A DNA stretch of 64,000 bases from Azolla caroliniana (lineage: Eukaryota; Plantae; Polypodiophyta), in NCBI GenBank assembly GCA_043228905.1, contig JBHGNT010000006.1, forward strand, positions 21,390,001 to 21,454,000. Direction: 5' to 3'. The notes under the pieces are model-generated. The model saw only the letters and a list, made by a program, of their open reading frames with translations. It made no database searches and was not told the DNA's origin. Positions 1 through 64,000 of this stretch are shown piece by piece. Each line of letters opens with the position of its first letter. Within the stretch, counting starts at the first letter, position 1. The translations under genes and the position numbers were made by a program.

Positions 1-783
1 AGGAGCATGTACATTGTAAGATTGTCTACATCCTCATCTATAGTGCTTATGTTTTAATGAGGGTATTCACATTCGTTTCCCTTGTTGTTTTAATGTGTTT
101 ACAATCATGCGGACAAAACGTTTCCAACATATCCATAATTAGATTTCTTTTTGACATAGTGTTAGATGATAATGACATTTTACAACTTCCAAACCAATAA
201 AATATTGCTATTCTCCTAGATATTTCATCGTAAAATCACATGCAAATTCCTTATCATCCGTACACAAACATAGACACATTTATTATACTTTCCGTAAAAC
301 TTCTATTTTGTACGTGCTTCATTAGCCTACCATACCATGTACATGATGCTTTTCTTTACCTTACAATACGAGATCATTACTACATATATATCCTTGCGGT
401 TGTACCATGTATACAATTTCATTTAAACTACCATTAAGAAAACATTTTTGACATCACTTTGATAGTTTTCGAAATTTGAATAACAAAAAGTAATATTACT
501 GATCTCGAGCTCCATAGCAGGTGAGGTGCACAAGTACTTTAACAATTTGCTTATCACATGGAATGGGGATAAATGGACTGTGATGTGGATGAATGCTAGA
601 ATGATATGTGGGAAATTCAATGATTCATGCATTAAAATGTAGCTGCTACTATGCATAAAAGAGAGGGTGTTGGACTTCCACAAGGAGGAACTGGAGGATG
701 CTATGAGGCAGGATGTAGTGTTGGGATGGGAGAGGATCAATAATGAAGGTTGGGCGTGGACTCAAGGGGAGGGTCTATGCCCT

Positions 784-1360
784 TGTTGGGAAATCGGTCC
801 CTCCGAATGGGATCCGGTTATGAATGAAGAGGACCTGACGAGAACCGGAAGAGATCCGGAAACCAGATCGGGTGGACCCGCTGAGAACCAGAAGAGAAGA
901 CATATTTGTACATATGTTTTGAGTAAGCCTATTGAGGCTATATTTGTACATAGCCCTAAGTTCATATAAGTATAAATATGACTTAGGGCAATCACTTAGT
1001 GTGTGGTTGTCATATTGTTGTATGTATAACTATTGTATAGAGCGAGTGACAATGAGAGATAGAGAGAGTGTGAGATACAGAACGACTTTTGTTGTAACCA
1101 CTGCTTGGCGAAGAAACAGAGCTTGAGGTCGTTGCCTCCAAGTCTCTAATTGTACTCTTTCTTCATAGTGTTAGTTCGGAGTCTGTGGGATCTCGTGGTT
1201 TTTCCCTATTAGGGTTTTCCATGTAAACATCTTGTGTACTCTCTATCGTTGTGTGTGTGTACGTGTGTTCACCCTCTATTTCCCATTTCTATGTTTCATT
1301 CTCATTGAAATGATTCATTACTCGGTTGTGGCCTAGTAGTATTCCATGCTTTTCTTTTCA
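784..1360 (+). repeat. 5' LTR of a Ty1/copia family A element, followed by tRNA-iMet PBS (1364-1375)
   Basis: Starts TGTTGGGAAATCGGTCCCTCCG, similar to the LTR start at 44042; TATAAATATGACTTAGGGC box near 971; ends TTTTCA, then atc-TGGTATCAGAGC. Confidence 0.85.
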
Positions 1361-1389
1361 ATCTGGTATCAGAGCGAACAACAAAGGAA

Positions 1390-2142
1390 ATGGAAGAATC
1401 GTTCGGCGGCATGTTCAAGCTCACCGACTCCAACTACTCAGTGTGGAAGTCGAAGATGAGGGATATGTTGGTGGTTAAAGATCTTTGGATGCCGGTTCAG
1501 TTCGGGGACAAGAGATCGAATAAGATTGACGCCACAGTGTGGGAGGTGATGTACATGAAGACGACGACATACATCCGGTGCTTCATTGACATGATCCTGT
1601 ACAACAACTTCAATGAAGAGAGCAAGGCTCATGAACTCTGGGAGAAGATAGGCATCATGTTCCAGAACAAGAATGATGTTAATCGGGTTTTGGTATTCCG
1701 GAAGCTAGTGAGGCTCCGGTACCAGGACGACTCTAGTATGGCGGAGCACATGAATGCCTTCCAAAGACTGATACACGAGGCAACCTCGTTGGAAGTACCT
1801 CTCACCGATGAGGTACTCACATTACTCCTGCTCGGTTCCCTCCCGGATAGTTGGGAGATGCTAGTTGTCATGTTGGGCAATGCCGGGCCGGAAGGAAAGT
1901 AGTTGTCCCTAGCAAGGATAAAATCAAGCTTGCTAGATAAAGAAGCTTGCCGGAAGGACCGAGAGTCCGGAACTGATCCGAAGGCCTTAGTCACGGAAGA
2001 TGACCACAATCGGGGAAGAGGCCAGTATCGGAGTCCCCAAAACCGGGACAAGTCGGGGATGAGGTCGAAGTCAAGGGGGAGGCCTACTTGCTTCTACTGT
2101 GGGAAGCCAGGGCACTTCCAGAAGAACTGTAGGCATTTCCGG
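1390..2142 (+). pseudogene. gag: copia family A gag (one internal stop) ending at the CCHC zinc knuckle
   Basis: ORFs 1390-1902 and 1903-2229: NYSVWKSKMRDML, LLLGSLPDSWEMLV, CFYCGKPGHFQKNC. Confidence 0.9.
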
Positions 2143-5100
2143 AATACTAATTACGCTTCGAATTCCGACTACCGCGACCGTGGTGGAATGTTCATAATGA
2201 AACATGAAGCGCACTCGATGTCCGCCTAGGCTTCAACTAGCGCCTCCACCTCAAATAATGTATGGTTTGTCGATTTAGGAGCGTCAAATCACGTGACGTC
2301 TCATGAAGATTGGTTTTGGGAACTACGGAATCCAGAACGTGCCAGATATGTTGAAATAGGAGATGACACGACTCATCCAATACAACATATCTGGAACGTC
2401 CCATTCGGAAATGACGAAAAACAAACCTACCTCAAGAATGTCATGCATGTCCCCACCATCACGAAAAACCTGGTCTCACTCGGCCAGATTGTCGAACAAG
2501 GAATGCAAGTATGATTCAACAACGATGGGTGTTTCATCAAAACATGCGGTCAAGTCGTAGCTCACAGTCGTCGTGAAGGATGTATGTTTATCTTGGAATG
2601 GAACGAGGTGAAGTCAACCATGTTAGCAAAGGGCCTCAAAGTCAAAACAGACTTAAATTTGTGGCACAAAAGAATCGGCCACATCAATCTCCAAAAACTT
2701 CAAAACATGCAAGCGAAAGGAGTGGTAATCAGACTCCCGAACTTTACCGCGAAGGAGATTATAGGCGTATGCGAAGCGTGCCAGTTTGGAAAGCAATACC
2801 GACATCCATTCCCAAAAGAGTGGAATGTGAGCAAAGGGATCTTGGATGTCATACATTCAGATGTATAGGGACTAGCCCAGACAAGCACACTCGGCAGATG
2901 CCGATATTACGTTACGTTCATCGACGACTTCTCCAGGAACACCTAGATCTACCCGATGAAACAAAAGAGCGAAGTGTTCGGATACTTCCAGAGATTCAAA
3001 GTCAAAGTCGAAATAGCCACGGATCGGCATGTACGCTGCCTTAGATCGGATTGAGGCAAAGAATACTTTTCGGATGAGTTTACGGCATCTCTCTGAAACG
3101 AAGGAATCCGACGAGAATTCTCATGCCGTCACACACTTCAACAGAACGGCGTAGCTGAGCGTAAAAACCGGCACATAGTAGAAGTCCCTTGGGCTGTGAT
3201 GAATGAGAAGAATCTGCCGAAATCGTACTAGGCAGAAGCAACGAACACGGCCGTATACCTCATGAACAGGTGCACAATCTCGATAGTACACAACATAACC
3301 CTGCATGAGAAGTTCTTTGGAAAGAAGCCGGACTTACCAAACCTTCGTATTTTCGGCGCAATCACGTACGTACACATTCCCGACGATACGCGACAAAAGC
3401 TGGATCCGAAGTCAGAGAAATGTATCCTCGTAGGATACTCACTTGAACAAAAGGGGTACAAATGCTACAACCCATCTACCCGAAAAGTTCGAACAAGCCT
3501 AGACGTAGACTTCGACGAATATGCATCTTGGTATGCACCAGAGAATACTTCGACTCCAACTCCGCTCGATGCGAATAACGGCGAAATAGAAATAGAAACT
3601 GAGGATCGGCTCATGCAGATGTTTGAAGACAACCCAATCTCAACATGGCTAAGTGGGCCATCAGAGCCGCTAGGGATCAAAGCACATCTCGGCCGAGTCT
3701 GAAGCTAGACAAAGGGAAGGCGAAAATGCGGGAATATGAAGATCAGGAAGAGACTGAGGTGCTTCACTCTCTCGACAATGAATTTGAAGGTCTCGACACT
3801 CAGACAAATGGAACGAGGAAAGCCATAGTCCCTACGGATGCAAAGCTACGTCGGGCCACCCGTGCAAAAAACCCCGTAAGCCGTTTCGGCTATGACGAGT
3901 ACATGGCGTATCATTACGCGTTCATGATGAAGGTAGCGTTAGTACAGGAGCCGAAGGCGCTTTCCGAAGCTGTACAGGATCTGCGATGGGTCGATGCAAC
4001 GAATGAGGAAATGGAGGCGTTATGCAAAAACGAGACCTGGGATCTCGTTCCTCACCCTCCGAACAAGAAAGCAATTGGCTGCAGGTAGATTTACAAAGTG
4101 AAACACAATGCCGACGACTCCGCAAATCTCTTTAAAGCACGGCTCGTTGCGAAAGGATACGTGCAAATGCACGACATCGACTACGAAGAGACCTTTGCTC
4201 GGTGGCAAAGATGACAATTGTGCGGACCGTAATTGCCATCACGTCAGCAAAAGGGTGGCACCTCCACCAGATGGACGTCAAGAATGCCTTTCTTCAAGGC
4301 AAATTGGAAGAGGAGGTGTACATGATCCAACCACCTGGTTTTGAATCGCACAGTCATCCGAACGTCGTATGCCAACTCAAGAAGCCTCTCTACGGCCTCA
4401 AACAAGCACCACGGGTGTGGCACTCGTAGATCACGCAGTATCTTCATCAGATCGGATTTCGAATGTCAAAATACGATACTTCTTTATACATCCAAAACGA
4501 GTTGGATAGCCCGATTGTCATAATCCTTTACGTGGACGATTTGGTCATCGGAGGATAAGCTCTAGCCGAGAATAACAAGGTCAAATCACTTCTTTCTAAC
4601 AAATTCGAAATGAAAGACTTGCACGAGCTCCATTATTTCCTAGGCATTGAAGTAATTCGAACACCAGTTGGAATAATGATATGACAACGACACTACATCC
4701 TCAACTTACTCTACAAGTTCGAAATGACGGAGTGCAAACTTGTGTCTACCCCTCTTGATCGTAATTTCAAGATCGATGCTAACTCCGGCACGGCCGAGAG
4801 CGAGCTGACTGAGTATCGTCAACTGATCGATAGATTAATTTATCTAACCATCACGTGACCCGACCTCAATTATTCGGTCGGCCTGCTTAGTCAATTTATG
4901 CAAAATCCGTGAAAACTTCATCTGGATTGCGCTACGCGGATACTTTAGTATGTCAGCACGACGATGGATTATGGCATCATGTATAAATCGAATATGATCA
5001 TTCGACTCGAAGGGTACACAGACGCAGACTGGGCACGATACAAAGAAGATAGACGATCCACATCCCGATTCATCTTCTCTCTTGGTAGTGGAGTGATCTC

Positions 5101-5464
5101 CTGGAGGAGTAAGAAGCAAATGACAGTCGCACTATCGAGCACGGAGGCCGAATACAGGGGCGCGGCGGTCGCCGTGTGCGAAGCTGTATGGCTCAAGCGT
5201 ATACTGAAGGAGTTGGGCGTACTCATCAAAGATCCAATTCTTCTATACTGCGACAACATGAGTAGTATCTACCTGGCGTGGAACCCCGTATTCCACGCGC
5301 GGACTAAGCACATCGAAGTACACTATCATTTCATCCGTGAGCGTGTACAGGCCGGTGATATCGATTTCAACATATCAGTACGCACCTCCAAGTTGCTAAC
5401 ATTTTCACGAAAGCCCTTGGTATCGACAAGCTACGACAGTTCATGTCGAACCTTGGCTTATATC
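2143..5464 (+). pseudogene. pol: degenerate copia family B pol (PR-INT-RT-RH) fused to the family A gag
   Basis: WFVDLGASNH protease, LWHKRIGH/CEACQFGKQ integrase, [15 protein letters not shown] near 4529, ARTKHIEVHYHFIRE; many stops and frameshifts. Confidence 0.9.
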
Positions 5465-7473
5465 TGTCGAAGTAATATGAGGGTTGCTCGCGAATCACAT
5501 TTTATATTTCCTAGTAGATCCCTATAAAAAGGGTCTGGAATTGGTGTAATTGGTTTAACGGAAGTAATATGAGGTTAGTGTTTGTTTTAATTCTATTGGG
5601 TCTCTATGTACTTGTCGTTTTGCGCTTTAATTGTTAATCTTACCCGTGTTATAACTATTCTACTTTGTCTTAACAATCCGGAAGTAACTGGAGTCAGAAT
5701 TGGATAGCCGGATAACATCCATCCATTAACTACCCCTTTGGTGAAGTGTTTCGGAACGAACACCATGTGTTTGAGGGTAAGTACAGCCTAGAGTAAACAT
5801 AGTTTTGGTGACTAGGTTTCCTGCAAACTGCAGCGAATGATGGGAAATGGACGACTAGACCAACAAACGACCCAGTTGCTGAATGAGTCAGAAGACTAGC
5901 TGAGACACTGCGGACGCGGCAGGCCTAGCAGCAAGCGGTCGAGGAGATCCAACAGGATTGGTCTTTTACTTGAGAGGTTCGGCGAGTCACGGAGGAGACA
6001 ATCAGGTTGCAAACTCAGCAACATTCAGACGAAGGCAGTAGCTTGAGTAGTCGGGGACACAAAAGCCTAACCACAGGCGTTGGGGACACAAAAGCATTTT
6101 CGGCATTTGAGTCAGAGTCGAACAACGAACACAACGTTCACTCCAACTACCGATCCAGTCACGATACTCTGAACGAATCGGAGGAAGACGGATCGAAGCA
6201 CACACCGACACCGAAGTTGGAAGCGACGACACCACTGGCACACGAGGAGAATCCAGATCGAAAATCAGAGGAGATAGACAATCACATACCGACACCACCA
6301 CCGGACTGACAATCAGAGGAGACGGATGATCGCATTTCGACACCACCACCGTACCGACAATCGGATAAGAAGGACGATAGGCGTATTGACGCCACCACTG
6401 GAATGACTGGTAGACGATGACAGCATGTCGTACACATACCCCAAATACAGAGAAGAATTGGATGCAGAACGCCTGTTTGCAAACATGGGAAGCCAACCAT
6501 GTTTCACAACGACTGACGGAAGCAAAAGTAGAGTGGTAAAAAATTGGGGAATTCAGCATGACCCTAGAGGGACCGGCGGCGAGATGGCACACAAATCATC
6601 TTCGGGTATCCTCACCACTTTTCAAGCCCTACGGGATAAATTTCTGCGATTAGTTCACCGACAGGTGGAGCAGAGGGAGCTCGTCGAACAATTTTATATG
6701 GTATATCAGGAACCCAATGAGGCAGTCCCACAATTCATCATCTGATTCTAGACACTGCATAGTTAGCTTAGAATGGTACCTCCAGAGAACGAGGCAAAAA
6801 CAGTCTTTTTGGTCGTGCTTCGGGAGCCTCTCTAGACAATGCTATCAGTGCTGGACTTCACGACCAACACCATGGATAAAGTCACCAACCGGGTGCGGGA
6901 AATGGATAAGGCCCAAAACAGTAATTACCTGGTGATGGGGGCCTTGCAACGAGCACTGCCTAGAGATGAAGACTTGAGATTTTGGCAGGCAGTGCTATGG
7001 ACAACATGCGTCAACCACCACCACTCCAAATTGGAATGTACAATGTGGACCCAGTGCATGTTGCATCACTCCTGGTCACGCACCATGGAGAGGTGTGAGT
7101 ACAATATCTTAAATCAGCAAGCAACACCAGTCTGACACATTGAGCCCCAGGGTGAGCGACGACCAAACGAGGACTGGTTCTAGGAAGATGATCGATACTG
7201 GCCGAAACGCGGTTCACTATGATGACAAACGAAGAGAAGATTATGACCGAGACCGCTACGAAAGGGATTACTCTCCGGATTATGATCGGTGAAGAGACGA
7301 AGGAAAGTTTCTGGAATGGAAAATCTGCTTTGTCTTAACAATCCGGAAGTAACCGGAATTAGTTGGATTGGAATCGGATAGCTGGATAACATCGATCCCT
7401 TAACCACCCCTTTGGGGAAGTGTTCCGGAACGGAAACCCTTTGTTTGAGGCTAAGTCCGGCCCAGAGTAAACA
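5465..7473 (+). mobile_element. internally deleted Ty3/gypsy remnant (degenerate gag, two LTR 3'-end copies), related to the element at 59500
   Basis: Direct repeat 5663-5799 / 7328-7473 ending AGAGTAAACA, first copy followed by a TGG PBS-like site at 5806; MSYTYPKY.. and ERCEYNILNQQATPV resemble MAFAYPRF.. and DQCEYNMLNRATPV at 60-61 kb. Left boundary approximate. Confidence 0.65.
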
Positions 7474-8511
7474 TTACCGGTTCCGGGGAAACCAGAGTAA
7501 ACAGTACCGGATCAAGGCCTTCAAGAAGCGACAGGAGGCGAAACCGGACCCAGAGGTGGAGGACGAGGACACCAACGAAGACAGGGAGCCAAACGATAAC
7601 CAAACTAATGACATATCAGAACAGGATGAGTAAGAGTCCAACCAGAATCTCCACAACTTCACTATTTGGCACATGCCGAAGGATGTGTAGTTTGGTGGGG
7701 GTGGATGTCGTGGAGGATTCCAACAATTAGCAGAAAGGTTTGTCAGACGTGTGTGAATGGGGATTTTCCAGGATGCACATGAAAGGTCCTTTGGATAAAA
7801 CAACTATAAATATAAGGTATTAATAAGTACAAGATAGGAGCATTGAATAGGTGCTTTACGGATCACGCAAAAAGAGGGGAATAAAGTGTGTAATACCAAG
7901 AAATCAGGCGAGACGATCACTAACAGAAAACAGCTGCCTTAAACAATTGATGTAACACCGACCCTCCTGGAACTATAAAAGGAGGGAAGGAAGACCGTTT
8001 TAGGGATTCATCATTTTGGAAGCGAAGACGTTGTCGGTTTGTGCTCTGAGTTTTCTGGTTTTTTGCTCTGTGTATTTGGTTAGGTGCTGGTGAGACCTCA
8101 GCTTGCGTAGGTAGCTCATGTGCTCCCGACCAGAGGCTCACCAGTCAGTGTGTTCTGTTGAGCACGAAGCTCCGTTTATTGGCCTACAAGCTATTCTTTG
8201 TATTCTTTCTGTTAAGCGATTTCTGAGTTTATCGTATCCGGGTAGTCATCCTGTGATCCCCACTCATGTCTCTCTCTGTTTTGTGTCCATTTTAGTTTCC
8301 TATCTGTTGCATCACGGGGGGACTCACTTCCCTTTGCCTTCGTTCTTGTGTGTCTATTACGGTATGTGAGGCTGTCTGTTCATTTAGGGAATCTGGCAAC
8401 CGAGCTAGTTAGTCACTGTAGGCTTTGAGGTCTCTTTCTCTCTTTGGCTCCTTAGTTCAAGGCCCCGTTGGTCCCTCCCTATCCGACAGGTACACACAAA
8501 TATCCGCGACA
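7474..8511 (+). mobile_element. 3' end of a Ty3/gypsy element: probable integrase tail, PPT and 3' LTR (7706-8511)
   Basis: QYRIKAFKK plus acidic tail; PPT GGTGGGGGTGGA; LTR with terminal inverted repeats TGTCGTGGA...TCCGCGACA; copia RT resumes right after 8511. Confidence 0.7.
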
Positions 8512-10262
8512 ACATATGAACTGATTGAGTTGCCGAAAGGAAAGAAGGCACTCCAAAACAAGTGGGTATACAAGCTGAAACCGGGAGAAAGCTGAAATTC
8601 ACCTAGGTACAAAGCCTGCATTGTGGTGAAGGGCTTCCGACAAAAAATGGGTGTGGATTTTGATGAAATATCTTCTCCCACAATCAAGAGGACATTGCGG
8701 CCAACATGAATTTAGAGATAGAGCAGTTGGATGTCAAAATTGCATTTCTGCATGGAGATGTCAAGGAAGAGATCTACATGCAGCAGCCAGAAAGGTTTGA
8801 GGTAAAAGGAAAGGAAAACCTTGTATGTTGGCTAAGAAAGAGCTTGTATGGGCTAAAACAAACTCCCCATCAATGTTACAAGAAGTTTGAATCGTTCATG
8901 GTGGACCATTGATTCTACAAAACACAAGCTACCAATGTGTTTCTGTGAAGAAGTATGATGGAGGAGATTTCCTAATCCTCCTGTTGTATGTTGACGATAT
9001 GTTGATTGTTAGATAGGACTCAAACAGGATTCTACATTTCAAAAAGGCTTTGGGTAAGTCTTTTGCAATGAAGAATATGGGTCCAACAATGCAAATTCTA
9101 GGAATGCACATAGTTTGGGACCAAACAAAGAGCATGGTGTGGCTATTACAAGAGAAATATGTGACAAAGGTGCTCCAGAGATTCAACATGCAGAATGCTA
9201 AACCGGTCAATTTGACACTGCCGACAAATAGCAAGTTGAATGCCAGCCAATGTCCAACGACGGAAAGGGAAAAAACTGAGATGAGGAAGATTACATATGC
9301 CTTAGCTGTTGGAAGCCAGATGTATGGAATGGTATGTACTAGGCCGAACATTGCGTATGCTATTAGAACAATCAACCGTTACATGACCAATCCCGGAAAG
9401 GAGATTGGGCTGCATTGAAGGGAGTGCTTAGATACCTAAGATGCATCTCAAGTATTTGCCTAAGATATGGCTCAGGTAAACTTGTGCTTGAAGGGTTTAC
9501 GGACACTGAATGTCGGCTAATACTAATTCCAGCCTATCCACATTTGGGTATGTAATGACCTATGCAGGGGGAGCCGTCTCCTGGCAGTAGGTCGCAAAAG
9601 GGTGTGGCTTTGTCGACCACAGAAGCTCAGTACATGGGTGTTGTAGAAATTGGCAAGGAAGTAATATGGATAAAGAATTTCATTGGTGAGTTAGGGATGA
9701 GACATGATCATTTCCTACTACAATGTGACCTAGGTATCAAAGTGCCATCCACCTTGTGAAGAATGCTGCCTACCATTCTCGAACAAAGCATATCCATAAG
9801 CGATATCACTAGCTGAGAGAAAAGGTAGTTGAAAGGCAATTTGCACTTGTAAAGATCCATATGAACAATAATGGATTGGACATGCTGACAAAAGTGTTGA
9901 CAATGGATAAACTGAAAGCATGACCAATGAAGATAGGTCTGTTGGACTGCCCCATATAAGAGTGAAGGGGGAGTTTGTTGTCAAAAGATGTACCTCTTGA
10001 TGGGCGAAGAGTCGGCTAAGTGCTATGAGCCGACTATCCGTTGGCTAACCAACTATGTGTCGGCCAAGACCCGACTATGTGTTGGCTAAGAGCCAAATAT
10101 GATTGGTTGGGAGCCGATTCGGCTAAGGGCCATTGTAATTAGCTAGGGAAAAATATTTAAATACATACATATATGAATGTATGCAAAAACCCTAGGGGTA
10201 TATATTATGACGGTGCGCCGAAGCAGAAAATATAGTGAACAGAACCCTAACCTTTCGCTCAT
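8512..10262 (+). mobile_element. 3' half of a degenerate copia family A element (RT-RH, PPT 9961-9975, start of 3' LTR at 9976)
   Basis: TYELIELPKGKKAL, EQLDVKIAFLHG, YVDDM, VALSTTEAQY; AGTGAAGGGGGAGTT followed by TGTTG. Confidence 0.85.
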
Positions 10263-11568
10263 AGTAAATAATCGAGTGTGATTCTATACAACAAAATAGA
10301 TTAGAGTGTGTGTGTGAAAGAGGAGAGAGGAGAGACACAAGATAGATAGAAAAATGAAATACTCAAGATGTATATTAACAAGAAGTAGAGAACAACTACA
10401 TAGAGATAATGAGCACTACAATGGATATTAACAGACACTTACAAAACACCCTCTCACTAAACCACTCACTCACTCTCTAGAAACTTGGGATTGAGGAATC
10501 TCATTAACTATGTGTCATAGAGTGTAACTCCTATGACACATGAGTTACGTTACAAGACTCATTGATAATGTGTCATAGAATGTAACTCCTATGACACATT
10601 AGTTATATTACATAGTGGTGGTGTGTAACTCCCTAGTGTGTAAAATGGGTTAAGCTTGATTCTCAACACACCCCTTCAAGCTCAACTTTCAGCTTTAATC
10701 GGCTTTTGGTTTTCAGCTTTCTGATGCTTGTCAGTTGTCCGTCTCTGTCGGTGTTCGCTTCGACTGGTATCCGGTTCTCTCTATTACTCCCCCTCAAGCT
10801 TGGCAAGTTAGCGGTCTTCAAACCAAGGTTTGACGTGAATTGTCGAAGCTTGTCAGATCCTAGGGATTTCGTGAATATGTCGCCTATCTAAAATTTTGTA
10901 TTGATGTGCTAAAGGTGGACATCCCCTACAAGGAAACATTCTTGGATGATGTGGTAATGCACGTCAATGTGCTTTGTCGGAGGATGGAAGTTCGGGTTTC
11001 GAGCAAGATGCATATTGTTGAGATTGTCCCAGTAGAGCAAGATTGGATCATTGATGGAGATGTCCAAATCCTTTAGTGTTGTTGATCGTCGGTTAGCTTT
11101 GTAGCCATCCCAATCGACATCCCTATCCCTTTCAAGTTGAATTGGTGTAGTACATTGTTCCACTCACGTATCGTAACACTTCCTTAGCATAATCTAAATG
11201 AATATCTCGTGGAGTTTGCATGAATTGACTAAGGAGGTCAATTGGATAGCTAAGGTCGGATCGAGTGATCATGAGGTAGATAAGTCTACCAAAAAGTTGT
11301 CGATGGTGTGTCGGCTCACACTTTGTGTTGTTGGACTTAGCATTGAGTTTGAGGTTTGAATCGAGAGGAGTAGCGACAGGCTTACACTCTGTCATCTCAA
11401 ACTTCAAGAGTAGATTGAGGATATAGTGTCGTCGGGAGATCATAATGTCGTCAGAGATTCGAATTACTGAAATGCCTAGGAAGTAATGAAGGTCTTGCAT
11501 GTCCATCATGTCGAATTTAACGGAGAGGAGGGTTTTGAGCTTGTTGATGTGGAGTAGTTGTTCACCGC

Positions 11569-14500
11569 TATCATGAAAATCCGTAACTATGTGCGGATTG
11601 TGAGGCGGAACCGCGAGGTTTATGAAATGGATGGAATTAGGGCTCACACGGACAACATGATTGCTCGATCATTTTCTGAAAAGAAGAGGTGCATGGCCAA
11701 GCATGATTTACACACAAGATAAGATACAAAAGTTTGAATGCCTTTGTGAAAGGAGAAGTGCATAAGCAAGCATGTGTCCGAAACATGATATCAGTTAGGT
11801 CAAGATTTGAACTGTTGACCTCTTATATTATAGTCAAGTGTTGTGTTGTAACCAACACACCTAAATACATAATTATAGGTTATCTATTCAATTTCTACGA
11901 GTTTTTAGAAAGTTCTCGAACTAGAAGGTCTAGAGAATTCTTTAATATTCTCCAAAATATTCTAATGCATGTACTTCAACTCACAATATAAATACTTGTA
12001 ACCTTCGTGGTCCCTTTCAAGGGATTCAACGCCAGTCATTGACACATCAATTCTCTATAGAGTAATCTAGAACACTCTAGAATATTCTAGGGTAATCTAG
12101 TAATCTAGAATGTTTATAGTGTATTCTAGAAGGTTCTAGCATATAGAACACTCTAGAATATTCTAGGACATTCTAGAATATATAGTAATTCAGAATATCC
12201 TTATGATATTAGATTATATATTCTACAAACAATACGCATAAACTTGTTATGACAATGGTTAAGGATTTGACATGTGTATAACAAGTTTGTGGGTTCAATT
12301 CTTTTCGAGACAAAATGTGAGTGTCATCATGACACTATCCGAGACAAAATGTGAGTGTCTTCATGACACTATCCCCCTTCTTCGACGACAAGTCTCATGG
12401 GTCATAAGATTCGTAGTAGTACCTCGTTTATGAGGATATTCGCGATGAAATGCGGTGACCATGTCCGCGGCATTGGAAAGATTTGCAACAAGTTCCCAAG
12501 TTCGATCGTTGGGGGTATAGCCTAGCCAATCAACCAAGTAATACAACTTGTTGCGCATGATTTTAGAATCGAGAATGGCAGCGACCTCAAATTCGGGTCC
12601 TTCCAAGAACTCAACTGGTGGCAGAGGAGTTGTAATACGGCCCGGAATTGAATTGTTGGTGTAAGGTTCTAAAAGGGATACGTGGAACACCGGATGGAGG
12701 CACATGTGCGGAGGGAGGCCAAGACGATATGCAACATCACTTATCTTACCAGTGATCATGTACAGGCCAAAACGTTGGTAATCCAATTTACCACAAGGCC
12801 GAGTAGTCTTGATGTTGTTTTGGAGAAGCCATACAAGATCCTCAACACAGAATTTTTTGGAGGAATCTAGGTGATGACCATCCGAAAGCCTCTTGTGTGT
12901 AACTTGTGCATCATGTAAATTGTGAAGAATGGAAGTGTGAATTTCTTGGAGGTGACTAAGATGATCTGCAACAGCATGGTTGGTAGGCACTTGTGGATGC
13001 GCATTCATTGTACACCGAGGATGGCGGCCCGTATTTGCCAAAAATGGGGAATATCTCGTAAAAGAATGGACCGAGTTGTTGTAAGCGAATTCAGCCAAGT
13101 GCAGAAAATCAACCCAATCATCTTGTTGGTAGTTGATGAAACAACGAAGATATTGCTCCAATGTCTAGTTGGTACGCTCAGTTTGGTCGTTAGTCTCAAG
13201 GTGATAGCCCGAAGAAAGCTTAGCCGAAATTTGGAGAAGTTTGAGTATATGCTTCCAAAACATTGAAATAAATTGTGAACCCCGATCACTAATAATATCA
13301 TCTGGAAGACCATGGTGCTTAAATACCTCCCGCATAACTAGATCGACCACCTCTTGACTAGTAATAGACTTCGTACATGGCACGAAATGTGCCATTTTGG
13401 TAAGTCGATCAACCATTATGAGAATTGCATCATAACCTTTTGAAACTGGGAGATCGGTAATGAAATCCAAGGATATAGACTTCCAAGGATTTTCTGGAAT
13501 GGGAAGTGGTTGTAGTAAGCCATAGGATCGGTGTCGAGGACTCTTTGATCGACAACAGGTATCACAGTTGTGAACATACTCCTCAACAAAATGACAAAGG
13601 TGAGGCCACCAATATTGTCGAGAAACTAATTCTAGAGTTTTGTGAACTCCAAAATGTCCAACCATTGGTGAGTCATGGCAATGTTGTAGAACTTGTAGTC
13701 GTGGGGGACCATTAGGAACATACAATAGGTTTTGTCGAAATAGAAAACCACCATGCCAATAGAACAAACGATAGTCTTGCTGAGGGACAATATGATCCAA
13801 AACCTCCTTGGCAAATTCATCAGTGGCCATATGATCTCGAATGGAATCAAGAAGAGTGGAATCTTCAAGTCTTGTTATGGCATTAACTACCATTAATCGT
13901 CGGCGATTAGGACCCAAAAGGATTTGTTTTTGATGCTCAAATGCAGGTTCCCCTGGACGAAGTTCCATATAAGAGCATCGAGAAAGTGCATCTGCTTTGC
14001 CTTGCTACATCCCAGGGCAATATATGATTACAAAGCCAAAGTGAGTAAAAAATGGCGCCCACCGGGCTTGTCGCAGGACTCGAGCATTTTGGAAATATGT
14101 CAAGTTCTTATGATTATTGTAGACAATGATTTGCTGAGAAAAGCCTTCTAGAAAATGTCGCCATTGTAGAAAACAGTCCACGATTGCAAGAAGTTCTTTG
14201 TCATGGATCTCGTAGTTGATCTCTACAGTTTCAAATTTTCGGGAATGAAAGGTGACAGGGTGTACCTCTCCGTCATCTCTAGTCTGCGACAAGACACTTC
14301 CTAGTGCAAAATCGGATGCTTCAGCTTCAAGGATGAAGCGTTTTGTCGGGTCGACATGTTCTAAGATCAGTGCCGTTGTAAACGCCTGTTTTAAACTTTC
14401 AAATCCCTCGGCTGCATCCGAACTCCAAATGAATGGTTGATTTTTGTGTGTGAGTTGAGTGAGCGGAAGCACGACCTTAGAATAATTTTTAATAAATTTC

Positions 14501-17500
14501 CGATAAAAGTTTGCAAACCCGAGAAAATATTGCACGTTGCGCACTGAAAGGGGAGTCTGCCACTCTAGAATTGCTTGAACCTTCATGGGGTCCATAGAAA
14601 TACCATCTGAGGATACAACGTACCCCAAAAATTCCACTTGATTTTGGCCGAAACTACACTTTTCTAATTTGCATAGACTCCATATTCTCGTAGCTGACGT
14701 AGTACCTGATGAACATGTTCATCATGTTCCTCTTGGGTCTTCGAATAGATCAAAATGTCATCTAGGTAAACTATAGGGAAGATATCGAGAAAATCTCGAA
14801 AAATATCATTTGCCATATGTTGGAAAACTGCAGGTTCATTCGTGAGACCGAATGACATCACAGTATACCGAAATGTCCATAGCAAGTGTAAAAAGCAATC
14901 TTCCATTCATCCCCCGGACGAATCCGAACTAGATTATATGCACCACGAAGGTCCAACTTCATGAAATATTTTGCTCCACTAAGACATTCCAAAAGATTTG
15001 GGATTAACGGTAAAGCATATCGATTCCGGATGGTCACTTTGTTTAGCCCTCGATAATCCATGACCAACCGAAGAGACCCATTTTGTTTCTTAACGAAGAA
15101 GATAGGTGCACTAGCAGGGGATCTAGAATGCCGAATGAATCCATTTGTGAGATTCTCGTCGATATATTCCCGCAAAGTCTCTAGCTCTACAAGGGAAAGA
15201 TTATAAATTGGGCCCCATGGAGGTTCTTTCCCCAGTTGCAAGTCAATAGGGCAATCGTATGGCCGATGCAACGACAATGTACTGGCCTTCACCTTATCAA
15301 AGACATTTGAAAACTCTTTGTATTTATCTGGTAGTTTAATGTCCCCTCTATGTAAGGTGGATGATGGAGTTGCCACTATTGCGAAGACAAACATGTCCTC
15401 AGTCCCCCCTTCCTCATGTAATTGACATAGAGAGATGGTCGATAACTTATGGGGTCTAGTATCAAATGTCGGAGATTTGAGGGATGTGACCTTTGTTCTT
15501 TCTTCATGGGTCTCCTCAACTGTTCTTTTCATCCAATCAATCTTCGGGTTCTAGAGTTCAAACCAAGGGAGACCTAGAACTATTGGGTGTTCTAGACTAC
15601 GAATTTAAATGTTGAAAGAGATTATGCTTGCCAAATCGCCAAGAACTATACGAATTGGCTCAGACTCCTCGACTATATCACTTGATGCTATGGGACGGCC
15701 ATCAATGACTCCTACGACTACTGGGTTTGAGAGCTTATTCAAGAGGATGTTTTGTGACAATGCAAATTCACGATCCATGAAACAAGAGTTGGCTCCAGAA
15801 TCTAGGAGGGCAGAGGCTAGGACTCGATGACATATAGATGTGGTAAGCTCAACTTGTGCAGAAAAAACTCTACTCACTTGACTTGATAAAATGGAACCAC
15901 GACTAGGGACTAACTCTACATATCTAGGATGGTCCAACCAAATGGCTCCTATTTTGGCCGGACTTACTCGTTTAACACATCCTCTAATTGACTCAAGATG
16001 TCGAATCTATTCTCATGGCATGGAGTATTAGGCTTATTGACGTTATTAGAAGTAACAATGGAGCTCGAAGTAGGGATATCATGTGCACTTACTTGGTATA
16101 CTTGACGTCTAGGTTTATCTGTACAATTCACGGCTATATGTCCTGGACTGCCGCAATATAGACATAGGCGGTGCACACGATGTTGTTGTTTCTCAGCATC
16201 GGATAAAGGCCCTCGACGTTGTGTTGTCTCTATTTCCATCGGAGTTGGGCCATCCCTTGTAACGGGTCTGGAAACTTGTGGGGGCATTGCGACTATGGAA
16301 GCATACGTTTGTTCTGGTTGGCGGCATAACATTTGTTGGTGTTCAGAACGTTGCTCAAAAAGACGATTATCGCATCGCACTGCTCGACTAATGGCCTCTG
16401 TTAGAGACTTCGGATCTTCATGGAAAGTAAGTAGAAGAACTTTGACGTCATTACGCAAACCTTGACGGAATTGATCCATTAAAGCTGCCTCATCCCAAGG
16501 GATATCGCATGCTAAAGACAAAAATCAGTTGCACATGCCGACGCAGGACGATCTCCTTGCCGGAGTCTTAGAATCTTGTTTATCGCCGTCCTAGTGTTGT
16601 TGGTGTCTCCAAAACTAGCCTGAAACTCCTTAACAAATGCCTCAAAATCGTCTAGCAATGGTGATTGCTTCTCAAGGAGTGGTGCAAACCATGCTAATGT
16701 TGTACCACATAACAAGGTTCCCACTAATCCCACACGAGATGTGTCAATTGGGTACCGATTGGGATGTAACTGAATAACCAAACAGACTTGATTCAAAAAA
16801 CCTCGAAATAAAGACCTCATACTAATCTTTGGTTCTCGAGGGGAGTTTTCAGCCCTTGACGCTTGTTCCCGTAAAAATAAGAATCAAGTTACAATGGGTT
16901 TTTTGATAAGCGAAATACTTTCTCAAGGAAGGGGTAAGAGAGATGGAGAAAAGATGTGAGTGGAGTATAGAAGAGAACTGTGACCCTTGTTTGATGTTGC
17001 CTCTTGAAGGATTCCTCTTCATTCTTCTTCCAATTCTATAGAGCTTCGACGTCACTTCTCCCTTCGCCCCTTCTTCTTAAGAATAAGGTCTTATTTAAAT
17101 AGGTTTCTATGGCTTGCTTTTTTCCCCTAAAAAGAATGCTTGTCTATGTGAGGTGGTTTTTCTTTTTGTCACTATTTCTGTTCTCTTCATGTTAGCTTTC
17201 TTATGCATGTTTTCTTTTCTAGTTTGGATATCGTTACGAAGAATTTATGAGCTTTTTTCTCTACATAGCTCTTTATATCCACACCTTGTTTTTTTATCAA
17301 CTTTTTCTACTTTTGAAAACCACCTCTAACATTATATCCTTCATCATTTATTACTAGATTCAATCCCTTTACCTGTCATTTATAAGGCATGCTCTTTGAC
17401 AAATGAAAAGTATTTTTGTTACTAACAAAGTTGTTCACAATATTATTATTTTATTTCTTTTTGAGGGTGGTTTCACATCATCGTTGTAATCATCATGACA
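11569..17500. mobile_element. old LTR-like insertion interrupting the family B RT just after YVDDLVIG; sister copy at 37292-43831
   Basis: Termini T(A)TCATGA...TCATGACA; host RT frame continues on both sides; same site in both duplicated blocks; TSD degenerate. Confidence 0.55.
12054..16871 (-). mobile_element. Ty3/gypsy chromovirus (Tcn1-like), 5'-truncated and degenerate: gag-PR-RT-RH-INT-chromodomain, PPT, partial 3' LTR
   Basis: [68 protein letters not shown]; chromodomain EFEVAAILDSK..YYLVDWLGY..DRTWE; PPT GAAGAAGGGGGATAG then TGTCATGA at 12368. Confidence 0.92.
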
Positions 17501-19318
17501 TTGCCAATAACCAAATCATCCACGTAGAGGATGATAAAAATAGGGCTTCCAAAATCGCTTCTTACATAGAGAATTGTAGGATTTTGACATTTTGAAGCCA
17601 ATTCGATGAAGATACTGTGTTTTCTTGGAGTGCCATGGGTGCTTGTTTGAGGCCATAGAGAGGCTTCTTGAGTCTGCATACTGCATGTCGGTGAGTACTC
17701 GATTCCAATCCGGGTGGTTGTACCATGTATACCTCTTCTTCCCTTGAAGAAAGACGTTCTTGACATCCATCTGATGGACGTGCCATCCTTTCGTTGCTAC
17801 AAGCACTATCGGGGCAAAGGTCTCTTCATAGTCGACTCCATGTGTCTCTGCGTAAACTTTTACTACGAGTCAACCTTTGTAGCAGTTGACAGAACCATCA
17901 ACATTATACTTCACCTTCTATATCCATCTACAATCGATTTCCTTCTTGTGAGGTGAGTGGGGGGTCAAGATCTCATGTCTTGTTCTTACCGAGTGCTTCC
18001 ATATCCTCGTTCATTGCTTTGACCCATTGTGCATATTTAACACCTTCAACAAAACTTTACGGCTCTTGAACAGTTGCCACCTTCATCATAAAGGCATAGT
18101 GGTATGCTATGTCATCGTTGTAGCCAAATCGGATGACTAGGTTCTTTTCTCAAGTGGAGCGACAAAGTTTTTTGGTTTGTCGTTGTGAACTCTTTCTTTA
18201 CTACGAGTGTCCTCATGATGGTAACACCGAATTCATTGTCAATTGTTTGTGCTAGCTCATCTACATCACTCTCGTCGGAGTGGTTGTCCTTGTACTTGGG
18301 GCATTTTGGCCTTTCCTCTGTTCGATATTGAACTGCGCCATGACATGCTTTGCTCGCTTGTAGGCTCTTGTGATCCACTCAATCTGGCTGAGATCGGACT
18401 CTCCTTGGGTATTGCCCTTAGTTATTCATCATTGTCCAGGTTGACTCGAAAATCGGCTATGATTTGTTGGGGCGAAGTTAGGTTAGGTCCATACCATGAT
18501 GCAGATTCAGTAAACACGATGTCCTGACTTACGCGAGACTTTCTAGTAGATGGGTTTAAGCATTTGTAAACTTTCTACTCAGGCCAGTACCCCACGAGGA
18601 TGCACTTCTCCAAATTTGGGTCAAGCTTTTGCCGCTTCTCATCTGGAATGTGCATGTATGGAATTTAGTCGAATATCCTTACATTGGATAGATTTGATTT
18701 CTTTCCTTAGTACTTCTCGTGTGGGGTAATGTCGTGCACCCCGGATGTTATACATCGGTTCATTAGATAGACAACATGTGTGCATGCTACTTTGGCCCAA
18801 TATGACTTCGACATGTGTTTTTTGTTTCAGCATGGCCCTTGCTACTTCGAGGATGTGCCGATTCTTTCGTTGAGCTACTCCATTTTGTTGCGGTGTATAT
18901 CGACACGCAAATTCTCACTGAATTCCTTCTTGTTGGACAAAGGATGAAAATTCATCGGAAAAATACTCTTTTCCTGAGTCCAATCGAAGACATCGAACAT
19001 ATCAGTCTATTTCTTTTTTTACTCCGCCTTTGAACTTTTGAAAGTATACGAATGCTTCACTCTTGTTTCGCATCAGATAAATCCAAGTGTGTTTGGAGAA
19101 ATCGTTAATGAACGTGACGTAGTTTCGGCATCCTCTGAATGTGGCCATCTATGTTGGTCCCTACACATTAGAGTGGACTATATCTAGTAGGACTTTGCTC
19201 ACGTTCATGTCTTTCGGGAACGGGTGCCGATGTTGCTTGCCGAATTGGCATGCTTCACATACTCCATTGACTTCCTTTTCTGTAAATGTCTAGGGTCTGA
19301 TGTGGACTCCTTTTTATT

Positions 19319-19771
19319 TGTTAAGAATTAGGTAAGTAATTAAGAGTTAATTAGTACCTAATTATATGATTAAGTTAAGTGCGGAAGATTATGTGATATG
19401 TGTGTATATGTGTGTGAGAGGAAGAGAGAGAGGAAGAGAGAGAGGAGAGATACACTTATGAACAACACAAGATGGGGGATGAGTAAATTAGAGTGTATAT
19501 TATTAAACATCATCAAATACAAAAATACCATCAATGAGGTATATATAGATCTCATGTGCAAAGGTGCACATGTGTGAGGAGAATATAAGTACAACCGTGT
19601 AAGTCCTATATTAAATGACCTTGGGAGTGGAGGATCTAGAATATCCTACTTAAGTACAAGGTCCTATTTAAGTCGTTATAGTCAACACCTCTAACTAGAT
19701 TCTATCTAGGTAACTACGAAGTTACATGGTTGACTAACTAACTAAACTAAGTTGAGCTTGATCTCTCAATA
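19319..19771 (-). repeat. solo LTR (family B-like)
   Basis: TG...TCAATA termini, TSD TTATT/TGATT; absent from the sister block, which reads CCTTTTGATTGCATCC near 51022. Confidence 0.85.
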
Positions 19772-19806
19772 TGATTGCATCCACTTGACCTTTTAGAGGT
19801 TGATAT

Positions 19807-20090
19807 TGTCATAGACATATGCCACACCACGGTGAAAGGTAGGGATTGAACCCAAAACCTCTTGGTCTCCATTGGGCAACCCTACCAACTAGGCTACATC
19901 CATCTATGTATCCTGTATAAAATCCAACTTCATGTATGGTAGATTGAACATTGGAAGCTCCTAGCTTGCATGCATCCTCATGCATTCTCTATTCCTAGCT
20001 TGCATACATGCATTCTCTATTCCTATCTTGCATGCATCCTCATGCATTCTCTATTCCTAGCTTGCATGCATCTTCACACATGCATTCTCT
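19807..20090 (+). repeat. truncated copy of the tRNA-bearing solo LTR (complete sister at 51062-51544)
   Basis: Starts TGTCATA after GATAT at the same host site as 51062; tRNA-like module, then 34-bp CATGCA-rich repeats; cut at 20090. Confidence 0.85.
19831..19903 (-). ncRNA. tRNA-derived Pol III module inside an LTR (not a functional tRNA)
   Basis: 73 nt; A box TAGCCTAGTTGG and B box GGTTCAATCCC at tRNA spacing; partial acceptor and T stems; anticodon stem does not pair. Confidence 0.7.
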
Positions 20091-23000
20091 AAACCTTCAC
20101 CCAATCGGGTGGATAGAATAACAAGGATTACAAGTTGCGTACGAAATCTCTAGGTTTTGACTAGAGAAATGTCCTAGCCTCGAGGCAAGAGCCTTGGCTA
20201 CAATCTTCACCCAATTGGGTGGATACAACAATGACCCAGATTATAATTCCTCACCTAACTGGGTGGATGGAAAACCAAAGAAAACGGAAACTAGTGGACA
20301 GGACAGGTGTTGTTCAATCGTGGTTCTTCAATAGCACGAATAGCCCTTGGCAGGTCTCTATATCTGTGACAGTAGTTCAGTCTTCCTCTTGCTCGCGCTT
20401 TCGTTTTCTATTTCTCTCTCTCTATTTTCTGTTTTTGCTCTCTGTACTCTCAGAAAATTAGGTCACACTGTCTCTCTTTATCTTTTCTCTGTTTTTCTCT
20501 TATTGTCTTCTTGTAGTCCAACGTCTATATGTGTGTTCACACACACACAAAAGACACACACCCAAAAAAACATACAAGAAGAAAAAGGCATACATATATA
20601 TATAAATATAAATACAACTAATTATAACTTGCCTTAAGCCTATTCGGCGTTCAGCCGATTCAATGTTGTGGGCTCCACTTGGGTGGACAAGCCCCAACAA
20701 TTCTCCCCCTTCGTCACAAGTGGGGGCACAAGGAAGTTTTCCTTTTGTTTGGAAACTTCAAGCTTCTCCCTTGACAAACTTTTAGTCATCATTTCGGAGC
20801 CATTCTCATTGGTATGTATCTTCTCAATGTGCTTTGACTTAGAGTGAAAGGAAGAATTCTTGCTTAAGTGGATAGCACTTTGGCTATCACAATACAAAGT
20901 GTACCGTTCTTGGGTCAGCCCCAACTCTTGTAGGAATTTCTTTAGCCATAACAATTCCTTACTAGCTTCTGTGGCAGTAATATACTTGGCCTCCGTTGTG
21001 GATAATGCCACACACTTTTGCAATCTCAATTGCCAAGAGACTGCTCCCCCTGCAAAGATCATTAGGTAACCAGATGTAGACTTTCTGGAGTCAACATCAC
21101 CAGCCATATCAGCATATGTATATCCATCTAATATTGTTTGGTTCTTATTGAATTTTAGATAGACTCTTGAGGTACCCCTCAGATATCATAGTATCCATTT
21201 CACTACTTCCCAATGATCTTTTCCACGGTTCGAGAGAAAATAGCTCACTACACCAACTGCATGAGCAATGTCCGGCCTCGTGCATACCATAACATACATT
21301 AAACTACCGACTACAGAGGCATATGGTATTTATTTCATTCCTTCTTGCTCTTCATCACTCGTAGGGCATTGAGTTGAGCTAAGTTTAAAGTGGCCCGTGA
21401 GTGGAGTGTTGACCGGCTTACTCTTAGCCATGTTGAATCTCTCAAGTACCTTCTCAATGTACTTTTCTTGAGACAACCAAAGTCTGTTGCTTGCCCTGTC
21501 CTTGGTTATCTTCATCCCAAGGATTTGCTTGGATGGTCCCAAGTCTTTCATGGAAAAAGATTTGTTGAGTTCCTTTTTCAGATTCTCAGTCTTGTTGGTG
21601 TCTTGACCAACGATCAACATATCATCAACATACAAGAGCAAAATAACAAAATCCTCATCAGGGAATTTCTTGACAAACACACAATGGTCTGTGTTTGTTC
21701 TATTATACCCATGGTTCAACATAAAGGAGTCAAAATTTTTGTACCAAAGTCTAGGAGCTTGTTTTAGGCCGTACAAGCTCTTCTTTAACTTGCATACCAA
21801 GTTTTCCTTACCTTTGACTCCAAACCCTTCGGATTGATCCATGTAAATCTCTTCTTCCAAATCGCCATGGAGGAAGGTGGTTTTTACATCGAGTTGCTCG
21901 ATTTCTAGATCGAGACTAATTGCGATCCCAAGTACAACTCTGATCGAGGACATCTTCACCACTGGTGAGAAAATCTCCTCGAAATCAATTCCCTTTTTCT
22001 GGTTGAACCCCTTCACAACCAATCTTGCCTTGTATCTTGGCTGTGAGCAATGTTCCTCAGTCTTAAGCCTATAAACCCATTTGCTTTTCAACGCTCTCTT
22101 GCCCTTAGACAACTTTACAAGATCATAAGTATGATTGTCTTGCAAACACTTGATCTCATCATTCATGGCGTCAAGCCATTCCTCCTTATGATCATTTACC
22201 ATAGCTTCTCTAAAGATTTTTGGCTCTCCTCCATCTGAAAGCATCACATATTCATGTGGGTTGTATCTAGTAGAAGGTCTTCTTTGTCTCATAGACCTTC
22301 TAACCTCTTCCTCTTTCGGAGGAGCTGCTGAAATGTCACCTAGAGTATGATGGTCATGATTCTGCCCATCATCATCGTCGGCTGCATCATCAACCGTATC
22401 ATCATACTCCTCAGTATCTCCCCCATGACTTTGTGCCTCTGGGGCAGACATTGGGTGTTCGGTGACCGAACAATCAAGGGTGAGATCCGGCATTTCATTT
22501 GGCTCCGGATCTTGTAAGGTTTGATCCTCAAGGAATACCACATCCCCGCTTCTAATGAAATTCTTCTCTATTGGGTCATAAAGTCTATAGCCAAATTACT
22601 CATGGCAGTATCCCAAGAATATGCATGGTTTGGCTTTGTCATCAAGCTTGGATCTTTCATCTTTTGGGATTTGAACGTAGGCCCTACAGCCAAATAGTCT
22701 CAAGTGTTTGTATAACACATCTTTACCTGTCCAAACCCTCTCGGGAACATCGCCAGCCAAGGGGGCTAACGGAGACAGCTTTATGAGGTCAATTGCAATC
22801 CTCATTGCTCCACCCCAAAAGGATTTAGGCAATTTTGAGTGGGATAACATACATCTTATCCGCTCACAAATTGTCCTATTCGTCCTCTCAGCCACACCAT
22901 TGTGGTGAGGTGTTTTCAGGACACTTCGCTCTAGTCTAATACCATGCTCACGACAATATTCCTCAAATCGTCCCTAATATTCACTGCCGTTATCGATACG

Positions 23001-23709
23001 GATACATTTCAGCTTTCTTCTAGTTTCTCTTTCCACACTTACATGAAACTTCCTAAAGATTTCAAACACTTGATCTTTAGTCTTTAATGCAAAGCACCAC
23101 AACTTCCTTGAGAAGCCATCGATAAATGTGGTAAAGTACAATGCTCCCCCAAGAGTTCTATCTTTCATATAGCACAAGTCTGTGTGCATCAATTCGAATG
23201 GTTGGAATTTTCTTTTGGGGCGCAGATGCTGAAAGGCAACTTTATGTTGTTTGTCGGCCAACCAATCAACACAAGTTTCCAAGTGCATCCCTTTTACGTC
23301 TGGCAGGATGTTCTTCCTTGCTAGAACATCGAGTCCCTTTTGACTCATGTGCCCAAGTCTCTTATGCAATAGCTCAATCGAGACATCCTTGTTGGCTACT
23401 TTACCTCTCCGGCAGACACCACAGCATGGAGTGCATAGAGGGAATTCTGTTTTAGATATTTTGCCAATACTATTGAGCCTTTGTGTAAAGGAATTTTCCA
23501 TTTTCCATTTTGCTTCCATTTTCCATCACCAAAGGAATTTGTGTAACCCTCATCATCAAGCTTACCGGCTGAAATAATATTCAGCCGAATGTCTGGTACA
23601 TGCCTGACATCTTTTAATACTAGTTTGCAACCCATGTCCGTGGTCAGAATTATATTTCCTAGCCCAACAACCTCAATCACGCTGGTAAACCATTTTGACT
23701 TTACCAAAG

Positions 23710-26700
23710 TGTTGAGCAGCAAGGTCAACCGGATCTGGATCGGCTGAATAAGCCTGAGCCGGATTGGCATCCGGAAGGATGAAGCCAGATCGGTGAGATG
23801 GATCAGACGGATCGGCGAGCCGGTGAGCTGGGGAGCCAGTTAGCTGGATCAAACAGTAACTGGAAGCCTAGTAGTAGCCTAGACTACTAGGTAGTTAATA
23901 GTCTCGTAGTTAGTGTCAGGCGCTCGAGTGAGCATTGAAGTACACGGTACTTCTATCAGTCCTCTTAAGGACTTGTATAAATAGTGGTTTTGAGCACGTT
24001 TTATTTACATAGAACTCTTATTGTTTTGTAAGAGATTTTGAACGTTCTGCTCTCTCTCTCTTTGTCTCTCCCGCGTACACTCTGTGTGTTAATCTCTCTC
24101 TCTCTCTCTCTCTCTTTGTTGCTATCCGGCAAGACCGGTTTGTCTGATGCTTCCGCACATAATCTTTTACATGGTATCAGAGCGCGAGGGTTGAGAACCT
24201 CTGCAGCTGACATCAACATCTGAAGCCAAACCCTAAGACCTGGTAAGAATAGGAAGAGGAGTAATGGACAGAGGAAGGGCTAGCTCTCTCCTAGTGGAGA
24301 AGCTCGACAGATCCAATGACCCATCTTGGTCATACAAGATGCACCAGTACCTGCTTGGGCATGGTTACTGGAGCTATGTCGACGGAGCTAACGACACAGC
24401 ACCTAATGCGGCACACAAGGACTTCCCAGTGTGGGAACAAGCGGCAAGCAGAGTGATGTACTACTTTGCGTCCAGTGTTGGAGACCAGCCGTTGAGCCAT
24501 GTCCGAGATGCCAAGACGCCAAAAGAAGCTTGGGGAAACCTGAAGAAGGTTTTCGCGGCAAGCACTACGGCCCGAAAGCTACAACTCCGACAGGAGTTGA
24601 GCAATGTCTGATAGAAGGACATGTCAGTAGCCGATTACAAGGCCCGAATCAAAGAAATTTGTGACTCACTTGCCTCTATCAACGTCACTGTAGAGGAAGA
24701 TGAGATGATGCCGATATGTCTTGGGGGCCTATCATCTAAGTTCAAAGCGTTCCGAACGGCGGTATGTACAAGGGAGAATACGCCGTCATTTTTCTCACTT
24801 ACAGTTGATGCTCCTTGTAGAGGAGAAGCATGCCGGTGCGTCAACAAGTGCACCCACCGACAACTGGATGCTGTACACGGAGGTGGATCGGCCCCGTGAG
24901 CATGGTGGACAAGGTGGGTCGGATCGCAATGGTAGCGGCCGACAAGAGAATGACCGAAGGCACAGAGAAGGTGCCGACAGTAGTTTCGGACCCTCCACAA
25001 GGAGGGGGAGTCAAGGCGGCATTGGAGACCAGCAAGCAAGGGCCGACATAGAAAGCGAGTGCTGGAAGAAGCGCACCGATTCGGACAGATCCGGATCCGG
25101 CAAGACCGGCAGAGAGAACACTACACAGAAGGATAGGGAGGATCCAAAATCGGAAAAGCTGGTAAAGGGCCAACCTTGGTGATGAAACATGAGGCTAACT
25201 CGATCAATAAGACCACTTCCAAACTGGAGGAAGTGTGGTACGTTGATTCCGGTGTGTCGAATCACACGACGAGCCACAAAGGGTGGTTCTCTTTCTTAGA
25301 GAAACTGGAACAACCAGGAGTTGTAAAAACGGGAGACGACACTCCACACCCAATCGTGCATGTTGGAGAAGTCCCTTTGAGCCACGCCGGACAGAGGGGG
25401 AAGCTGATGAATGTATTACACGTTCCGACCATCACAAAGAACCTGGTGTCGGTTGGACAAATTGTCGACCAAGGGATGCAGGTGCGGTTTACGCACCTCG
25501 GGTGCTTCATCGAGGAAGAGGGGCAAATCATTGTGCAAGGGCGTAGAGATGGGAGGATGTTTATCCTCGACACCAATGACGTCAGCACTGCTTTGTTCGC
25601 CAAAGGATAGAAGATTGAATTGGATGTTGATCTCTGGTACAAGCGGATCGACCATGTCAATTACCGGAGGCTTCAAGACTTGCAAACGAAACAAGTTGTT
25701 TTCGGTTTGCAAAGTTTAGTGGCCGGAAGGCCCAAGTATGTGAAGCCTGCCAACTCGGGAAGCAACACCGGCTTCCATTTCCCACCGAACGAAACCGTAG
25801 CCGTAACAAGCTCGACCTTATTCATTCGGATGTATGGGGACCGACACAGAACGTGAGTCTTGGCGGGAGTCGATATTTCGTCTCCTTCATCGACGACTAC
25901 AGCCGGCACACATGTGAGCGAAAACGCGAAGTCTTCGAGTGTTTCCGGAACCTCCAAAACTTGGTTGAATAGGAAACGGAGAAGAAGATCAAGTGCCTGC
26001 GGTCGGATGGCGGAAAAGAATATTTTTCCGGCCAATTCAACAGTTATGTGCAACAAAAAGGAATTTGGTGAGAGTTCAGCTGTAGATACACACCGGAACA
26101 GAACGGTGTGGCTGAGAGGAAGAACCGGTCGCTTATCGACACAGCAAGGGCGATGCTAGAGGAGAAAAGCATGCCTAAATTCTACTGGGATGAGGCGGTC
26201 CGAATGGCCATCTACATCCAAAACCGGATCGGTGACAAGGTGTCCGCGCAGGAGCTGTTACACCGGTGTTCCCTCCAGAAGAACCCCGTGAAGCGGTACG
26301 GGTACAATGAGTACATGGCGCATCACTATGCGTACATGACCAAGGTGGCAGAAGTGCGTGAGCCGGAGAGTTACGCAGAAGCGGCAACAAACGCAAATTG
26401 GCGTGCCGCTATGGAGGAAGAAATGCGGGCACTTGATGCCAACGACACATGGGACCTAGTTGACCCTCCCCAACACTCTAAACCGATCAGATGTAAGTGG
26501 GTATACAAGGTAAAGTATAATACTGACGGTTCAATTAACCGGCACAAGGCCCGGTTAGTGGCGAAGGGATACGCGCAGACCCACGGAATCGACTACGACG
26601 AGACCTTCACTCCGGTAACGATGATGACGACGGTGTTCGGAATATGTCCCTCCAGTGGGAGGATGATCCGACTGTTCGGAAAGCCGACAGTCGAAGAGTC

Positions 26701-29700
26701 AGAAAATAGGAGCCGAGTCGATGAGGAACTCGGCCTCGACCGATAGGCCTCGGACGAATCCGGAATCGTGCAAATAGCCAACTCGGGAGACTATATTTGT
26801 AAATACTCTAAGTGTGCGCCCCATGAGGGCTACATATGTAAATAGCCAAAAAAGTTGTGTAGGTATATATGCAACTAGGGCAAACTGTATGAGTTCTTGC
26901 TTCACTATGACAACCAAAGTGCCATACACCTGGCCATGAACGCGGCATACCACTCCCGGACCAAGCACATACAGAGAAGGTATCATTGGTTGCGGGAGAG
27001 AGTCGAAGATGGAGAGTTTGCTCTTGTGAAGATCCATACCGACGACAATGGATTCGACATGTTGACGAAGAACCTACCTATGGACAGACTCAGTGTCAGT
27101 CGACAAAATACGGGACTGATAGATTTCCTCCCACAGGAGTGAAGGGGGAGTTTGTTGGGAATATGTCCCTCTAGTGGGAGGATGATTTGACGGTTCGGAA
27201 AGCCGACAGTCGAAGAGTCGCCGAATCCGGAATCATGCAAATAGCCAACTCGGGAGACTATATTTGTAAATAGTCGAAGTGTGCGCCCCATGAGGGCTAT
27301 GTATGTAAATAGTCAGAAAAGTTGTGTAGGTATATATGGAACTAGGGCAAACTTTATGAGTGTGTGCAAAAACTGTGTGTACAGAAGTTGTAGAACGCAA
27401 GAGAGCGTGAGTGAGAGAAGCGTGAGCCGCGGCATAGCTGTGTGAGTAATAGCAAACGCGAAGAGCCCTGTGCGGTTGATACACTCGACAGAGTGTTGTA
27501 TTCTTGTCGGTGTTGTATATCCACTTTGTATAGTGAAGATTCTGTTCAACCGTGGTTTTCCCTGTTTTAGGGTTTCCACGTAAATTTCTGTGCACCATTG
27601 TTCATCTTGTCTTTTCTTGGCATATTTCTGTTATGTGTATTTCAATGCGTAGTTCGTTTATTGTGATCTATTCCGCATTGATTTCTCAACAAACTGGTAT
27701 CACAGCTTGAGGTGCAAGCATGGAAGGAGGTGTTAGCAGTTTCCCAAGTATGATAGTTCTGAACTCACAAAACCATGTAGACTGGAAGATGAAGATGGAC
27801 GACCTTCTCATAGTTAAAGACCTGTACGAGCCAGTCGACAGAGTAGAAATACCCAAGGGGTATTGGAGTCGGACTGGAAGCTTCTTAATAGAAAGGCGGT
27901 GGCCACAATCTGACAATGTGTCGATGTAAGTGTTCTTCAGCATGTGGCGAATGACATGAATGCCCACGAGATGTGGTAGAAGCTGTCGGGTCTGTACGAG
28001 AGGAAGAACGCGCTAAACAGAACCTCGTTAATGAGAAAAATCGTACGGCTCAAATATAGAGATGGTGAGAGCATTGTCGAACACATCAACACATTTATGG
28101 GGTATGTAAATCAACTTGCGGCGACCAAGTTTCCCCTGGATGATGCAATGCAAGCCATCCTGTTGATGTGCACACTACCGGAAAGCTGGGAGAACTTGGT
28201 GGTTACTCTCAACACCTCCTATCAAGAAGACAACTTGTCTTTACAGACTGTGAAGACAAGCATCTTGAATGAGGAGGCAAGGAGGAAAGACAAAGGAGTC
28301 TTGTCCCAAATGGAGTTGAATCTGACTCAACATATGGACAGAGGAAGAGACCGGCGAAGAAGAAGTCCACAACGAATGGACAAATCCCATGCCAGGTCGA
28401 AGTCGAAAGGTAAGCCTGTGTGCTTTTATTGTGGAAAACCTGGACACTTCCAGAAGGACTACCGACACATGAGAAAAGACAAGAGTGTCGAAAATAATGT
28501 CGAACCCCGGAAAATTCTGGATGAAAAGAACACTTCGGCCATTGCTACGAGTAATGAGGAACTCCTGTTCATCTGTGAACAGACAAGTGCAAACCTTGCA
28601 AGCGAAGAGTGCACTTGGGAGATTGATTCCGGCACATCCTTTCATATTACTTTGTCAAGAGAGTATTTCTCGACTTACATAGCCGGGGATCATGGTTATG
28701 TAAAGATGGGTGATAGTGGAGAGTGCAAGATAACTGTCGTTGATAGGGTGTCGACTAACGTTGAAGGATGTTCAACACATCCCCGATATCATATTGAATC
28801 TAATATCGACTGGAAGGCTTGACGACGAAGGCTACAGTGGTAGTTTTCGGAATGGCAAGTGGAAGTTCTACTGAGGAAATCTCATAGTGGCCCGAGCACA
28901 GAAAGAAGGCACATTGTACATGATGCATGCCCGACTGTGCAAATCGGAAGTAAATGTGGCAGCCGACTCGGTAGGGGAGATATGGCATAAGAGGCTAGGC
29001 CACATGAGTGAGAAGGGAATGCACCTGTTAGCCGACCAAAAACTTCTACCACAAGTCAAGGGAGTACACCTGGAGAAGTGTGTTGACTGCTTAGCAGGAA
29101 AACATAACAAGACAACATTCCACACGAGACCACCGAGGAGAAGAGAAGCTGCACTGGAACTAGCGCACATGGATGTGTGCTATGTGGATGCTCTATCGCA
29201 TTGAGGAGGACAGTACTTTGTAATGTTTATTGACGACTACAGTCGGAAAACATGGGCCTTCGTACTGAAGTCAAAGGATCAAGTAGTGTCAGTTTTCACG
29301 GAGTTCCAAGCAAGAACCGAAAGAGAGTCGGGTCGGAAACTGAAGGTTGTCCGAACTAACAATGGTGGCGAGTATAAAGGGCAGTTCAAGGAATACTGCA
29401 AGTGCCAAGGTATTCGAATCAAATACATAGTGCCAAAGACCCCAGAGTTGAACGAGCTTGCAGAGAGGATGAATCGAACAATCATGGAGAGAGTGAGGAG
29501 CATGCTCTCTCATGCGAAACTGCCGAAATCCTATTGGGTTGAGGTGATGTACACAGTTGTTTATCTGATCAACAAGTCTCCCTCAGTGCCATTGAAGGGT
29601 GTGGACAGGGAAGGATGTCTCGTACCAACACTTGAGGGTGTTCAGATTTTTGGCATATATGCATTTACCAAAGGATCAGAGGTCAAAGCTCAACAACAAG

Positions 29701-32700
29701 TCGAAAGCATGCATATTCATGGGATACTTGGAAGATGAGTTTGGCTACAGGTTGTGGGACTTAGTTGACGAGAAGTCGGGATGTAGTCTTTCTAGAAGAC
29801 AAGACAATTGAAGATTGGAAGCAACAAAAGTCTGAACCGACTCCCTAGTCAACCTTGACTACCATCGACTTAAGGCCAAGTGAGTCATCACCGACAGCTG
29901 TAAGGAGACAGCTAGCCGAGAGAGCCGAATCCGAGTCGGTCGACTTGGAAAGACCGACAGACTCTGAGTCAGAGTCGGCAGAGCTGCTAAACTCAATTGA
30001 GGAATATGAGTTGGAGTTGTCCAACCCGGAGATGCCGATTGATGAGAAGAATCCCAAGCAGAGAGAAGAGTTGGCAGAGACATCCGAAATAGAGCCAACA
30101 ACGAGTGGAGGAAGGTACCCACTCAAAGAGAGTAAGGCACCGATTACATATGCCAGTCAATACATCCTCTTGACTGATGACGGTGAACTAGAGTGCTATG
30201 AAGAAGGCATTGCCGACGAGAGCAGAGAAAAATGGCTGAACGCGATGCAAGAGGAGATGGAATCCTTGCATGCGAATTACACCTACGACCTAGTAGAGCC
30301 GCGGAAAGGCAAGACAGCACTCAGGAATAAATGGGTCTACAAGGTGAAGAAAGGAGAAGTCGACAATGAGCCCAGGTATAAAGCCCGCATAGTGGTGAAG
30401 GGTTTCCAAGAGAGAAAGGGCTTCGACTTTGACGAAATATTCGCACTAGTCGTGAAGATGACATCCATACGAACTGTTATGTGCATAGTAGCTACCATGG
30501 ATCTGGAGATCGAACAGTTGGATGTCAAAACCGCATATCTGCATGGGGAGCTAGAAGAAGAAATTTACATGTAGCAACCCGAAGGCTTTGAGGAACTGAG
30601 GAAAAGCTTGTACAGTTTGAAACAACCTCCACGCCAATGGTACAAGAAATTCGAGTCCTTTATGATGGAACACCGGTTCCAGAAAACATAGGCTGATCAT
30701 TGTGTGTTCATAAAAAGGTACGAGGAAGGAGATTTCTTGATTCTCTTGCTATATGTTGATGATATGTTGATAGTCGACCAAGATGCAAGGAAGATTGGAA
30801 GCTTGAAGAAAGCTCTCGGCTAATCATTTGCCATGAAAGACCTTGGACCGGCAAAGCAGATCCTAGGAATGCACATAACCTGAGACAGAGCTCGGAAGGT
30901 GCTATGGTTGTCACAACTGAAGTATGTGACGAAGATCCTCGAGAGATTCAACATGTCAAACGCAAAGCCGGTCGGCTCCGTGTTGCCGACAAATTGCAGA
31001 CTAAATGCGAAGCAGTATCCGAAAGGGCAGAAGGAAAAGGCTGAGATGAAGAAAGTACCATATGCCTCAAACGTCGGCAATCTAATGTATGCTATGGTTT
31101 GTACGAGACCGGACATAGCATTTGCTGTGGGAGCAGTAAGCCGATATATGAGTAATCCAAGGAGAGAACACTCGGCAGCGGTGAAATGGATACTTAGGTA
31201 CTTAAAGGGCACCTCGGGGGTGTGCCTAAGGTATGGTGTCGGAGAACCTGTACTGGAAGGTTTTACCGATTCAAACATGTCAAGAGATGTCGACTCCAGC
31301 CGATCCACATTAGGGTATGTGATGATCTATGCAGGGGGAGCAATGTTGTGGCAGTCATGACTGTAGAAGTCTGTAGCCTTGTTGACTACAGAGGCAGAGT
31401 AGATGGCACCGGTAGAAGCCGGAAAAGAGTTGATCTGGATGAGAAATTTTCTCACCGAACTAGACATGAAGCACAATGAGTTCTTGCTTCACTGTGACAG
31501 CCAAAGCGTCATACACCTAGCCAAGAACGCGGCATACCACTCCCGGACCAAGCACATACAGAGAAGGTATCACTGGTTGCGGGAGAGAGTCGAAGATGGA
31601 GAGTTTGCTTTTGTGAAGATCCATACCGACGATAATGAATCTGACATGCTGACGAAGAACCTACCTATGGACAGACTCAGTGTCAGTCGACAAAATACTG
31701 GATTGATAGATTTCCTCCCATAGGAGTGAAGGGGGAGTTTGTTGAGAATATGTCCCTCTAGTGGGAGGATGATCCGACTGTTCGGAAAGCCGATATTCGA
31801 AGAGTCGCCGAATCCGGAATCGTGCAAATAACCAACTCGGGAGACTATATTTGTAAATAGTCTAAGTGTGCACCCCATGAGGGCTACGTATGTAAATAGC
31901 CAGAAAAGTTGTGTAGGTATATATGCAACCAGGGCAAACTTTATGAGTGAATGCAGAAACTGTGTGTACAGAAGTTGTAGAATGCAAGAGAGCATTAGTG
32001 AGAGAAGCGTGAGCCGTGCCATAGTTGTGTGAGTAACAACAGACGCGAAGAGCCCTGTGTGGCTGATACACTTGACAGAGTGTTGTATTCCTCTCAGTGT
32101 TGTATATCCACTTTGTATAGTGAAGATTCTGTTCACCCATGGTTTTCCCCGTTTTAGGGTTTCCACGTAAATCTCTGTGCACCATTGTTCATCTTGTCTT
32201 TTCTTGGCATATTTCTATAATTTGTATTTCAACGCGTAGTTCATTTATTGTGATCTATTCCGCATCAATTTCTCAACAGACGGTTCGTGTGGTGTTGGCG
32301 GTTGCAGCGGCAAGGGGGTGGCATCTTCACCAGATGGATGTGAAGAATGCATTTCTTCAAGGAGATCTTGAAGAAGAGGTCTTTATGACCCAACCCCCCC
32401 GGTTTCCAGTCGGAGATGAACAAGTCGACGGTATGACGGCTGAAGAAGTCACTTTATGGCCTGAAGCAAGCCCCTCGAGCTTGGAATGCGAAGATCAAGG
32501 ACCAGTTGCGTAAGATGGGGTTTCTGGCCTCTAGGTCCGTCTCTTCGTTGTTCATCCGACAAGTTCCAGACGGTCCGGTCTGCATCTTGCTGTATGTTGA
32601 TGATCTAGTCATCACCGAACCTGGACTCGATGAAATCGGCCGAGTCAAGTTCGAGCTGTCAGATGCATTTGAAATGAAGGACCTAGGGGACCTTCACTAT

Positions 32701-34615
32701 TTCCTTAGGATCGAGGTGATCCGAACCCTTGACGGCATATTGCTCTCACAAAGACACTATCTGTTGACTATGCTATACAAGTTCGGCATGACGGAATGCC
32801 GACCGATCTCCACACCCCTAGACCGGAACCAGAAGCTCCGTCCCGACTCCGGACTGGCCTGCGATGAGAAGCGGTTCCGACATATCATCGGAAGCCTCAT
32901 ATATTTGACAATCTCCCGACCCAACATAAGTTATCCGGTCGGAGTGATCAACCAAATCATGCAGAAGCCGACCGTCGAGCACCTTCAGTGCGCACACCAG
33001 ATACTCCGGTATGTAGGCACGAAGGACCGGGGACTGTTATACCGGCATGGTATAACCGAAGAGCTAGTCGGCTACACCGATGTCGACTTGGCCGGCGATG
33101 CATCAGATTGCCGATCCACCTCCGGCTATATGTTTTCTTTCCCTTGGTAGCACGGTTGTTTTGTGGAGCAGCAAAAAGTAGCCAACATTGGCCCTTTCGA
33201 GCACTGAGGCTGAATGTCGGGGCGCTACCGTTGCCACCTGTGAAGCCATTTGGCTTGGGCGACTGTTGCAAGACTTGCGGATCGAGGTGCCGACCCCAAT
33301 CCTGATTTACTGCAACAACATAAGCAGCATGGAGCTCGCCAAGAACCCTGTATTCCATGCTCGCACAAAGCACATAGAAGTGCACTACCACTTCGTGCGT
33401 GAGCGTGTCCTGAGCGGTGAAGTCGAACTTCGGAATGTTCATATGGATCGGCAAGTTGCCGACATCTTCACCAAACTGCTCGGATCAGACAAGTTGTAGC
33501 ACTTCACCAAAATGCTTGGTGTTCAGCATCTCGATGTGCCACACTTGAGGGGGAGAATGGGCAAAGACACCGGAACGGGCAAAGGCAAAGAGACTGTCGA
33601 TTGCGCCAGCGAGGGAAGAACCGACAAAGGGGGATACAAGAAGAAGAAAGGAGTCGAGTCAACAAAGGAAGTTGACACATCTGAACAAGTCAGATCAGGT
33701 GGCAACAACGATAGAGTCAAGAAGGATAGAGCCGACTGGAAGAAGAAGGCCAAGACCCGACCATGGTCCGATGTGGTGAAGGGCCTGGAACCGGAAGACG
33801 AATCGAGAGCGACCGATTCGGACAAGAGCTGGAACGAGTCGGAGACAGCCGATTCAGTTCTACAGACGGATTCGGAACAACCGGATCAATTCAAGGCCAA
33901 GAGGACGAGAAGGTAGCGAAAGTCGACGCCAACACGAAGGAATAGGCAAATCGGCAAGCCCCGAAGTCACAACAGTGAGGGAGTTGAATTGGGCTTGTTG
34001 AGCAGACAAGCCGATTGAGGAGGTCGAGGTACGCAGAATCCGAAGGGTCGAGGCAAACGGGACCACACCGGACGAGGAGCCCGAGCAAGGCAGAGTGACG
34101 CCAGAAGGAGCTGGGTGGTAGGACCGGTTGTCATGGAGACTAACACTACGATCCAACCTCAAGTTGAGCGGCAAGCTCAACCGGATCCATATCAGCTGAA
34201 TACGCCTAAGCCGGATCGGCATCCGGAAGGATGAAGCCGGATCGGTGAGACGGATCGGACGGATCGGCGAGCCGGTGAGCTGGGGAACCGGTTAGCTGGA
34301 TCAAACAGTTATCAGAAGCCTAGTAGTAGCCTAGACTACTAGGTAGTTAATAGTCTCGTAGTTAGTGTCAAACGCTCGAGTGAGCATTGAAGTATGCGGT
34401 ACTTCTATCAGTCCTCTTAAGGACTTGTATAAATAGTGTTGTTGAGCACGTTTTATGTACATAGAACTATTATTGTTTTGTAAGAGATTTTGAACGTTCT
34501 ACTCTCTCTCTCTTTGTCTCTCCCGCGTACACTCTGTGTGTTGATCTCTCTCTCTCTCTCTGTTGCTATATGGCAAGGCTGGTTTGTCTGACGCTTCCGC
34601 ACATAATCTTTTACA
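23710..34615 (+). mobile_element. copia family B element with both LTRs (23710-24171, 34162-34615), TSD CAAAG
   Basis: CAAAG at 23705-23709 and 34616-34620; PBS TGGTATCAGAGC 24172-24183; degenerate gag-pol; hosts 26634-32278. Confidence 0.92.
26634..32278 (+). mobile_element. copia family A element with three LTRs (partial 26634-26894, 27153-27691, 31740-32278), TSD GACGG
   Basis: GACGG at 26629-26633 and 32279-32283; two 539-bp LTRs each preceded by PPT GAGTGAAGGGGGAGTT; PBS at 27695; degenerate gag-pol 27720-31730. Confidence 0.92.
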
Positions 34616-36600
34616 CAAAGTCACCACTGGTATGACAAGAACATTTCCTGATATGGGGTAATGTGGTACGAGGCTCCCGAAGCGATAATCCAATCGGTTT
34701 CTTGGGATTCTAAACTGACACAAGCATCATCACACGTGATGATGATATCACCATGACATGCGACTGTCATGGACTTGTTTTTCTTGTTGTCAGTAGTTCC
34801 ACTCTTTTTTTCCCTCTTTTTCTTCCTACAATCTCTTTCATAGTGGTTTAAACCACCACAATAATGACACGTGAAGTCTTTCTTAGAGTCTTTCCTATTT
34901 CTAGATTTAGACCTCCCCTTAGAATTATTTCTGTGATTTTGTGGACTCCTAGCATGGTTACTTCCTCTAGAGGAGTTGTTTTCTATGACTAAGGATTTAT
35001 GGTCAAAGTTGGAGTCATGATCCTTTCGTCGTGCTTCTTCATGTAGAAGATTTGACTTAAGCATGTTCAATGTTACGTCCTTTTGTTGCGTTGCAGTCCC
35101 AAGCACCACAACAAGGGTTTCCCAACTATCTGGGGGAGGGCCTAACAAGAACAAGGTGAACACCTTATTTGCTAGAGGTATATCTACAGAGACAGTTTGA
35201 CTTATAAGTCCTTGAAACGTATTAAGATGCTCTACCACACTAGAGCCATCTTGATACCTAGGTCTTACAAGTTTCCTAAACACAAAGACTCTATTCAAAG
35301 CATTTTTGGTTTGAAACATACTCTCAATTTTTTTCCATAACTCATTTCCTTTGGTTTCATCACAGAAACTGCTATATAGACTCATGTCTATGAAACATCG
35401 GATGTATGCAGATGTCTTTAGATGCATGGCATCCCAGGTTAATTTATCGATGTTCTCGGGTTTTCTCGTACCATGTAGTACGAGCAACCACATGTCCTTA
35501 CATACCAACATGTCCCTCATTTTGGACTTCCAAATGGGGTAGTTGGATCCCGCCTAATGATTCATCCATATTCCAAATCTTTGCGGAGGTATGAACCTCT
35601 GCTCTGATACCACTTGTTAGGAATATGAATCTGAATCGGGATGATTTGGACTAACTACTCAATCAAGACAAATTAAACAATAGATGAAACCACAAGACAA
35701 AAATGAGAGTACACCAAAAATTTTAAAGTGGAAAACCCAAAATAGGGAAAAACCACGGGAACCATAGGTTCCAAACAACTTCACTATATCTTTGAGTACA
35801 ACGGAATACGACCTCACTAGAGGGGTATATCTAACTCAAGGCAATGGCCTTGGTTACAACCTTCACCCAATCGGGTGGATAGATTAACAAGGATTACAAG
35901 CTGCGCAGGAACTCTCTAGGTTTTGACTAGAGAAATGTCCTAGCCTGAAGGCAAGAGCCTTGGCTACAATCTTCACCCGATTGGGTGGATACAATAATGA
36001 CCCAGATTATAATTCCTCACCCAATTGGGTGGATAGAAAACCAAAGAAAACAGAAACTAGAAAAACATAAAACAAAGAAACTTGAAACAAGTGGACGGGA
36101 CATATGTTGTTCAATCGTGGTTCTTCGATAGCACGAATAGCCCCTGGCAAGTCTTTGCATTTGTGACAATAGTTCACTCTTCCTCTTGCTCGCTCTTTCT
36201 TTTTTTGTTTCTCTCTCTCTGTTTTCTGTTTTTTCTCTTTGTACTCTCCGAAAATCAGGTAGCGTTGTCTCTCTTTTTCTTTTCTTTGTTTTTCTCTTAT
36301 TGTCTTCTTGTAGTCCAACATCTATATGTATGTTCACACACACATACAAAAGACACACACCCAAAAAAACATACAAAAAGAAAAAGGCATACAGACATAT
36401 ATATATATACACAACTAAATATAACTTTCCTTAAGCCTATTCGGCGTTCAACCGATTCAATGTTGTGGGCTCCACTTGTGTGGACAAGCCCCAATAGTAA
36501 AACCCCTAGGGGTATGTATTATGATGATGTGCCAAATTGGAAAATATAGTGAACAGAACCCTAACCTTTCGCTCATAGTGGATCTTCTTTGAAATTTAAG

Positions 36601-36604
<4 letters not shown>

Positions 36605-36657
<53 letters not shown>
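36605..36657. repeat. (AG)n microsatellite, about 26 units
   Basis: Uninterrupted AG run. Confidence 0.95.
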
Positions 36658-36660
<3 letters not shown>

Positions 36661-37373
36661 GAGAGTCCAAGATCATAAGAGCAAGCAAGTTAGAAAAAGA
36701 GAGAGAAGGGGGGATGTTGAGAGAGCACAAGAGCACAATAAAGGGAGAACTACAAAAATCAGATATGTATTTATATAGTAAAGAATCGACTGTGATTCTA
36801 TACAACAGAGTAGATTAGAGTGTGTGTGTGAAAGAGGAGAGAGGAGAGACACAAGATAGATACAAAAATGAAATACTGAAGATGTGTATTAACAAGAAGT
36901 AGAAAACAACTACATAGAGATAATGAGCACTACAATGGATAATGAGCACTACACAGAGTTTGCATGAATTGACTAAAGAGCTCGATTGGATAGCTAAGGT
37001 CGAATCGAGTGATCGTGAGGGAGATAAGTCTACCAAAAAGTTGTCGATGGTGTGTCGGCTCAGCATTGAGTTTGAGGTTTGAATTGAGAGGAGTAGCGAT
37101 AGGCTTACACTCTGTCATCTCAAACTTGAAGAGCAGATTGAGGATATAGTGTCGTCGGGAGATCATAATGTCATCAAAGATTCGAATTACTTAAATGCCT
37201 AGGAAGTAATGAAGGTCTTGCATGTGCATCATGTCGAATTTAATGGAGAGGAGGGTTTTGAACTTGTTGATGTGGAGTAGTTGTTCTCCACTATCATGAA
37301 AATTCGTCACTATGTGCGGATCATGAGGCGGAACCGCGAGGTTTATGGACTGGACGGAAATAGGGCTCATGCG

Positions 37374-37658
37374 TGACGCGAAATATGCAGAATATTACTC
37401 GGCCACAACCGAGTCTTAGATGGTATCGTTTCGAATCGAACACCGAGAATGGGAATGGACGTGAATACATGTACACACAGATAATATGAGAGAGGGTACA
37501 AAGTATGTTTACGTGGAAAACCCTAAATGCGAAAAACCACGAGAGTCCACAAACTCCAACTATCATTATGTAAGAGGAATACAACCGAGGAACAAAGAGA
37601 CAATGAACTCTTGCTCTCAATCTTTGCGTCGCGGCAGTTACAACAGAGACTCGCTCTG

Positions 37659-37694
<36 letters not shown>

Positions 37695-40600
37695 TTTGTA
37701 GTAGTTACACACAATAACTCTATTCAATGATAATGACAACAACCTTCTCTGTTTGCCCTAGGTCATATTTATACTAATATGATATTCGGGCTATTTACAA
37801 ATATAACCCTCAATGGGCTAACAGAAACATATTTACATATATGTCCCTTCATCTGGTGAGAGGTTCTCACCGAGCCTACATCATTCGGTTCTCACCGGGT
37901 CTTCCTTGCCGGGTACACATCATCTGGCTCTCACCGGGCCTTCATCATCCCATCCGAAGGGACTGAAATGCTAACAAACTCCCCCTTCACTCCGGCATGG
38001 GATGTCTAGTTAGTCCAATTCGCTTCTGGCATGCGTCCAATTTGTCAGGTGTTAGCACTTTGGTCAGCATATCTGACCCGTTCCCCTCCGTGTGGATTTT
38101 CGTCAGCACGAACTCTCGATCTTCTACTCGCTCCCAGATCCAGTGGTACCTACATTGGATGTGCTTTGTCCTAGAATGATATGTCGCGTTCTTCGCAAGG
38201 TGGATGGCCCTTTGACTGTCGTAGTAGAGTCGGTATTCCTCTTGCCAGATCCCTAGCTCTCCAATGAAGTCCTTCATCCACAGTATTTCCTTGCCAGCTT
38301 CCACAACTGCGATGTACTCCGCTTCCGTGGTTGACAACGCAACCGTCTTCTGTAGCCTCGACTTCCACGAACAGCTCCCCCTGCATATTTCAAGACATAT
38401 CCCGATGTTGACCGGCTGGTATCCGCATCGGCCGACATGTCCGAATCGGTGAAACCATCAAGTTGGGGTTTACCGGAGCTGAATCGGAGACACATACTTG
38501 AGGTGCCTTTCAAGTACTGGAGTATCCATTTTACCGCATTCCAGTGCTCCTTGCCGGGGTTGCTCATAAACCGGCTCACCACTCCAACTGTGTATCCGAT
38601 ATCCAGTTGGGCACACACCATTGCGTACATTAAGCTCCTGACAGCAGAGGCATATGGTATCTTCATCATATCCGCATTCTCTGCCTTTGTCTTCAGGCTT
38701 TGCTCACTGGATAACCTGCAATTTTCTGGGAGTGTCGAACCGACCGGTTTCGCATCTGACATGTTGAACCGCTAAAGCACCTTTGTCACGTATTTCTCCT
38801 GTGACAGCCACAATTGCTTCTTTGACCGGTCCCGGATGATATGCATCCCCAGTATCTGTCTTGCCGGACCCAAGTCTTTCATTGAGAAGGTCTGGTTCAG
38901 AGCCTTCTTCAGCATCTGTATCTTGACTTGGTCTCGTATGACGATCAACATGTCATCCACGTATAGGAGGAGTATCAAGAAGTCTCCACCTTCGAACTTC
39001 TTTACAAATATGCAGTGATCGGCCTACGTCTTGTGGCACCCTTGTTCGGTCATGAAGGAGTCGAACTTTCGGTATCATTGTCGGGGAGCCTACTTCAAAC
39101 CGTAGAGGCTCTTCTTCAACAGGCAAACCAAGTGCTCCTTCCCTTTCTTCACAAATCCTTTTGGTTGCTGCATGTAGATATCCTCTTCAAGGTCACCGTG
39201 AAGGAACGCCATCTTCACGTCTAACTGCTCTACCTTGAGATCCATGCTTACCACTATGCTCAGCACCGTCCGGATCCATGCTTACCACTACCGGGGCAAA
39301 TATCTCGTCGAAGTCCACGCCCTTCTTCTGCTAGAACCCCCTCACCACGATCCTAGATTTGTACCTTGGGGGGTTGCCAGCATCTCCCGGTTTCAACTTG
39401 TACACCCACTGATTCCGGATTTCCGCTTTCCTTTTGGCAACTCCATTAGTTCGTACGTGTGGTTCTCATGCAGGGAATCCATCTTGTCCTACATGGCACT
39501 TAACCACTTGCAACTATGGGTGTCCTCCCTCGCTTCTTCGAAGCTTTCCGGCTACCCCTCATCAGTTAGCAACACGCGCTCTACATCTAGAAATCTCCGG
39601 GGGGCCCTTCACTCTTTGAGAGGATATCTGTGTCCTTGGCTTTCGGCAACCGGCTCCTCTGTTTGTTCTTCATGTGAATCCGATTCGGGATCTTGGCTGG
39701 TTCAGGTTTCTGCGTCTTCTTCTTCTTCTTTGGTTGGTTCGTTTTCCTCTCTGTAACCGGCCGGTTCTTCCAGTGTCAACCGGCTCGTAGCCGGGTAGGT
39801 CTGTATCTCATCAAACCGATCCTTACCAGTCGACTCAGAGTTCATTATCTTCTTCTCCGACTCCCAATTGGAAAGGGTCTTGTCCTCCATGAGGATAATA
39901 TCTCGACTCCGGAAAACCTTCTTGTCGACCGGATTCCACACTCGGTAGCCAAACTAATCATCGCCGTATCCGAGGAATATGCAAGGCCGGGACTTTGGAT
40001 CCAACTTTTCTCTCCGTTCCTTTGCAACATGGACGTAAGCGAGACACCCGAACACCTTCAGATGTCGGTAAGACACTTCCTTACCGGTCCACACTCTCTG
40101 CGGCATGTCTCCGTCCAAGGGCACTAAGGGTGATATGTTTATCACATACGTTGTTGTTGACAATGCCTCAACCCAAAACGTCTTGGGTAGCTTACCATGT
40201 GCTAGCATACTCCGAACCCTCTCCATTATGGTTCGGTTCATCCTCTCGGCCAGCCCGTTTAGTTCCAGTGTCTTCGGCACGGTAAATTCGAGCCGGAATC
40301 CCTTCGAGCGGCAATACTCCTCGAACTGCCCCCAGTATTCTCCTCCGTTATCTACTCGAACCGTCTTCAGCTTCTGGCCGATTTCTCTTTCCACTCTCGC
40401 GTGGAGTTTCTTGAAGACAGATAACACCTGATCCTTCATCTTCAGCGGTGTGGCCCACAGTTTCTAGCTGTGGTCATCTATGGACATCACGAAGTACTGT
40501 GATCTGGCATGTGACTTCGTGTCCACTTGACACAAATCAGTATGCACCAACTCCAGTGGTGCATTATGTCTCATCGGTGGCCTTGATCAGAAGGAGGTCT

Positions 40601-42319
40601 GGTTCTGCTTACCAGCCAAGTAGTCGGTACACTTCTCAAGATGCACGTCCTTCACTCGAATGAGGTTGTCATCGGCAAGCCTCCTCATCCCCTTCTCACT
40701 CATGTGACACAGTCTCTTGTGCCACAGCTCAAGGGCTGTGTCGAAAGCAACGCTCACTTCTTCCGGAATTAACAGGGCATTCATCAGGTACAGTGTATTG
40801 ACCTTCCGGGCCCGAGCCACTATCAAGCTCCCCTTGCTAAACTTCATGACACCGTTCCGGATGCTACCCGTGTAGCCTTCATCATCTAGCCGACCGGCTG
40901 ATATCAGGTTCAGTCGAACCTCCTGAATGTGTCGGACATCCTTCAACAACAACTTGCATCCGGTTGATGTCATGAACAACACATCTCCTATGCCGATTAT
41001 TCGGCATGTCCCTTCATTCTCCATCTAAACACAACCGTCCTCACTGGCTGTGTAGGATGAGAAGCATTTCCGGTCCGGGGTAAGATGGAATGATGCTCCC
41101 GAATCAACAACCCACGTTGTCTCATCGCCGGCAAGGTGCAACTCACTCTCCTCGGTGATGAGCATCAACTCCTCTTCACTTGCCGCGATTGTCGTCGTTC
41201 CCTTCTGGTCCGGTGACCACTTCGAATCAGTACTGTCGGTTCCTTTGTCTTTTTGGAAGTGGCGACAGTTCTTCTAGAAGTGTCCCGGCTTGCCGCAACA
41301 GAAGCAAGTAGGCCTCCCCCTTGACTTTGACTGTGTCCCCGACTTTTCCTGGTTTTGGGGACTCCGATTCCTTTGTCTTCCGCGTTCTGATTCGATAAGG
41401 AGCGCTTTGGAGTCGGAGCTCGTATCCTTGTCTTTCCGACATGCCTCCTCATCTAGCAAGCTCGACTTGACTCTTGCTAGGGATAGTTGTTTTCCTTTCG
41501 GCCCAGCGTTGCCCAAACTGACAACTAACATCTCCCAGTTATCTGGGAGGGAACCGAGCACGAGCAATGCTAGTAACTCATCGGCGAGAGGTACTTCCAA
41601 CGATGTTGCCTGGTGAATTAGCCCCTGGAAGGCATTCATGTGCTCCGCCATGCTGGAGCCATCTTGGTACCAGAGTCTTACTAGCTTCCGGAATACCGAA
41701 ACCCAATTAACAACATTTTTGTTCTGAAACATAATGTCGATCTTCTCCTAGAGCTCATAAGCCTTGCTCTCCTCATTAAAGTTGTTGTACAGGCTCATGT
41801 CGATGAAGCACCGGATGTAAGCCGTTGTCTTCATGTGCATCACCTCCCACACCATGGCGTCAATCTTGTTTGGTCTCTTGTCCCTAAACTGAACCGGCAA
41901 CCAGAGATCTTTGACCACGAGCAAGTCCCTCACCTTCGACTTCCACACTGAGTAGTTGGAGCCGGTGAGCTTGAACATGCCATGCCTCCCAACAAATCTT
42001 CCATTTTCTGTGTCATTTCGCTCTGATACCAGATTGACACAAAATATGCGGAATATTACTGGTCCACAACCGAGTCTCAGATCGTGTCGTTTCGAATCGA
42101 ACACCGAGAATGGGAATGGAGGTGAATACACATACACACAGATAATATGAGAGAGGGTACACAGTATGTTTACGTGGAAAACCCTAAATGGCAAAAACCG
42201 CAGGAGTCCACAAACTCCAACTATCACTATGTAAGAGGAATACAACCGAGGAACAAAGAGACAACGACCTCTTTCTCTCAATCTTTGTTTGGCGGCAGTT
42301 ACAACAGAGACTCGCTCTG

Positions 42320-42359
<40 letters not shown>

Positions 42360-42605
42360 TAGTAGTTACACACAATAACTCTATTCAATGATAATGACAA
42401 CAATCTTCTCTGTTTGCCCTAGGTCATATTTATACTAATATGATATTCGGGCTATTTAGAAATATAGCCCCCAATGGGCAAATAAAAACATATTTACATA
42501 TATGTCCCTTCATCCGGTTCTCACCGGGTCTTCCTTGTCGGGTACACATCATCCGGTTCTCACCGGGCCTTCATCATCCCATCTAGAGGGACCGAAATCC
42601 TAACA
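37374..42605 (-). mobile_element. full-length but degenerate copia family A element (3' LTR 37374-37976, 5' LTR 42035-42605)
   Basis: PBS 42020-42031; PPT next to 37977; gag-PR-INT-RT-RH with many stops; TSD ATGCG/ACACG; empty site GGGCTCACACGGACAAC at about 11640. Confidence 0.93.
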
Positions 42606-44094
42606 ACACGGACAACATGATTGCTCGATCATTTTGTGAAAAGGAGAGGTGCATGGCCAAGCAAGATTTACACACAAGATAAGATACAAAAGTTTGAATT
42701 CCTTTGTGAAAGGAGAAGTGCATAAGCAAGCATGTGTCACAAAAATGACAGCAATAATGCAAGATTCGAACTGTTGACCTCTTATATTATTATAGGTTAT
42801 CTATTCAATTTCTAGGAGTTTTTAGAAAGTTCTAGAACTAGAAGATCTAGGGAATACAATATCAATACTCAGCTCACAATATCAATACTTGTAACCTCCG
42901 TGGTCCCTTTCAAGGGATTCAACGCCAGTCATTGACACATCAATTCAGTATTCTCCTTTAATGCCATATTGTCTCCTTGATCTTCATATTTTTCTTCATG
43001 CTCTCTAGTTAACCTTAGATTCCTATGTTCATAGTTTTATCGCTCACAGGTTCAAGAGTTCCTAACCTTGTCACTTCCGGTTCCACTTATCGCTCATAGC
43101 CTCGTCATCCATGCTCCATCGTAGTCCATGGTTGGTGTGTTCGTGACAGCCTAAACGCCCCCTCGTCACAAGACTAGCAAACACACAAGCAAGAGTTCCA
43201 CACAAGACATGTAGGTCAAGCAAACATTACTTAATTACAAAATAAGATATTCTTTTATAAAAATAAGAATCAACTTACAATGGGTTTTTTGATAAACGAA
43301 ATAATTTCTCAAGGAAGAGGGAAGAGAGATGGAGAAAAGATGCGAGTGGAGTATAGAAGAGAACGGTGACCCTTGTTTGATGTTGCCTCTTGATGTTAAT
43401 GATTCCTCTTCTTTCTTCTTCCAATTATGTAGAGCTTCCACGTCACTTCTCCCTCTGCCCCTGCTTCTTAAGAATAAGATCTAAAAAAGAAGTCTTGTCT
43501 ATGTGAGGTGGTTTTTCTTTTTGTGACTATTTCTGTTCTCTTCGTGTTAGCTTTCTTATGCATGTTTTCTTTTCTAGTTTGGATATCGGACAAAGAATTT
43601 ATGAGCTTTTTTCTCTACATAGCTCTTTATATCCACACCATGTTTTTATTATCAACTTTTTGTACTTATGAAAACCACCTCTAACTTTATATTAATCATT
43701 TATTACTAGATTCAATCCCTTTACTTGTCCTTCTTAAGGCATGCTCTGTTACTAACAAAGTTGTGCACAATATTATTATTTTATTTCTTTTCGAGGGTGG
43801 TTTCACATCATGTGTTGAAATCATCACGACATTGCCAATAACCAGATCATCCACGTAGAGGATGATAAAAATAGGGCTTCCAAAATCTCTTCTTACATAG
43901 AGAATTGTAGGGTTTTGAGACTTTGAAGCCAATTCAATCAAGATACTGTGTTTTCTTCGAGTGCCATGTATGCTTGTTTGAGGCCATAGAGAGGCTTCTT
44001 GAGTCTGCATACCGCATGTGGGTGAGTACTCGATTCCAATCTGTTAGGATTACGGTCCCTCCGGATGGGATGGTCGGATGTCCGGGAATCGGGA

Positions 44095-44179
44095 ACGAAG
44101 ACCCGGTTCCGGAGCCGGATGACGAAGACCCCGGCTACGGAGCCGGATGACGAAGACCCCGGCTACGGAGCCGGATGAA
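44095..44179 (+). repeat. 28-bp tandem repeat (about 3 copies) in U3, also present in the 3' LTR
   Basis: CGGAGCCGGATGACGAAGACCCCGGCTA repeated. Confidence 0.9.
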
Positions 44180-44689
44180 GTATGTACCCGGAGAGAGATC
44201 CGGATGCGGGGACATATTTGTGATTATGTTTTGCCAAGGGCCCTTGAGGCTATATTTGTAAATAGCCCGAAAGTCATATGTGTATAAATATGACTTAGGG
44301 CAAACAGTTTTAATGTTGTTGCTCATTTTCTGTTTTCCACTTAGAGGGAGCGAAGTGAGAGCAGCCGAGAGAGAGAGAGAGAGAGAAAGGAAGAGGTCGA
44401 CGCCTCTGTGTAATACCGCCGTCTGTGGCGAGGACAGCGAGCTCAAGGTCGTCGCCTTGCAGCTCGCCATTGTACATTCCCTGCGTATAGTGATAGTTGG
44501 AGTCTTGCACTCCCGTGGTTTTTCCCGCTTAGGGTTTTCCACGCTAAACCCTGTGCATTCGAGTCTCTCTCTGTGTTTTGGATTTACTGCTGCACTGACT
44601 CGTGTTTCCTCGGTTGTGGCCGAGAGGAGAAGGTTTGGAAAGCGTCAATTTTTCAACAATCTGGTATCAGAGCGACTGTAGTGCAGAAA

Positions 44690-45541
44690 ATGGAAGGCGG
44701 CAGCAGTGGGCAGCCGGGGATGATGGTGCTGAATGCGCAGAACTACGCCGACTGGAAGATAAAGATGGAGGATCTGCTCATTGTTCGGGACCTGTATGAA
44801 CCGATCGACAGGTCGGAAATACCCAAGGGGGTACTTGAGACAGAATGGAGGCATCTGAACCGGAAAGCCGTTGCAACCATTCGGCAATACGTCGACGTGA
44901 GCATCCTACAACATGTGGCGAACGACACCAACGCATATGAGATGTGGCGGAAGTTGTCGGGCCTCTACGAGAGGAAGAATGCGTTGAACCGGACCTCCCT
45001 GATGAGGAAGATAGTGAATCTCAAGTACCGGGACGGCGAGAGTATGGTGGAACACGTAAGCACGTTCATGGGATTCGTGAACCACCTTGCGGCGATCAAG
45101 TTCCCGTTGGAGGATGCAATGCAAGCCATCATCCTGATGTGTACATTGCCGGAAAGCTGGGAGAACTTGGTGGTAACTCTCAGCACCTCCTGCACCGAAG
45201 ATAACTTGTCCCTACAAACGGTAAAGACAAGTATTTTGAACGAAGAAGCGCGTCGGAGAGATAAAGAACCGGCCTCCGATCCGAAGATGCTGCTTACCGA
45301 ATCGGATCGGGGAAGACAACGGAACCGGAGTCCGCAAAGACGGGAGAAGTCGGGGACCCGGTCGCAGTCAAGAGGAAGGCCCACATGCTTCCACTGTGGG
45401 AAGCCGGGGCACTTCCGGAAGAATTGTCGGCATTACCGAAAAGACAACGGAGCCGACGACACCGATTCGAAGAAGTCACCGGAGCGAAACGACGCATACC
45501 GGGGAGCCACGGACCGGAGAGGTCCGGATCGGCGAGGGTAG
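44690..45541 (+). CDS. gag: Gag (copia) with CCHC zinc knuckle
   Basis: ATG 16 nt after the PBS; NYADWKIKMEDLL, LPESWENLVV, CFHCGKPGHFRKNC; ends at TAG 45539-45541. Confidence 0.93.
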   Translation: MEGGSSGQPGMMVLNAQNYADWKIKMEDLLIVRDLYEPIDRSEIPKGVLETEWRHLNRKAVATIRQYVDVSILQHVANDTNAYEMWRKLSGLYERKNALNRTSLMRKIVNLKYRDGESMVEHVSTFMGFVNHLAAIKFPLEDAMQAIILMCTLPESWENLVVTLSTSCTEDNLSLQTVKTSILNEEARRRDKEPASDPKMLLTESDRGRQRNRSPQRREKSGTRSQSRGRPTCFHCGKPGHFRKNCRHYRKDNGADDTDSKKSPERNDAYRGATDRRGPDRRG

Positions 45542-48500
45542 GACCGGAAAGGAACGACGGCACTCGCGGCAAGTGAAGAGGAGTTAATGCTCATTACCGA
45601 AGAGAGGGAGCTGAACCTTGCCAGTGAAGAGATGACCTGGGTGGTCGATTCCGGAGCGTCGTTCCACCTGACCCCGGAGAAGAAATACTTCTCATCCTAC
45701 ACAGCCGGTGAGCACGGCTGTGTCCGGATGGGAAATGAAGGTACATGCCGGATTGCCGGCATAGGAGACGTGTGGCTGATGACATCAACCGGATGCAAGA
45801 TGCTGCTGAAGGATGTTCGACACGTTCCGGAGGTTCGATTGAACCTGATTTCGGCCAGGAGGCTAGACGATGAAGGCTACACGGGTAGCATCCGGAACGG
45901 TGTCATGAAGTTCAGCAAAGGGAGCCTGATAGTGGCTCGGGCCCGGAAGGTCAACACACTGTACCTGATGAATTCCTGGCTATGTCCGGAGGAGCTGAAC
46001 GTGGCAACTGACACTACCGGTGAGCTGTGGCACAAGAGGCTGTGCCACATGAGCGAGAAGGGGATGAAGAGGCTTGCAGAAGACAACCTTATTCCAGTGA
46101 AGCATGTGCATCTGGAGAAGTGCACCGATTGCCTGGCCGGTAAGCAGAACCGAGCCTCCTTCCACTCAAGGCCACCGACGAGACGTAGCGCACCATTGGA
46201 GTTGGTGCACACTGACCTGTGTCAAGTAGAAACGAAGTCACATGGCGGAGCCCAGTACTTCGTGACATTCATTGATGACCACAGCCGGAAGCTGTGGACG
46301 GCACCGTTGAAGACAAAGGACCAAGTGTTGTGCGTCTTCAAAGAACTCCATGCGAGAGTGGAAAGGGAATCCGGCAAGAAGCTGAAAGCGATACGAGCGG
46401 ATAACAGAGGGGAATACCGGGGGCAGTTCGCGGAGTACTGTCGCTCGAAGGGAATCCGGCTTGAGTTTACTGTGCCGAAGACGCCGGAACTGAACGGGCT
46501 GGCCGAGAGGATGAACTGGACCATAATGGAGAGGGTCCGGAGTATGCTGGCGCATGCGAAATTACCCAAGGGGTTTTGGGCTGAGGCAATGTCGACAGCG
46601 ACATACGTGATAAACAGATCACCCTCAGTACCTTTGGACGGAGACACGCCACAGAGAGTGTGGACCGGTAGGGAAGTATCCTACCGGCATCTGAAGGTGT
46701 TCGGGTGTCTCGCATATGTGCATGTGGCAAAGGACCGGAGAGGAAAGCTAGACCCAAAGACCCGGCCATGCATATTCCTCGGTTACGGCGACGACGAGTT
46801 CGGCTACCGAGTATGGGACCCGGTCGACAAGAAGATATTCAGGAGTCGAGATATCATCTTCATGGAGGACAAGACACTCGCCGACTGGGAGTCGGAGAAG
46901 AAGATGAAGAGCTCCAAGTCGACCGGTGAGGATAAACTCTACGAAGAGCAGTCCCGACCGGCAAGGGACCGGTTAGCACTCGAGGATCCGGCCGAAGACG
47001 GTGAAGAAACAGAACCGGCCGAGGAAGATGAAACTGATACCGGAACTGGCCCCGATCCCGAAATGGATTCGGATGAAGAGGAAACGGAGGAGCCGGTTAC
47101 CGAAGCTCCGGAACGGAGATATCCTCTAAGAGAGAGAAGGGCCCCCCGGAGATTTCCGGAACCAGAGCACGTGCTGCTAACCGACGAGGGGGAGCCGGAG
47201 AGTTTTGAAGAAGCAAAGCTTGACACCCATAGCCGCAGGTGGTTAAGTGCCATGCAGGAGGAGATGGATTCCCTGCATGAGAACCACACATATGAACTTG
47301 TGGAGTTGCCGAAAGGAAAGCGGGCACTTCGAAACAAGTGGGTGTTCAAGCTGAAACCGGGAGATGCCGGAAACCCCCGGAGATACAAAGCCAGGATCGT
47401 GGTGAAGGGGTTCCAACAGAAGAAGGGCGTCGACTTCGACGAGATATTTGCCCCGGTAGTGAAGATGACCTCCATCCGGACGGTGCTGAGCATAGCGGCA
47501 AGCATGGACCTCGAGGTAGAACAGATGGACGTGAAGACGGCATTCCTTCACGGTGACCTCGAAGAAGAGATCTACATGCAGCAACCGGAAGGATTCGAGA
47601 AGAAAGGGAAGGAGCACCTGGTATGCCGGTTGAAGAAGAGCCTTTACGGACTGAAGCAGGCTCCCCGGCAATGGTACCGGAAGTTCGACTCTTTCATGAC
47701 CGACGAAGGGTACCACAAAACGCAGTCCGATCACTGCGTGTTTGTGAAGAAGTTCGAAGGAGGAGACTTTCTAATACTCCTCCTGTACGTGGACGACATG
47801 TTGATCGTCGGACGGGACCAGGTCAAGATACGGACGCTGAAGAGAGCGCTTCACCGAACCTTCTCAATGAAGGACCTGGGTCCGGCGAGGCAAATACTAG
47901 GGATGCACATCATCCGGGATCGGAAGAAGAAGCAGTTATGGCTGTCACAGGAGAAGTACGTGACAAAGGTGCTTCACCGGTTCAACATGTCGGAAGCAAG
48001 ACCGGTCGGTTCAACCCTCCCGGCAAACTGCAAGTTGTCCAGCAAGCAAAGCCCCAAGACAAGGGCTGAGAAGGAGGACATGATGAAAGTACCATATGCC
48101 TCTGCCGTCGGAAGCTTGATGTACGCAATGGTGTGTACAAGACCGGACATAGGATATGCAGTCGGAGTGGTGAGCCGGTACATGAGCAATCCCGGCAAAG
48201 AACACTGGAACGCGGCCAAGTGGATACTCCGATACCTGAAGCGCACGGCAAACGTGTGCCTCCGATTCGGCTCCGGTAAGCCCGAACTCGACGGCTTTAC
48301 CGATTCGGATATGTCGGCTCATGCAGATACCAGCCGGTCCACATCAGGGTATGTGATGACGTATGCAGGGGGAGCTATTTCGTGGCAGTCGAGGCTGCAG
48401 AAGACGGTTGCATTGTCAACCACGGAGGCGGAGTACATGGCGGCTGTTGAAGCCGGCAAGGAAATGATATGGATGAAGGACTTCATTAGAGAGCTCGGTA

Positions 48501-48763
48501 TCCGGCAGGAGGAGTACCGACTCTACTGCGACAGTCAGAGTGCCATCCACCTTGCGAAGAACGCGGCCTATCACTCCCGGACGAAGCACATCCAGCGAAG
48601 ATATCACTGGATCCGGGAAAGGATAGAAGACCAGGAGTTCGTGCTGACGAAGATCCACACGGACGAGAACGGGTCAGATATGCTGACCAAAGTGCTCACA
48701 CCCGACAAGCTGGAAGCGTGCCGGAAGAGGGTCGGACTGGAAAGACATCCCATGCCGAAGTGA
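45542..48763 (+). CDS. pol: Pol polyprotein PR-INT-RT-RH, in frame with gag (first ATG 45587)
   Basis: Open frame; WVVDSGASFH, WHKRLCH..CTDC, VHTDLC, YVDDMLIVG, ALSTTEAEY, SRTKHIQRRYH. Confidence 0.95.
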   Translation, partial: DRKGTTALAASEEELMLITEERELNLASEEMTWVVDSGASFHLTPEKKYFSSYTAGEHGCVRMGNEGTCRIAGIGDVWLMTSTGCKMLLKDVRHVPEVRLNLISARRLDDEGYTGSIRNGVMKFSKGSLIVARARKVNTLYLMNSWLCPEELNVATDTTGELWHKRLCHMSEKGMKRLAEDNLIPVKHVHLEKCTDCLAGKQNRASFHSRPPTRRSAPLELVHTDLCQVETKSHGGAQYFVTFIDDHSRKLWTAPLKTKDQVLCVFKELHARVERESGKKLKAIRADNRGEYRGQFAEYCRSKGIRLEFTVPKTPELNGLAERMNWTIMERVRSMLAHAKLPKGFWAEAMSTATYVINRSPSVPLDGDTPQRVWTGREVSYRHLKVFGCLAYVHVAKDRRGKLDPKTRPCIFLGYGDDEFGYRVWDPVDKKIFRSRDIIFMEDKTLADWESEKKMKSSKSTGEDKLYEEQSRPARDRLALEDPAEDGEETEPAEEDETDTGTGPDPEMDSDEEETEEPVTEAPERRYPLRERRAPRRFPEPEHVLLTDEGEPESFEEAKLDTHSRRWLSAMQEEMDSLHENHTYELVELPKGKRALRNKWVFKLKPGDAGNPRRYKARIVVKGFQQKKGVDFDEIFAPVVKMTSIRTVLSIAASMDLEVEQMDVKTAFLHGDLEEEIYMQQPEGFEKKGKEHLVCRLKKSLYGLKQAPRQWYRKFDSFMTDEGYHKTQSDHCVFVKKFEGGDFLILLLYVDDMLIVGRDQVKIRTLKRALHRTFSMKDLGPARQILGMHIIRDRKKKQLWLSQEKYVTKVLHRFNMSEARPVGSTLPANCKLSSKQSPKTRAEKEDMMKVPYASAVGSLMYAMVCTRPDIGYAVGVVSRYMSNPGKEHWNAAKWILRYLKRTANVCLRFGSGKPELDGFTDSDMSAHADTSRSTSGYVMTYAGGAISWQSRLQKTVALSTTEAEYMAAVEAGKEMIWMKDFIRELGIRQEEYRLYCDSQSAIHLAKNAAYHSRTKHIQRRYHWIRERIEDQEFVLTKIHTDENGSDMLTKVLTPDKLEACRKRVGLERHPMPK

Positions 48764-51061
48764 AGGGGGAGTTTGTTAGGATTACGGTCCCTCCGGATGG
48801 GATGGTCGGATGTCCGGGAATCGGGAACGAAGACCCGGTTCCGGAGCCGGATGAGGAAGACCCCGGCTACGGAGCCGGATGACGAAGACCCCGGCTACGG
48901 AGCCGGATGAAGTATGTACCCGGAGAGAGATCCGGATGCGGGGACATATTTGTGATTATGTTTTGCCAAGGGCCCTTGAGGCTATATTTGTAAATAGCCC
49001 GAAAGTCATATGTGTATAAATATGACTTAGGGCAAACAGTTTTAATGTTGTTGCTCATTTTCTGTTTTCCACTTAGAGGGAGCGAAGTGAGAGCAGCCGA
49101 GAGAGAGAGAGAGAGAGAAAGGAAGAGGTCGACGCCTCTGTGTAATACCGCCGTCTGTGGCGAGGACAGCGAGCTCAAGGTCGTCGCCTTGCAGCTCGCC
49201 ATTGTACATTCCCTGCGTATAGTGATAGTTGGAGTCTTGCACTCCCGTGGTTTTTCCCGCTTAGGGTTTTCCACGCTAAACCCTGTGCATTCGAGTCTCT
49301 CTCTGTGTTTTGGATTTACTGCTGCACTGACTCGTGTTTCCTCGGTTGTGGCCGAGAGGAGAAGGTTTGGAAAGCGTCAATTTTTCAACACAATCCGGGT
49401 GGTTGTACCATGTATACCTCCTCTTCTTCCCTTGAAGAAAGATGTTCTTGACATCCATCTGATGGATGTGCCACCCTTTCGTTGCTGCGAGCGTTATCAT
49501 GGTCCAAACAGTTGTCATCTTTGCCACCGGGGCAAAGGTCTCCTCATAGTTGACTCCTTTTGTCTGTGCGTAAGCTTTTACTACGAGTCAACCTTTGTAG
49601 CGGTTGACAGAGCCATTGACATTATACTACACCTTCTATATCCATCTATAGTCGATTTTCTTCTTGTGAGGTGAGTGGGGGGTTAAGATCCCATGTCTTG
49701 TTCTTGCTAAGTGCTTGCATATCCTCGTTCATTGCTTTGACCCATTGTGGATATTTAATACCTTCAACAAAACTTTACGGCTCTTGAACGGTTGCCACAT
49801 TCATCATAAAGGCATAATGGTATGCCATGTGATCATTGTAGCCAAATCTGATGACTAGGTTCTTTTCTCAGTTGGAGCAACAAAGTTCTTTGTTTTCCAT
49901 TGTGAACGCTTTCTTTACTATGGGTGTCATGATGGGAACACCGAATTCATTGTCAATTGTTTGTGCCAACTCATCTACATCACTCTCGTCGGAGTGGTTG
50001 TCCTTGTACTTGGGCATTTTGGCCTTTCCTCTGTCCGATATCGAACTTCGCGATGACATGTTTTGCTCGCTTGTAGGCTCTTGTGATCCACTCAATCTGG
50101 CTGAGATAAGACTCTCCACGGGTATGGCCCTTAGCTATTCATCATTGTCTAGGTTGATTCCAAAATCGGCCATGATTTGTTGGGGCGAAGTTAGGTTAGG
50201 TGCATACCATGATGTTGATTCACCAAACACGACGTTCCGACTCACGCGAAACATTCAAGTAGATGGGTTTAAGCATTTGTAACCTTTCTACTCAAGCGAG
50301 TACCCCATGAGGATGCACTTCTCCAATATTGGGTCAAGCTTTTGCCGCTTCTCATCGAGAATGTGCATGAATGGAATTCAGGCGAATATCCTTACATGGG
50401 ATAGATCCGATTTCTTTCCTTAGGATTTCTTGTTTGGGGTAATCTCGTGGATGTTGGATGTCATACATAGGTTCATTACATAGACAAATGGTGTGCATGC
50501 TACTTTGGCCCAATATGACTTCGACATGTGCTTTTTGTTTCAGCATGACGCTTGCTACTACGAGGATGTGCTGATTCTTTTGTTGCGCTACTCTGTTCTG
50601 TTGCGGTGTATATCGACACACAAACTCTCGTTGAATTCCTTCTTGTTGGAGAAAGGCTGAAAATTCATCAGAAAAATACTCTTTTCCTCCATCCGATCGA
50701 AGACATCGAACATATCAACCCATTTCTTTTTTTACTCTGCTTTTGAACTTTTGAAAGTATATGAATACTTCACTCTTGTGGCGCATCGGATAAATCTAGG
50801 TGTGTTTGGAGATATCGTCAATGAACGTGATGTAGTTTCGGCATCCTCCGAATGTGGCCATCTATGTCAGTCCCTACACATCAGAGTGGACTATGTCTAG
50901 TAGGACTTTGTTCACGTTCCTCTCTTTCGGGAATGGGTGTCAATGTTGGTTGCCGAATTAACATGTTTCACATACTCCATTGACTTCCTTTTCTTTAAAT
51001 GTTTGGGGTCTGATGTGGACTCCTTTTGATTGCATCCACTTGACCTTTTGGAGGTTGATAT

Positions 51062-51544
51062 TGTCATAAACCTATGCTACACCATGGTGGAAGGTAGGGA
51101 TTGAAACCAAGACCTCTTGTCTCCATTGGGCAACCCTACCAACTAAGCTACATCCATCTATTTATCCTTGTATAAAATCCAACTTCATGTATGGTAGATT
51201 GAACATTGGAAGTTCCTGGCTTGCATGCATCCTCATGCATTCTCTATTCCTAGCCTGCATACATGCATTCTCTATTCCTAGCTTGCATGCATCTTCATGG
51301 ATTCTCTATTCCTAGCTTGCATGTATCTTCATGCATTCTCTATTCCTAGCTTGCATGCATCTTCATGCATTCTCTATTCCTAGCTAGCATACATACCTCT
51401 ACCTTTTTTGTATAAATACTTAGGTGCACCATGATTCTAATCAAGGTGAACAATGCCAGTTACAGAATCAGAAGTCAAGTTCTTGTTCTTTTTCTCTCTC
51501 CTAGTTCTTAGTCTCTTCTTGTTCCTACTCTCTCTTCCGTGACA
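51062..51544 (+). repeat. complete 483-bp solo LTR carrying a tRNA-derived module and 34-bp tandem repeats
   Basis: TGTCA...TGACA termini; TSD GATAT/GATGT; splits host integrase WHKRISHI|NLQK; TATAAATA at 51411; about 5 copies of TAGCTTGCATGCATCTTCATGCATTCTCTATTCC. Confidence 0.9.
51086..51157 (-). ncRNA. tRNA-derived Pol III module inside an LTR
   Basis: A box TAGCTTAGTTGG; B box with one change (GTTTCAATCCC); acceptor ATGGATG/CTTCCAC pairs at 5 of 7 positions. Confidence 0.65.
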
Positions 51545-51940
51545 GATGTGGCTGATTCTTTTGTGCCACAACTCTATGTTCGTGTGGACTTGCATTCCTT
51601 GCTCCACAATTTGGCAGACTAAGACCAAATTCTTCGTGATGGTTTGTACATGCAAGACATTATTAATGTATGTCTAGTTTCCTTCTTTGCCGAATGGCAC
51701 ATTGGCGATGTGCCATATAGGATAAGTGTTCCATCTGGATTTCGCAAGTCTCATAACCATTCTTGATGAGATGTCATATGGAGTCGACAAACAATATGTC
51801 TTCTAGATTGGAGGCACTAGAAAAACTAGAGGCCGACATAGAATTTGCTTTATTTCTCATCATGAACATTCTGCCATGGTCATCATAGTCAAAGTTTGTG
51901 GCGTAATTGGTGAGTTTTTGGCTTGTGGAACTCATGTTTC

Positions 51941-52195
51941 TGTCATAAACATATCCAACAGAAGAAGGTGAACCCAAGAACTCATGTTCTTTATCGGGTA
52001 ACCCTACCAATTGAGCTACATATGCATCCTTGTACAAAATCCAACTTCATGTAGTGTAGATTGAACATTGGAAGTTTCTAGCTTGGACACATTCTCATGC
52101 ATTCTCTATTGCATGCATCCTCATGCATACTCTATTTCTAGCTGGCTTACATAGCCCTACCTTCTTGTATAAATACTCAGGGGCACCTTGATTCT
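51941..52195 (+). repeat. independent, 3'-truncated insertion of the tRNA-bearing LTR family; degenerate module at about 51961-52026 (minus)
   Basis: Starts TGTCATAAACATAT; A box TAGCTCAATTGG and GGGTTCAC remnant; same downstream sequence and TATA as 51062; host frame TYEN|RNMSS continues across it. Confidence 0.8.
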
Positions 52196-53270
52196 GTTTT
52201 CATAGGTCAGAGCTCGTCCACCTCGTCCTTGACTAAATCAACCTCTTCTTGAATGATTGCATTCTCTTCTACGATAGCGATGAGCCGGTTCTTTTTGAAT
52301 TGTCGGCGTAGAACATAAAACACAAGGATGGGCTAGATCAAGTTTCCAAATCACTCTAATACCATGTAAAGAATCAAGTGTGATTATGTGGAATGGAATA
52401 GATTAGAGATGTGTGTTATGTGTGTGTGAAAGAGGAGAGAGGAGAGACACAAGATAGATAGGAAAATGAAATACTCAAGATATATATTGACAAGAAGTAG
52501 AGAACAACTACACACAAATAATAAGCACTACAAGGGAGATTAATTGACACTTACAAAATAACAGGAGGGTGCTTTATATAGGTCACCTCTCACTAAACCA
52601 CTCACTCTCTCGAATCTTGGGGAGTGGGCAATCTTATTAATTATGTGTCATAGAGTGTAACTCCTATGATGTATGAGTTATGTTACAAGAATCATTAATA
52701 ATATGTCATAGAATGTGACTCCTAGGACACATTAGTTATATTACATAGTGGTGGTGTGTAACTCTCTAGTGTGTTTACACACTAGGAAGGGTTGAGCTGG
52801 CTTCTCAACATATATGTTTTCTTTTTTAGTCATCACAAGGCTATGCTTAACAACATACAAAAGTCACATAGTTGGACACAATGATGTGCTCTATAGCTAT
52901 AAGTTAAACGGAATAAAAAAATGGAAACCACAACTACGACGAATTGGATACAATAGAGTGTGATTACTAAAAGTTATCATTTTTAAAGTATGCAAATTTA
53001 AATAGAATTAAATTGTAGAGATTTATATCTCATGGTCAATCACGAATATGTGAAAGGTGGGGGATTAATCACATTATTAGCCAAAACTTGTACTTACAAG
53101 ATGGAATTTTTATTTATTTATTTATCCGAAAAAAACACTACTTCGCATTAGTTAGCAAACAATTACATCATAGACCACCAAAAATTCAGCAACCCTCACT
53201 GTGGCCTTCTCATCAAAGTGGACATAGTTCCCACCTCATTTACAACAAAAGTATCCACAACTCCTATAAC

Positions 53271-54026
53271 CTAGTTATTTGTACCATATCTATACATAGT
53301 TCCGAAACATTTATCTTCGTTTGAAGTTATATTCGCCACCCTCAATTCATTGGTTTCTTTCTTCATCATTCTTTCTTTGCAAGATGAGAAGGTCTCTTGT
53401 TCCACACCTTCTTCCGTGGTTATATCATGGTATTGAACCTGGGCCTTTGTATCAACCGTAACATTAATCCCCATTTGTTGGGAGGCTTCTTCTTCCTCGC
53501 TCATCATTTGCTTCAGTTTTTGCTCCTTTTGAAGCTTCTCTTCATCCTCAACTTGCGCCTTTAAGTTCTCGAATGCCTCTTCCATCAAGCCTTCTATGTC
53601 GAGTATTGTTGAACCTTCCCTCTTCGAGTTTTCTTCTTTAGGTGGTAGTTTGTAGTTGCATCCCGTCCTCCTTTCACCATCTGCCATGGGTTGTGTTGTT
53701 GCCGATGAGAATCTTGTCTTCCTCTTATCGTGAAGTCGACATACTCTTTCCACTTTCGTCCAATCTTCTGTGAGGCCATTTGCACCATCATCATCCTCAA
53801 GTCGAATTCCAATGGCATTCCTTTCCTTTCGGTCTATCGATTTCACAAACATTAGGACTTTTTTCACCCCCACCAATCTTTGATCCCGCTCCGAGAGTTG
53901 TGCAAAGGGACACTCGAACTCAACGAAAGCATGCATGGCACTTTGGTGGGTCTTTAATGATGATACCCATTGGTTGAACTCGTATAGTTTGCATCTCTTC
54001 GATTCTTTGTATCTATATGCCTCCAT
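53271..54026 (-). CDS. Gag-like protein, N-terminally deleted paralogue of the 56376 ORF
   Basis: QRLVGVKKVLMFVKSIDRKER..GLTEDWTKVERVCR aligns with QRLVGEDKVLMFVKSIDRKER..GLTEDWAEVQRVCR. Confidence 0.75.
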   Translation of the reverse strand: MEAYRYKESKRCKLYEFNQWVSSLKTHQSAMHAFVEFECPFAQLSERDQRLVGVKKVLMFVKSIDRKERNAIGIRLEDDDGANGLTEDWTKVERVCRLHDKRKTRFSSATTQPMADGERRTGCNYKLPPKEENSKREGSTILDIEGLMEEAFENLKAQVEDEEKLQKEQKLKQMMSEEEEASQQMGINVTVDTKAQVQYHDITTEEGVEQETFSSCKERMMKKETNELRVANITSNEDKCFGTMYRYGTNN

Positions 54027-55273
54027 GAGATATCCTGCTGCTGCCTCGTTTCACGTCGGGTTGACCAAAGATGTCGCGAAAATATGACGAGGATACGCAA
54101 ACTTCAGGTAGGACCCCGTGGCCTCCGACCGGAGGATATCAAATTCGCATGATTATATTAAACAATTAATACAAAATGAGAAAGATTCACAAATTTCATT
54201 AATAAAGAGAAAGAAAGATTACAATCAATCTCAAGATTGAGATTACAAAAAGTTTAGTTAATGGAGATTACTAGAGTAATAGATAAGAAGAAACTAAGAT
54301 ATGGATTCCACAGAGATTTAGGGTTATTGGCTTTGATAAGAGATTATAGTTTTATGAGTTGAATAGCTTCCGTATGGAAAATTAGGGTTAGGAGTAAGAT
54401 GGATTTTCTAAGGAATTTAGGATTTTTAGAGAGATTGCTTTCGTATGGAAATTATGGTTTACTTAAGAGATAACTTCCTTCCCCCATATGGAAATCCGGA
54501 ATTATGAGTGATAGCCCCCTTCTTGATTGATTCACGGATTCTTCTTCTTTTTCCTCTCCTTCCCTTGCATGCGTCCCTCATGGCCTTTACTTTAGTTTTC
54601 TTCGCTTTACTTTAGTTTGTTGCATGATCTCCACCTTTCTGTTGCACACCTTCCACATCACCTTTACTTTTTGCATGCACTCCAACTTTAGTTGCTTACG
54701 TCCACATGGCCTTTACTTTAGTTCTCTTCACTTTACTTTAGTTTGTTGCATGATCCAATCTTCCGTCCGTCCGCGTCCAACCTCGTCCAGTAGCTGGTTC
54801 CGCCCGATTGCCGAATCCCTCGCTAGACGGTTCCATTTTGCATGCCGGCCGGTTCTGATTTTGCTTGTCGGCCGGTTCCGGTTTGATTGCCGACCGGTTC
54901 CGGTTCCTTGCCGGTGTCAGTTCCAGTTTGCTTGCCGACCGGTTCCGATTTTGCTTACCGGCCGGTTTCTAGTTATGCTTATCGGCGAATTTCCGGATTC
55001 CGATTTTGCTTACCGGCCGGTTTCCGATTTTTGGGAACTTGGCCACCATCATCCATCAAGACAAAGTGGCCAAAGTGCTCTTAGCATAAATGAAAATGAG
55101 GGTTCCCAATGTGCTTATATAGCCAAGGCCTAAAGATTCCTATCTATGTGGGATAAATAATAATTCTATTTTCCCTATCTTCCCAAACATCCATCTTCTA
55201 TAACATGCCATTAAGCTAATATAAAGTACTTATTTTATTTTATTTTACATAGTGTGAGAAGATTCACACGACA
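53271..55273 (-). mobile_element. truncated gag-only LTR element: 5' LTR 54072-55273, tRNA-Trp PBS 54051-54067
   Basis: Minus-strand termini TGTCGTG...CGCGACA; PBS TGGTCAACCCGACGTGA; ORF homologous to 56376-58289; no 3' LTR found. Confidence 0.8.
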
Positions 55274-55554
55274 CCGTCCCCGCAGCCAAGATACCAACTT
55301 GAACCATATATTTAACAACACCTCACCGCTAGGGATCTTTTGTTGTTGAAAAACAAACTTACAACGCCTAGTCCAAATATGCCAGACCAATAAACAAGCT
55401 ACCATAATCCATATCTCTTCAAAAAATTCTGAGTTAGTGCCAGGTTGAACTCCAGCATGTTGAAACACCTTGCCACCCTGCACTATAAATCCATGGCCAT
55501 GGGGGTTTAACTATTCAGCCCAGCGTTCCCCTGTTAACTTCAGCCCCTGTACGG
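55274..55554 (-). mobile_element. probable LINE ORF2 C-terminal fragment
   Basis: IWIMVACLLVWHIWTRRCKFVF resembles the W-x-IW-x-x-R-[NC]-x-x-x-F motif after the zf-RVT domain of L1-type ORF2. Confidence 0.55.
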
Positions 55555-55655
55555 TGTCGTAGTGTATTTCGTACACTACGTGAAAAAGTAAAAATAATAT
55601 AACTGATTTAATTACATATAAATAAATAAAATAATATATCAAGATATTTATCACG

Positions 55656-55727
55656 TGCATAGGGCAGGATTCGAACCCTATACCTCCACGTTGACAAACC
55701 CCAACCTTACCATTATGCTACCTTATC
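55656..55727 (-). ncRNA. tRNA-derived Pol III module in LTR U3
   Basis: A box TAGCATAATGG (55710-55720), consensus B box GGTTCGAATCC (55667-55677), 32 nt apart; TTTT 25 nt downstream; cloverleaf stems degenerate. Confidence 0.75.
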
Positions 55728-56341
55728 TTTAGTGTTCTATAAATAGATTTAATAAGTATAATTGCTTTATTTACGCCTACCTTTAGTAAAAGGTAAATCG
55801 TGCATTTTTAGAGTGCGTGAATAGAAAAACGCAAGCAACTAAAAAGTGACTCATGCACATCTAGCGTGCATGAGCACTATATTTAGCAAATAAAAGCAAG
55901 GATTAGAAAAGCATCACATGCACATTTAGTGTGCATGAACATATTAGAAAAAAAAAGCATGTAGCTATGCTTAGTCTCTCCCATCACTACATAAGGATGG
56001 GGAGCACAATGTAATAGGTGTGTGAAATATTTGGAAATTGGATATATTTCCGAAAACACCAACCGATTAATATAATCGTGGGATTCACGAAAATAATATA
56101 ATCTATACTTGTGGGATTCACAAGTTTCTTATATCTTTCTTTCAATCTAAATACATATTCTTATCTAAATATTGATTAATCGAATACAATACACTCGTGG
56201 GATTCACGAAATTTCTATCTCTCTTTCTAATAATCTATTCATTACTAGCCTCATCTCATATTCTTCTTTCTCCTAGTCCAAAACCCCAGTGGTTCCCACC
56301 CGACTCACGCAACGATCCGGAGCCGAAAGGCACGACACAGT

Positions 56342-56358
56342 TGGTGAACCCGACGTGA
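56342..56358 (+). promoter_or_regulatory. primer-binding site complementary to tRNA-Trp (repeated at 59029-59045)
   Basis: TGGTGAACCCGACGTGA is the reverse complement of the plant tRNA-Trp 3' end TCACGTCGGGTTCACCA (recalled sequence), 4 nt after the LTR. Confidence 0.85.
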
Positions 56359-56375
56359 AGGCGGGTGGCAAGGAG

Positions 56376-58289
56376 ATGGAGAATCAACAAGAGGCGATGA
56401 ACATGATGATGATGATGTTCGAACGGATGCTACAAGAACAACGAGCGATGTCAGAGATCACGGCGGTAGTAAAGCGGCTCGTACAACGAAACGGACAATT
56501 CAACGGAAACGATCTGTCACGCTATCTACATGACTACAAAGGGGAGATGATGCGATGTGGGATACCGGAAGGATTGCAAGTGACATCCTTCAGTCGGGTA
56601 GCCACGGATGAGCTACAAGAGAGAATCCACAAGATACGGCAACAAAACTCGACATGGGGATCATTCGAAGAAGCTTTACGAGAGGCATATGATTACAAGA
56701 GATCGAAGGGAAAAGATCGGCGAGAATTCGACGAATGGGTGGCATCGGAGAAGACCCACCGAAGTGCAACACAAGCATTCCTAGAGTTCGAGCATCGTTT
56801 TGCTCGACTCTCGGAGCGGGAACAACGATTGGTGGGAGAAGATAAAGTCCTAATGTTCGTAAAATCGATCGATCGAAAAGAAAGGATGGACATCGGGATC
56901 GAACTCGAAGACGATGAAGGTACGAATGGTCTTACTGAAGATTGGGCCGAAGTCCAAAGGGTATGCCGGAGACATGATGAGAGGAAGATGAGAATCTTGT
57001 CAATGACATGGCCGATGAAGGATGGTCGATTGAAGACAAATGATGGAGCCGATATGAAGGCCGAAATACAACATGATGGTGCGACGGAAGAGGGTGTAAA
57101 ACAAGCTACCCTGTTGTCTTGCGAAAGAACGACGACGAAGGATAAGGCCGATAACCCAAGTGTAGAAGAAGATTTCGGAATACAAGTGTCCGAAACATCG
57201 GGTGAAAAAGGGGTAAGCATAATTGATGTTTGCATAATTGATGCAGTGAAAGAGAGCAAGGAGGACTTGATTGAGGAGGTCACCACGAAAGATGACATCG
57301 AATTGAAGGTGGCTATGGACGAATCAACGACGGATGGCCATATCGAGACTTCCCCACCACTGATTCCAGAGACTGCGGCGGTTGCGTTTGAAAGGCAACG
57401 TGAGACCGAAGAGACGGAAGGTGGCGGAGAGAAAACAAAGGTCGAAGTCGATGCATACGACGGAGAGATAGCCGAGAATATGGCTATGGGTGAAACAATG
57501 GAGGATGATAATACCGAGGATTCCTACCCACTAATTCTAGAGACTTCGGCGGTTGTATTCGAGAACCAACGTGAGACCGGAGAGACAGGAGGTGGCGGCA
57601 AGAAAGGTAAAGTCGGAAGCCGGTTCGGATGGAAGGTGATCCGGACAGGATTCCGATCCGAAAGAAAGCCGAACCGGGTAAAAGAGGATTCGACCGAAAG
57701 TCGACCCGAAAGAAAGCCGAACCGAAAGGAAGAGAATTCGGCCGAAAGACGACACAAACGAGACCGATCCGGAAAGAAGCTAATTCGACTCAACCGGAGG
57801 TTGGACCGGTCGAGGCTGGTGAAAACGAGGAAAAGAAAGCCAACCGAAACCGAAACCGATAGATCGAAACCGGGCCGGAAGGAGACCGACTCAATCAAAA
57901 CCGAACAACCGATTCCGATTCGTCCGAATACGAATCCGATTGGAAGCCGATCAAACCGAAAGTCGATCGGACGAGAGCGATCCGGAAAAAAGTCAAGGTT
58001 GATGAAGACAAGAAAGAGGCCAGTAAAAGACACTACCACGAATGACAAGGGCCAAAAATATGACGAGAGAGAACAAAGAATATGGTGGATCGGATGGCGA
58101 GAATGGTTCGGGTGGAAAGAATGGGTCTACTCAAAATGGAGAGACAAAGTTGACATAGCGGGACAAACAGAGGATGAAGGGGAGACGAGCATCGCCAACT
58201 TCGGCACATACCGGAGGATGTGCGGGTTCGGAGGGGGCGAGTGTCGTAGTGTATTTCGTACACTACGTGAAAAAGTAAAAATAATATAA
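56376..58289 (+). CDS. 637-aa Gag-like protein with long acidic then R/K-rich C-terminal extension; stop lies inside the LTR
   Basis: Uninterrupted ORF from the first ATG after the PBS; FNGNDLSRYL..TWGSFEEALREAY resembles Ty3/gypsy capsid; no zinc knuckle. Confidence 0.75.
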   Translation: MENQQEAMNMMMMMFERMLQEQRAMSEITAVVKRLVQRNGQFNGNDLSRYLHDYKGEMMRCGIPEGLQVTSFSRVATDELQERIHKIRQQNSTWGSFEEALREAYDYKRSKGKDRREFDEWVASEKTHRSATQAFLEFEHRFARLSEREQRLVGEDKVLMFVKSIDRKERMDIGIELEDDEGTNGLTEDWAEVQRVCRRHDERKMRILSMTWPMKDGRLKTNDGADMKAEIQHDGATEEGVKQATLLSCERTTTKDKADNPSVEEDFGIQVSETSGEKGVSIIDVCIIDAVKESKEDLIEEVTTKDDIELKVAMDESTTDGHIETSPPLIPETAAVAFERQRETEETEGGGEKTKVEVDAYDGEIAENMAMGETMEDDNTEDSYPLILETSAVVFENQRETGETGGGGKKGKVGSRFGWKVIRTGFRSERKPNRVKEDSTESRPERKPNRKEENSAERRHKRDRSGKKLIRLNRRLDRSRLVKTRKRKPTETETDRSKPGRKETDSIKTEQPIPIRPNTNPIGSRSNRKSIGRERSGKKSRLMKTRKRPVKDTTTNDKGQKYDEREQRIWWIGWREWFGWKEWVYSKWRDKVDIAGQTEDEGETSIANFGTYRRMCGFGGGECRSVFRTLREKVKII

Positions 58290-58342
58290 CTGATTTAATT
58301 ACATATAAATAAATAAAATAATATATCAAGATATTTATCACG

Positions 58343-58414
58343 TGCATAGGGCAGGATTTGAACCCTATACCTCCACGTTGACAAACCCCAACCTTACCAT
58401 TATGCTACCTTATC
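58343..58414 (-). ncRNA. tRNA-derived Pol III module in the second LTR
   Basis: Copy of 55656-55727; B box reads GGTTCAAATCC, still consensus. Confidence 0.75.
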
Positions 58415-59350
58415 TTTAGTGTTCTATAAATAGATTTAATAAGTATAATTGCTTTATTTACGCCTACCTTTATTAAAAGGTAAATCGTGCATTTTTAGAG
58501 TGCGTGAATAGAAAAACGCAAGCAACTAAAAAGTGACTCATGCACATCTAGCGTGCATGAGCACTATATTTAGCAAATAAAAGCAAGGATTAGAAAAGCA
58601 TCACATGCACATTTAGTGTGCATGAACATATTAGAAAAAAAAAGCATGTAGCTATGCTTAGTCTCTCCCATCACTACATAAGGATGGGGAGCACAATGTA
58701 ATAGGTGTGTGAAATATTTGGAAATTGGATATATTTCCGAAAACACCAACCGATTAATATAATCGTGGGATTCACGAAAATAATATAATCTATACTTGTG
58801 GGATTCACAAGTTTCTTATATCTTTCTTTCAATCTAAATACATATTCTTATCTAAATATTGATTAATCGAATACAATACACTCGTGGGATTCACGAAATT
58901 TCTATCTCTCTTTCTAATAATCTATTCATTACTAGCCTCATCTCATATTCTTCTTTCTCCTAGTCCAAAACCCCAGTGGTTCCCACCCGACTCACGCAAC
59001 GATCCGGAGCCGAAAGGCACGACACAGTTGGTGAACCCGACGTGAAGGCGGGTGGCAAGGAGATGGAGAATCAACAAGAGGCGATGAACATGATGATGAT
59101 GATGTTCGAACGGATGCTACAAGAACAACGAGCGATGTCAGAGATCACGGCGGTAGTAAAGCGGCTCGTACAACGAAACGGACAATTCAACGGAAACGAT
59201 CTGTCACGCTATCTACATGACTACAAAGGGGAGATGATGCGATGTGGGATACCGGAAGGATTGCAAGTGACATCCTTCAGTCGGGTAGCCACGGATGAGC
59301 TACAAGAGAGAATCCACAAGATACGGCAACAAAACTCGACATGGGGATCA

Positions 59351-59499
59351 TGCGGCGGTTATAACAAAGGCAACGACCCCTTCGTCTTTCTCTCTCTCTC
59401 TCTCTCTCTCTCTTTGTACACAGTTACGCGCTCTAATCTTGCACCAACAAGAAATGACAACATATCTCTAAGTTTGCCCTAAGTCATATTTATACTAAT
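59351..59499 (-). repeat. fragment of a copia family A-like LTR (TATA box and GA tract), interrupted by the gypsy at 59500
   Basis: Reverse complement of TAGTATAAATATGACTTAGGGCAAAC plus (GA)n as in other family A LTRs; left end is internal to the LTR. Confidence 0.7.
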
Positions 59500-62400
59500 T
59501 GTTGTCTGTCGGAATAGTAACCGACGAACAAAAGCGTAGGAATAAGAAATTATATAAGAGCATAACGCATGTAACGGTTCACGCAGGAAGCGTGAACGGC
59601 TAAATAGACCTTGCATATATAAAGGGAAGAAAACCTCTGATGGAGGTGCGTGTAATTTTGGGAATGTAAAGAAACGCCTGATAATAGAATTCTATCTTCT
59701 CTGATTTTCTGTGTATAGCTACGGCTAATTCAGTGTGTGTGTCTTGAATACCTAAGCGTTTGAGTACGTAAGTGTAACCCCTGATAGGGATTCGGTTGTA
59801 GCCGTCTCCCCTTATACGCTGATAGGTTACAGGGGTTCTTCCCTTACGCATTACGCTTAAACACCTGTTCGTTGTTCCACACCCACTTTGAGGTGTAGGT
59901 CGAAGGACTGACCGCAGACTGTCTTCCTAAACGGCAACACTTTTGGCACGCTTGGGAATCTGTGTTTTCTCATAGACGAGCAACAACGAATGGATGTTTA
60001 GCCGTAGACGACCCAGAGAACCAACACGACAAGACCGGCGAATAACAAGGTTCGTCACACGCCAGGCAGAAGAACGCGCACGGCAAAAGTCGCGCCTCAG
60101 CGACCCCAGTACTACCTGTCGTGAGTGCAAAGAGGGTTCTTCGCTCCCCAAATACCTCAACGAGACACGGGGACCACACTCACTACAGCCACCCTGTGGT
60201 CTTTCCCGACCCGCCGTAGCTCCCACTATGGCCTTTGCCTACCCCCGCTTTAACGGCGAAACCGATGCCGCAACTCATATTCGCATGTTCCTGAATGTCT
60301 GGAATGCGAACCACATGGCGCAGAATCTCTCCGAGACGGTGGCACACCAGTCGAAAATGACGGAGTTCGGATTAACTTGAGATGGGCGTGCGGCGTTTTG
60401 GCATTAACAGATGGATTTACCAGCCATAACAACCTTCGATCAGCTGCAGTTTGCTTTCTTGCAATTCTTCCATCGGAGGGTTCCACAACACGAGATTCTC
60501 GGGCAATTTTATACAATTAAGCAACTACCGACCGAGATGATAGCGGACTTCAGCTTACGTTTCCAAAATTTACGATGGAAACTGGAACGAAGCCCCGCGG
60601 AGGACGACGTCAAGCAATCCAGTGCACGATTTGCTTGAGCTTGGGGCATTCCGCAGTGGAGTGCAATATGCGAATCCACTGCCCAATCTGCCACTCGAAG
60701 GCTCACACAATCGACCAATGCGAGTACAATATGTTAAACAGAGCCACTCCCGTAGTCCGCAACATGGACACACAACGTCAACCGCACCGGGCTGAACAAA
60801 GGAGGCAAGAAGACCGACCCCGGTATAAGGATCGCAACCTGCAGGAGGACCGGTACAACCGGAATCGCCGGAACCACAACGACTCTGAGGAGGACAACCT
60901 AGAGGACGAGGATTATTGTGGACATCCGAGTTACGCCAAAGGGGGTGGGCACTACAAGAATCAACGGCCGACAAACAAACGGGGCGGCTTCAATGGCTAT
61001 CGGGGTAAGCCACGACAATGTAGGGATCACCGGCGTTACGACGAAAGCTTGGGGGATGAGCGGCACCACGAACAACGACGGGACCAACAGCAGCCACCGC
61101 GTACGTTCCGACAAACAAGGCCGGACCGCGAAGAGCAAGTAGCACCAAGAGAGCGGCACACAACACCTGGAGCCGAGAAGGGAGAATGAAGCATCCATTG
61201 TTTTATTTGTCAACAACCCAAACATTATGCCACGCAATGCCCAGCATGCAAGGGAAAGGGGCCCGCTGTCAATACGATTACGGCGGAGGTGCAACAACTC
61301 ACGACACTCCAGCAAACAAAAACAGCGGATTGGGTTGCGCAAGACGAGGTACACCGAGAATGAAAGACCGGCTCCGGACCCCATTTGGCAGGCGTTAACA
61401 GGCTGTGAAATAACATGCAAGGGAAAGGGGCCCGCTGTCAATACGATTACGGCGGAGGTGCAACAACTCACGACACTCCAGCAAACAAAAACAGCGGATT
61501 GGGTTGCGCAAGACGAGGTACACCGAGAATGAAAGACCGGCTCCGGACCCCATTTGGCAGGCGTTAACAGGCTGTGAAATAACGTTAACCATGGAAAAAC
61601 TGCTACAGCTAGTTCCACGTTTCCGCCAGACCATGATAGAACAGGTGACAGGCATACCCGGGGCAAGTGTCGCCACAAACTTGACAGACGTCAATGATGG
61701 ACCGCCGGTGGTGGATCAGCACAACCCGACTATTACAGTAATATTGCAGCGATAGGAAGTTCATGGATGCGTAATCGACGGCGGCTCAGGCGTCAATGTA
61801 ATTAGCGCGAAAACTTGCGAGCAGTTAGGCATTTCCGAATGGGAGGTGTGTCCATTCTGGCTCCGCATGGCAGATACCTACTCAGTGCGACCATTGGGGT
61901 TAATTCGCAAAATAGGCATCATCGTGGGTGGACACCGCTTCGACATCTCGGCGGTCGTCCTCGCAAAATAGGCGACCCCAAGAGTGTACCTTGTGCTTCT
62001 GGGCAGACCATGGCTTCGAATAGCAAATATCAAGAAGAGCTGGCAACACGAGTGTATCAGTTTCTGGCATGGACGCACCAAGGTTCACATACCGACGGAA
62101 GGCAGCACGCCTCAACCTAAGGGTATAACACCGTTATACGTGGAGGACATAAATATGTTGGCCGGGGTAGAGGATGCAGAATTGGAGGCATACCTCGACG
62201 AACACCCTCGGATTATTCCGCTGTTCGAAATAGATGTCATCGCAACCGCGACAGAATATGCCACGACCACTATTCCCAACGACGAGCCTTACGAACCAAA
62301 CCCAGAGTCCATATTGGAACTCAGCAGAGCATGGGCGGCGTTCGAAAGGGAAATGGAGATTTCACGACGAGTCACCGCTTCTGCCCTCGAAGAAGTAAAT

Positions 62401-64000
62401 GTGGGTAAGGAATCAGAGCCCCGGTTCCTCTCCATCGCAAAGGAATTAAGGCCGGACCAGAGAGTCACGATGATCGCACTACTCACGGAATATAAAGATG
62501 TGTTCTCTTGGGCTCACGAGGACATGAAGGGGTTAGATCCCAAGTTCTATCAGCATAAGATCAATTTAGCAACTGACGCGAAACCCGTCCAGCAACGCCG
62601 CTACCGCATGAACCCCAATTACGCGACCCGCGTGAAAGAAGAAATTGACAAGCTCCTGAAGGCGGGGTTCATACGACCAGTTAAACAAGCAACATGGCTA
62701 AGCCCGATAGTGGTTGTCCCAAAGAAAAACGGCAAAATACGGGTATGCATAGATTACCGAAAATAAAACGTCATAACCATTACGAACGCATTTCCCTTAC
62801 CCTTCACCGATAGTGTGCTGGACGCCGTCGTAGGCCATGAGATGTACAGTTTCTTAGATGGCTTTAGTGGCTAGAACCAGGTACGCATGCATCCCGAATA
62901 CCAGGAGAAGACGGCGTTTGTCACAGACTGGGGAGTATATGTGGCAGTCGTCATGATGTTCGGGCTAAAGACAGCGCCGGCAACATTTCAACGAACAATT
63001 ACGGAGATCTTTGGGGAATACATTCCGGTGTTCATGCATGTTTTTCTAGACGACTTTGTGGTATATGGGAAAACAATAGACCATTTTATGCACTTACGAT
63101 TGTGCCTTGAACGTTGCCGCACTGCACGCTTAAGCCTAAATCCCGCGAAATGTGCCTTCGGCGTGATCAGCGGAACTCTCTTGGGCCACATAGTCAGCAA
63201 GGAGGGAATAGCAGTCGACCCAAACAAGATCTCTGCGATTACGCAAGCCAAAACTCCGACAAACGCCAAATCTCTTAGCCGGTTTTTAGGACAAATACGG
63301 TGGCACAGTCGGATGATACGGTATTTGGCGGACTTCCCCACGCCGTTACACGTTGCCATACATTGGACTCCGTTCCAATGGACTGCAATGGAGGATAAGG
63401 CCTATGAGGCACTTAAGATAATGCTCACACAGGCTCCCGTCGTACAACCACCAGTTTGGGCGAAGCCATTCCACGTGTTCGTCGACGCCTCGGATATAGC
63501 AATAGGAAGCGCACTAATGCAGCTCACCGAACCAAATTGGTACAGGCCAGTATACTACGCGAGTCGTAAATTGTCAGTAGCAGAGCGTAACTATTCCACA
63601 ATAGAGCGGGAGGCGCTAGGGATGATCTATAGCATCAATAAATTCCGACACTATTTATTAGGAAGGAAATTCACGTTCCACGTGGATCATTCGGCACTAC
63701 TGTATTTGGTGGAGAAACAAGCTCTGACAAGGAAATTGGCGCGGTGGATGCTGCTGCTCCAGGAATTCGATTTCGTAATTTAGCACTGACTAGGGACGCA
63801 ACATGCAGTGGCGGATGTTTTGAGCAAACTCGAGAATGGAGAAACAGTACAGAAAGACGACGACGATTTTCCGAACGCCGACATCCTACGAGTAGCGACA
63901 CTTGCAGAAAAAACGGAATCGACCTTTCCGGACCGGTGGCTTATGGAAATGATGTACTTTTTAACTACAGGACTGCCTCCACCACAATTACGCACGGACG
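59500..64000 (+). mobile_element. degenerate Ty3/gypsy element running off the window (5' LTR 59500-59939; gag, PR, RT, RH)
   Basis: TGTTGTC...GGCAACA; PBS-like TGGCACGC at 59944; VIDGGSGVNVI, PVQQRRYRMNP, FLDDFVVY, FHVFVDASD, NYSTIEREAL; several stops. Confidence 0.9.
61245..61582 (+). repeat. 169-bp tandem duplication between gag and protease
   Basis: 61245-61413 repeated at 61414-61582 with no difference seen. Confidence 0.9.

What the first reader, a model, noticed from the sequence alone, without database searches (positions are those of the whole stretch)
55656..55727. LTRs carrying an antisense tRNA-derived Pol III promoter: a possible tRNA analogue of Cassandra
Seen: both LTRs of the 55555 element contain, about 100 nt from the LTR start on the opposite strand, a 72-nt tRNA-shaped sequence (second copy 58343-58414). 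It has A box TAGCATAATGG, consensus B box GGTTCGAATCC 32 nt later and a TTTT 25 nt downstream. The promoter boxes are intact while the cloverleaf stems have decayed. Known: A+B boxes recruit TFIIIC/Pol III; Cassandra TRIMs carry 5S rRNA-derived Pol III promoters in their LTRs; tDNAs act as chromatin barriers in yeast and mammals. Inference: the module is copied as part of the LTR and may be kept for promoter or TFIIIC function, giving a ~100-nt antisense RNA or insulating the element from silencing. I do not know of a described plant family with this layout, but cannot search.
Basis: partly seen in the sequence, partly recalled or inferred. Interest (0 to 1): 0.85.

Follow-up and report, generated by a model that had tools for sequence, protein, structure and literature searches.

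The report
Backward tRNA promoter inside retrotransposon ends
The terminal repeats of a young, multi-copy plant jumping gene carry a decayed tRNA-like unit with intact polymerase III promoter boxes that points backwards, so it cannot be the element's own promoter as in Cassandra or Helenus and is more likely a captured, optional protein-binding site, a layout that appears to recur in two other repeat families in the same window.

Summary
Both 783-nt LTRs carry, on the minus strand, A and B boxes 32 nt apart (23.7 bits; 0 of 4000 shuffles reach it), while the cloverleaf is gone (11 of 21 pairs; ARAGORN and Rfam negative). The element is a young Gag-only LTR retrotransposon with a Phygy-type primer site and flanks, in a tandem dimer. 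A tRNA analogue of Cassandra is already described (Helenus, Kojima 2024), and this scan noted similar cases on other DNA. This element is not Helenus: it is 3.5 kb, coding, and the module is antisense in U3, so it cannot make the element's RNA. Across three diverged LTRs the boxes are better kept than the spacer (18/22 versus 17/32, p=0.03). Against an essential role, 30-38% of contig depth in four runs breaks the B-box cytosine, and a sister family lacks the module. Weaker antisense A+B modules lie near the LTR tip in 2 more of 13 families in the window. Best reading: a captured tRNA/SINE head kept as a dispensable TFIIIC site (0.45); passive fossil 0.30. Transcription is untested.

The parts
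55656..55727 (-). tRNA-derived module, copy 1 (72 nt, stems decayed, loop and spacing signatures kept)
55710..55720 (-). A box, copy 1; matches T, G, A, G at positions 1, 3, 7, 11 of the consensus quoted in PMC11724288
55667..55677 (-). B box, copy 1
55628..55631 (-). first TTTT downstream of the module; not above chance in this A+T-rich LTR (first T5 at 55594-55590)
55555..56337 (+). LTR 1, 783 nt, TGTCGT...ACGACA, rich in short hairpins; left flank ACGG (NCGN)
55988..55995 (+). inferred Pol II TATA position (TACATAAG here, TATATAAG at the same place in L006); puts the module in U3, about 260 nt upstream
   Evidence: inference
56342..56358 (+). primer-binding site; tRNA-Trp type by recall, the dominant type in Phygy
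56376..58289 (+). intact 637-aa ORF, Gag-like N-terminus (lead only), no RT, integrase or Pfam hit; stop lies inside LTR 2
58230..58241 (+). polypurine tract
58242..59024 (+). LTR 2, 781 of 783 identical to LTR 1; shared LTR of a tandem dimer
58343..58414 (-). module, copy 2 (B box with G57>A, still within consensus)
59029..59350 (+). second primer site and start of a second gag copy, cut off by unrelated LTR-element sequence at about 59351
51062..51544 (+). family F2 solo LTR (TGTCA...TGACA, 5-bp flanks GATAT/GATGT) with an antisense A+B module, A box at 51150 on the minus strand; LTR orientation inferred from a TATA motif
19807..20091 (+). F2 LTR, partial copy; antisense module, A box at 19896, B box intact
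51941..52200 (+). F2 LTR, diverged partial copy; antisense module, A box at 52018
12248..12305 (+). weak A+B candidate, antisense, within the first 120 nt of the 3' LTR (starts at 12368, minus strand) of a chromodomain-bearing Gypsy (family H)
54073..55273 (-). LTR of sister family F4 (same primer-site type, NCGN flank, Gag 58% identical over 149 aa) with no module: the negative control

Best explanation
The module is a tRNA-type A-box/B-box unit fixed backwards near the outer end of the LTR of a Gag-only retrotransposon family, likely captured from a tRNA-derived SINE head, and it likely persists because binding of the Pol III factor TFIIIC there helps copies of the element without being required. 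Shown: the boxes, their spacing, the loss of the cloverleaf, the antisense orientation and inheritance with the LTR. Inferred: one ancient insertion into U3 was copied to both LTRs at each round of reverse transcription; the element itself is transcribed by Pol II from a TATA about 260 nt downstream and mobilised in trans by a Phygy-type Gypsy; TFIIIC on the boxes would keep the U3 edge open or bounded against flanking silent chromatin; any Pol III RNA would be about 100-135 nt, end inside U3 and be a by-product.
For: Boxes far beyond chance. In three LTRs about 73% alike in this part (window, L003, L006) 18 of 22 box positions are identical in all three against 17 of 32 in the spacer (one-sided Fisher p=0.028) and 28 of 50 in the rest of the module (p=0.031); the two boxes are the best-kept 11-mers outside the LTR-tip hairpin. 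The spacer is 32 nt in 3 of 3. Both L006 B-box changes fall on free consensus positions. L003's LTR is shortened to about 300 nt yet keeps the module. T8, A9, A14, T16, G18, G19, G52-T55 and A58-C61 show no variant at 10% or more in any of 4 runs. Antisense A+B modules within 170 nt of the LTR tip occur in 3 of 13 LTR families examined.
Against: Among copies the boxes are not spared: 8 of 22 box positions and 10 of 32 spacer positions vary at 10% or more. C56>T, which breaks the GTTC core, makes up 38, 32, 38 and 30% of depth in the four runs, more than the tolerated G57>A at the same CpG (18, 18, 7, 11%; by distinct contigs 69/61/85/96 versus 45/41/60/77); the tool warns that contig depth is a rough measure. 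G10>T reaches 21% and 84% in two runs. L003 has G18>A. Sister family F4 has no module (best 2.9 bits). Two of three F2 copies have a broken B box. The between-LTR test rests on three sequences. No binding or chromatin data.
Confidence: 0.45

Rival explanations
1. Passenger fossil: an old tRNA-SINE head landed antisense in U3, where it did least harm, and is copied with the LTR without doing anything.
For: C56>T is common and exceeds G57>A in all four runs; F4 and 9 other families do without a module; Kojima reports that 'not a few' Repbase LTRs contain part of a tRNA; a T-rich stretch after the module could be a SINE tail.
Against: Boxes better kept than the spacer, and spacing fixed, across LTRs about 27% diverged; the hypermutable CpG of the B box is intact in the youngest copy and in L003; same position and strand in more than one family.
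Confidence: 0.3
2. The working part is RNA: Pol III makes a 100-135-nt antisense RNA, or the sequence is kept as a rod-like hairpin that replaced the cloverleaf, acting on the element's own transcript or silencing.
For: Both boxes are present, as Pol III initiation needs. A helix joining the bases after the A box to the end of the B box is predicted in F1 and F2 alike (94% of cells paired in 6 sequences). Foamy viruses carry Pol III small-RNA cassettes in U3 (passages of PMC6950176).
Against: That helix has no two-sided change and was derived from the same sequences. Folding z-scores of 7 module copies run from +0.28 to -2.63, only two below -1.1; the 72-nt module gives -0.49. The terminator is at chance level.
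Confidence: 0.17
3. Cassandra/Helenus mode: the module is the Pol III promoter that makes the element's genomic RNA.
For: Same kind of promoter boxes in both LTRs of a non-autonomous element.
Against: Primer site, ORF and polypurine tract are on the plus strand, the module on the minus strand; a minus-strand transcript meets TTTT after 25 nt; the unit is 3.5 kb and coding, against 311-1263 bp for Helenus.
Confidence: 0.03
4. Chance resemblance: the B-box-like stretch is one more short hairpin in a hairpin-rich LTR and has no tRNA ancestry.
For: No tRNA detector recognises it; the LTR has many short palindromes; no parent tRNA was identified.
Against: 0 of 4000 LTR shuffles and 0 of 60 window shuffles reach the score; the spacing equals that of class I tRNAs (31-33 nt); a Y-U-NNN-R anticodon loop and an AGGT variable loop fall in register.
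Confidence: 0.05

Closest known systems
Helenus (TRIMs with a tRNA-derived sequence in the LTR; TRIMp3; Kojima 2024, PMC10886601; read parts 1-4 and 6 of 6 of the text, supplement passages and part 8 of 11)
   Same: Non-autonomous LTR element; tRNA-like sequence in both LTRs with boxes A and B kept and no functional tRNA; primer site and polypurine tract; proposed origin by SINE insertion into an LTR; one plant family known (Selaginella).
   Different: Helenus is 311-1263 bp and non-coding, with the tRNA part in sense in 21 of 21 LTRs I read (by eye). This element is 3,470 bp, has 783-nt LTRs, a 637-aa ORF, the module antisense, and Phygy-type 4-bp NCGN flanks where plant Helenus has 5-bp TSDs.
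Cassandra (5S rRNA-derived Pol III promoter in the LTR; passages of PMC10853983 and PMC10886601)
   Same: Pol III internal promoter boxes kept while neighbouring bases drift with fixed spacing; tandem arrays occur.
   Different: 5S type-1 promoter, not tRNA type-2; it replaces the Pol II promoter and makes the element's RNA; the element is a short non-coding TRIM.
TR-GAG elements (Gag-only non-autonomous LTR retrotransposons; passages of PMC13570524)
   Same: Two LTRs, primer site, polypurine tract and one Gag-like ORF without RT or integrase.
   Different: No tRNA-type module was mentioned in the passages read; the Gag call here rests on a feature-based lead, not on a Pfam hit.
Phygy lineage of non-chromovirus Ty3/gypsy (Neumann 2019, PMC6317226; passages and one supplementary table row)
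   Same: tRNA-Trp primer site (81% of Phygy) and 4-bp NCGN target preference, matching 4 of 4 flanks seen (window ACGG, L003 CCGG, L006 CCGT, F4 ACGG).
   Different: Phygy elements are 7.7-10 kb with a polyprotein and were defined in Physcomitrella; no RT is available here to place this element in the tree.
Foamy-virus Pol III cassettes in U3 (passages of PMC6950176)
   Same: A short Pol III unit of about 120 nt inside U3 of a coding retroelement, separate from the Pol II promoter.
   Different: Those are shown or predicted miRNA hairpin precursors of animal retroviruses; no such structure or RNA is shown here.

Membership tests
Helenus | tRNA-derived sequence with boxes A and B in the LTRs | tested here: met
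   A box has TRGC and YGG but A, not Y, at the fifth place of the paper's TRGCY
Helenus | TRIM: short (screen cut-off under 1000 bp, longest family 1263 bp) and non-coding | tested here: not met
   3,470 bp with an intact 637-aa ORF (versus 9, 12)
Helenus | tRNA part oriented so as to drive the element's RNA (sense) | tested here: not met
   antisense to primer site, ORF and polypurine tract; the paper's text does not state orientation, but 21 of 21 LTRs read in its supplement are sense
Helenus | primer-binding site and polypurine tract between two LTRs | tested here: met
Cassandra | 5S rRNA-derived sequence (box A, IE, box C) in the LTR | tested here: not met
   no Rfam match in 54000-60000 at E<=1; the boxes are of tRNA type
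TR-GAG | LTRs flanking a Gag (or Gag-protease) ORF, no RT, RNase H or integrase | tested here: met
   single ORF, no Pfam pol domain; an 83% identical homologue is nearest to Retrotrans_gag clusters by features, a lead only
Phygy | 4-bp NCGN target site and tRNA-Trp primer site | tested here: met
   4 of 4 single flanks fit NCGN, though no complete duplication pair was seen; primer identity as Trp is recalled; table row
Phygy | placement by polyprotein domain phylogeny | not testable with these tools
   the element has no RT, RH or integrase, and no autonomous partner was found (no Gag similarity to P0021)
free tRNA-derived SINE | own target-site duplication, tail, and copies outside LTRs | tested here: inconclusive
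   no clear duplication seen by eye; 0-2% of laid contigs run on unlike the LTR, but contigs are short and no genome is held
functional tRNA gene | cloverleaf with paired stems | tested here: not met
   11 of 21 pairs
Pol III transcription unit or TFIIIC site | TFIIIC/Pol III occupancy or a discrete transcript | not testable with these tools
   needs ChIP or stranded RNA data

The most novel reading that the evidence does not exclude
Several unrelated LTR retrotransposon families of this plant lineage (a Phygy-type Gag-only family, a 5-bp-TSD family and a chromovirus) have independently fixed a backward tRNA-type promoter at the outer edge of U3 and use host TFIIIC as a portable chromatin barrier, so that every new insertion carries its own shield against silencing: the inverse of Cassandra and Helenus, where Pol III is the engine.
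Probability: 0.18. Interest if true: 0.78.

Novelty: new variant of a known kind. Interest (0 to 1): 0.42.

Why it matters
Pol III promoters in LTRs are known as engines of tiny non-coding elements (Cassandra, Helenus, Ajax). A backward, U3-edge copy in a long coding element cannot do that job, so if it is kept by selection it points to a second use of tRNA-type boxes by retrotransposons, as a TFIIIC site or small antisense RNA. A high-copy family in which about a third of copies have a broken B box is also a ready natural experiment: intact and broken copies can be compared for TFIIIC binding, methylation and age in one genome. If it is a fossil, it is an ordinary SINE-head relic and a likely source of false tRNA-like calls.

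Tried and rejected
No whole genome is held, so copies inside and outside LTRs could not be counted. No RNA holder listed among 24 runs; run X19 was flagged as probably DNA. ARAGORN, Rfam (6 kb and 161 nt) and a 24-tRNA covariance model do not call the module a tRNA. Parent tRNA not found: the register gives a GTC anticodon, but L003 and L006 differ there and the stem has 1 of 5 pairs; blastn against phages gave only short T-arm matches at E>=0.2; the A+B pattern has 0 exact matches in genome contigs and viral contigs; no plant cytosolic tRNA set was available. No Gag relative in viral contigs. Of 6 metagenome loci only L003 and L006 hold the 5' part of an LTR; L001, L002, L004 and L005 lack that part and were left out of the conservation test. 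The upstream-flank figure (18 of 73) is lowered by L003's deletion and was not used. Contig depth by bin is highest over the B box in the most distant organism, but the tool says contig depth cannot rank parts, so I do not count it. Flank variants are under-listed near the ends of the stretch (55643 appears only), so flanks were not compared there. A B-box-only search is at chance level (19 matches, 14 expected). Common ancestry of the F1 and F2 modules outside the boxes is suggested but unproven (0-140 of 1000 shuffles reach the score in nine pairs; no plant tRNA control). A SINE target-site duplication was looked for by eye and not found convincingly. A candidate in L005 (about 860-930, outside its LTR) and a sense candidate in family H (11862; 14 of 4000 shuffles) were not pursued.

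Full report
The element. The window is a stack of nested plant LTR retrotransposons. The nearest named relatives of a neighbouring Gypsy RT that align well are from liverworts at about 50% identity, so the host is probably a non-seed land plant; this is not established. The element runs LTR 55555-56337, primer site 56342-56358, an intact 637-aa ORF 56376-58289, polypurine tract 58230-58241 and LTR 58242-59024. The two LTRs differ at 2 of 783 places, so the insertion or duplication is young. The second LTR is followed by another primer site and 330 nt of the same ORF, so this is a tandem dimer. The ORF has no Pfam hit; an 83% identical homologue falls nearest to retrotransposon Gag clusters by model features, which is a lead only. 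The primer site is of tRNA-Trp type (recalled) and 4 of 4 flanks seen fit NCGN, the two marks listed for the Phygy lineage (supplementary row of PMC6317226). It is best called a Gag-only, Phygy-type non-autonomous element.

The observation. On the minus strand, 101 nt inside each LTR, lies the 72-nt module as described. A box profile built from 31 of 32 phage tRNAs scores it 23.7 bits, in the top quarter of the true tRNAs' own scores, above all 60 shuffled windows and all 4000 shuffled LTRs. The spacer is 32 nt, as in class I tRNAs, and anticodon-loop and variable-loop signatures fall in register. The stems are decayed: 11 of 21 pairs, no ARAGORN or Rfam call, 8.8 bits with a tRNA covariance model. 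The TTTT is real but uninformative (195 of 416 positions have one as close). A likely Pol II TATA lies at 55988, better preserved in L006, which places the module in U3.

Does it travel with the LTR? Of 6 related loci from metagenome contigs, two hold the 5' part of an LTR, and both have the module at the same place and strand (17.9 and 22.5 bits, 0 of 4000 shuffles each). Four public runs of four organisms hold 559 to 1665 distinct contigs on a 151-nt stretch around the module, and 0-2% of them run on unlike the LTR; in run X1 depth over the module (311,000-374,000) lies inside the range of the other LTR bins from 55562 to 56274 (67,000-540,000). So this is a large, diverse family present in several species, with no sign of a free SINE in excess, though short contigs cannot exclude one.

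Are the boxes under constraint? Between the three diverged LTRs, yes, modestly: 18 of 22 box positions are shared against 17 of 32 in the spacer (p=0.028), and the boxes are the best-kept 11-mers outside the LTR-tip hairpin. Among copies in the four runs the picture is mixed. Fourteen box positions show no variant at 10% or more, but 8 of 22 do, as do 10 of 32 spacer positions. The cytosine of GTTC is changed to T in 30-38% of depth, more than the harmless change on the other side of the same CpG (7-18%). That this cytosine is essential for TFIIIC binding is recalled; the yeast structure shows base-specific contacts at the B box (passages of PMC11724288). Dead copies decay freely, but the asymmetry suggests that lineages with a broken box have amplified. 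A sister family with the same primer type and a 58% identical Gag has no module. The boxes therefore look favoured over long times but not required.

A wider pattern. I scored 17 LTR stretches of 13 families in the window, delimited by self-comparison and by eye, on both strands. Three families have an A+B module, each antisense and within 170 nt of the LTR tip: this family; F2, a 5-bp-TSD family with three copies (7, 8 and 20 of 4000 shuffles); and H, a chromovirus LTR (5 of 4000; it also has a weaker sense candidate, 14 of 4000). After allowing for 26 family-strand tests F2 and H are borderline, F2's orientation is inferred from a TATA motif, and two of its three copies have a broken B box. 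F1 and F2 share some sequence outside the boxes and a predicted helix joining the two box regions, without covariation in that helix; a shared SINE head is a possible source.

How it most likely works. Orientation rules out the Cassandra mechanism: a transcript from this promoter would run towards the LTR tip and end after 100-135 nt. I take the module to be a captured tRNA/SINE head, inherited with U3, and kept as a helpful but dispensable TFIIIC site beside the Pol II promoter (0.45). A passenger fossil (0.30) and a functional antisense RNA or hairpin (0.17) remain open; promoter of the genomic RNA (0.03) and chance (0.05) are unlikely. Binding, chromatin effect and transcription are all inferred.

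Comparison with what is known. Kojima 2024 (PMC10886601) named TRIMs with tRNA-derived LTR sequence Helenus, the twin of Cassandra, with one plant family, and noted that not a few longer Repbase LTRs hold tRNA pieces that were not analysed further. This element fails Helenus on length, coding capacity and orientation. Cassandra's kept boxes and drifting spacers are described in PMC10853983 (passages), TR-GAG in PMC13570524 (passages), Pol III cassettes in foamy-virus U3 in PMC6950176 (passages). Searches for an antisense tRNA-type module in plant LTRs returned nothing relevant; the library lacks most subscription papers, and Repbase, Dfam and SINEBase were not searchable, so absence from print is not shown. 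Nine of the 11 parts of the Helenus supplement were not read in full and may hold antisense cases. Earlier notes of this scan report tRNA-like modules in LTRs of other genomes, one in a coding Copia (unchecked); none matched this sequence.

Verdict. Real and non-random, a new variant of a known kind. The headline idea is already published; what is new is the backward U3-edge placement in a coding element and its apparent recurrence. Interest 0.42.

Noticed in passing
window 51062-51544, 19807-20091, 51941-52200: A second, unrelated LTR family (F2) carries an antisense tRNA-like module 77-89 nt from its tip, in one copy ending in CCA; 7, 8 and 20 of 4000 shuffles reach the three scores. The 51062 and 19807 copies sit at the same site in two copies of a host Copia.
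   Followed up: partly
window 12248-12305 and 11862-11800: The 3' LTR region of a chromodomain Gypsy has a weak antisense A+B candidate near its tip (5 of 4000 shuffles) and a weaker sense one further in (14 of 4000).
   Followed up: partly
window 55555-59350: The element is a tandem dimer sharing its middle LTR (LTR-gag-LTR-primer site-gag), 99.7% identical over 1,114 nt, cut at about 59351.
   Followed up: partly
window 55558-55580, 55845-55880, 55915-55945, 55975-56005, 56076-56215: The LTR is built of many short inverted repeats (a hairpin at the tip, two related CATGCAC hairpins, several GTGGGATTCAC-type units); the tip hairpin is the best-kept part among the three related LTRs.
   Followed up: no
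window 56376-58289: The ORF stays open for 637 codons through a long acidic and then basic, low-complexity tail with DNA repeats, and its stop codon lies inside the 3' LTR. All 17 relatives found are unnamed and from one public source; two carry DUF4100.
   Followed up: partly
window 53271-55273 (minus strand): Sister Gag-only family F4 lies back to back with the element, 282 nt away, with the same ACGG flank and primer-site type but an unrelated 1.2-kb LTR.
   Followed up: partly
L003 2815-3116: LTR shortened to about 300 nt by loss of the middle, keeping the tip hairpin, the module and the 3' end.
   Followed up: no
L005 860-930: A tRNA-like stretch with a perfect 5-bp stem around a TTG triplet lies upstream of the element's LTR, in what looks like host gene sequence (14.3 bits; 9.4 bits with the covariance model).
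   Followed up: no
window 44043-49390: A young Copia with 99.8% identical 617-nt LTRs and long open gag and pol frames.
   Followed up: no
window 61245-61582: An exact 169-nt tandem duplication inside the Gypsy at 59508-64000; either very recent or an assembly artefact.
   Followed up: no
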